From Vibrio cholerae ATCC 14035 (GTDB lineage Bacteria; Pseudomonadota; Gammaproteobacteria; Enterobacterales; Vibrionaceae): a stretch of DNA of 32,000 bases. Below the pieces are notes generated by a model, which saw only the letters and a list, made by a program, of their open reading frames with translations, made no database searches and had not been told where the DNA came from. The DNA is taken from positions 30,001-62,000 of the forward strand of contig NZ_JHXR01000014.1 in NCBI RefSeq assembly GCF_000621645.1. The letters run 5' to 3'. Of the stretch, positions 1 through 32,000 are shown in pieces; position 1 is the first letter of the stretch, and the number at the start of each line of letters is the position of its first letter. The position numbers and the translations under genes are program-made.

Positions 1-1013
1 TCGAACTTAAAGCCAACAAAGAGCGTATGTTGGCTGATCTCTATCAGCGTATGGAAACCATGCGTAATATGGATAAGGTCACTGAAGCGGGGGATGAAGC
101 GATCGTCGGCCGACTTTGGGATATGGCGGCGGCGAAATTGAGCCGCAATGACCTCACGGTCATGAAGCGTTACGCGGAGTTTCTCAAAAAACACAAAGGC
201 ATGCAGGAAATCGCCGAGCAGCTCGGGCGAATGGCTGGACAGGTTGACGATCCGGACCTAAATCGTGCGCCCGCTGAAGAGATGCAAATGGTCGAAGAGC
301 GTTCAGATGAAGCGACCGATGACATTGTGGGTATCCACGAAAGTGACGATTTGAATAAGCTACTGCCCAACGAAACCATGTTTTTAGCTTATCCAGAGCT
401 GGAAGTGGTGTTTTATAAGCACTTGGTCGATAAACGGTTAATGAACTATCGCATGCAGGGGAAATCACGCACTCTGCGTAAGGTGCGTGCCCATCGTCCT
501 GACAACAAACAGGTTGATATCGAAAAAGGGCCGTTCATTCTCTGTATTGATGCCTCAGGATCCATGAGTGGTTTTCCCGAGCAGTGTGCCAAAGCCATGG
601 CTTACGCGCTGATGCAAATTGCGTTGGCAGAAGATCGTGATTGTTATGTGATGCTGTTTTCTTCCGAGTTCATTACCTACGAATTGACTCGCCAAGATGG
701 GCTGCGCGAAGCGAGTGATTTCTTAAGTTATTCGTTTCATGGCGGTACAGATTTTGAGCCCGTGATCCTCAAATCGATTGAACTCATGAGCAGTGATAAG
801 TATCGCAATGGCGATTTGGTTGTGATGTCCGATTTCATTGCACCCAAACAAAGTGACGAACTGCTGGCGCAAGTGGCGGAACTTAAAACGCGCAAAAACC
901 GTTTTCATGCCATAAGCCTATCAAAATACGGCAACCCGCAGTTGATGAGTATGTTTGATCACTGCTGGAGCTATCATCCGAGCTTGGTTGGGCGGCTAAT
1001 GAAGAAGTGGTAA
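1..1013 (+). CDS. viaA: VWA-domain protein ViaA/YieM (partial; N-terminus lies upstream of the window)
   Basis: The frame of the 27..1013 ORF stays open back to nt 3 (ELKANKER precedes the first Met), so the gene is 5'-truncated by the window edge. A MIDAS-type DxSxS motif occurs in ILCIDASGSMSG (gat gcc tca gga tcc, nt 549-563). The sequence is colinear, from memory, with the C-terminal half of E. coli ViaA (FxEQCAKA..., RFHA..., FDHxW... blocks). Confidence 0.8.
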   Translation, partial: ELKANKERMLADLYQRMETMRNMDKVTEAGDEAIVGRLWDMAAAKLSRNDLTVMKRYAEFLKKHKGMQEIAEQLGRMAGQVDDPDLNRAPAEEMQMVEERSDEATDDIVGIHESDDLNKLLPNETMFLAYPELEVVFYKHLVDKRLMNYRMQGKSRTLRKVRAHRPDNKQVDIEKGPFILCIDASGSMSGFPEQCAKAMAYALMQIALAEDRDCYVMLFSSEFITYELTRQDGLREASDFLSYSFHGGTDFEPVILKSIELMSSDKYRNGDLVVMSDFIAPKQSDELLAQVAELKTRKNRFHAISLSKYGNPQLMSMFDHCWSYHPSLVGRLMKKW

Positions 1014-1165
1014 CTTGAATGCTTCATACCCAACGACGGGAAGTAGCAGGTCGTCAACGCCACTGCTGCTTCAAATCAGAAGAGAATAGGTTGGTTTGCT
1101 TGCGGCGGTCAGTTGAGCAGATTGCGCTAAATCTCAGCAAACGATCCGGCATTTCATTTTTTTGT

Positions 1166-1193
1166 TTGACTCAGTTCGCATAATCCGTAAAGT
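1166..1193 (+). promoter_or_regulatory. Putative sigma70 promoter of tRNA-Cys copy 1 (TTGACT-16 nt-TAAAGT)
   Basis: TTGACT lies at 1166-1171 and TAAAGT at 1188-1193, with a 16-nt spacer. A GC-rich discriminator (acGCAGCGC) follows, about 40 nt upstream of the tRNA. The core AATCCGT(T)AAAGTAC recurs at the tRNA-Leu promoter (6271-6286). Confidence 0.45.
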
Positions 1194-1236
1194 ACGCAGC
1201 GCAAGCAACGAAGCAAATCCTTCGTTTGACTTCAGA

Positions 1237-1310
1237 GGCGCGTTGGCAGAGTGGCCATGCAGCGGATTGCAAATCCGTGAACCTCGGTTCGACTCCGGGA
1301 CGCGCCTCCA
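1237..1310 (+). tRNA. tRNA-Cys (anticodon GCA)
   Basis: 74 nt. Acceptor stem is GGCGCGT/ACGCGCC with an encoded 3' TCCA. The anticodon arm GCGGA-TTGCAAA-TCCGT gives a loop of T T GCA A A. The T arm is CTCGG-TTCGACT-CCGGG. Confidence 0.95.
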
Positions 1311-1333
1311 TTTCTTTTGAAGTCATCGCTTAA

Positions 1334-1357
1334 GCCAGCCAAGTGCTGGTTTTTTTG
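1334..1357 (+). terminator. Rho-independent terminator after tRNA-Cys
   Basis: Stem CCAGC (1335-1339) pairs with GCTGG (1345-1349) around loop CAAGT. A run of seven T follows at 1350-1356. Confidence 0.65.
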
Positions 1358-1605
1358 TGTCTGCGTTTCTTCAATCGAGTCCCCACTCTATATTCTATTT
1401 ATATCTCATCGCTCCCTACTGAGTATTTCCGGTTTACTTATCACGCTTTATGCATTTGGTTGTGGTTTAACCAGTCGTTTTTGCTATTCTTATGACGTTT
1501 TTTTATACAAATAGTCTGTGGTTTTGGTTTTTATACATTTTTATTGCATAAAAATACGTTCGTAGTAGTATGAACGCCAGATGATAATTAATGCAGTATG
1601 TCCGC

Positions 1606-2334
1606 ATGAGTATTCGAGTTAAAGGAATTAACAAGTCTTATGGCACCACTCAGGTGCTGCACGACATCCACTTTGAATGTGCGAGTGGTGAAACTTTGGT
1701 GTTACTTGGCCCTAGTGGCGCGGGTAAAAGCTCACTGCTGCGTGTGCTCAATCTTCTTGAAACTGCCGATAACGGTCAACTGCATATCGCCAATCAATCG
1801 TTTGATTTCTCAACGCATCCGACTGAACAGCAAGGCTTAGCGCTACGTCGCAAAGTGGGCATGGTGTTTCAGCAATACCATTTATGGCCGCATATGACCG
1901 TGCTGGAAAATCTGGTGGAAGCCCCCGTGAAAGTCGCAGGTATGGCGAAATCGCAAGCCAAACAGCAAGCCATCGAGATCCTGAAAACGTTGCAACTGGC
2001 AGATAAAGCCGATGCGTGGCCGCTACAACTCTCGGGTGGCCAGCAGCAGCGAGTGGCGATTGCGCGTGCACTGATGATGAAGCCGGATGTACTGCTGTTT
2101 GATGAGCCGACAGCGGCTCTGGATCCTGAGATCACCAATCAAGTTGTGAAAATTATCAAAGAGTTAAGTGGCACAGGGATCACGCAAGTGGTGGTGACTC
2201 ATGAAGTCGACTTTGCCAAGAAAATCGCCAGCCATGTGCTCTACCTCGAAAAAGGGCGCATTGTTGAACACGGCACGCACGCCTCCTTTACCCATCCGCA
2301 GACTCAGCAGTTTGCCGATTACTTAAAACATTAA
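1606..2334 (+). CDS. artP: Arginine ABC transporter ATP-binding protein ArtP
   Basis: The 1591..2334 ORF is present; I prefer the internal Met at 1606 ([13 protein letters not shown]), which aligns with the E. coli ArtP N-terminus (MSIQLNGINCFYG). Motifs present are Walker A GPSGAGKS, signature LSGGQQQR and Walker [12 protein letters not shown]. The sequence is near-colinear with E. coli ArtP from memory. Confidence 0.92.
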
Positions 2335-2407
2335 GAAGTTACTGATATTAGCCCACAGATTCTGGCCAGTGATGCGCCAGATTTCGCAGAACACATGGAG
2401 TATTGCA

Positions 2408-3139
2408 ATGAAAAAGATCCTACTCGCGTCTTTGATTGGTTTGGTTTCTGCTAGCGCAGCTGCGCAACAAGAGATCAAGTTTGTGATGGAAGCGACTTAC
2501 GCGCCGTTCGAATACATGGATGAGAACAACCAAATCCAAGGTTTTGATGTGGATTTAGCCAATGCGCTGTGTAAGCAACTTGAAGCGAAATGTAGCTTCC
2601 ACAACCAAGCGTTTGACAGCTTGATCCCAGCACTGAAATTCAAACGTTATGATGCCGCCATTTCGGCAATGGACATCACCGAAGCGCGTTTAGAGCAGGT
2701 AAATTTCTCCAATCCGTACTACGACAACTCAGCCGCCTTCGTTTCTCTGGCGGGCAAAGTGGCGGATCAAGCGGCGCTGAAAGGCAAACGTGTTGGTGTG
2801 CAAAATGGCTCGACTCACCAAAGTTTCCTACTTGAGCAACTGTCGGACGTGGTCGCGGTGCCATACTCAAGCTACCAAGATGCGTTCATCGATATGAAAA
2901 ATGGCCGTATTGATTCGGTATTCGGTGACACGGCCGTTGTCGCGGAGTGGTTTAAGGGGGATAACAACCTCGCTTACGTCGGTGAGCGTGTCACGAATGC
3001 ACAGTACTTCGGTAATGGCTTTGGTATTGCGGTGAATAAAGATAACCAAGCGCTGCTTGATCAACTTAACGCAGCGTTGGAAGCCGTGAAAGAAAATGGC
3101 GAATACGCCGCGATCTTCAATAAGTACTTCGGAAACTAA
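2408..3139 (+). CDS. artI: Arginine-binding periplasmic protein (ArtI/ArtJ type, family-3 SBP)
   Basis: The ORF spans 2369..3139. Met at 2408 (MKKILLASLIGLVSASAAAQ) starts a signal peptide and is preceded by GGAG about 9 nt upstream. It holds the second position of an artPIQM-ordered operon and has a polar-amino-acid-binding fold signature (ATYAPFEY..., GFDVDL...). Confidence 0.88.
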   Translation: MKKILLASLIGLVSASAAAQQEIKFVMEATYAPFEYMDENNQIQGFDVDLANALCKQLEAKCSFHNQAFDSLIPALKFKRYDAAISAMDITEARLEQVNFSNPYYDNSAAFVSLAGKVADQAALKGKRVGVQNGSTHQSFLLEQLSDVVAVPYSSYQDAFIDMKNGRIDSVFGDTAVVAEWFKGDNNLAYVGERVTNAQYFGNGFGIAVNKDNQALLDQLNAALEAVKENGEYAAIFNKYFGN

Positions 3140-3140
3140 G

Positions 3141-3830
3141 ATGGTGTTAACGGGCTACTCTTTATCACTGGTACAAGCAAGCTGGATGACGCTACAAATT
3201 GCGTTGGCCAGCTTGCTGGTCGGTTTACTGTTGGCACTGGTGTTTGCTGGCGGTGAAATGGCAAAACTGAAATTGATCAAATGGCCAACCACCTTGTTGG
3301 TCACCGTGATCCGCGGTTTGCCTGAGCTTTTGGTGGTGCTGTTTATCTACTTTGGCTCGACCCAAGTGCTGTTTTTCATCACTGGTGAATTTATTGAGAT
3401 CAGCCCGTTTATCTCTGGTGTGATTGCGCTCTCGCTGATTTTTGCTTCGTACGCTTCGCAGACGTTGCGCGGTGCACTCAAAGCCGTGGGCAGAGGACAG
3501 CGTGAAGCGGCCAGCGCGTTAGGGATTCCGCCTAGCCATGCATTTATTCGTATTGTGCTGCCGCAAGCGGTACGCCACGCACTTCCCGGTTTAATGAACC
3601 AATGGCTAGTATTACTTAAAGATACGGCGTTAGTTTCTTTGATTGGGGTGACGGATCTACTGAAACAAGCGCAGCTCACTTCCGCGGCCACCCATGAAGC
3701 CTTTACGTGGTATGCAACAGCGGCGGTGGTGTATCTGGTGATCACATTGATCACACAACGCGTCGTAAAAGTCATAGATAACAAGTTTTCGATACAAGGC
3801 ATGAGCCATAGCCAAGGAGCCAGTGCATGA
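3141..3830 (+). CDS. artQ: Arginine ABC transporter permease ArtQ
   Basis: The ORF spans 3096..3830. ATG at 3141 lies 1 nt after the artI stop (taa 3137-3139), and the upstream part of the ORF overlaps artI. The sequence is colinear with E. coli ArtQ (ILRGLPE..VVLFIYFGS, ASQTLRGALKAV, NQWLVLLKDTALVSLI). Confidence 0.9.
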   Translation: MVLTGYSLSLVQASWMTLQIALASLLVGLLLALVFAGGEMAKLKLIKWPTTLLVTVIRGLPELLVVLFIYFGSTQVLFFITGEFIEISPFISGVIALSLIFASYASQTLRGALKAVGRGQREAASALGIPPSHAFIRIVLPQAVRHALPGLMNQWLVLLKDTALVSLIGVTDLLKQAQLTSAATHEAFTWYATAAVVYLVITLITQRVVKVIDNKFSIQGMSHSQGASA

Positions 3831-4495
3831 AAGAGCAACACCTATGGCAACTGCTTGAAGGCTTAGGCACCAGTTTGCAACTGACGGCAGCTTCGCTGCT
3901 GGTGGGTTGCATATTGTCACTCTTGATGACCGTAAGCTTAGTGATGCGCACGCCCGTCGTGCATTGGTTTAGCCGTGCGGTGATCACCTTGTTTACCGGC
4001 ACTCCGCTGCTGGTGCAAATTTTCTTGGTGTATTACGGCCCTGGACAGTTTGAATGGATCCGCGAAAGCGTACTTTGGGTATGGCTCAGCCAACCTTGGT
4101 TTTGCGCTATGCTGGCTTTGGCGCTCAACACTGCGGCGTACAGCACGCAACTGTTTAAAGGCGCATTTAACGCCATTCCTAGCGGACAGTGGCAAGCGTG
4201 CCGCGCGTTAGGCATGAATAAAATCGCTACGCTGCGAGTACTGCTGCCTTATGCATTACGCAGAGCTGTGCCTGCTTATTCCAACGAAGTGATTCTTGTC
4301 TTTAAAGGCACTTCGCTGGCCAGCACGATCACCATTATGGATTTGATGGGCTACGCGCAGCGCATCAACGCCCAAACCTACGATACGTTGACAGTCTTTG
4401 GGATTGCCGGGGCATTTTACCTTGCAGTGAACGGCATTCTGACCCTGATCTTCCGCCAAATCGAGAAAAAAGCGTTAGCGTTTGAGGCGTATTAG
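3827..4495 (+). CDS. artM: Arginine ABC transporter permease ArtM
   Basis: There is a 4-nt ATGA overlap with artQ (translational coupling). The sequence is colinear with E. coli ArtM (TLFTGTPLLVQIFL.YYGPGQF, EGQWQ-type loop, YSNEV.LVFK.TSLA). Confidence 0.9.
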   Translation: MKEQHLWQLLEGLGTSLQLTAASLLVGCILSLLMTVSLVMRTPVVHWFSRAVITLFTGTPLLVQIFLVYYGPGQFEWIRESVLWVWLSQPWFCAMLALALNTAAYSTQLFKGAFNAIPSGQWQACRALGMNKIATLRVLLPYALRRAVPAYSNEVILVFKGTSLASTITIMDLMGYAQRINAQTYDTLTVFGIAGAFYLAVNGILTLIFRQIEKKALAFEAY

Positions 4496-4547
4496 GCTCA
4501 CTCGCCAGTTCACGCCTCTGGCTTAATTATTGATTCACATCACATCA

Positions 4548-5453
4548 TCAGGGTTGCGTATAGTGCGCAACCCACTCTTTTAATTGCTGGCTGACGTCGG
4601 CAAAACGCTGCGGCAAATCGCGCTGCCTTTTCTTAACCAAATACAGCGTTTCCGTTACCGGAGCTGGGTTTTCAAAAACGCTGATCTGCTCGCGTAACGG
4701 GAAGTTTTCCACGGCAGATTTGGGCAAAACGGTAAACCCCAAGCCTTTCGCGACAGGCAACAAAATTTGCTGAATTTGGTTCACATAGCCCGATCGAGGA
4801 AAACTTTCGCTATTCAGCACCGTTAATGTAAGGTTGGTACTTTTGGCGAGATAGAGCGAAAAATAGTGATCGATATCAGGGTGCCCAATAAGTCCTAGCT
4901 GAAGTAGGTGATCTGCGAGTTGGTCAGGCTCTGTTGGGTGATCATGAGGTAGAACAAGGTATAGCGGCTCTTCCCCTAACACCTCACTTTCAAATACACC
5001 TTGGCTGGGTTGTGAGGTCACAATCCCTACATCAACATCTCCCTCTTTGATGGCTTTAAGAATCGTGTGATTGGGTGCCGCTTCAAGCTCGATGCACAGC
5101 TTAGGATGCAGCTGTTGTAGCGCTAACAGTGGAGGGTAAATCACCAGCGAGAGCGAGCCAGAGCACGCAATTCGATAACGGCCAGCAAACGGCTCAGTTT
5201 CGTGGATCTGTTCTAAGAGCCTGCGCTCGTTTTTTGCAAGTTGTGTGGCGTATTCATACACCATGCGTCCCTGGTCGGTGAGTTCAAAACTTTTGTTGAT
5301 ACGATGAATGAGCGGATGTTGACACGCCTCTTCTAACTTTCGGATGTGTTGACTCACGCCCGGCTGAGTCATAAACAGCTTTTCGGCGGTTTTAGTAAAG
5401 TGACCAGTATCGACCAAGGTTTTGAATGTCTGTAGCCAGATTGGGTTGAGCAT
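4548..5453 (-). CDS. LysR-family transcriptional regulator
   Basis: The ORF spans 4548..5513. I prefer Met at 5453 (MLNPIWLQTFKTLVDTGHFTKTAEKLFMTQPGVSQHIRKLE), which places the canonical LTTR wHTH at the N-terminus. The gene is divergent from the VOC gene. Confidence 0.85.
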   Translation of the reverse strand: MLNPIWLQTFKTLVDTGHFTKTAEKLFMTQPGVSQHIRKLEEACQHPLIHRINKSFELTDQGRMVYEYATQLAKNERRLLEQIHETEPFAGRYRIACSGSLSLVIYPPLLALQQLHPKLCIELEAAPNHTILKAIKEGDVDVGIVTSQPSQGVFESEVLGEEPLYLVLPHDHPTEPDQLADHLLQLGLIGHPDIDHYFSLYLAKSTNLTLTVLNSESFPRSGYVNQIQQILLPVAKGLGFTVLPKSAVENFPLREQISVFENPAPVTETLYLVKKRQRDLPQRFADVSQQLKEWVAHYTQP

Positions 5454-5486
5454 GATTTTTGATAACAAATTATTATTGAAACAATG

Positions 5487-5504
5487 ATAAACGATAATTT
5501 TTAT
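5487..5504. promoter_or_regulatory. Possible LTTR box (ATAAA-N8-TTTAT dyad) in the lysR/VOC divergent intergenic region
   Basis: The dyad ATAAAcgataattTTTAT fits the loose T-N11-A pattern. It lies 34 nt upstream of the LysR start and 124 nt upstream of the VOC start. Function is inferred only from position and symmetry. Confidence 0.3.
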
Positions 5505-5627
5505 TCTGTTCAACGCCGATTTATTCTTTCGATACCAAAGCTACTTGAAGTTACAGCCCACACCTTTGCTGCTTCAAGTAGGCCGTGTACATCTACTTTT
5601 GTTTTGAATCGTAAAGAGAGAATCATA

Positions 5628-6128
5628 ATGAGCACATACCCACGTTCGTTTTCCCATATTGGAATTTCAGTACCGGATTTAGAAGCAGCGGTGAAGTTCT
5701 ATACCGAAGTCCTTGGCTGGTATCTGATTATGCCGCCGACTGACATTGTGGAAGATGACTCCGCGATTGGTGAAATGTGTACTGATGTGTTTGGTCAAGG
5801 GTGGGAGCGATTTCGTATTGCGCATCTCTCAACCGGAGATCGCATTGGCGTAGAGCTGTTTGAGTTTAAAAACCAACAAAATCCTGAGAACAATTTTGAA
5901 TATTGGAAAACCGGGATTTTCCATTTCTGTGTGCAAGATCCTGATGTCGAAGGGCTCGCGGAGAAAATCGTCGCCGCAGGTGGCAAAAAGCGTATGTCAG
6001 CGCCACGTTTCTACTTTCCCGGTGAAAAACCGTACCGCATGATTTATATGGAAGATCCGTTTGGCAATATTTTGGAAATTTATAGCCATAGTTATGAGCT
6101 GCATTATGCTGCCGGAGCCTATGCATAA
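5628..6128 (+). CDS. VOC-family (glyoxalase/bleomycin-resistance/dioxygenase fold) protein
   Basis: The ORF spans 5484..6128. Met at 5628 is preceded by AAAGAGAG. The N-terminus FSHIGISVPDLEAAVKFYTEVLGW is the typical first beta-alpha-beta-beta-beta module of VOC proteins. Confidence 0.8.
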   Translation: MSTYPRSFSHIGISVPDLEAAVKFYTEVLGWYLIMPPTDIVEDDSAIGEMCTDVFGQGWERFRIAHLSTGDRIGVELFEFKNQQNPENNFEYWKTGIFHFCVQDPDVEGLAEKIVAAGGKKRMSAPRFYFPGEKPYRMIYMEDPFGNILEIYSHSYELHYAAGAYA

Positions 6129-6255
6129 TTCATTTTTTGAGGAGCTTGGTGAACTCAAGCTCCTTGATACTGCTTGTAAAAACATCGGCTTGAGTGCATT
6201 TTGCTCCCTGTGGCTGAAATCTTGCGCAGTCAGACTTGATTGCTGAAATTTTTTA

Positions 6256-6283
6256 TTGACCAGAAATCTCAATCCGTTAAAGT
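6256..6283 (+). promoter_or_regulatory. Putative sigma70 promoter of the tRNA-Leu/tRNA-Cys pair (TTGACC-16 nt-TAAAGT) with an upstream A/T tract
   Basis: TTGACC lies at 6256-6261 and TAAAGT at 6278-6283, with a 16-nt spacer. An AT-rich UP-like tract gaaattttttat lies immediately upstream. The architecture matches the promoter at 1166-1193. Confidence 0.45.
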
Positions 6284-6345
6284 ACACCTCGTTCTCACGG
6301 CAAAGCTCGTTAGAACAGATGGTGTCTTCCATCGCAGTATGCGTT

Positions 6346-6432
6346 GCCCTGGTGGTGAAATCGGTAGACACAAGGGATTTAAAATCCCTCGACTTTCGAG
6401 TCGTGCCGGTTCAAGTCCGGCCCGGGGCACCA
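6346..6432 (+). tRNA. tRNA-Leu (anticodon TAA)
   Basis: 87 nt with a long variable arm. Acceptor stem is GCCCTGG/CCGGGGC followed by ACCA. The anticodon arm AGGGA-TTTAAAA-TCCCT gives loop T T TAA A A. The T arm is GCCGG-TTCAAGT-CCGGC. Confidence 0.93.
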
Positions 6433-6456
6433 TCATCCTCAAAGACACATCACTTA

Positions 6457-6530
6457 GGCGCGTTGGCAGAGTGGCCATGCAGCGGATTGCAAATCCGTGA
6501 ACCTCGGTTCGACTCCGGGACGCGCCTCCA
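6457..6530 (+). tRNA. tRNA-Cys (anticodon GCA), second identical copy
   Basis: The 74 nt are identical to 1237..1310. It lies 24 nt downstream of tRNA-Leu. Confidence 0.95.
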
Positions 6531-6562
6531 TTATTTTCTCTCTTGTTGATACAAAACTCTTT

Positions 6563-7393
6563 CTAGCGTTCATCAAAAAAATCTTTATTGCGGATGTATT
6601 TACTCATCAAGTGATAAGAGAACGGTCGAATTAACCAACTGATGATCGAACGTCCTAAACGCTCCCATGTTGGTGTATTTTCGTAAATTCTGCCGTTGTA
6701 CAGCCAGAGTAGTTTTCCGGCATGCCAGTACAGAAATGGCACGGGCGGCATGAAGGTTACGATGTCCAGATCGCAGCAGATGCGATAGGTTTTATGAGCC
6801 AGCCCATAGTATTTCGGAAAGCGCCAATCCCCGATCGCAGGTTGACCAAAAGTGACGACTCGCTTGATCGTGCGTGGATATTTTCGCTCAAAATAGTCCG
6901 CAAACACGCAGCCAATCGCGCCGCCGGAAGAATGCCCAGTGATTGCAATGCGTTTGCCTTGTTCAATCAGCGGCAGTAGGGTCTGTTCCAGTTTTTCAAT
7001 CACCGTCATGCCAAGCGTATCTTGGTTGCGGCTCGGTTGGCTCTCTTGATGCAGTAAGTGATAAAAGCCGGCATGAATGCGGTATTGCAGCCCTAAATGG
7101 CGGCAACTGCGTGTCCAAACCGCGAAGTTGAGTAACCAGTCGGTGAGGCTGTGTGAGCCTTTAATCACAACGACTACCTCATCGCTCGCTCGGCTCCACA
7201 ATACTCGGATCATGATTTTGCCAAACTGATTGGTGATCACACGCTGTCCGTTAGGATCAAATCCGTAACGAGTCTGCTTAAAAATGCGCGGATAAGCGAG
7301 GTTGCACAAAACGGCGTAGCGTTCGTATTGGTAGCGTTTGAGTGGTTTCACAGTGACATCAATGATTCGGTTTATGATGACTGTATGGGGCAA
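6563..7393 (-). CDS. Class-3 lipase family (alpha/beta hydrolase) protein
   Basis: A 276-aa ORF with a nucleophile elbow GHSSGGA (ITGHSSGGAIG), as in the GHSLGGA of class-3 lipases. The start is uncertain: a TTG at 7393 with no obvious SD. Confidence 0.7.
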   Translation of the reverse strand: MPHTVIINRIIDVTVKPLKRYQYERYAVLCNLAYPRIFKQTRYGFDPNGQRVITNQFGKIMIRVLWSRASDEVVVVIKGSHSLTDWLLNFAVWTRSCRHLGLQYRIHAGFYHLLHQESQPSRNQDTLGMTVIEKLEQTLLPLIEQGKRIAITGHSSGGAIGCVFADYFERKYPRTIKRVVTFGQPAIGDWRFPKYYGLAHKTYRICCDLDIVTFMPPVPFLYWHAGKLLWLYNGRIYENTPTWERLGRSIISWLIRPFSYHLMSKYIRNKDFFDER

Positions 7394-7420
7394 ATATGAA
7401 GCTTAGATTAAGCTTGGGTC

Positions 7421-7466
7421 GGAAAAGCAAGTTTCTCTCCCTCACGCTGAGTGATAGAAACTTGCT
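7421..7466 (-). terminator. Hairpin downstream of the MFS gene (possible terminator)
   Basis: An 11-bp stem, AGCAAGTTTCT (7426-7436) pairing with AGAAACTTGCT (7456-7466), has a 19-nt loop. On the minus strand it is followed by TTTCC. The large loop and short U tract make it weak. Confidence 0.35.
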
Positions 7467-7477
7467 CTAAAAGAAGG

Positions 7478-8632
7478 TTACTCGCCCGCCACCCATTGGC
7501 GTTTGGTTTTGACGCTTTTGATCAGCATATACAAACAAGTCGCGAGTAGGATGGCAAACAAGTAAGCCATCAAGCCGTGGCGATCTTGCATAAACCAATC
7601 GGCCAATACTGGACCAACCACCGAGCCTACGCTGTAGCTGAGCAGCATCACTTGGGTTGCGGAAACAATGTAGCTCGCATCCAATTTGTCGCAGCCTAAA
7701 TTAATCGCGATTGGGTAGAGGGCGAAGGTCGCCATGCCTAAAATAAATAGGCTAACGCCCAGTACGAGCAGCGAATCATCGAACACGGTCAGCGCGATGG
7801 CTGCTGTGCCAAGTAAGCAGAACAGCGCCATCTGCAGAGTGCGGCCTAAAAATTTAGACAGCCAAGGCACCAGAGGTTGAACCGCCATGCCGCCCAAAAT
7901 CACCAGCGCCATTAAGTTACCCAGATCGGTGTGGCTAATGCCACGGTTGGCAAGTTCCACCGGCATCAAACCGTAAATTGCTCCTAATGTCAGGCCCGAA
8001 ACGAGGCAGCCGATCATCGCCGCTTTACTGAGCTTGAAAATCTGACGCAACGAAAGTGAGCTAGCTTGTTGTGTGGAAGGCTGATCCGAATCTACGTACA
8101 TCAGCACCATGGAAGCAATCAAAAGTAGTGTGGTGATCGCAATAAAAGGCACGGCACCTGCCACACCCAGTTGGCCAATTGCCATTTGTCCGAGTGCAGT
8201 ACCGCCATAGAGTGACACCATGTAAATGCCAAGACGCTTAGCGCGACCTTGTTCATCGCCATGCAGTAACCAAGATTCCACCACCACAAAAATACCGGCC
8301 ACGGCGATACCTGCGACCAAACGTGCCAAAAGCCAAACACTGGCGTAGGGCAATAGCGGCATAACCACAATCGACAGTTGCAGTAAGCTCAAGCACCATA
8401 CAAAGGCTTTACGGTGGCCTAAACGATTAACGAAAGGCTCTGCAACCAGCGCGCCCGCTAATAATCCGGCATAAAAAACGCTTGCCAGCCAACTGGCCAA
8501 ATCAGACTCGAGTTGGTAATGCGGCAGCATTAAAGGCACTAGGCTCATTAAGTAGCCTGCGGCAATCGCATACAGAGTTAACGCAATAACAGGCACCGCA
8601 ATGCGGTTTGGTGCAGAAGAATGGATTTCCAC
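7478..8632 (-). CDS. MFS transporter (12-TM type)
   Basis: A 384-aa, highly hydrophobic ORF with about 12 predicted helices and MFS-like loop motifs (e.g. NRLGHRK between TM2 and TM3). The start at 8632 is GTG. Confidence 0.85.
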   Translation of the reverse strand: MEIHSSAPNRIAVPVIALTLYAIAAGYLMSLVPLMLPHYQLESDLASWLASVFYAGLLAGALVAEPFVNRLGHRKAFVWCLSLLQLSIVVMPLLPYASVWLLARLVAGIAVAGIFVVVESWLLHGDEQGRAKRLGIYMVSLYGGTALGQMAIGQLGVAGAVPFIAITTLLLIASMVLMYVDSDQPSTQQASSLSLRQIFKLSKAAMIGCLVSGLTLGAIYGLMPVELANRGISHTDLGNLMALVILGGMAVQPLVPWLSKFLGRTLQMALFCLLGTAAIALTVFDDSLLVLGVSLFILGMATFALYPIAINLGCDKLDASYIVSATQVMLLSYSVGSVVGPVLADWFMQDRHGLMAYLFAILLATCLYMLIKSVKTKRQWVAGE

Positions 8633-8763
8633 AGCAGGCCTCGGGAACAGCAGAAGGAACAGTTGGCGCGAATATGAGACGAATAGTGCGCAGAGTAAAA
8701 CGAAAAAAAGCGTTCTTGACGATAAACTTTGCTTGTTGAAGAAAAGGGCGGGGAAAGTGCCAG

Positions 8764-8800
8764 TTAAGTTGGCATAATTTTATCGAAAATGCCAACTTAA
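8764..8800 (-). terminator. Hairpin downstream of trxC (possible terminator)
   Basis: A 12-bp perfect stem, TTAAGTTGGCAT (8764-8775) pairing with ATGCCAACTTAA (8789-8800), has a 13-nt loop and lies 21 nt after the trxC stop. No clean U tract follows. Confidence 0.4.
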
Positions 8801-8820
8801 TTGTCGATCGCCAGATGCGA

Positions 8821-9255
8821 TTATTTAGTCAGCGCTTGGTTTAACCATTGGTCAAATTGAGATTTTGGCAGTGCACCATTGATCATGTCGATGCGTTGGC
8901 CATTTTTGAACACCATAATGGTGGGAATACTGCGAATTTGAAAATGTGCAGCAAGGTTTTGCTGCGCTTCGGTATCAATTTTCACGCAGCGGATCTGGCC
9001 TTTTCGCTCGGCGGCAACATCACTAAAAATCGGTGCGAAGCCGACACAAGGGTTACACCATGGTGCCCAAAAATCGACGACGACAGGTTTGTCGCTTTGC
9101 AGCAGCGCGGAAAAATTGGCTTCGGTACCTTCAATTGGTGCGCCATCGAGTAGTGCACTTTGGCATTTGCCACAATTTGGGCTTTCGGTAATCCGCTCTT
9201 CTGGCACACGGTTAAGGCTGTGGCAAGATGGGCAGCGGGTATTGAATGTTGACAT
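8821..9255 (-). CDS. trxC: Thioredoxin 2 (TrxC-type, N-terminal zinc finger), with a CNPC active site
   Basis: 144 aa. The N-terminal CPSC...CGKC zinc-finger extension is typical of Trx2. The thioredoxin fold carries [10 protein letters not shown] (tgt aac cct tgt = complement of 9046-9057). A strong SD GAGGAA precedes the ATG at 9255. Confidence 0.9.
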
Positions 9256-9423
9256 GACTTCCTCTCTTTATTTTGCGCTTTCGTTACCAGTTTAAGCTCA
9301 ATGGTTAACCATGGTTCGAAAATCGGCGTATACTTCTGCCCATTGCCGACAATGGCGACGGGCGTTGCTCAATATCTTGGGGCGCTCCGCCAAATTACAA
9401 TAAGCAGCATAGACGGAATTTTT

Positions 9424-10512
9424 ATGACTCAATGTTATGCCGAAATCACCGGGTGGGGTAAATGTCTGCCACCTGCGACGCTCTCCAATCACGATTTGAG
9501 CACCTTTCTTGATACTTCCGATGAGTGGATTCAATCACGTACTGGGATTGAACAGCGTCGGATCAGCCACGTGAATACTTCCGATCTCGCCACCGTTGCC
9601 GCTCAGCATGCTATTGCCTGTGCGGGCGTAAGCGTTGAAGAGATAGACCTGATTATTGTGGCAACCTGTTCACCGGATTCGTTAATTCCCAATATTGCTT
9701 CAAAAGTGCAGCAAAATTTAGGCATTCCTTCTGCTGCCGCCTTTGATCTCAACGCCGCCTGTACTGGTTTCCTCTATGGTTTAGAAACCGCGACACGCTT
9801 GATGCAAGCGAGCCATTATCGCCATGCTTTGGTGATTGGTGCTGAGCGCCTCTCTTTCTATCTGGACTGGACGAAGCGAGACACCGCCGTGCTGTTTGGA
9901 GATGGCGCAGGTGCTGTGGTATTGAGCAAGACCGAACAAAAAGTGGGCTTGCAAGATGCGCAAATTGGCTGTGATGCCCAAGGACGAGATATTTTAGCGG
10001 TACCTAAGTTTGGAACCGCGATGGATCGTTTTGATGCAGACAATGGTTACTGGGCATTTGATTTCGTGGGTAAAGAGATCTTTAAACGCGCGGTGCGTGG
10101 CATGGGTGCTGCGGCGCAGCAAGTGTTGGCGCGTAGCGGCTTATCGACAGAAGAAATCGATGTGGTGATCCCGCATCAAGCCAATATCCGCATTATTCAA
10201 ACCCTGTGTGATTTGGCGGGCATCGCGCAAGACAAAGCCTTTGTGAATATTCATCGCTACGGTAATACCTCCGCGGCTACGGTGCCGATTGCCCTATGCG
10301 AAGCGTTAGAGCAAGGCAAAATCAAACCTCATGATGATCTGTTGGTCGCCGCTTTTGGCGCAGGGCTAACGTGGGGAGCGGGTCATATTCGCTGGGGTGA
10401 GCGGGTAACGCCTCTGGGTAAAAGTGATGCGCAATTGCCTTCTTGTGATCACACTGCGTTAGATCTGTTGAGCAAGGCGATCGAACACTGCAAGCGTCAT
10501 CAATCAGAATGA
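9424..10512 (+). CDS. fabH: 3-oxoacyl-ACP synthase III paralog (FabH-like)
   Basis: The ORF spans 9301..10512. Met at 9424 ([16 protein letters not shown]) aligns with FabH N-termini. Catalytic-triad contexts are AACTGF (Cys), PHQANIRI (His) and GNTSAAT (Asn). An extra C-terminal tail of about 40 aa follows [13 protein letters not shown]. Confidence 0.88.
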
Positions 10513-10533
10513 TTTTCTGAATGTTGGAATAAG

Positions 10534-10560
10534 AATAGGGCAAGTTTTACTTGCCCTATT
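10534..10560. terminator. Hairpin between convergent fabH-like and glpC genes (probable bidirectional terminator)
   Basis: An 11-bp perfect stem, AATAGGGCAAG (10534-10544) pairing with CTTGCCCTATT (10550-10560), has loop TTTTA. T-rich sequence follows on both strands, but neither strand has a long U run. Confidence 0.5.
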
Positions 10561-10653
10561 TACTGTCCTCCCTAAACCACGGCTTTCAGCAGTGGTGATT
10601 GTTTAATATTTCCGTCCAGCTTTTGGCTTCAAGTAGGAAGTGGCTATTCACGC

Positions 10654-11895
10654 TCAAGCACGAGGCTCATCGATTAGCGCCATCGCCAGTAAACTCACCG
10701 GATGAATGGTTTCCAAATGCGCGTTTTCTTCGATTTGCCACTTACAGGTTTCGCAATCGGTCACCGCATAATCGGCATCAGAGGTTTGAATCGCATCAAA
10801 CAGATGCGAACCAATTTTCTTCGATACCTCGTAGTTCTCTTCTTTAAAACCATAGGTTCCGGCTAGGCCACAACACTCACTGTCGAGCACCACCAGCTCT
10901 AAGCCGGGGATCATTTTCAGCAGCTCAATCGTAAACATCACATTACCACTGCGCTCTAAATGGCAAGGGGTGTGATACACCACTTTTTTGTGCACGGGTT
11001 TCATTTTCGGCGCGTTACCGCTCATAAACTCTTTGAGCAGAAAACGCGTGACGTAATGGATTTGATCCACCACTTGGCTGTTATCTACGCCTAGCACATG
11101 CGGGTATTCTTGCTGCAAGGTAAACGAGCAGGTGGAAGAGGTGGAAAGCACCGGCGCATGGTAATCATTGACCATAGCCGTAAGGTGTTTGACGTTGTGC
11201 AGCGCGTTTTTACGCGCTTTGTTGTGAAAACCATTTGCGATCAGGGGCACACCGCAACATTTTTCGCTATCAAGCAAACGCACGCCTATGTTCATCGCGT
11301 TCATCACTCGCACAAAGTCTTTACCCAGTTGCGGGTGGTTATAGTTCACGTAGCAACCATGGAAATAAGCCACTTGTCTTTGGTAGAGCGGCTGGCTGGT
11401 GCAGTTTTGTTTAAACCAGCGGCGGAACGTGCCGTGCGAATATTTGGGCAAGGTTTTATGGTCATGCACGCCAATGGTTTTGTGCATCAGCTTTTTCACC
11501 AATGGCAACGAGGTTGCGGCGTTGACGAGTGGCGCAAACGGTGTGGCGATCGAGCCAAATAAGTCGGTGTGGCTGAGTACAAAATCACGCACCAACTTAG
11601 GGTTAAGTGGTTTTTTGCCGTATTTGCCACGCGCCACGGCGATCATATCGCCAATTTTGACGCCTGAAGGGCAGGCGGTTTCACAGCGTTTGCAGTTGGT
11701 ACACAGCTTGAGCGCGTCATCATAGTATTCAGCACTTTTGATCCGTAAACGCTCACCATCTGGGCCACACTGTTTGGGGCCGGGATAGTTTGGGTTGGCT
11801 TTGGCAACGGGGCAATACACAGTGCACACCGTGCATTTGATGCATTGATCAAAGGTGGTATTTTGCGGTGCAGAGTGAATAAAGGCATGGTTCAT
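10654..11895 (-). CDS. glpC: Anaerobic glycerol-3-phosphate dehydrogenase subunit C
   Basis: 413 aa. It has two ferredoxin-type clusters (CIKCTVCTVYCP, CTNCKRCETACP) plus CCG cysteine-rich repeats (EKCCGVP, SECCGLAG). The start overlaps the glpB stop (ATGA at 11892-11895). Confidence 0.93.
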   Translation of the reverse strand: MNHAFIHSAPQNTTFDQCIKCTVCTVYCPVAKANPNYPGPKQCGPDGERLRIKSAEYYDDALKLCTNCKRCETACPSGVKIGDMIAVARGKYGKKPLNPKLVRDFVLSHTDLFGSIATPFAPLVNAATSLPLVKKLMHKTIGVHDHKTLPKYSHGTFRRWFKQNCTSQPLYQRQVAYFHGCYVNYNHPQLGKDFVRVMNAMNIGVRLLDSEKCCGVPLIANGFHNKARKNALHNVKHLTAMVNDYHAPVLSTSSTCSFTLQQEYPHVLGVDNSQVVDQIHYVTRFLLKEFMSGNAPKMKPVHKKVVYHTPCHLERSGNVMFTIELLKMIPGLELVVLDSECCGLAGTYGFKEENYEVSKKIGSHLFDAIQTSDADYAVTDCETCKWQIEENAHLETIHPVSLLAMALIDEPRA

Positions 11896-13202
11896 AGCAG
11901 CACCTCCGGTTGTTTGGTTTGCGCATAAGTCGCAAGGATCTGTTCTACGGCATGATAAGCGGTCGCAATCGCTACGCCTCCGCCACAGCCTTCAAACACG
12001 GGGTCGTACCCACTGAGCATTGCGCCGCAACACCATAGATTGTCAATGGTTTTGCCTTGGCGTGACGGATGCAAATTGGCATCGGTAATGACGCCGAAAG
12101 TCATAAACGGGTGTGATTGTGCGGCGATAAATTGGGCATGTCGCCACTGAGCGCGGTCAGGGTTTTGCTGGACGTCCAGCGCAAAGGTCGGCTCTTGAAT
12201 CGCATGTTGTGAGGCTTGTAATCCTTGGCTGAAGTAACTGCCGGTCGCCATCACATAGTGCTCAGCACTGATTGGGAAATCGCGCAGATTTTGAGTATGA
12301 ATAGCGGTGAGGCGAGAGCCTGCAAAATCGCCACCAATCACTTTGTCTCCCTTGAGTTGCACGCCGCCACCTTGGATGAAACTACGATGCAGCGCTTCTT
12401 CAATGCGGATCCCGAGCAGTGATGGGGGCATGGTTGGCACTTCATGAAAGCGCAGTTGGGTTACCTGTTGGAGTTTGGTCATCAAATGCAAACCATCACC
12501 GTTGCCCATGATGGCAGGCATGATCACCAGGTCATCTGGACGCGCAACGCGCATCAGTTGGTCGCACAATGCATTCCACGCCGATTCTTGGCGCAGCAAA
12601 CGCGCAATATCAATCGAGCGCAGCTCGTTAGGATTACGTCTGAACCCTTCAAAGCCGGGGATAGAAACATTCACCGTGAGCATCGGCGTGTTAGCAAGCT
12701 CAGGGCGCTGAGCGAGGTTATCACGCAGCATCGCAGGTTGAAAATCGCGATAGCCGTCAATCGCAACAATCACGATGCGTGAAAAGTCGGCATTGCCGCG
12801 ATAAGGGTAAACAAAAGGCTGCGACAGCCAAGTATTTTTTAGAGTACCAAGTGGGGTAATGCGCCAGTGGTTGGCCCCATCGGGTTCGTGATGCAAAGGG
12901 ACGTGTGCACTGTCTAAAGTACGTTTGAACCACATCAAACCTTTTTCGCTGTTTTTGCGTCCGACTTTGCTGTAAGGGTGCTCTGGTACTTGCTGTTGTA
13001 AAGCTGAAAGTGCGTCAAACGGCTGATTCACTACGCTGCCATCCGGCAAACGGCCAAGCACATCAATCGAGCCGGAAGAAAAATGCAGCGCACTTTGCCC
13101 TTGGTTGATTAACACCACTTTTTTTCCGGCTTGCAGTGCGCGCAGGGCGGCGCTGTATCCGGCAATTCCGCCACCGATGACGGCCACATCATAATGCATC
13201 AT
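11892..13202 (-). CDS. glpB: Anaerobic glycerol-3-phosphate dehydrogenase subunit B
   Basis: 436 aa. The N-terminal FAD dinucleotide fold is DVAVIGGGIAGYSAAL. It holds the middle position of a glpABC operon, with 4-nt overlaps at both junctions. Confidence 0.93.
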   Translation of the reverse strand: MMHYDVAVIGGGIAGYSAALRALQAGKKVVLINQGQSALHFSSGSIDVLGRLPDGSVVNQPFDALSALQQQVPEHPYSKVGRKNSEKGLMWFKRTLDSAHVPLHHEPDGANHWRITPLGTLKNTWLSQPFVYPYRGNADFSRIVIVAIDGYRDFQPAMLRDNLAQRPELANTPMLTVNVSIPGFEGFRRNPNELRSIDIARLLRQESAWNALCDQLMRVARPDDLVIMPAIMGNGDGLHLMTKLQQVTQLRFHEVPTMPPSLLGIRIEEALHRSFIQGGGVQLKGDKVIGGDFAGSRLTAIHTQNLRDFPISAEHYVMATGSYFSQGLQASQHAIQEPTFALDVQQNPDRAQWRHAQFIAAQSHPFMTFGVITDANLHPSRQGKTIDNLWCCGAMLSGYDPVFEGCGGGVAIATAYHAVEQILATYAQTKQPEVLL

Positions 13203-14842
13203 TGTTGTTTCTCCGTGGCTGAGTCGAAGGAAGGTAAATCGCTTGCACCGAGCAAGCCTTCGTAAATCCAGTAGCTAAATTCTGCTTCGCGTAGCGCATC
13301 GCCCCAGAAAATCGGTTTGATGCCTTTCCAGCGCTCTTCCAGAAAATCGACCAACAAATGGCTCGATTGGCAACCCGAAACTTGCCCGTATTCACTAAAC
13401 AGACTGGCTGCGCGATAGCTGCACAGCTCACCCTGACAAGGCCCCATACCCAAACGAGTACGGCGTCGTAGGTCGACCAAATTATTCACATCCAACTGCT
13501 TGATGGCGTATTCGATTTCACCGGCGGTGACCATTTCGCACTCGCAGATCACCGCTTGGCTTTTTGCATCGTCGGCTAAAAAGCTCGCGGCACGTTCACC
13601 GTGACGATAAATGGCAGATTCATAAACCGGTTTGGCAATACTGGCGGTTTTTTTGAGCGTTTTTGGCGCTTCTTGAGAGCCCGGTAAAGGGCGCAGATGC
13701 GTTTGGCAGCTTTGAGTATTGCCAAGCTTCTTGGCGACCAGATCGGTGGCCCACTCGGCCATCAAACGGTAAGTCATCAGTTTGCCACCGGTAATGGTGG
13801 TGAAGCCTTTCAAGCCGTCACGCTGCTCGTGATCCAGCAAAACAATGCCACGACTGATATTACGGCCACTGCCATCATCATCCACTGCGACCAGTGGGCG
13901 AACGCCCGCATAAGCGCGCAATACGCGAGTGTTGGCCATAATGGGGGCAAGTTTGGCGCCCTCGGCGAGCAAAATATCCACTTCTCGTTCAGTGACATGC
14001 AGATTATCGATCTGGTCATAATCAATGTGCTCGGAAGTGGTGCCAATCAGCGAAATGGTATCGCCGGGAACCAAAATGTCCGCATCCGATGGCTTACGGC
14101 AGCGGTTGATCACCAGATTATTAATGCGGTAATCCAAGATCAGCAGCGAGCCTTTGGCGGGGAACATCTTGATGTTGAGATCCGCATATTCGCAGATGTT
14201 TTGTCCCCAAATGCCTGCTGCATTAATCACTTGTTGAGCGAAAATATCAAACTTAGCGCCACTGCCTAAATGCTGGCAACGCACGCCAAGCACGGTATCT
14301 CCCTCACGGATCAACTGGGTCACAATAGTGCGGTTAAACATTCGCGCGCCATGTTCTTTGGCATCCAGCACATTGGCCGCACACAGGCGAAAAGGGTCGA
14401 GCGTACCGTCAGGCACTTTCACCGCGCCAATCAAAGCAGGGTTGACATTCGGCTCAAGTAACAAGGCTTCTTTAGGTGTTAAGCGCTGCGTTTCAATCCC
14501 TGCATCACTACAGGCGTGAATAAACGACTCCTGAAAGCCTAAATCATCTTCTGGCAGAGTGATAAACAAACCATCGGTGGCTTCAACGCAGTGGCGCGCG
14601 ATGGATTTCAGAATTTTGTTCTCTTGGATACACTCGCGTGCCGACTCAGAGTCAGTGACCGCGTAACGAGCGCCGGAGTGCAGCAAACCATGATTGCGAC
14701 CTGTGGTGCCCGCGGCAATGTCATCTTTTTCAACCAGAATACAGCGCAATCCGCGCAATGCGCAGTCGCGCAAGATTCCGGTTCCTGTTGCGCCGCCGCC
14801 AATGATGACCACGTCGGTTTCCATTCTTTGATAAGCCGTCAT
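13199..14842 (-). CDS. glpA: Anaerobic glycerol-3-phosphate dehydrogenase subunit A
   Basis: The ORF spans 13199..14860. It is colinear with E. coli GlpA from memory (DVIIIGGGATG..RDCALRGL, GRNHGLLHSGARYAV, RCRKPSDADILVPGDTISLIGTT, CECE.VTAGE). Candidate starts are 14860, 14842 (preceded by AAGGTTGAG; preferred) and 14824. Confidence 0.92.
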   Translation of the reverse strand: MTAYQRMETDVVIIGGGATGTGILRDCALRGLRCILVEKDDIAAGTTGRNHGLLHSGARYAVTDSESARECIQENKILKSIARHCVEATDGLFITLPEDDLGFQESFIHACSDAGIETQRLTPKEALLLEPNVNPALIGAVKVPDGTLDPFRLCAANVLDAKEHGARMFNRTIVTQLIREGDTVLGVRCQHLGSGAKFDIFAQQVINAAGIWGQNICEYADLNIKMFPAKGSLLILDYRINNLVINRCRKPSDADILVPGDTISLIGTTSEHIDYDQIDNLHVTEREVDILLAEGAKLAPIMANTRVLRAYAGVRPLVAVDDDGSGRNISRGIVLLDHEQRDGLKGFTTITGGKLMTYRLMAEWATDLVAKKLGNTQSCQTHLRPLPGSQEAPKTLKKTASIAKPVYESAIYRHGERAASFLADDAKSQAVICECEMVTAGEIEYAIKQLDVNNLVDLRRRTRLGMGPCQGELCSYRAASLFSEYGQVSGCQSSHLLVDFLEERWKGIKPIFWGDALREAEFSYWIYEGLLGASDLPSFDSATEKQQ

Positions 14843-14899
14843 GAGCTCAACCTTATGCAATCAAAACACATACGGTTAGTGTGCCATTATTTTCATTTC

Positions 14900-15063
14900 A
14901 TGTTCGTTGTTTTGCTCACAAAAGCGCGAACGAGCATTAAGTGGCAGGTGGAAGTGAATGAAATCTTTCAGTGGTGTAATTTTATGCGATTCACTTATTG
15001 ATGATTAACACTGTTTGTAACATATATGACACATTTAATGTTCGTTTGAGTGAATATGTTCGT
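14900..15063 (+). promoter_or_regulatory. Repeated ATGTTCGT boxes in the glpA/glpF divergent control region (candidate GlpR operator half-sites)
   Basis: Exact ATGTTCGT occurs at 14900-14907, 15038-15045 and 15056-15063, all in the same orientation. Related inverted CGAAC-containing elements lie at 14927-14937 (CGAACGAGCAT) and 15242-15248 (CGAACAC). The TGTTCG core resembles the half-site I recall for E. coli GlpR operators. Confidence 0.45.
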
Positions 15064-15496
15064 GACTTAATAAGGGAATATCTGTCGATTTTTCAGCGCG
15101 ATCGTGCGTTAAATCTGGCTTGTACTCATGATTTAGTGATTGCTAAACCAAAAGATTAGCCATTTTCAGACACTGGAGAAGAGAGAGAAAAAAGATGCGT
15201 TGTTTAACAAAAAACGAATTTGTTAATAACAAAATTGTGCTCGAACACTCATTAATTGCGGTCGTTTGTTTTCGAGGTGATATTTTTGTGCCAGATTCAC
15301 CGCGAACAGTGAGATTGTTCATCCAATAACGGCTATTTCATGATGCGATTAGAGCCGACGGGTGTAGGCGGCGACTACAATATAAACCGAAAAATAGTGA
15401 GACTGCAGATATTTATGCTGACTTTCTAAGTATAACGGGTGTGGATGGCTGTTCGATACGGCTCTGGTAGCAAGATAACAAAAAGGACTCTGAACT

Positions 15497-16351
15497 ATGA
15501 ACCAAACAAAGCAACATACTCTGCTCGGGCAGTGTATCGCCGAGTTTATCGGTACAGGATTACTGATTTTCTTCGGCGTCGGCTGCGTGGCCGCACTCGT
15601 TTTAGCAGGTGCTCAATTCGGACAGTGGGAAATCAGCATTGTCTGGGGTTTTGGCGTATCGATTGCCATTTATTGTACGGCTGGGGTTTCTGGCGCGCAC
15701 ATTAACCCTGCCGTCACTATCGCTCTGGCCGCTTTCCACGGTTTTGATAAAGCGAAAGTATTACCTTACATCATTTCGCAAGTGGCTGGTGCGTTTTGTG
15801 CGGCGGCACTGGTCTACAGCTTGTACAGCAACCTTTTTACCGACTACGAAATCGCCCACAATTTTGTACGTAGCAGCCAAGAAGCCTTAGCGACTGCGGG
15901 GATCTTCTCAACTTATCCGCATGCTTCTCTCTCTTTTATGGGAGCCATGGCCGTTGAGTTCACCATTACAGCGGTACTGATGTTCGCGATTTTGGCGTTG
16001 GGTGATGAAAACAATGGCGCGCATCGCAATGCGATGAACCCCTTGCTAATTGGTATTTTGATTGCGGTGATTGGTGGCTCATTAGGCCCATTGACGGGAT
16101 TTGCCATGAACCCTGCGCGTGATTTCGGTCCTAAACTGTTTGCCTACTTCGCGGGATGGGATTATGCCCTAACTGGCGCAAAAGAGATCCCTTACTTCAT
16201 CGTACCGATTGTGGCTCCGATTCTGGGCGCATGTTTTGGCGCGTGGGCATATCCAAAGTTTATCGCGGCTTATCTGCCAAAAACGGGTACGGGTTGCACT
16301 ATTCCGAACCAATGTGACACGGCAGAAGAGAGTGAAGAAGCGCGCGCATAG
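15497..16351 (+). CDS. glpF: Glycerol uptake facilitator (aquaglyceroporin)
   Basis: 284 aa with 6 TM segments. Both MIP-family NPA boxes are present (SGAHINPAVT and GFAMNPARD). Confidence 0.93.
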   Translation: MNQTKQHTLLGQCIAEFIGTGLLIFFGVGCVAALVLAGAQFGQWEISIVWGFGVSIAIYCTAGVSGAHINPAVTIALAAFHGFDKAKVLPYIISQVAGAFCAAALVYSLYSNLFTDYEIAHNFVRSSQEALATAGIFSTYPHASLSFMGAMAVEFTITAVLMFAILALGDENNGAHRNAMNPLLIGILIAVIGGSLGPLTGFAMNPARDFGPKLFAYFAGWDYALTGAKEIPYFIVPIVAPILGACFGAWAYPKFIAAYLPKTGTGCTIPNQCDTAEESEEARA

Positions 16352-16393
16352 CGGGTATAAACTTAAAAAAGTATATTCAATAACAATAGAGAC

Positions 16394-16448
16394 TACCCCA
16401 GCACTTCGGTGTGATCGCCATGCGGCTTAAGTTCGCCATGCTGGGGTA
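16394..16448 (+). other. Long-range hairpin in the glpF-glpK spacer
   Basis: TACCCCAGCA (16394-16403) pairs with TGCTGGGGTA (16439-16448) around a 35-nt interior that contains a direct repeat TCGCCATGC x2. No U tract follows, and the element lies 32 nt before the glpK ATG. Confidence 0.4.
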
Positions 16449-16480
16449 AAGCAAGAACGTGAAACCATAAGGAATAGAAC

Positions 16481-17998
16481 ATGACTGAGCAAAAATACGT
16501 CGTCGCTCTCGATCAAGGTACTACCAGCTCTCGCGCCGTGGTGTTAGACCATGATGCGAATATCGTGAGCGTTTCTCAGCGTGAGTTTACCCAAATCTAC
16601 CCGCAAGCCGGGTGGGTGGAGCACGATCCAATGGAAATCTACGCTACGCAAAGCTCAACATTGGTTGAAGCGCTAGGTAAAGCGGGCATTCGCAGTGATG
16701 AAGTTGCGGCTATCGGTATTACCAACCAACGTGAAACCACGGTAGTGTGGAATAAAGAGACGGGTAAGCCTGTCTACAACGCGATTGTTTGGCAATGTCG
16801 CCGTACTGCTACCATTTGTGAAGAGCTGAAAGCGCGCGGTTTAGAAAGTTACATTCGCGACAATACCGGTTTGGTGCTCGACCCTTACTTCTCAGGTACC
16901 AAAATTAAATGGATTCTGGACAATGTAGAAGGCGCACGCGAGCAAGCTGAAGCAGGACAACTGCTGTTTGGTACGGTTGATACGTGGCTAGTGTGGAAAA
17001 TGACTCAAGGCCGTGTGCATGTGACCGATTACACCAACGCATCCCGTACTATGCTGTTCAACATCAACACCTTGCAGTGGGATGAAAAGATCCTCGCCGA
17101 ATTTAATATCCCGCTCTCCATGATGCCGGAAGTGAAAAAATCGTCTGAAGTGTACGGTCAAACCAACATCGGTGGTAAAGGCGGTACGCGTATTCCAATC
17201 GCGGGGATTGCCGGTGACCAACAAGCGGCGCTGTACGGCCAAATGTGTGTGCAAGCGGGACAAGCGAAAAACACCTACGGTACGGGTTGCTTCTTGCTGA
17301 TGAACACAGGACAGGAAAAAGTGACCTCGCACAACGGCTTGCTGACCACGCTAGCGTGTGGCCCACGTGGTGAACCCGCTTATGCACTGGAAGGTGCGGT
17401 GTTTATGGGCGGTGCATCGATTCAATGGCTGCGTGATGAACTGAAACTGATTTCCGATGCTCGCGACTCAGAATACTTCGCCACCAAAGTGGATACTTCA
17501 AATGGTGTGTATGTGGTGCCAGCCTTTACGGGTTTAGGCGCTCCGTACTGGGATGCGTATGCGCGTGGCACAATTGTCGGCTTAACCCGTGGTGTGAATT
17601 CAAACCACATTATTCGCGCAACGCTGGAAAGTATCGCTTACCAAACGCGTGATGTGCTGGATGCGATGCAAGCGGATTCGGGCATCAAGCTTTCTGCACT
17701 GCGTGTCGATGGCGGTGCGGTCGCCAACAACTTCCTGATGCAGTTCCAAGCGGATGTATTGGATACTGAAGTGCATCGTCCGAAAGTCACGGAAGTCACC
17801 GCGTTAGGTGCCGCTTATCTAGCCGGTCTTGCTGTTGGTTTCTGGGATGGTTTGGAAGAGCTGCAAGGCAAAGCGGAAATCGATCGCAGCTTTAAACCGC
17901 ATCATGATGAAGAGAAGCGTCAACGCCGTTATAAAGGTTGGAAGCGTGCGGTGAAATGTGCCCAAGCGTGGGCAGTACTGCACAACGAAGAAGAGTAA
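16481..17998 (+). CDS. glpK: Glycerol kinase
   Basis: 505 aa of the FGGY kinase family. The N-terminus [21 protein letters not shown] and blocks such as [11 protein letters not shown] and GGAS.N..LMQFQAD are nearly identical to enterobacterial GlpK as I recall it. An SD AAGGAA precedes the ATG. Confidence 0.96.
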
Positions 17999-18035
17999 TT
18001 TTTCTCTCACCATAAAATTTTTCTTTCTTCATAAC

Positions 18036-18068
18036 AATAATGCCCGGGTAAACCGGGCATTATTTTTT
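18036..18068 (+). terminator. Rho-independent terminator after glpK (may also serve the convergent small membrane gene)
   Basis: Stem AATAATGCCCGG pairs with CCGGGCATTATT (18036-18064) around loop GTAAA. A TTTTTT run follows at 18062-18067. Confidence 0.8.
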
Positions 18069-18077
18069 CAGGGAAAA

Positions 18078-18329
18078 CTAAGCCGCGCTCGAAGACGCGT
18101 CAGGCTTTTTTTCCTGTTGCATTTTCACCAAGAAGTAGACGTTGACGCAGGCAATAAAACCGTTAGTTACGACGACAGGCCAAGCATCAATCATCAAACC
18201 GTATGCAGTAAACAGTGCACAACCAATAAAATTCAGTACACGCAGTCTGACGATGTCTTTCATTGTCAATGATACCGCCACCATGATCGATGCCGCGTAT
18301 CCTAAAATTTCAACCATACTCATATCCAT
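18078..18329 (-). CDS. Small 3-TM inner-membrane protein (YgjV / SemiSWEET-like triple-helix-bundle pattern)
   Basis: 83 aa with three hydrophobic helices. The pattern LGYAAS...(TM1)...F.AYG....WP....N(TM2-3) resembles YgjV-repeat and SemiSWEET-type proteins, but the PQ motif is absent. The family call is tentative. Confidence 0.55.
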   Translation of the reverse strand: MDMSMVEILGYAASIMVAVSLTMKDIVRLRVLNFIGCALFTAYGLMIDAWPVVVTNGFIACVNVYFLVKMQQEKKPDASSSAA

Positions 18330-18707
18330 TATTTGACCCTCGTTAATAGTGTGGACAGTGTCAGTGTCGTGCCAATCTTCTCATCGTGAGAGTAGTGAGG
18401 AAGCTCCATGCCTCGAATGGTTTCTTGGTGAATTTGCCATGGGTTGAGTATGGCTAAACCATCAAGAAAAGAGGCCGCTCTATCGCTATTTTAGTCAAAC
18501 CTGCGATTTTCAGGGCACTCTGTTGATTCACTAATGACACTATAGCAATGGAAAATATGTGACGAAAGGCTCGGAATTTTGTTCGGTGAAGGTTAGCGAT
18601 TACGCAAACGTTTAATGTCGATCACGTTCAGTTTTTGCAAGGCAGACATTGATAGAAACGTTAACGCTTTTACCTTAACTCGAATGAGAGAAACGGATTG
18701 GCGCGCT

Positions 18708-18732
18708 AAAGAAAACCCACCTTGCGGTGGGT
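18708..18732 (-). terminator. Rho-independent terminator after yeeX
   Basis: On the minus strand the sequence reads ACCCACCGCAAGGTGGGT followed by TTTCTTT. It lies 10 nt after the yeeX stop. Confidence 0.7.
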
Positions 18733-18741
18733 CTGGAATCA

Positions 18742-19062
18742 TTAGGCTTTTTTGCCTTGAGTCATCTGCTTATCGTGCTCAGTTAAGTCTTTGATACGAC
18801 GGCTGATATCACGGCGCTCTTTAGAAATTTCCGCGCTCTTGATGATGTGGTCATCGACACGATCTTCGTAGTCAGACTTCATGTTTTTGATGATGCCGAG
18901 AATCTCTTCGTGGCTCATGTTTGGCTTGATGTAGTCAAGCAGGTTTACCAGCAGTTCAACACGCTTACGGTTATCACGTACTTTTTTCTCGTTATCATCG
19001 AGTTCGCGTTGAAGTTTATTTTTGCGACGAGCCAAGCTCACAATTTCAAATACGCTGTTCAT
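18742..19062 (-). CDS. yeeX: DUF496/UPF0265 protein YeeX
   Basis: 106 aa. [58 protein letters not shown] matches E. coli YeeX almost block-for-block from memory. Confidence 0.9.
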
Positions 19063-19249
19063 AGGTTCCTTTTCCTACTTTTAATGCAACTGCGAAGATT
19101 AAAACACAACAATTCTTTTCATAACAGACTTAAGATCAATATGCGGCTTATCTTGACCAATAAATCGCCATTCAAAGCGCGAGCCAATTGTACATCAGAA
19201 ATAATGCGCTATATCATGTGCGCCATTCATGAAGACATGATGAGCAACC

Positions 19250-19447
19250 ATGCGTAATTCTGAGATTTTGGTTCCCACACCGCCGCTGCAAACTGAGCTT
19301 GATGCTGTCGCAATCAAACTGCGAGAGGCTTACATTAAAGAGCGTCAGCAGCTTGAGTTGACCGAAATTGAATTAAACCGCGCCAGAATCATTATGATTG
19401 ATGAGAATGGCAAAATGATTCGGTTACCTCTGTTAACTGAGCATTAA
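19250..19447 (+). CDS. Hypothetical small protein (65 aa)
   Basis: The only evidence is an intact ORF in an otherwise unassigned 426-nt gap, co-oriented with yceH and ending 41 nt before it. There is no convincing SD and no recognisable motif. Confidence 0.3.
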   Translation: MRNSEILVPTPPLQTELDAVAIKLREAYIKERQQLELTEIELNRARIIMIDENGKMIRLPLLTEH

Positions 19448-19488
19448 ATACCGACTGCGGGTTCGCCCGCCAGCAGAAGGACAGCACG

Positions 19489-20139
19489 ATGAATATTCAA
19501 CTCTCCCCACTCGAAGCCCGTGTAATTGGCTGTTTAATTGAAAAAGAAGTCACCACGCCCGATCACTATCCACTGACACTCAATAGCTTAACCACCGCTT
19601 GTAACCAAAAAAGCAATCGCGAACCGGTACTCAACTTGAGTGAAGCGGAAGTGCAAGACACGGTGGAAGGGTTAATCGCTCGTCGCCTTGTAAGCGATGA
19701 AAGCAGCTTTAATAGCCGTACCAGCAAATACCAACACCGCTTCTGTAATACAGAGTTTGGCGATCTCAAACTCAATCAACAAGAACTCGGACTCATCTGC
19801 TGCTTATTGCTGCGCGGTGCGCAAACCCCCGGAGAGCTGCGCACGCGAACCAATCGACTCTGTACATTTACCGATGTGAAAGAGACTGAAGCGGTACTTG
19901 AGCGCTTAGCGAATCGTGATTCAGGTGCGCTGGTGGTGAAATTGCCGCGTGAGCCGGGTAAGCGTGAGTCCCGCTACCATCATCTGTTTTGCGGTGAAGT
20001 GGATATGGCGGCTTTTGCCACGAGCTCAGACAATGAAGCGAACGCCTCTTCTCAATACGCTGAGCTAGAACAAGAAGTGGCAGCACTGCGTGAAGAAGTG
20101 GCCGAGTTGCGCGCACTGATTGAACGACATTTAGGCTAA
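19489..20139 (+). CDS. yceH: DUF480/UPF0502 protein YceH
   Basis: 216 aa. [20 protein letters not shown]...TACNQK.NREPV.NLSE.EV and [24 protein letters not shown] and REPGKRE.RY.HLF match E. coli YceH from memory. Confidence 0.9.
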
Positions 20140-20444
20140 TGGAAACCTTGGCTGAGTTGCCTTCACCTTGGTTTGTTTATTTGGTGCGTTGTGCAAATAA
20201 CGCACTCTATTGTGGCATCACTACCGATGTATCGCGCCGCTTTGCCCAACATCAAAAGGGCAGGGGTGCGAAAGCGCTGCGTGGCAAAGGTCCACTAGAA
20301 CTGGTGTGGTCATTGCCCGTTGCTGATGGCAAAAGTGCGGCATTGAAGCTCGAATACCGAATTAAAGCGCTCTCCAAATCCCAGAAAGAAGCGCTAGTGG
20401 CGGGGATGGCGCGAATTGATCAACTGGAGATTATTTTTCAGTGA
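20139..20444 (+). CDS. yhbQ: GIY-YIG nuclease superfamily protein (UPF0213, YhbQ-like)
   Basis: 101 aa. [28 protein letters not shown] is the GIY-YIG N-terminal motif region (xxVYxxR...LYxGxT...R...H). The start overlaps the yceH stop codon (TAATG). Confidence 0.85.
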
Positions 20445-20545
20445 ACGTGCCCAATTAGTGAGCCATGTCACTCTATTTTCTGGGAAAAAATCATTCATGT
20501 ATTAACCTTGTGTATGGGATAACCCAAAATGAGGTTGGTAACGGA

Positions 20546-21706
20546 ATGAATATTCAAACAAAAAGTACTTTAGCAGTGGTCATGGCAATGGCCTTCTCTT
20601 CTTCGGCATTGGCTTCTAATTTGTTGATGGATGCTCGCGGTGCCGGTATGGGTAACACGGGCGTTTCTACGGCGGATTATCTGCTGGCTCCCTACTACAA
20701 CCCAGCGCTGACGGCGGTGTATCGTAAAAATGACTCATTCGGTATTTTGCTACCCAGCATTGGGCTGCGAGCGGAAGACAAGGATGAATCACTCAAAACG
20801 ATAGATGATTTGCAAGATTCCATTGAACAGTTTGAGCGCGCAGGAGTCGGCGCGGCAACGCAGGAAAACGTAGATCAGCTTAATCGTTATCTCGATCAAT
20901 TGGCGGATGATAAACCCTTGGCCGTCACAGCAGGGATTGGTATTGCAGTCGCCCTACCTCTCGATGCAGTCTCCCTCAACTTTTTTACCCGCGGCTATGC
21001 AGAAGTGATTGCGAAAGCCAATGTGGCCGCGAAATCTGGCAACAGTGTCAATGAGGTGAAAACTCGCTATGAAAGTTCCGATGTCGATTTAACCGCGTTT
21101 GGTTATACCGAAGTGGGCTTGGCAGTAGGTAAACAAGTGGTACTTGGTGGGCAGACGGTTGCGCTGGGCGTAACACCGAAAGTGCAGCAACTGCGAACTT
21201 ATCAAGATAATGCATCGGTCAAATCTTTCGACCTTGATGACTATGATAAAAGCGAAGTGAAGGATAACGCCTTCAACTTAGATATGGGCGCAGTGTGGCT
21301 TATTGATCAATATCGCGTTGGTATCGTCGCCAAAGATCTGTTTGCGAAGGATATTCAAACCCAGAACCGAAACAACACTTACAAGCTAGATACCCAAATA
21401 GCGGTGTCAGGCAGTTATGTGAGTGATTTCTTTATCGCCGCGGTGGATCTTGATCTCACCAAACAGCGTCGCTTCAACGGTGACAACGATGATACCCAGT
21501 TTATGCGTTTCGGGGTGGAAGGGAATGCATGGGGTTGGGCGCAGCTCAGAGCCGGTTATGAAGTGGACTTACAAAACTCATTGGATAACTCGGTTTCTGT
21601 CGGTCTTGGCGTCAGCCCGTGGGATGTTGTTAGCTTAGATTTGGCTGGCTCTTACGCTGGCGATAACCAATTCGGGCTTTCGGCGAATCTTGCTTTTACT
21701 TTCTAA
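20546..21706 (+). CDS. Outer-membrane beta-barrel protein (TraF_2/PorV-like family)
   Basis: The ORF spans 20465..21706. Met at 20546 begins a signal peptide MNIQTKSTLAVVMAMAFSSSALA. The sequence has alternating amphipathic strands and a C-terminal aromatic signature ...ANLAFTF. The N-terminal GAGMGNTGVS motif is typical of proteins annotated as TraF-like OM proteins. Confidence 0.75.
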   Translation: MNIQTKSTLAVVMAMAFSSSALASNLLMDARGAGMGNTGVSTADYLLAPYYNPALTAVYRKNDSFGILLPSIGLRAEDKDESLKTIDDLQDSIEQFERAGVGAATQENVDQLNRYLDQLADDKPLAVTAGIGIAVALPLDAVSLNFFTRGYAEVIAKANVAAKSGNSVNEVKTRYESSDVDLTAFGYTEVGLAVGKQVVLGGQTVALGVTPKVQQLRTYQDNASVKSFDLDDYDKSEVKDNAFNLDMGAVWLIDQYRVGIVAKDLFAKDIQTQNRNNTYKLDTQIAVSGSYVSDFFIAAVDLDLTKQRRFNGDNDDTQFMRFGVEGNAWGWAQLRAGYEVDLQNSLDNSVSVGLGVSPWDVVSLDLAGSYAGDNQFGLSANLAFTF

Positions 21707-21734
21707 GTCAAACTTGCTGAATAAGTGAGCAGTC

Positions 21735-21767
21735 GCAGGTGTGAGAAACTATTTTTCCCACACCTGC
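21735..21767 (+). terminator. Hairpin after the OM barrel gene (weak terminator candidate)
   Basis: Stem GCAGGTGTG (21735-21743) pairs with CACACCTGC (21759-21767) around a 15-nt loop. No U tract follows. Confidence 0.3.
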
Positions 21768-21887
21768 ACTATGAATTACCTCAATCATGCTTAATAATCA
21801 GTGACAACGATTTCCCGATCTGGGCAAAAGAGTTCTTCTTGATTCAATGAGATGTCGGCGTTTGCCAGCGAATGTCATTCAAATTGA

Positions 21888-23012
<1,125 letters not shown>

Positions 23013-23029
23013 GGCAGAGGATTACGTGT

Positions 23030-25603
23030 TTGAACATTCGACCTAGCCAAATCAAGCATAAACAGCGCATCGCTTCATTTATCACCCATGCTGTCGTGGT
23101 GGTGATGGGCGTTCTGATCGTCAGTGTATTATTCCAAAGTTACCAGATCAGTAGCCGCTTGATGTCTCAAGAAAGGCAACGCACCTCAGTTCAAACCTCC
23201 AGCTTGATTCAAAGTTTGTTTGATTTTCGTCTTGCGGCACTGCGAATTCACCAGGACAGCACAGCCAAGAACGCCAGTTTAATCAACGCACTTGTCAGCC
23301 GAGATTCGAGTCGGCTGGATGAATTCTTTTCGAGTGTCGATGAACTTGAACTTTCTAATGCGCCAGATCTGCGTTTTATCTCCAGTCACGACAACATCTT
23401 GTGGGATGATGGCAACGCCTCTTTTTACGGCATTGCCCAGCAAGAGCTGAATAAGCTTATCCGCAGAGTGGCGATCAGTGGCAATTGGCACTTGGTTCAA
23501 ACGCCCAGCGAGGGAAAATCAGTCCATATTTTGATGCGTCGTTCATCACTGATTGAAGCGGGAACCGGGCAGGTTGTTGGGTATCTGTATGTAGGCATCG
23601 TACTCAATGATAACTTTGCGCTGTTGGAAAATATCCGCAGTGGCAGTAACTCAGAAAACCTAGTCCTTGCCGTCGATACTACGCCGCTGGTTTCTACCTT
23701 GAAAGGCAATGAACCTTATTCGCTGGACTATGTGGTGCACAGCGCCAAAGATGCTATGCGCGACAGCTTTATTGTTGGGCAAACCTTCTTAGAAGTGGAA
23801 AGTGTACCGACCTATCTGTGCGTCTACTCGATTCAGACCAACCAAAATGTGCTCACCCTGCGGGATAATTTCTATTTTTGGATGGCGTTTGCGCTGATCA
23901 GTATGATCGGTGTTTCCATCGCGTCACGCTGGTGGCTACAAAAACGCATTCAGCGTGAAATTGAAACCTTGATGAATTACACCCATAAATTGATGGATCT
24001 GGATACGAAAAGTGAGTTTATCGGTTCAAAAATTTATGAGTTCGACTATTTTGGGCGAACGTTGGAACAATCATTCCGTCGTCTCGCCAATAAAGAAAAG
24101 CAGTTTGAAGATCTGTTTAACTTTGCGCTCTCACCGACCATGCTTTGGAATACCTCTGGTCGGCTGATCCGCATGAACCCCTCAGCGCAAATCCAGTTTT
24201 TGCGCGAAGATGCGCAAAACCATTTCTTATTTGAGATTCTTGAACGCCAACTGTTGCCGACCATCACTAAGGCGGCACAGGGCGATAATCCGAGTGACGT
24301 CACAACCGAAGTGGATGGTCGTGTGTACCGCTGGAACCTTTCGCCGATCATGGTGGAAGGGCAGATCATTTCCATCATTACTCAGGGGCAAGATATCACC
24401 ACCATCGCGGAAGCGGAGAAACAAAGCCAAGCCGCAAGGCGCGAAGCGGAAGAGTCGGCACGGGTCAGAGCCGAGTTTTTGGCCAAAATGAGTCACGAAT
24501 TGCGCACGCCGCTCAATGGTGTGCTCGGTGTTTCCCAACTGCTAAAACGGACCCCACTCAATGATGAACAGCGCGAACACGTGGCTGTGTTATGCAGCAG
24601 TGGTGAACATTTGCTCGCGGTGCTGAATGACATCTTGGATTTTTCACGCTTAGAGCAGGGCAAATTCCGTATTCAAAAGAATGAGTTTCGCCTTAAAGAG
24701 TTGGTGTGCGCGATTGACCGCATTTATCGACCTTTATGTAATGAAAAAGGCTTGGAACTGGTGGTGAATTCCAATATCACCACCGCAGCGATTGTGCGCA
24801 GCGATCAGATCCGGATTAACCAAATCTTGTTCAATTTGCTCAATAACGCGATCAAGTTTACTCACCAAGGTTCGATACGTGTCGAATTGCAATTAATTGA
24901 AGGCGATCCGTTAGCTCAACTGGTGATTCAAGTCGTCGATACGGGGATTGGTATCCGCGAACAAGATTTAACGGTGATTTTTGAACCTTTCATGCAAGCT
25001 GAATCGACCACCACTCGAGAGTACGGCGGAAGTGGTTTAGGCTTAACGATTGTGCACAGCTTAGTGGAAATGCTCAGTGGTCAACTGCACGTCAGCTCCG
25101 AGTATGGCATTGGTACACGTTTTGAAATTCAGTTACCGATTGAGCTGGTAGAAAAACCGGATGCGCCGCAGCAGTTGTTACCAGCTCCTGATCCTCAACC
25201 GTTATTTGATAAAACTCTGCGTGTACTGTTGGTGGAGGATAACCACACCAATGCCTTTATTGCTCAAGCATTCTGTCGTAAATATGGCTTAGATGTGAGT
25301 TGGGTAACCGATGGACTACAGGCGATTGAAGAGCTCAAAATACATGACTACGACTTAGTGCTGATGGATAACCAGTTACCCTATTTGGATGGCGTTGAGA
25401 CCACGCGCACCATCAAAAAGGTGCTGCATCTTCCGGTGGTGGTGTATGCCTGTACTGCGGATGGCTTAGAAGAAACACGGCAAGCATTTTTCCATGCGGG
25501 CGCGGAATATGTGTTAGTGAAGCCACTGAAAGAGCAGACTTTGCATAAAGCGCTGGAGCATTTCAAACATCATCATGGCCAAAAAAACGCTGGCTTAAAT
25601 TGA
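23030..25603 (+). CDS. luxQ: AI-2 sensor hybrid histidine kinase/phosphatase LuxQ
   Basis: 857 aa. The start is TTG at 23030, with GAGG 9 nt upstream, 17 nt after luxP. A TM helix and a periplasmic tandem-PAS region are followed by the H-box FLAKMSHELRTPLNG, HATPase motifs (NLLNNAIKFT, DTGIGI, GGSGLGLTIV) and a receiver domain (LLVEDNHTNAF..., DLVLMDNQLP). The sequence is colinear with V. harveyi LuxQ from memory. Confidence 0.95.
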   Translation: MNIRPSQIKHKQRIASFITHAVVVVMGVLIVSVLFQSYQISSRLMSQERQRTSVQTSSLIQSLFDFRLAALRIHQDSTAKNASLINALVSRDSSRLDEFFSSVDELELSNAPDLRFISSHDNILWDDGNASFYGIAQQELNKLIRRVAISGNWHLVQTPSEGKSVHILMRRSSLIEAGTGQVVGYLYVGIVLNDNFALLENIRSGSNSENLVLAVDTTPLVSTLKGNEPYSLDYVVHSAKDAMRDSFIVGQTFLEVESVPTYLCVYSIQTNQNVLTLRDNFYFWMAFALISMIGVSIASRWWLQKRIQREIETLMNYTHKLMDLDTKSEFIGSKIYEFDYFGRTLEQSFRRLANKEKQFEDLFNFALSPTMLWNTSGRLIRMNPSAQIQFLREDAQNHFLFEILERQLLPTITKAAQGDNPSDVTTEVDGRVYRWNLSPIMVEGQIISIITQGQDITTIAEAEKQSQAARREAEESARVRAEFLAKMSHELRTPLNGVLGVSQLLKRTPLNDEQREHVAVLCSSGEHLLAVLNDILDFSRLEQGKFRIQKNEFRLKELVCAIDRIYRPLCNEKGLELVVNSNITTAAIVRSDQIRINQILFNLLNNAIKFTHQGSIRVELQLIEGDPLAQLVIQVVDTGIGIREQDLTVIFEPFMQAESTTTREYGGSGLGLTIVHSLVEMLSGQLHVSSEYGIGTRFEIQLPIELVEKPDAPQQLLPAPDPQPLFDKTLRVLLVEDNHTNAFIAQAFCRKYGLDVSWVTDGLQAIEELKIHDYDLVLMDNQLPYLDGVETTRTIKKVLHLPVVVYACTADGLEETRQAFFHAGAEYVLVKPLKEQTLHKALEHFKHHHGQKNAGLN

Positions 25604-26260
25604 GCCAGCGAGAAAAGCGTGTTCGAGAACCTGTTTTTTTAGCGTTTCCGTCAAAGTGATCGGTTGTTCAAACTGAATGCCGATCAAATGCCCATTCGAT
25701 TTACGCCGAATATTGACGATATGGCTTTTGAGCCGCTTCGGCAGAAAGGGGTCGAGTTCACTATTAATTCGCACTTTAGAGCCCATATGGAGCTCATTTT
25801 CACCACGAATAAACACCCCGCAACCTGAAATGGAAAAGTCGACTAACGTGCCGGCATAGTTTTTGTTGTCTTCACTCACTTCAGCCGGGATCGCCACTTT
25901 ATAACGTTCATGGCTACGAATCGCTTTGGTCGCAAAATGTTTGGGTGGTCGAATAAACAAAACACAGAAAGGCTTAGTGCTGGGCTGCAAAATGGAACTT
26001 TGAAACGCCAAAATATGCCCCAATTCAGTGTCGCACATACCGCGTAAGACGATCGCGACATTCTTGAGTTTACGCATCACCAAGGCTTGATGCGCCTTGA
26101 GCGGCAGATCCAGCACAATATATTGCTCAATTTTGTGGCCAATCAGGGTGGTGTGGAACGCATAAGTATCTTCAGGGCCGAAATGAATTTCAGCCGATAC
26201 CTTCATCCCCGGTTTTAAAAGCAACGCCAGTTTATTCAGATCTTCAGAACCGACAGCCAT
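25595..26260 (-). CDS. PilZ-domain c-di-GMP binding protein (YcgR-N-like + PilZ; PlzE-like)
   Basis: The ORF spans 25595..26305. I prefer Met at 26260 (MAVGSEDLNKL), with AAGAG upstream. The PilZ motifs RxxxR (RSHER) and D/NxSxxG (DFSISGCG) lie in RSHERYKV...GTLVDFSISGCGVFI. I recall a PilZ gene (plzE) next to luxQ in V. cholerae, but the symbol is unverified. Confidence 0.82.
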   Translation of the reverse strand: MAVGSEDLNKLALLLKPGMKVSAEIHFGPEDTYAFHTTLIGHKIEQYIVLDLPLKAHQALVMRKLKNVAIVLRGMCDTELGHILAFQSSILQPSTKPFCVLFIRPPKHFATKAIRSHERYKVAIPAEVSEDNKNYAGTLVDFSISGCGVFIRGENELHMGSKVRINSELDPFLPKRLKSHIVNIRRKSNGHLIGIQFEQPITLTETLKKQVLEHAFLAGSI

Positions 26261-26503
26261 GCAAAAAACTCTTAACTTGTTTTTATTATTGACAAAGTTA
26301 TACACCGTAACGCGGGGTATTGACTACTTGGATAGAAAGATTCTTGCACTAAGTTGACGAAAACCGCCCCTAGCATGGCCACGGCTATTCACAAACTTCA
26401 AAAATACCAGCGATATAGGATGAAGAGGTGCAGGCGGCACCTCTAAAGGTTGGTATAGCCTTGCTTAAACGGGAACGTTAAGCTGGGGGCTCAAACAGAA
26501 AGC

Positions 26504-27022
26504 TTAAAACTGGAAGCGAACGCCCATACCGACTTGTGGTCCCCACACACCCGCATTACGCGCTTCAGCACTTAGCGAAAGTTGATCGGTTGAGTGAAAA
26601 CGCACTCCAGCGATAAATACCGAATGGTCATCTAAACGGCCAAGTCTTAAATGTCCTTCCACCTGATTGGTGAGCCACGCACGAGCGCCAAGGTTGAATT
26701 CCAGTTGAGTATCTTTCTCGCCGCCCAATTCTTTAGGCATACGAATGTTGTGTACCAACATTTGCCCATACACATCGGCAAATTGATTAATCGGGCCATT
26801 AAAACCGATGCCGCCTGCGATATCCCAATCACTATCCAATTGAGAGTCAATACGAGCAATAAAGTGCGAGTTATCGGTAAAGTAGGTACTAAATTCCACA
26901 CCGCCAGATTCAGGGTTCATTGCGGTTCTGAACTCAAGAAAATTGTAGTTAAAGTTATTGGCAAGGGCAGGAGTGGCAAGAGTAAGGCCCAGCAGTAGGC
27001 TCAGGTGCGTTTTTTTCAGCAT
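26504..27022 (-). CDS. Small outer-membrane beta-barrel protein (8-strand OmpX/OmpA-barrel-like)
   Basis: The ORF spans 26504..27043. Met at 27022 gives the signal peptide MLKKTHLSLLLGLTLATPALA. The sequence has alternating strands and a C-terminal ...GMGVRFQF aromatic terminus. Confidence 0.78.
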   Translation of the reverse strand: MLKKTHLSLLLGLTLATPALANNFNYNFLEFRTAMNPESGGVEFSTYFTDNSHFIARIDSQLDSDWDIAGGIGFNGPINQFADVYGQMLVHNIRMPKELGGEKDTQLEFNLGARAWLTNQVEGHLRLGRLDDHSVFIAGVRFHSTDQLSLSAEARNAGVWGPQVGMGVRFQF

Positions 27023-27202
27023 AATGACGTTGTCCGCAAGCAATCAAATAGGTGGCAAAGATACCGTAACAAGAAGCAAATTACAGGCCATTTATTTCAA
27101 TACCTTGCTTTTTGAAGGCTTTTTCGTCAAAAAATTGAAGGAGAGAAAGGCGCACCAGCCAAAATATAAAAAGCGGTGCGAAATCGGGTAAGTGAACCTT
27201 GG

Positions 27203-27239
27203 AGAAAAAAGTACAGCGATGTCCGAAAACATCGCTGTA
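27203..27239 (-). terminator. Rho-independent terminator after the ygiW-like gene
   Basis: The minus strand reads TACAGCGATGT-TTTCGG-ACATCGCTGTA followed by CTTTTTTCT (plus-strand A run at 27205-27210). It lies 21 nt after the stop. Confidence 0.72.
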
Positions 27240-27259
27240 ATACAGGGTTTGCGCAGTGA

Positions 27260-27658
27260 TTACAGCAGCTCGATATGATCCACTTCAATCTCAGGCGTGC
27301 GGCCGTTTTCAAATTCCCCAAACAGGCGCACTTTGGTTTCTGGCGTGAGCGTTGCGTTCAGGTGAATATCATCATCCAGCTCTACCTGAATTTCGTTGCT
27401 GCCATCAGAGAACATAAAGGTGTCTTTGCGCAGTTGGCGAACCAAATTGCCTTCCACCACGACTTTCTTCTCCATAAATGGGTTGGATGAATCCAGCAGC
27501 GATTGCACCTTCACCACTTCTACAGGGCCTTGGAACTGAACACCTGCTTGAGTTTGGTTGTCGCCAATAAATTTAATGTGTTGCGCGTTATCCGCCGCGA
27601 TAACCAAAGTGGGTGCCAGAATCAGAGCAGAAGTCAGAGCGATAATAGTACGTTTCAT
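27260..27658 (-). CDS. ygiW: YgiW/YdeI-family periplasmic OB-fold (BOF) stress protein
   Basis: 132 aa with the signal peptide MKRTIIALTSALILAPTLVIA. The C-terminal VVVEGNLVRQLRKDTFMFSDGSNEIQVELDDD matches the characteristic 'V.L.G.I......D.Y.F.D..G.I.VEID' pattern of the BOF family. Confidence 0.85.
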   Translation of the reverse strand: MKRTIIALTSALILAPTLVIAADNAQHIKFIGDNQTQAGVQFQGPVEVVKVQSLLDSSNPFMEKKVVVEGNLVRQLRKDTFMFSDGSNEIQVELDDDIHLNATLTPETKVRLFGEFENGRTPEIEVDHIELL

Positions 27659-27859
27659 GGTTTTTCCTTTTTCATCAATGTGTCTCGAAGGAGACTGTTT
27701 GTTGTCTTGATGTGGCTATTAAACGCTATCGGATTTGAACCAATACTGAGGCGACGATTAATATTCGGTTCATTTTACGAGGTTTGATTCACGCAACACT
27801 GCCGGCCCAGTAGCAACCTATACTATGGAGAGAAATGTCATTGTCTGTGGGGTGGAAAG

Positions 27860-28165
27860 ATGCAAAATCGATTTAAGGTTCTGCTAGGCGTGATATTGCT
27901 TTTTCCGATGTTCGCGTTTGCCAAAATCAACATGGCGGAAGTGAATGCCTACGCTTACGAAGGATTGGCCGACATGTGCGCCAATTCTCGCCATATCACT
28001 GGTGAGCAGCAGAAAGAACTGCAAGCGATATATCTACAAATCAAACACACTCGCCAAAAAATCTTACCCGCCAATAACGATTTTGCTCACTACGCCGCCA
28101 AACAGTTATGGGATATTCACACCACTCCGCACTATGAAGAGTGCATTGCTCTCCTCAAAAAATAG
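27860..28165 (+). CDS. Hypothetical small secreted protein (101 aa)
   Basis: The signal-peptide-like N-terminus is MQNRFKVLLGVILLFPMFAFA. The mature part has two Cys and carries no motif I recognise. The gene is divergent from ygiW and is followed by a hairpin at 28198-28217. Confidence 0.55.
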   Translation: MQNRFKVLLGVILLFPMFAFAKINMAEVNAYAYEGLADMCANSRHITGEQQKELQAIYLQIKHTRQKILPANNDFAHYAAKQLWDIHTTPHYEECIALLKK

Positions 28166-28193
28166 TCACAACCAGCCCAACAAAGCCAAAACG

Positions 28194-28217
28194 AAAAAGC
28201 CGCCCCGAAGGGCGGCT
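28194..28217. terminator. GC-rich tetraloop hairpin at the left edge of the AT-rich islet; the U tract is on the minus strand only
   Basis: Stem AGCCGCCC (28198-28205) pairs with GGGCGGCT (28210-28217) around loop CGAA. On the plus strand it is preceded by AAAACGAAAAA, which reads TTTTTCGTTTT after the hairpin on the minus strand. Only GAAAGTG follows it on the plus strand. Confidence 0.6.
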
Positions 28218-28464
28218 GAAAGTGTGCAAGCAAAGGTGTTAAGTTGAACCTGTCGTTCAGCACAAACCTTAGACTGAATAGTTGCGGTGCTCAATCCGGT
28301 CGTGTATAAAACGTGAGGTGCAATGAATTGCTTATGCAATCATCATGACTATAAATTGCATAAGTATTATTGTATGAAGTGATTAGTTGGCTTCTTGCAC
28401 ACTAGTTACTGCTAGGCTGCAATGCCAGCTCATGCGTCATCGTTTGCTACTTTAAGGAGATTAC

Positions 28465-31131
28465 ATGATTGGCTCAATTTGGACTAAATGGGATTTACAT
28501 ATTCATTCTCCATATACACATCAAGCAAACGAATTCGGCAGTACCACAATAGATGAGTTTGTTAATAAGGTGATTTCTTCAAACCTCAGTCTGATTGCTA
28601 TAACTAATTACTTCTTTTTTAAAGAAGATGAACTAGATGAAATTAGGGATAAATTTAAGGAAAAAGGTGCTGAAGTCACGGTTTTAGGTAATCTCGAATT
28701 TCGTATTGACCAACAAAATAAAGAAGGCGAATGGATCAATGTGCATTGTATTTTTTCGGAAAATATTACCACTCGCAAGATAAATACCATTCTGTCTACC
28801 CTCCCAATTTCTAACACCACCGCTGAACGAAAAAGTATTTATTGCTCACAGCTGTCTTTATCTGATGCCCAAACTAAAATTTCTGAAGTGATGGTGAATT
28901 TCGATGGGCTAATTCAGCATTTGAATAGAAACTTAAAATTTGGAGTAGATTTCTTGATTGCTGCCTGTCCAAATGGTTATGGTGGATTTAGACCTGACGT
29001 AACTGAAGGGCGGTCTTTGGCTGCTGCATTAGAAATAGAGAAAAGGTGCCAAATCATACTTGGAAGACCTCAAGATCGGCCGTTTTTTCTGGATCAAAAC
29101 AGATATCAATCTGCTATACAAAAGCCCGTTTTTTTTGCTTCTGACTCCCATAAATTAGAAGAAATTGGAAAAAAATACTCTTGGGTTAAAGCTAAGCCTA
29201 CATTTGAAGGTTTAAGACAAGCCATTATTGAACCAGATTTAAGAGTTCAGCAAACTGACGATTTTGTTGAAAAAACGTATATTAAACCATGGTTTAAATC
29301 GGTTGAACTAGGCGGGAAGGTTTTTGAAGGTGAGGAAATTACTTTCTTAAGTCAGAAAATTCCACTAAACCCCAACCTTATTACGATAATTGGTGGGAGA
29401 GGGACGGGTAAAAGCCTATTTTTAGATGCGATGCACTCAAGGTTTAATCATCGGGCTGAGCACTCTAATGCACGAAAAGTTAGCGGTGAAAGTCTTTGTG
29501 TTGAGTTAGATCAGGGCGATGGAACAGTGCTGAAATTTGATTCTTCGGCAAACACCTATTCCTATTTGCATGTATCACAAGGAGATGTTCAGCATTTTAG
29601 CCAAAAGCCTGATGACTTGAGTGACGAAATCAAAAGAATGCTAGGAATACATGGTATTCAATTTGATTCAGTTGCCAGCTCTGAAATAGTTAACAATTTA
29701 AGCAAGTACCAAACATTCGTTCAATATTGGGAAGATACTGATTCACAAGGGCAGCGAATAAATACACAAGGTTACCAACAAAGTGTTATTGATAGTAACA
29801 CTCAGTTAATTGCTACACTTACTAATCCTCAGAACAAATTACTTATTGAAAGTTATCAGAAAAACTCAAAAAGTATTAATGAGAAGAATAGATTCATTGA
29901 AGAGGCAAGAAATATGGTAGCTTTAATTAATCGTTACGCTACCGAATTAAATCAAAAGATTGCACTCTTAAACTCAAACGCTTGCTCAGTAAATCAGTCA
30001 CCTTTAGTTGATGAGTCTATATTCAAAGATCCAATAAATGAAAATATTAAAAACTGCAAGGATGAAATGGTAATTCTGGAAGATAATAATAAAGAAATAG
30101 CTCTTCAATTTCAGAAGCAAGGCATCAGTCAAGATATTTCATCCCTGCTTGGAAAAGTAACAGAATATCAAAAATCTATAGATCAAGCGTCAGCAAAATT
30201 GGTAGAGATAAATCAGAAAACTTCTGAATATCATGAGTACGTTCAGAAGCGTGGCGAGCTGGCACTTAGCTATAAAAATTACCTAAATAGCCAAAAAGAA
30301 AGTATCGATAATGCATTTCAAAGACTCAAGGTGAAACAGCCGAGTTGGAATGATGAACAAAATGATTTGGTTCAGAATATTCTTGTCGATATAAACATCA
30401 ATGGTAGAGTGGTATTTAATGTAGAGCAGTTTTATGCAGGGATTGAAGAGTGCTTAAATAAAGGTAAGTTTAGGAACACAAGTGAAAAATCCACCTTTGA
30501 AAGGTTGCAAGAAACTTTTTGTGTTAAATCAATCGATGACTTATTCAAGCTTGTGGCAGGTGAAAAAATAATTAACTGTGATGGCACCCCGACAAGTATC
30601 GAAGAGTTTTTTTGGAAACCTGAATATTTTAACAAAGGTGGGCGGTTCGAGCTGCTGAGTTACCTATATATACCTTCAAATATTAGAAAATATCTTTATG
30701 TAAATGCTGACTTCCAATACAAAGGGAAAGAAGTAAATAAACTGTCAGTAGGTCAACGAGGTACTTTTTACGTATGTTTGAAATTAGCTACGGATCCATT
30801 CGGCAGTCCATTTGTCTTTGACCAACCTGAGGATGATCTTGACAACGAGTTTATTATGGCTCAGCTTGTGCCACTATTTAGAAAAATAAAGAAATATCGA
30901 CAAGTAATTATTGTTACTCATAATGCTAATCTGGTCGTTAATACTGACGCTGAGCAAGTTATCGTTGCTGATAATCAGGGCGAAAATATACGTTACAGAG
31001 CTGGTTCTGTTGAAGACGGTAATGTCAAAGATAATTCAGGGATAAGAGCTGATATTTGTAACATTCTGGAAGGCGGGAGTTATGCTTTTGAGAAAAGAGA
31101 GAGAAAATACGGTATCCAAGAATTTGCCTAA
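28465..31131 (+). CDS. PHP phosphoesterase fused to a Rad50/SMC-like split ABC ATPase (888 aa); candidate single-gene anti-phage defence protein (Ppl-like architecture)
   Basis: A strong SD AAGGAGA lies 4 nt before the ATG. PHP ligand motifs are WDLHIH (aa 9-14), H94 and ASDSH (aa 225-229, nt 29137-29151). Walker A is GGRGTGKS (aa 310-317, nt 29392-29415). About 440 aa of K/E/Q/N-rich helical insert follow. The remaining ATPase motifs are signature-like LSVGQRG (aa 760-766, nt 30742-30762), Walker B FVFDQPED (aa 783-790, nt 30811-30834) and IIVTHN (aa 815-820). The gene is markedly AT-rich relative to its flanks. Confidence is high for the CDS and moderate for the function. Confidence 0.85.
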   Translation: MIGSIWTKWDLHIHSPYTHQANEFGSTTIDEFVNKVISSNLSLIAITNYFFFKEDELDEIRDKFKEKGAEVTVLGNLEFRIDQQNKEGEWINVHCIFSENITTRKINTILSTLPISNTTAERKSIYCSQLSLSDAQTKISEVMVNFDGLIQHLNRNLKFGVDFLIAACPNGYGGFRPDVTEGRSLAAALEIEKRCQIILGRPQDRPFFLDQNRYQSAIQKPVFFASDSHKLEEIGKKYSWVKAKPTFEGLRQAIIEPDLRVQQTDDFVEKTYIKPWFKSVELGGKVFEGEEITFLSQKIPLNPNLITIIGGRGTGKSLFLDAMHSRFNHRAEHSNARKVSGESLCVELDQGDGTVLKFDSSANTYSYLHVSQGDVQHFSQKPDDLSDEIKRMLGIHGIQFDSVASSEIVNNLSKYQTFVQYWEDTDSQGQRINTQGYQQSVIDSNTQLIATLTNPQNKLLIESYQKNSKSINEKNRFIEEARNMVALINRYATELNQKIALLNSNACSVNQSPLVDESIFKDPINENIKNCKDEMVILEDNNKEIALQFQKQGISQDISSLLGKVTEYQKSIDQASAKLVEINQKTSEYHEYVQKRGELALSYKNYLNSQKESIDNAFQRLKVKQPSWNDEQNDLVQNILVDININGRVVFNVEQFYAGIEECLNKGKFRNTSEKSTFERLQETFCVKSIDDLFKLVAGEKIINCDGTPTSIEEFFWKPEYFNKGGRFELLSYLYIPSNIRKYLYVNADFQYKGKEVNKLSVGQRGTFYVCLKLATDPFGSPFVFDQPEDDLDNEFIMAQLVPLFRKIKKYRQVIIVTHNANLVVNTDAEQVIVADNQGENIRYRAGSVEDGNVKDNSGIRADICNILEGGSYAFEKRERKYGIQEFA

Positions 31132-31312
31132 CAAGCCACTACACTCGGAAATTTTACTCGCTTTGCTCCCAAAATTCCGGTGAATGGATAGGTAAACCTA
31201 TAGAAATTTTAATCCGAAACTCAAAAATTAGAGTTGGGAGCTTAACACGCTTCTGTCCATAAACGCGTCATCCCAAATCAGCGATAAACTCCAAGTGACT
31301 ACAAATCTAGTT

Positions 31313-31731
31313 CCCTCCCCTTTTAGGGGAGGGTTAGGGTGGGGTATTTTAGTTTTCGCTGAAGTTTGTATTTTCCACGTTTAACACATCTGGTGCGAAA
31401 TACCCCCTCCCAACCTCCCCCTATAAGGGAGAGGGGCGTGAAACATTTGAGTTTTGTTGAAGTATTTATTTCCCACTATTTAACTCATCTGGCGTGAAAT
31501 ACCCCCTCCCAACCTCCCCCTATAAGGGGGAGGAGCGTGAAACATTTGAGTTTCGCCGAAGTATTTATTTTCAACTATTTAACTCATCTGGCGCGAAATA
31601 CCCCCACCCGTCCTCCCCTATAAGGGGGAGGGGGCTGTAATATTTGAGTGTCGCTGAAATATTTATTTTCCACGTTTAATACATCTGGCGCGAAATACCC
31701 CCTCCCAACCTCCCCTTATAAGGGGGAGGGG
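31313..31731 (+). repeat. Tandem array of about 99-bp repeats (3 full units, 1 truncated, plus a leading variant unit), each carrying a C-tract/G-tract palindrome
   Basis: Unit starts (CATCTGG) are at 31387, 31486, 31585 and 31682, giving periods of 99, 99 and 97. Each unit has GAAATACCCCCTCCCAA followed by the hairpin CCTCCCCC-TATAA-GGGGGAGG. A leading element at 31313-31350 has the hairpin CCCTCCCC-TTTT-(A)GGGGAGGG with the arm inverted (TTAGGGTGGGGTATTTT). Confidence 0.9.
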
Positions 31732-31904
31732 TAACGAAGCCTGTACAAAACGCTTTCCCATTAAAAACAGCAAAGTACCAGACGCAGACCGTATTGAGGT
31801 ATGCTAACGCCTCTTGGTTTTCGAGGGGCGAGGTTGCTCCTCTGGTTAACGTGATTGCGGAGTGGGCGACACTGGCGCACTCCAATCCATCATTAAGTGA
31901 TTGC

Positions 31905-32000
31905 ATGAAAAAATGGTTAATGGTGCAAGGCACCACCTCAGATGCGGGAAAAAGCGTGTTGGTTGCCGGCTTGTGCCGAGTATTGGCGCGTCGCGGCATT
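31905..32000 (+). CDS. cobQ: Cobyric acid synthase CobQ/CbiP, N-terminal 32 codons (continues beyond the window)
   Basis: ATG at 31905 is followed by [32 protein letters not shown], which is open to the window end. [17 protein letters not shown] is the conserved CobQ N-terminal P-loop-like motif. The ORF is absent from the supplied track because it is short and open-ended. Confidence 0.8.

Follow-up and report, generated by a model that had tools for sequence, protein, structure and literature searches.

The closest characterised relative of the gene described here is Ppl (NCBIfam NF042955, PADLOC PDLC02208), a single-gene anti-phage protein (PMC11482910) that is reported to act as an NTP-inhibited 3'-5' exonuclease of single-stranded DNA, held off by bound NTPs (PMC12904381). 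The TrlF family, to which the gene itself belongs, is named after the three-gene trlR-trlF-trlG operon of Photorhabdus laumondii, a temperature-restriction locus in which all mutations fell in trlG and no phenotype was mapped to trlF (PMC7554251). TrlF proteins are widespread and annotated but functionally uncharacterised, so that this family, being related to Ppl, offers a candidate for single-gene defence that can be put to the test. The literature searched contains nothing on TrlF beyond the Photorhabdus paper, no experiment tying any member of the family to phage or plasmid defence and a single incidental mention of the locus tags VCA0728-VCA0731. As regards genomic setting, hotspots in which conserved core genes enclose diverse defence systems without an integrase are already known from Pseudomonas aeruginosa (core defence hotspots, cDHS; PMC10250203), and a report on V. 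cholerae mentions 'hotspot regions ... near VCA0735' (PMC12082036), which may include the exact slot analysed here.

The window, that is, the whole stretch of 32,000 nucleotides under analysis, corresponds by match to V. cholerae chromosome 2 and contains, 2 kb from the PilZ gene VCA0735 (25595-26305), a slot lying between a 101-aa gene beside ygiW/sipA and an array of 99-bp repeats located upstream of cobQ. Its features, in window coordinates, are the following:

27860-28165, + strand: left anchor; this 101-aa gene product begins with a signal-peptide-like stretch, and the gene occurs in all V. cholerae alleles of the slot
28198-28316, no strand assigned: hairpin (28198-28217) and spacer of roughly 100 nt, conserved as far as the left breakpoint in every allele of the slot (alignment)
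28344-31242, no strand assigned: variable cassette, which is the AT-rich islet and represents the TrlF allele in a defence slot with multiple alleles (blastn boundaries, G+C)
28465-31131, + strand: TrlF-family gene encoding 888 aa, with PHP phosphoesterase and SMC/Rad50-like ABC ATPase in one fused protein (NCBIfam, Pfam)
31243-31345, no strand assigned: right junction sequence TTTTGTCCATAAACGCGTYATCCC..., common to every slot allele that could be aligned
31346-31731, no strand assigned: tandem repeat array of 99 bp in 3.9 copies, between the slot and cobQ (TRF)

An AT-rich islet at 28320-31312 had been proposed in an earlier note on this DNA, and the islet is real. The boundaries obtained by comparison agree with those proposed within about 70 nt, and all six hand counts of G+C are reproduced (gene: 36.7, 40.0, 26.7 and 35.0%; flanks: 43.3 and 53.3%). 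Segment 28344-31242 has a G+C content of 35.9% versus 48.1% for the remainder of the window, and lies far below (z = -8.0) same-size windows taken elsewhere within it (n = 2,545; mean 48.3%, sd 1.5, minimum 45.5%); in 500-nt windows, the G+C fraction is 0.33-0.39 over 28501-31000 and 0.43-0.54 almost everywhere else. Codon usage also differs strongly from that of the flanks, with a GC3 of 0.292 in the TrlF-family gene against 0.517 +/- 0.044 in the 25 other genes of the window (z = -5.1) and a codon-adaptation index, computed with those other genes as reference set, of 0.618 against 0.716 +/- 0.028 (z = -3.5). The drop in G+C begins in the 28301-28400 bin, and blastn against V. cholerae loci with alternative cargo places the end of left-hand homology at 28316-28343 (left boundary 28317-28344), with similarity fading to about 28395, and its resumption on the right at 31243-31251. 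A single ORF longer than 70 aa (28465-31131, + strand) occupies the islet, as had been claimed; the other ORFs of at least 50 aa in 28166-31312 measure 57-70 aa and either run antisense within the gene or overlap with the left flank. The hairpin noted at 28198-28217 is likewise present, as a terminator-like site with its T-run on the minus strand. No sigma-70-like promoter site was found upstream of the gene, and a search of 27600-32000 against Rfam returned nothing above threshold (best match Ysr49, 21 bits versus a gathering score of 95).

The neighbouring genes are luxPQ, those of a PilZ and an outer-membrane protein, ygiW, the 101-aa gene and cobQ. As the earlier note had it, neither integrase nor transposase occurs in the islet or among these neighbours, and the nearest tRNA lies at 6457-6530, the three tRNAs of the window being all far from the islet. 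A repeat finder run over 28150-31400 for att-type repeats returned only two-copy families of 10-25 nt (69-100% identity), none of them bracketing the islet, and the matches at its ends are short and of chance level. The two shared words singled out beforehand do exist, GCGTCATC at 28434 and 31265 (four occurrences in the window) and CTAGTT at 28402 and 31307, but they were rejected as att sites because they are not conserved at the right-hand sites of other alleles, which read GCGTTATC and CCAGTT instead. An integrative genomic island or prophage was accordingly discarded, as the locus shows no mobility genes, no flanking repeats beyond chance and no nearby tRNA.

The expectation that the gene would sit in a variable hotspot with other defence cargo is borne out by comparison with V. 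cholerae genomes whose flanks are 92-100% identical. At least eleven cargo types share these flanks, so that, besides TrlF, at least ten other cassettes are found at the same junctions:

TrlF, the allele described here
Hachiman
an AAA_15/21 pair
an OLD nuclease
SIR2, a 207-aa protein and an LmuB-like ATPase (the SIR2/SMC-like trio)
retron I-B with PD-Lambda-3_B
PDC-S06, a PrrC-like ATPase
an IS-disrupted AAA_13
a KAP NTPase
a Cap4-nuclease with a 549-aa protein (Cap4-nuclease Lamassu)
GAPS4

The named systems score up to 996 bits in PADLOC, and the SIR2/SMC-like trio is the commonest allele among the contigs read. As in the P. aeruginosa hotspots, the same conserved flanks enclose differing defence systems in the absence of an integrase. 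The cassettes carry unrelated, mostly AT-rich cargoes. They are 2-5.4 kb long and fixed at their junctions, and in this they differ from the islands that PMC12082036 describes in V. cholerae. In one locus (L088) the cargo is masked with N, and the V. cholerae representative genome was not among the genome-contig matches to the gene, which it may lack or which may lie in a masked stretch. Nor do all Vibrio have the gene here: V. mimicus and V. furnissii lack the slot, cobQ being the immediate neighbour of ygiW. The 101-aa gene is missing from the locus in both species and the 99-bp array from V. mimicus, and the insertion relative to these sister species (approximately 27777-31916) is larger than the islet and takes in both elements. 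The reading that we consider probable makes the islet one of the alleles at a defence-cassette hotspot of chromosome 2, and its TrlF-family gene has PHP and ATPase parts that would serve defence by analogy with Ppl. The slot is compact and cleanly bounded, and since its allele differs by strain, it could contribute to strain-specific susceptibility to phages and plasmids.

Assignment of the gene product to NCBIfam NF045780 (TrlF family AAA-like ATPase) is firm, with 566.7 bits against a cut-off of 350 and an alignment that runs end to end (residues 3-883 on profile positions 2-944 of 944), as does that with 13 homologues. Pfam matches comprise PHP_C (22.2 bits, cut-off 21.3), PHP, SMC_N, AAA_21 and AAA_29 (residues 293-324). 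The parts of the protein are distributed as follows:

28465-29274, + strand: PHP (polymerase and histidinol phosphatase) domain, residues 1-270 (model, Foldseek, invariant columns)
29392-29415, + strand: Walker A/P-loop GGRGTGKS, residues 310-317 (invariant in the homologue alignment)
29662-30384, + strand: long helical insertion (coiled coil) that separates the two parts of the ATPase head, approximately residues 400-640 (AlphaFold model)
30742-30843, + strand: ABC signature LSVGQRG (760-766) and Walker B/D-loop FVFDQPEDDLD (783-793) (invariant in the homologue alignment)

The N-terminal part has a PHP phosphoesterase fold, and its invariant residues (H12, H14, E78, H94, H152, D227 and H229) are presumably the canonical PHP metal ligands. 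The predicted model of residues 1-275 (pLDDT 82.8, pTM 0.86) gives as top PDB matches in Foldseek the PHP domains of RNase AM (7ug9, 9etk), PolC and Pol III alpha (E 8e-7 to 1e-5). The remainder is an ATPase head of ABC/SMC type into which a coiled coil is inserted, as indicated both by its motifs, which include an H-loop, and by structural matches: the AlphaFold model places helices at 402-422, 435-503, 518-551 and 558-622 in the insertion, and matches of the full model are heads of SMC, JetC, RecN and Rad50 proteins with coiled coils (E 2e-9 to 1e-5). A PDB sequence search for solved relatives yielded coiled-coil noise only (kinetochore MCM22, E 0.006). The usual position of the catalytic Glu of ABC ATPases is occupied by Gln787, and the DQPED motif is kept in a distant Yersinia phage copy; an SbcC-like neighbour, compared by eye, reads 'LFIDEGFGSLD' at Walker B. 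Owing to this substitution, the ATPase may therefore bind nucleotide but hardly hydrolyse it.

SbcCD, Mre11-Rad50 and Wadjet JetC likewise combine an ABC head, divided by a coiled coil, with a metal-dependent phosphoesterase. In TrlF, however, a PHP domain fused in cis supplies the nuclease, where these systems use a calcineurin-like (Mre11/SbcD) or Toprim (JetD) partner; at about 240 residues its coiled coil is short, and Walker B has Gln for Glu. The resemblance to Ppl is closer in architecture, since each is one gene of about 880-890 aa whose product starts with a PHP domain and ends with an ABC-type NTPase, and homology is detectable (81 bits with PADLOC, 107.4 bits with NCBIfam; best stretch, residues 755-878). 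Nonetheless, the latter score falls short of the curated cut-off of 1000 bits, and TrlF is a separate NCBIfam equivalog. In a P2-like Yersinia phage, a gene of the TrlF family lies between gpA and gpQ, the same P2 hotspot that harbours Ppl, and similarity to both Ppl and this phage copy is concentrated in the C-terminal 130 residues or so.

A total of 734 relatives were retrieved at E <= 1e-5, and their taxonomic distribution is patchy. Amino-acid identity is 81-82% in Pseudoalteromonas, Oceanobacter and V. cincinnatiensis, 80% in Photobacterium and Shewanella and 79% in Halomonas, and falls to merely 54% in V. fortis and V. parahaemolyticus. Gene copies have 34-36% G+C in host flanks of 40-64%, the V. 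cincinnatiensis copy adjoins a tyrosine integrase and RadC, and 114 plasmid records carry full-length relatives. Horizontal acquisition, as the earlier note predicted, thus agrees with composition, with codon usage and with a set of relatives incongruent with the core phylogeny. One DNA copy, 93.8% identical and in an unrelated context, covers window positions 28419-31199 only, the mobile TrlF unit being the ORF with about 50-70 nt on each side. Standing alone is the family's commonest state (29 of 55 full-length loci). The other loci abut hsdR/S/M, type ISP, MmeI-type or ResIII restriction genes, and some lie beside reverse-transcriptase-like ORFs, called from sequence motifs, or an annotated Abi gene. 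When 532 ORFs neighbouring the gene at 59 loci were clustered in search of a conserved partner, no cluster was present in more than eight loci, and the frequent clusters were subunits of restriction-modification systems; the claim that the gene has no partner is correct here.

Most likely, the protein would act as a stand-alone DNA-degrading defence enzyme, a reading in which defence role, substrate and trigger are all inferred. By analogy with Ppl, the ATPase and coiled-coil part would sense the nucleotide state and/or the DNA ends of an invader and would thereupon permit DNA degradation by the PHP domain, all within a single protein and without a partner. Given the possibly weak hydrolysis that follows from Gln at Walker B, a Ppl-like mechanism is not guaranteed. 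Whether the target would be phage is a separate matter. V. cholerae carries SMC-like plasmid-elimination modules (DdmABC), and this precedent, together with the many relatives found on conjugative plasmids and with SMC-like heads such as JetC as best structural matches, lends some colour to a selfish or abortive element, or to an anti-plasmid system, whose nuclease would be aimed at plasmids or at the host. We hold this to be unlikely, as Ppl acts on phages, even if the evidence gathered here does not separate plasmid from phage targets. A similarly tentative conjecture combines protein and slot: TrlF proteins might form a distinct group of single-polypeptide immune nucleases with a naturally 'E-to-Q' SMC-like head (DQPED throughout the family), which would latch onto ATP or NTP instead of cycling and, so latched, would be a nucleotide-pool or DNA-end sensor gating the PHP exonuclease, and the slot, with fixed junctions and a variable 99-bp array, might be a dedicated cassette-exchange platform distinct from integrons.

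How cassettes enter the slot can be approached from its flanks. Flank identity drops from 98-99.5% to 92-97% over the final 500 nt before the cassette on the left, and to 88-91% over the 500 nt that follow it on the right; alleles of the 101-aa gene (92-97% aa identity) co-vary with cargo. The exchange through homologous flanks suggested at the outset gains support from both observations, and the dip in identity fits a scenario of old alleles exchanged by flank crossovers. Incoming DNA would recombine via the conserved flanks and the cassette would be swapped, a route judged most likely because mobility genes are missing; natural transformation is the obvious vehicle in V. cholerae, and cassette swapping mediated by it is plausible. 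The present allele holds a naked 2.8-kb unit made up of one TrlF-family gene. Identical junctions for many unrelated cargoes could nonetheless reflect an unrecognised site-specific mechanism, integron-like or operating through the adjacent 99-bp repeats: the right junction of unrelated cargoes is identical within 8 nt and the left one is common to them, the mobile unit extends little beyond the ORF and the variable array directly adjoins the slot. Still, the surroundings contain no recombinase, the cassette ends show neither direct nor inverted repeats, and homologous exchange predicts the observed flank divergence rising towards the cassette, so that we regard such a mechanism as rather improbable. 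An integron gene cassette was in turn rejected, as an attC-like fold is missing at either cassette end (z = -1.4 to +1.0); folded as single strands, both strands of 31120-31250 leave their ends unpaired (-13 and -13.6 kcal/mol; z = -1.4 and -1.2).

The Photorhabdus operon raises a further possibility, namely, that the gene is what is left of a multi-gene trlR-trlF-trlG system and, deprived of TrlG, is non-functional or has no part in defence. TrlG carries the phenotype in Photorhabdus (PMC7554251), and neither trlG (AlbA_2/HATPase_c_4) nor the small regulator trlR lies in or near the islet, which consequently is not a TRL operon; it shares with P. laumondii trlF the NCBIfam family, variable presence among strains and a position between conserved genes. 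We find such a remnant very doubtful, for the ORF is intact and of full length with all motifs kept, the identical protein occurs in 24 contigs read and in 201 index blocks, the stand-alone loci extend across many phyla with no conserved partner cluster, and plasmid and phage copies are solo too. Least credible of all is a housekeeping role in DNA repair, in which the enzyme would process ends as SbcCD or RecN do and the gene would owe its low G+C to protein composition and not to foreign origin, for even if several members are named 'DNA repair protein' in source records, the fold resembles RecN, Rad50 and SMC heads and SbcCD follows the same logic of a nuclease joined to an SMC-like ATPase, unrelated defence systems replace the gene in most V. 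cholerae contigs read, it is missing at the locus in V. mimicus and V. furnissii, its relatives are patchy and include plasmid and phage-hotspot copies, and amino-acid composition cannot explain a GC3 of 0.29.

The slot provides a convenient natural system in which to follow the turnover of defence cassettes without mobility genes. Two records with the TrlF allele, CP000626 and CP001236, are taken by us to be classical strain O395. The right junction shows 86-92% blastn identity in 12 other loci, with no match in the IS-disrupted allele (L082), and the copy number of the repeat array next to it differs among strains, the distance from right junction to cobQ leader ranging from 195 to 682 nt.

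The islet (28344-31242) differs from the rest of the window by every compositional measure applied. G+C content is 0.33-0.39 across 28501-31000 and 0.43-0.54 nearly everywhere else in 500-nt windows, and the whole segment, at 35.9%, lies at z = -8.0 with respect to 2,545 stretches of equal length elsewhere in the window (mean 48.3%, sd 1.5, minimum 45.5). Its sole long ORF has a GC3 of 0.292, versus 0.517 +/- 0.044 in the 25 other genes of the window (z = -5.1), and a codon-adaptation index of 0.618 versus 0.716 +/- 0.028 against the same reference (z = -3.5). The sliding G+C and codon-adaptation comparison proposed in the earlier note thus separates the islet from its flanks, and the six 60-nt hand counts of G+C made there are reproduced (36.7, 40.0, 26.7, 35.0, 43.3 and 53.3%). 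Composition and gene content likewise bear out its description of an AT-rich, one-gene islet devoid of mobility genes and flanking repeats: the remaining ORFs of at least 50 aa are antisense fragments of 57-70 aa, no mobility genes occur among the neighbours, a repeat finder returned no direct or inverted repeats bracketing the islet, and no tRNA lies within 21 kb.

28465-31131, plus strand, sole long ORF of the islet, 888 aa (TrlF family)
31346-31731, tandem array, 99-bp period, 3.9 copies, 85% identity

V. cholerae chromosome-2 records that encode exactly this 888-aa protein include CP000626.1 and CP001236.1, which we take to be assemblies of the classical strain O395. The gene order is luxP, luxQ (NCBIfam LuxQ_Vibrio, 1268 bits), a PilZ gene, an outer-membrane protein gene, ygiW (sipA/VCA0732; PMC6370654), a 101-aa gene, the islet, the 99-bp tandem array and cobQ, followed by modABC and HMG-CoA reductase. 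The array varies in copy number by strain (right junction to cobQ leader, 195-682 nt), is missing in V. mimicus and has no Rfam match; each unit contains a G+C-rich hairpin (CCTCCCCCTATAAGGGGGAGG). In V. mimicus (YgiW 92% identical) and V. furnissii (63% identical) the ygiW-cobQ gap spans 165-178 nt, and V. mimicus DNA matches the window to 27776 and resumes at 31917, with some 80 nt between. Compared with these two sister species, V. cholerae has thus gained about 4.1 kb (27777-31916), which takes in the slot itself, the 101-aa gene on its left, and the repeat array and cobQ leader on its right. More distant vibrios encode homologues of the 101-aa protein at 55-59% identity and in unrelated contexts.

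When the exact flanking proteins and close variants were looked up in public assemblies, the same flanks were found to enclose different cargo in different V. cholerae genomes, with eleven cargo types tabulated.

Cargo of the slot between the 101-aa gene and the repeat array (L numbers denote individual loci; system names and bit scores are from PADLOC)
L011, L013, L017, L084: TrlF gene
L012, L016: Hachiman HamA/HamB, 398 and 996 bits
L015: split AAA_15/AAA_21 ATPase and 219-aa protein
L018-L020, L087: class-1 OLD nuclease, with or without Tn5-like IS, 215 bits
L080 (2175-6794), L081, L083, L085: SIR2_2 (609 aa), 207-aa protein and LmuB-like SMC ATPase (723 aa), LmuB 64 bits
L086, L093-L098: retron I-B RT and ATPase-Toprim, plus PD-Lambda-3_B, 307, 759 and 441 bits
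L089: PrrC-like PDC-S06, 932 bits
L082: IS-disrupted AAA_13
L092, L099, L100: KAP NTPase (824 aa)
L103: Cap4-nuclease and 549-aa protein
L104: GAPS4 PDDEXK

The comparison across genomes suggested earlier hence reveals a slot filled by varied defence cargo, of 2.0-5.4 kb and 32-42% G+C. The most frequent context among the contigs read is the SIR2 trio, which looks like a Lamassu-like SIR2 system barely recognised by standard models and, to judge from gene counts, is probably VCA0728-VCA0730 of seventh-pandemic strains. The TrlF allele is a minority in databases, since its protein is found in 201 index blocks and the identical YgiW in 10,933 (295 for the 101-aa allele of the window), counts that are a rough measure only because blocks are not genomes. 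Insertion sequences (Tn5-like, DDE_Tnp_1) lie between the right junction and the repeat array or within the cargo (L018-L020, about 10600-12100; L082, 4144-6323), and a rearranged right flank in L018 has FecCD ABC transporter genes where cobQ would be. The cargo region of another slot locus, L088 (about 1932-7342), consists of a run of N (G+C 0.006), so public data are masked in part, and the genome-contig search did not list the V. cholerae representative genome among its matches.

By blastn and alignment, the left breakpoint falls at 28316-28343, past which a further 60-80 nt of the TrlF allele are strongly diverged yet alignable, and the right breakpoint at 31243-31251. The right junction sequence, TTTTGTCCATAAACGCGTYATCCC, is common to every allele whose right flank could be aligned; the IS-disrupted allele (L082) has no match to it. 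Flanks of different alleles share 98-99.5% identity away from the slot but only 92-97% in the 500 nt just left of it (101-aa gene) and 88-91% in the 500 nt just right of it (repeat array). Alleles of the 101-aa protein (92-97% identity) pair with particular cargoes. Exchange of old cassette alleles by crossovers in the flanks would be expected to leave such junction-proximal divergence, and the homologous flank exchange put forward in the earlier note fits it, both in the dips beside the cassette and in the tracking of cargo by 101-aa alleles. To the notion that the slot is a site-specific cassette platform we give little credence. An integron-type mechanism was considered and rejected: neither cassette end has an attC-like hairpin fold and no recombinase lies nearby.

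Relatives of the TrlF protein are found in Oceanobacter, Pseudoalteromonas and V. cincinnatiensis (81-82% aa identity), Photobacterium leiognathi and Shewanella baltica (80%) and Halomonas (79%), and those of V. fortis and V. parahaemolyticus share just 54%. A 93%-identical copy adjoins HNH and DUF5677 genes on a contig otherwise of 54% G+C, and its nucleotide similarity (93.8%) is limited to window 28419-31199, the ORF with 46 and 68 nt at its ends. In every host examined the gene has 34-36% G+C, even at an Aeromonas locus with 64% in the rest of its DNA. The V. cincinnatiensis copy adjoins a tyrosine integrase and RadC, full-length relatives occur on 114 plasmid records, and the gene stands solo on Aliivibrio wodanis pAWOD_2 and on Yersinia ruckeri pYR4, where it adjoins an Abi gene. 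The TrlF gene thus moves on its own, and foreign composition, a polymorphic slot and relatives in unrelated contexts support the earlier reading of a horizontally acquired cargo gene in a variable hotspot.

The 888-aa protein belongs to the TrlF family end to end (NCBIfam, 566.7 bits; cut-off 350) and scores below the NCBIfam cut-offs for Spaf_1101 (161 bits; 475) and for Ppl, the anti-phage PHP-ATPase (107 bits; 1000); the PADLOC Ppl model gives 81 bits. The predicted model of residues 1-275 (pLDDT 82.8, pTM 0.86) matches the PHP domains of RNase AM (7ug9/9etk), PolC and Pol III alpha. Across 14 sequences with identity down to 52%, H12, H14, E78, H94, H152, D227 and H229 never vary; they correspond to the metal ligands HxH...E...H...H...DxH of PHP enzymes. 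The predicted full model (pLDDT 77.9) matches SMC, JetC, RecN and Rad50 heads.

residues 310-317, Walker A, GGRGTGKS
residues 760-766, signature motif, LSVGQRG
residues 783-793 (window 30811-30843), Walker B/D-loop, FVFDQPEDDLD

About 240 helical residues lie between Walker A and the signature motif, Walker B/D-loop and H-loop. The protein is hence a PHP phosphoesterase fused to an SMC-like NTP-binding head. Gln787, invariant in 14 homologues, stands where ABC ATPases have the catalytic Glu, and Gln also occupies this position in a distant phage copy (LIIDQPEDNLD) found by tblastn and not by motif; speculatively, it would suit nucleotide sensing by the head rather than nucleotide consumption.

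The 55 full-length TrlF loci come from many phyla; in 29 of them no ORF on the same strand lies within 150 nt, and no conserved partner gene was found. Coupled or adjacent neighbours include hsdS (8 loci), hsdR (6), hsdM (5), type ISP enzymes (5), MmeI-type enzymes, a ResIII helicase, an SbcC-like protein and integrases, and ORFs judged from sequence to carry reverse-transcriptase motifs also adjoin some TrlF genes. In distant loci of Chromatiales, Thiomicrospira, Fibrobacterota and an archaeon (L039, L042, L045, L046, L052, L054, L058, L064), TrlF lies inside type I restriction-modification operons beside hsdS, a placement resembling that of PrrC within the prr hsd locus. Yersinia phage vB_YenM_42.18 (Peduoviridae, P2-like) carries a TrlF-family gene (465 bits; NCBIfam cut-off 350) between gpA and gpQ, which we take to be the P2 hotspot where Ppl was found.

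L109 (phage locus) 1844-4462, equal to OM046624.1 8621-11239, TrlF gene annotated 'chromosome partition protein Smc'

The TrlF gene is stand-alone, mobile and placed in a slot otherwise filled by immune systems, and, by analogy with its distant relative Ppl as the characterised comparison, its product is most likely a single-gene defence nuclease. E. coli Ppl has been described as a 3'-5' ssDNA exonuclease that is inhibited when NTPs occupy both its PHP domain and its NTPase domain, and activated when nucleotides are depleted and 3'-OH ends are present (PMC12904381); it confers protection against T7 and is countered by gp130 of Bas63 (PMC11482910). An anti-plasmid or selfish role is unlikely. 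The founding TrlF member belongs to the Photorhabdus trlR-trlF-trlG temperature-restriction locus, in which selected mutations were all in trlG and none in trlF (PMC7554251); unlike that locus, the V. cholerae islet has neither trlG nor trlR. It is very doubtful that its gene is the remnant of a TRL operon. Least probable is a housekeeping repair role for a protein encoded by one of several alternative cargoes.

Defence hotspots between core genes are already well known, hotspot regions 'near VCA0735' on chromosome 2, which may be this same site, figure in a 2025 survey of mobile elements in V. cholerae (PMC12082036), and the TrlF family is named in NCBIfam; for these reasons the novelty of the islet is limited to known kinds. 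A literature search returned no functional study of the family as an immune gene. For the strain biology of V. cholerae the slot is of some value, and the TrlF gene provides a single-gene candidate for testing.

Further AT-rich patches of the window lie at 15001-15500 (G+C 0.38) and 18001-19500 (0.42-0.44), the latter without a convincing long ORF. The hairpin at 28198-28217 scores as an intrinsic terminator for the minus strand, where its T-run lies, an orientation opposite to that of the adjacent plus-strand 101-aa gene. Some 100 nt after it are kept in all slot alleles, and this region (28186-28316) may act as a terminator in both directions or encode a small minus-strand RNA.

What the first reader, a model, noticed from the sequence alone, without database searches (positions are those of the whole stretch)
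28465..31131. 888-aa PHP-nuclease / Rad50-like ATPase fusion: candidate stand-alone defence protein
Several motifs are seen directly. The N-terminal roughly 255 aa carry the His/Asp metal-ligand pattern of PHP (polymerase and histidinol phosphatase) phosphoesterases: HxH at aa 12-14, H94, and D227/H229 in ASDSH. The rest has split ABC/SMC ATPase topology. Walker A (GGRGTGKS, K316) is separated by about 440 residues from a signature-like LSVGQRG, Walker B FVFDQPED and an IIVTHN switch. The intervening stretch (about aa 440-640) is K/E/Q/N-rich and looks coiled-coil. Established knowledge: PHP domains act as metal-dependent phosphoesterases or 3'-5' exonucleases in PolIII-alpha and PolX. Walker A...coiled coil...signature/Walker B is the Rad50/SbcC/SMC layout. 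ATPase-sensor plus nuclease-effector pairings underlie Gabija (GajA), PARIS, Lamassu and OLD-family defence. Inference: this is a single-chain functional analogue of SbcCD/Mre11-Rad50, with a PHP domain in place of the calcineurin-like nuclease, and it probably acts on phage DNA. From memory, a PHP+ATPase single-gene system named Ppl was validated in the 2020 large defence-gene screen by Gao and colleagues. I cannot verify here whether this protein belongs to that family or is a distinct, uncharacterised PHP-ATPase lineage. To my knowledge the mechanism is unresolved in either case.
Basis: partly seen in the sequence, partly recalled or inferred. Interest (0 to 1): 0.85.

Follow-up and report, generated by a model that had tools for sequence, protein, structure and literature searches.

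The report
Ppl-like PHP-nuclease/ATPase defence gene in Vibrio
The 888-residue protein is real and is a single-chain fusion of a metal-dependent PHP nuclease domain and an SMC/Rad50-like ATPase; it belongs to the annotated TrlF family, which also contains the validated anti-phage protein Ppl, and it sits in a Vibrio cholerae chromosome-2 slot that carries other phage-defence systems in other strains, so it is very probably a phage-defence gene of a known kind.

Summary
NCBIfam places the protein full-length in the "TrlF family AAA-like ATPase" (567 bits, cutoff 350). It fails the Ppl equivalog model (107 bits, cutoff 1000). A genuine E. coli Ppl also passes the TrlF model (476 bits), so Ppl and this protein are collinear, divergent members of one PHP + ABC/SMC-ATPase family. 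They share 23% identity over the PHP/Walker A part and 34% over the C-terminal head, and nothing detectable across the coiled coil. An AlphaFold2 model (pLDDT 86) shows a PHP domain, a split ABC head and a coiled coil of about 220 residues. Foldseek matches SMC, MukB, JetC, Rad50 and RecN heads, and the PHP enzyme RNase AM. The gene is the only cargo of a 2.9-kb low-GC cassette (36% against 48%). In other V. cholerae strains the same slot holds Hachiman, Old, Septu, Lamassu, Dsr1, a SIR2 protein and other cargo, which makes it a core defence hotspot. Best explanation: a stand-alone Ppl-like, nucleotide-regulated exonuclease for anti-phage defence. This function is inferred, not tested. Ppl's mechanism was published in 2026, so the claim that it is unresolved is outdated. 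Verdict: a new member of a known kind, of moderate interest.

The parts
28317..31242 (.). Variable cassette, 2,926 bp, GC 0.36 against 0.48 for the rest of the window, carrying only the TrlF-family gene
   Evidence: blastn of window 27501-32000 against 12 alternative V. cholerae alleles: homology stops at 28313-28316 on the left and resumes at 31243-31254 on the right in most alleles. GC and GC3 (0.29 against 0.52 for luxQ) are.
28465..31131 (+). TrlF-family (Ppl-like) gene, 888 aa, coordinates include the stop codon
   Evidence: ORF list; NCBIfam NF045780 566.7 bits against cutoff 350, residues 3-883; 100% identical to V. cholerae O395 ABQ19350.1 / ACP11418.1
28454..28459 (+). Shine-Dalgarno AAGGAG, 5 nt upstream of the ATG
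   Evidence: Read directly from the sequence
28331..28364 (.). Perfect 10-nt inverted repeat CTTATGCAAT / ATTGCATAAG with a 14-nt spacer in the cassette leader; possible operator or promoter element (inference)
   Evidence: Sequence. The other alleles carry a different but related leader of about 68 nt at the same place.
28465..29250 (+). PHP phosphoesterase domain, aa 1-262, with ligand candidates H12, H14, E78, H94, D227 and H229
   Evidence: Pfam PHP_C above cutoff and PHP below cutoff; AF2 pLDDT mostly above 90; Foldseek hit to V. cholerae RNase AM 9etk, E 1.4e-5; residue conservation
29251..29664 (+). N-terminal half of the ABC/SMC ATPase head, aa 263-400, with Walker A G310-S317 (29392-29415) and Q-loop Q372
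29668..30330 (+). Antiparallel coiled coil, aa 402-622, with the apex near aa 504-517 and no CxxC hook
   Evidence: AF2 helices 402-422, 435-452, 458-503, 518-551 and 558-622; no C..C motif anywhere in the protein
30352..31128 (+). C-terminal half of the head, aa 630-888: signature LSVGQRG (30742-30762), Walker B/D-loop FVFDQPEDDLD (30811-30843), H-loop T818-H819-N820 (30916-30924), and the conserved C-terminal motif LEGGxxAFxxR
28198..28217 (.). GC-rich hairpin AGCCGCCC-TTCG-GGGCGGCT just after the upstream 101-aa gene (VCA0731 homologue). It separates that gene from the cassette.
   Evidence: Terminator scan; sequence

Best explanation
The gene encodes a stand-alone defence protein of the TrlF/Ppl family, directed against phages or other mobile elements. 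An N-terminal PHP domain is the metal-dependent nuclease effector. It is fused to an SMC/Rad50-type ABC ATPase head whose two halves are separated by a coiled coil of about 220 residues. By analogy with E. coli Ppl, the nucleotide-binding head, and possibly the PHP site as well, keeps the nuclease off while cellular NTP levels are normal. NTP depletion during infection, together with exposed 3'-OH DNA ends, would release a 3'-5' exonuclease activity that destroys replicating phage DNA. The gene was acquired horizontally as a single-gene cassette in a core defence hotspot on V. cholerae chromosome 2, between the VCA0731 homologue and the cobQ-like gene. Shown here: fold, family, motif conservation, cassette boundaries and hotspot context. 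Inferred: defence function, substrate and the regulatory logic.
For: Family: the TrlF model matches full-length, 566.7 bits against 350. A genuine Ppl (1330 bits on its own model) also passes the TrlF model over its full length, at 476.5 bits. BLASTP of the window protein against Ppl is collinear: aa 1-323, 23% identity, E 1e-11; aa 746-878, 34% identity, E 2e-16; hhalign 99.3% over the C-terminal head. The PADLOC Ppl HMM gives E 1e-23. Structure: AF2 pLDDT 86.2, pTM 0.68. Foldseek PDB hits are SMC, MukB, JetC, cohesin, RecN, Rad50 and RecF heads at E 2e-8 to 1e-5, and the PHP enzyme RNase AM at E 1.4e-5. Selection: ATPase and PHP catalytic residues are invariant or nearly so across 127 divergent representatives. 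Context: low-GC cassette 28317-31242. The same slot holds Hachiman, Old, Septu, Lamassu, Dsr1, a SIR2 protein, a PD-DExK/NucC-like protein, PDC-M01 and an HD+NTase set in other V. cholerae strains. In 71 other species the immediate neighbours are enriched for type I R-M subunits, type ISP, MmeI and Mrr enzymes, integrases, dCTP-deaminase-like proteins and reverse transcriptases, and no partner is conserved. Distribution is patchy across phyla, and 1,126 plasmids carry a hit, 813 of them conjugative. Mechanism of the relative: Ppl is described as an NTP-inhibited ssDNA 3'-5' exonuclease that senses 3'-OH ends (PMC12904381; Xu et al. 2026 as cited in PMC13434339).
Against: No experiment on this protein, or on any non-Ppl TrlF-clade member, was found. 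It fails the Ppl equivalog cutoff by a wide margin, and the central 420 or so residues show no detectable similarity to Ppl, so the trigger and regulation may differ. PHP motif II is T-N-Y here, against S-D-H in Ppl, so metal-site chemistry and substrate could differ. The residue after the Walker B Asp is Gln (DQPE) in 125 of 127 members; by my own inference this may mean slow hydrolysis, which neither supports nor excludes the model. The best PHP structural match is an RNA exonuclease. The primary Ppl paper could not be read.
Confidence: 0.62

Rival explanations
1. It restricts plasmids or other mobile elements, or serves competition between elements, rather than phage defence. The SMC-like head and coiled coil would recognise plasmid or foreign DNA topology or ends, as Wadjet and Lamassu/DdmABC do, and the PHP nuclease would degrade that DNA.
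For: The best structural matches include the JetC (Wadjet) and MukB heads. The same slot carries a Lamassu system in another strain. V. cholerae is known, from the literature, to eliminate plasmids with SMC-like systems (DdmABC, cited in PMC12904381). The family is very common on conjugative plasmids (813 of 1,126 records), which would suit competition between elements.
Against: The only characterised relative, Ppl, is an anti-phage protein. A gene carried by so many conjugative plasmids is unlikely to attack plasmids in general. There is no kleisin or KITE partner, and no conserved neighbour at all.
Confidence: 0.15
2. The effector acts on RNA rather than DNA. The PHP domain would work as an exoribonuclease like RNase AM/YciV, so that defence or growth arrest comes from degrading RNA.
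For: The top PHP-domain structural hit is V. cholerae RNase AM (9etk, E 1.4e-5). A phage counter-defence protein against Ppl, Bas63 gp130, resembles the RNA-binding protein Ro60 (PMC11482910).
Against: Ppl is reported to be an ssDNA 3'-5' exonuclease. The fused partner is a DNA-binding type of ATPase (SMC/Rad50/RecN/RecF heads). The Foldseek match is weak (TM 0.47 on the target) and shows the fold only.
Confidence: 0.1
3. It is a housekeeping DNA-repair enzyme, an SbcCD/Mre11-Rad50 analogue, as the legacy annotations 'DNA repair protein' and 'ATPase involved in DNA repair' suggest.
For: Source annotations. Weak sequence hits to Rad50 (E 0.015). Rad50-like topology.
Against: The gene is not conserved even within V. 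cholerae, where the slot carries unrelated defence systems in other strains. GC is 36% against 48%. The V. cholerae genome representing the species in the collection gave no top hit. There is no zinc hook. Neighbours elsewhere are R-M and defence genes.
Confidence: 0.05

Closest known systems
Ppl (anti-phage protein Ppl; Gao et al. 2020 screen, recalled from memory; NCBIfam NF042955; PADLOC PDLC02208)
   Same: A single gene of almost the same length (888 against 891 aa) with the same order of parts: N-terminal PHP domain with HxH, E and DxH; Walker A about 310 residues in; a long helical insert; then a C-terminal S-x-G-Q signature, DQPEDDLD Walker B/D-loop, [ST]-H H-loop and LEGGxxAF tail. The alignment is collinear. 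Both pass the TrlF family model.
   Different: Only 23-34% identity in the conserved ends and none detectable across residues 324-745. It scores 107 bits against the 1000-bit Ppl cutoff. PHP motif II is T-N-Y instead of S-D-H, and the motif III histidine is shifted by two positions (N92/H94 against H92/L94). No phage-defence data exist for this clade.
TrlF family AAA-like ATPase (NCBIfam NF045780), including plasmid-borne members in Enterobacteriaceae
   Same: Full-length match above cutoff. 45-50% identity to annotated TrlF proteins on Aliivibrio, Salmonella IncI and Klebsiella plasmids. 53-81% identity to chromosomal members in Pseudoalteromonas, Photobacterium, Shewanella, Aeromonas and Pseudomonas.
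   Different: None that matters: this is the family it belongs to. The family is an annotation label. No paper that uses the name alongside 'ATPase' or 'phage' concerns this protein.
Rad50/SbcC and SMC-family ATPases (Smc, MukB, JetC, RecN)
   Same: A split ABC head with a Walker A / Q-loop N-lobe and a signature / Walker B / D-loop / H-loop C-lobe joined by an antiparallel coiled coil.
   Different: The coiled coil is short, about 100 residues per arm. There is no CxxC zinc hook or hinge domain and no separate Mre11/SbcD, kleisin or KITE partner. The nuclease is fused in cis and is of the PHP type, not the calcineurin-like type. Walker B is DQ rather than DE.
Core defence hotspots (the concept described for Pseudomonas aeruginosa; 10.1101/2022.11.11.516204, listed)
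   Same: A fixed chromosomal slot, flanked by conserved core genes and lacking dedicated mobility genes, carries many alternative defence systems in different strains.
   Different: It lies in a different species and locus: V. cholerae chromosome 2, next to luxPQ. I found no description of this particular slot in the library, which does not show that none exists.

Membership tests
TrlF family AAA-like ATPase (NCBIfam NF045780) | Whole-protein score at or above the curated cutoff (350 bits), with a full-length match to the 944-position model | tested here: met
   566.7 bits, residues 3-883 on model positions 2-944
Ppl (NCBIfam NF042955 equivalog) | Whole-protein score at or above the curated cutoff (1000 bits) | tested here: not met
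   107.4 bits in two stretches; a genuine Ppl scores 1330.5
Ppl (PADLOC PDLC02208) | A significant HMM match with adequate coverage under PADLOC's own rules | tested here: inconclusive
   E 1.1e-23, 81 bits, two stretches, the best covering only 756-878. PADLOC's coverage thresholds and full pipeline were not available.
Ppl (as a functional system) | Single-gene system: PHP domain and NTPase domain in one polypeptide, with no obligate partner | tested here: met
   Domain layout. It is the only gene in the cassette. No neighbour is conserved across 71 loci.
Ppl (as a functional system) | Confers phage resistance; NTP-inhibited ssDNA 3'-5' exonuclease activated by 3'-OH ends | not testable with these tools
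   Needs plaque assays and biochemistry. The properties are known only for E. coli Ppl.
PHP phosphoesterase superfamily (Pfam PF02811 / PF13263) | Profile match at the gathering threshold | tested here: inconclusive
   PHP_C 22.2 against 21.3 (passes); PHP 16.1 against 26.4 (fails)
PHP phosphoesterase superfamily | PHP fold with the His/Asp/Glu metal-ligand motifs: HxH, motif II (D)H, E, H, H, DxH (motifs as recalled from established knowledge, Aravind & Koonin 1998) | tested here: met
   The confident AF2 domain matches RNase AM 9etk. H12, H14, E78, H94, D227 and H229 are conserved. The motif II His is replaced by invariant N48-Y49 within this clade, so the set of metal ligands is incomplete relative to canonical trinuclear PHP enzymes.
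Rad50/SbcC | ABC head split by an antiparallel coiled coil | tested here: met
   AF2 secondary structure; Foldseek hits to Rad50 3auy and 5dny, E 2e-6 to 8e-6
Rad50/SbcC | CxxC zinc hook at the coiled-coil apex | tested here: not met
   No C..C motif anywhere; the cysteines at 507 and 531 are not conserved
Rad50/SbcC | Partner Mre11/SbcD calcineurin-like nuclease encoded alongside | tested here: not met
   It is the only gene in the cassette, and no such neighbour is among the commonest families at 71 loci
OLD / Gabija GajA / PARIS AriA class (ABC ATPase + TOPRIM) | TOPRIM nuclease domain fused to or paired with an AAA_15/21 ATPase | tested here: not met
   No TOPRIM hit. Only the short C-terminal ATPase stretch matches AAA_21 and AriA.
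Core defence hotspot cargo | The same core-gene-flanked slot is occupied by different known defence systems in strains of the same species | tested here: met
   Ten cargo types, including Hachiman, Old, Septu, Lamassu and Dsr1, confirmed with PADLOC HMMs, with shared junctions

The most novel reading that the evidence does not exclude
The TrlF clade represented here is not just a divergent Ppl but a mechanistically distinct branch. Its altered PHP metal site (N-Y in place of D-H in motif II) and unrelated coiled-coil insert would give it a different trigger or substrate, for example RNA, modified DNA or a phage protein. As the allele carried by the classical-biotype strain O395, in a V. cholerae chromosome-2 defence hotspot for which I found no description, it would contribute to lineage-specific differences in phage susceptibility.
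Probability: 0.2. Interest if true: 0.6.

Novelty: new member of a known kind. Interest (0 to 1): 0.4.

Why it matters
If the inference holds, V. cholerae O395 and related strains carry a functional single-gene defence system that I did not find in the searched literature. That matters for understanding which vibriophages, such as ICP1, ICP2 and ICP3, can infect which lineages. The locus also gives a clean natural experiment: one fixed slot next to luxPQ carries at least ten alternative cargo sets, among them several known defence systems, PADLOC candidate systems (PDC-M01, PDC-M70A-like) and uncharacterised cargo (DUF6602, HD+NTase+His_Phos). The slot could therefore be mined for new systems. 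For the TrlF/Ppl family, this clade offers a second, divergent member on which to test whether NTP-depletion and 3'-end sensing is general. The family is large: 1,145 clusters at 50% identity with E<=1e-30, more than 1,100 plasmids, and members in many bacterial phyla and in one archaeal genome among the listed loci.

Tried and rejected
(1) Literature on 'TrlF': the word alone returned only unrelated acronyms in the listed results. The four papers that hold 'TrlF' with 'ATPase' are unrelated, and none holds it with 'phage'. The origin of the name remains unknown to me.
(2) Locus tags VCA0728-0731: the only paper found concerns the neighbouring VCA0732.
(3) The primary Ppl paper (Xu et al., Mol Cell 2026) is not held. 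Its mechanism is taken second-hand.
(4) Solved structures by sequence: only weak Rad50/ABC hits for the window protein, nothing for the family profile, and no Ppl entry when Ppl itself was used as query.
(6) hhalign of the family profile against Ppl reported only the C-terminal head. Full-length collinearity therefore rests on BLASTP and the TrlF HMM.
(7) Mobility signatures: the cassette has no flanking direct repeats, integrase or transposase. A site-specific element was rejected in favour of allelic exchange through the conserved flanks, which is an inference.
(8) No Rfam family and no consensus sigma-70 promoter lie in the 148-bp leader.
(9) The 99-bp tandem repeats downstream were considered as a CRISPR-like array and rejected. 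The whole unit is conserved, with no unique spacers, and the repeats lie in the conserved flank.
(10) A conserved partner gene was looked for and not found. The largest neighbour cluster, HsdS, occurs at 9 of 71 loci.
Full report
OBSERVATION. The six-frame ORF list contains 28465..31131 (+), ATG start, 888 aa, exactly as reported. An AAGGAG ribosome-binding site lies 5 nt upstream of the ATG. The gene is compositionally foreign, with GC 0.36 and GC3 0.29, against 0.48 for the rest of the window and a GC3 of 0.52 for luxQ.

FAMILY. Pfam alone is weak. Only PHP_C reaches its gathering score (22.2 against 21.3); SMC_N (30 against 40), AAA_21 and PHP (16 against 26) fall below theirs. NCBIfam is decisive. 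The model 'TrlF family AAA-like ATPase' (NF045780) matches residues 3-883 at 566.7 bits, against a cutoff of 350. The related Spaf_1101 model (161 against 475) and the Ppl equivalog model (107 against 1000) fail. PADLOC's Ppl HMM gives E 1e-23 in two stretches, and the candidate models PDC-M49A and mad3 score lower.

To place the protein relative to Ppl, I fetched a genuine Ppl gene from E. coli plasmid pCY598. It scores 1330 bits on the Ppl model and also 476.5 bits, full-length, on the TrlF model. The Ppl tested here therefore also fits the broader TrlF family. Pairwise BLASTP between the window protein and Ppl is collinear: aa 1-323, 23% identity, E 1e-11; aa 746-878, 34% identity, E 2e-16. 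The central 420 or so residues show no detectable similarity. hhalign gives 99.3% probability for the C-terminal head. The protein is therefore a TrlF-family member and a distant full-length homologue of Ppl, but not a Ppl equivalog.

SIZE AND SPREAD OF THE FAMILY. A word-indexed search found 734 relatives. Hits include a 100% identical protein in V. cholerae, about 80% identity in Pseudoalteromonas, Photobacterium, Shewanella, Halomonas and Aeromonas, and about 55% in Pseudomonas. Many are labelled 'TrlF family AAA-like ATPase' or, in older records, 'DNA repair protein'. An exhaustive HMMER scan of cluster representatives at 50% identity found 1,145 proteins at E<=1e-30 and 4,933 at E<=1e-10, most of them 850-970 aa and matching full-length. 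In the collection with one genome per species, 391 stretches encode relatives. These are scattered over Gamma- and Betaproteobacteria, Bacteroidota, Bacillota, Cyanobacteria, CPR lineages and one archaeon. Hits occur on 1,126 plasmids, 813 of them predicted conjugative, annotated TrlF, Ppl or Spaf_1101. Seven phage records carry a hit.

STRUCTURE. An AlphaFold2 model built from a 47-sequence alignment is confident (mean pLDDT 86.2, pTM 0.68). It shows an alpha/beta domain at aa 1-262, an N-terminal head lobe with Walker A at aa 263-400, long helices at 402-622 that run out and back with an apex near 504-517, and a C-terminal head lobe at 630-888. Foldseek against the PDB returns SMC, MukB, condensin, cohesin, JetC, RecN, Rad50 and RecF heads (E 2e-8 to 1e-5). 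For the N-terminal domain it returns the PHP enzyme V. cholerae RNase AM (9etk, E 1.4e-5). No solved structure of a close relative or of Ppl exists in the PDB copy. There is no CxxC motif anywhere in the protein, so there is no Rad50-type zinc hook.

CONSERVATION. Counts come from 127 divergent representatives plus Ppl.
- ATPase head: G310, G315, K316, Q372 (Q-loop), D786, P788 and D793 are invariant. S317, S761 and E789 are kept in 123 of 127, G763 in 126 and H819 in 124.
- PHP domain: E78 and D227 are invariant. D10 is kept in 123, H14 in 116, H12 in 113 and H229 in 112.
- Motif II reads T-[D/N]-[Y/H]. This clade has invariant T47-N48-Y49, whereas Ppl has S-D-H.
- The motif III histidine sits at position 94 here and at the position aligned with 92 in Ppl.
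- The residue after the Walker B aspartate is Gln (DQPE) in 125 of 127 members. In canonical ABC and SMC ATPases a Glu-to-Gln change at that position traps the ATP-bound state. My inference is that the head works more as a nucleotide sensor than as a motor. That would fit the regulation reported for Ppl, but it is untested.

GENOMIC CONTEXT. The window matches V. cholerae O395 chromosome 2 at 100% identity over 27501-32000. The protein is ABQ19350.1 / ACP11418.1 and was seen on 112 contigs. The gene order is luxP, luxQ, a PilZ gene, a 179-aa gene, a BOF/YgiW gene (VCA0732), a 101-aa gene (VCA0731), the TrlF gene, 99-bp repeats, a cobQ-like gene and modABC (locus tags from PMC5636140).

Looking up the 101-aa neighbour and its 85-aa variant in other assemblies showed that the same slot carries different cargo in different strains. 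PADLOC HMMs identified the cargo as follows.
- Hachiman: HamA 398 bits, HamB 996 bits.
- A P2 Old-like nuclease (215 bits), accompanied by a Tn5-like transposase.
- Septu: PtuA and PtuB.
- Lamassu: LmuA 600 bits, LmuB 992 bits.
- Dsr1.
- A 630-aa SIR2 protein.
- A DUF6602 protein resembling PD-DExK and NucC nucleases.
- PDC-M01A and PDC-M01B.
- An HD protein, a nucleotidyltransferase (PDC-M70A) and a His_Phos protein.

Homology between alleles breaks at window 28313-28316 on the left and resumes at 31243-31254 on the right in most alleles. The cassette is therefore 28317-31242, and the TrlF gene is its only cargo. No integrase, transposase or flanking direct repeat accompanies the TrlF allele, so exchange through the conserved flanks is the likely route (inference). 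This is the pattern of a core defence hotspot.

CONTEXT IN OTHER SPECIES. At 71 loci from other species, no neighbour is conserved; the largest neighbour cluster, HsdS, occurs at 9 loci. The 137 immediate neighbours are rich in defence and mobility functions: type I specificity subunits (8-9), N6-methylases (6), ResIII/DEAD helicase-nucleases (6-7), type ISP enzymes (3), MmeI (2), Mrr (2), integrases (3), dCTP-deaminase-like proteins (2) and reverse transcriptases (2). The gene therefore travels alone through defence islands and is often embedded in type I R-M loci.

MECHANISM. Nothing has been published on this protein in the searched library. [quoted passage not shown] NTP depletion by the phage relieves inhibition by NTPs bound to both the PHP and NTPase domains, and the protein detects 3'-OH ends made by phage homing endonucleases (PMC12904381). 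The primary reference is Xu et al., Mol Cell 2026;86:180, cited in PMC13434339. I could not read it. An earlier preprint found that the Ro60-like phage protein Bas63 gp130 counters Ppl (PMC11482910).

My best explanation, at confidence 0.62, is that the V. cholerae protein works in the same general way. The PHP nuclease would be held inactive by the nucleotide-bound SMC-like head and released on infection to degrade phage DNA from 3' ends. The shown steps are fold, family, motif conservation and hotspot context. The inferred steps are defence activity, DNA substrate, polarity and NTP gating.

RIVALS. Three alternatives remain:
- Plasmid or mobile-element restriction (0.15).
- An RNA-directed effector (0.10), because the best PHP structural match is an exoribonuclease.
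- Housekeeping repair (0.05), which strain-variable presence and foreign composition contradict.

VERDICT. It is a new, untested member of a known and annotated kind. The most useful new information is the slot itself, a V. cholerae chromosome-2 defence hotspot next to luxPQ with at least ten alternative cargo sets. I found no description of this slot in the library. Interest is 0.4.

Noticed in passing
window 31312-31773: An array of about four 99-bp tandem repeats (85% matches) lies in the conserved right flank, between the cassette and the cobQ-like gene. Each unit carries a GC-rich hairpin (CCTCCCC-TATAA-GGGGAGG), and a fifth hairpin lies in inverted orientation at 31312-31349. Copy number differs between strains: about 1 to 4 or more copies in the alternative alleles. 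There is no Rfam match and no copy elsewhere in the window.
   Followed up: partly
window 28317-28390; L008, L011, L014, L015 and L099-L104 just after the left junction: All non-TrlF cargo alleles share a conserved leader of about 68 nt immediately after the left junction (AAAGCAACTGTATTCATATGTAATTGTGGTATGTATTAGTTGCAGGTAAGGCATTGTTGAGGGTGATG). The TrlF allele has a diverged version containing a perfect 10-nt inverted repeat (28331-28340 and 28355-28364). It may be a shared promoter or operator for whatever cargo occupies the slot.
   Followed up: partly
L008, L011, L012, L014-L016, L099-L104 (V. cholerae chromosome 2, slot between the VCA0731 homologue and the cobQ-like gene): The slot is a defence hotspot with at least ten cargo types. 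Two have no strong match to a named defence system and are candidates for new systems: a single DUF6602 protein resembling PD-DExK/NucC nucleases (L099), and an HD + nucleotidyltransferase (PDC-M70A-like) + His_Phos trio (L103).
   Followed up: partly
window 1237-1310 and 6457-6530: Two tRNA-Cys(GCA) genes with the same length and the same Rfam score, the second preceded by tRNA-Leu(TAA) at 6346-6432, bracket a segment of about 5 kb containing six or so ORFs. This could be a duplication or an insertion at a tRNA gene.
   Followed up: no
window 14501-16000 and 18001-19500: Two further dips in GC content (0.43 against about 0.49) occur elsewhere in the window and may mark other acquired or intergenic segments.
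   Followed up: no
L010 (AP026559.1): In this assembly the TrlF gene is split into pieces of 56, 157 and 566 aa. luxP, luxQ, the PilZ gene and modC are also fragmented, so these are probably assembly frameshifts rather than a true pseudogene.
   Followed up: partly
H31, Microcystis phage Mwe-JY31 PP438423.1 16108-18783; H34, Vibrio phage 10N.286.54.E11_PE001: A 22-kb Microcystis phage record encodes a full-length homologue (25% identity over 99% of the query). A 14-kb Vibrio cyclitrophicus element carries a protein that matches only the C-terminal head. The family is thus also carried by phage or satellite-like elements.
   Followed up: no
family-wide, aligned to window aa 786-789: Walker B reads D-Q-P-E rather than D-E in 125 of 127 representatives, including Ppl. 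This is a natural 'EQ-like' state, which in SMC and ABC ATPases normally blocks hydrolysis.
   Followed up: partly
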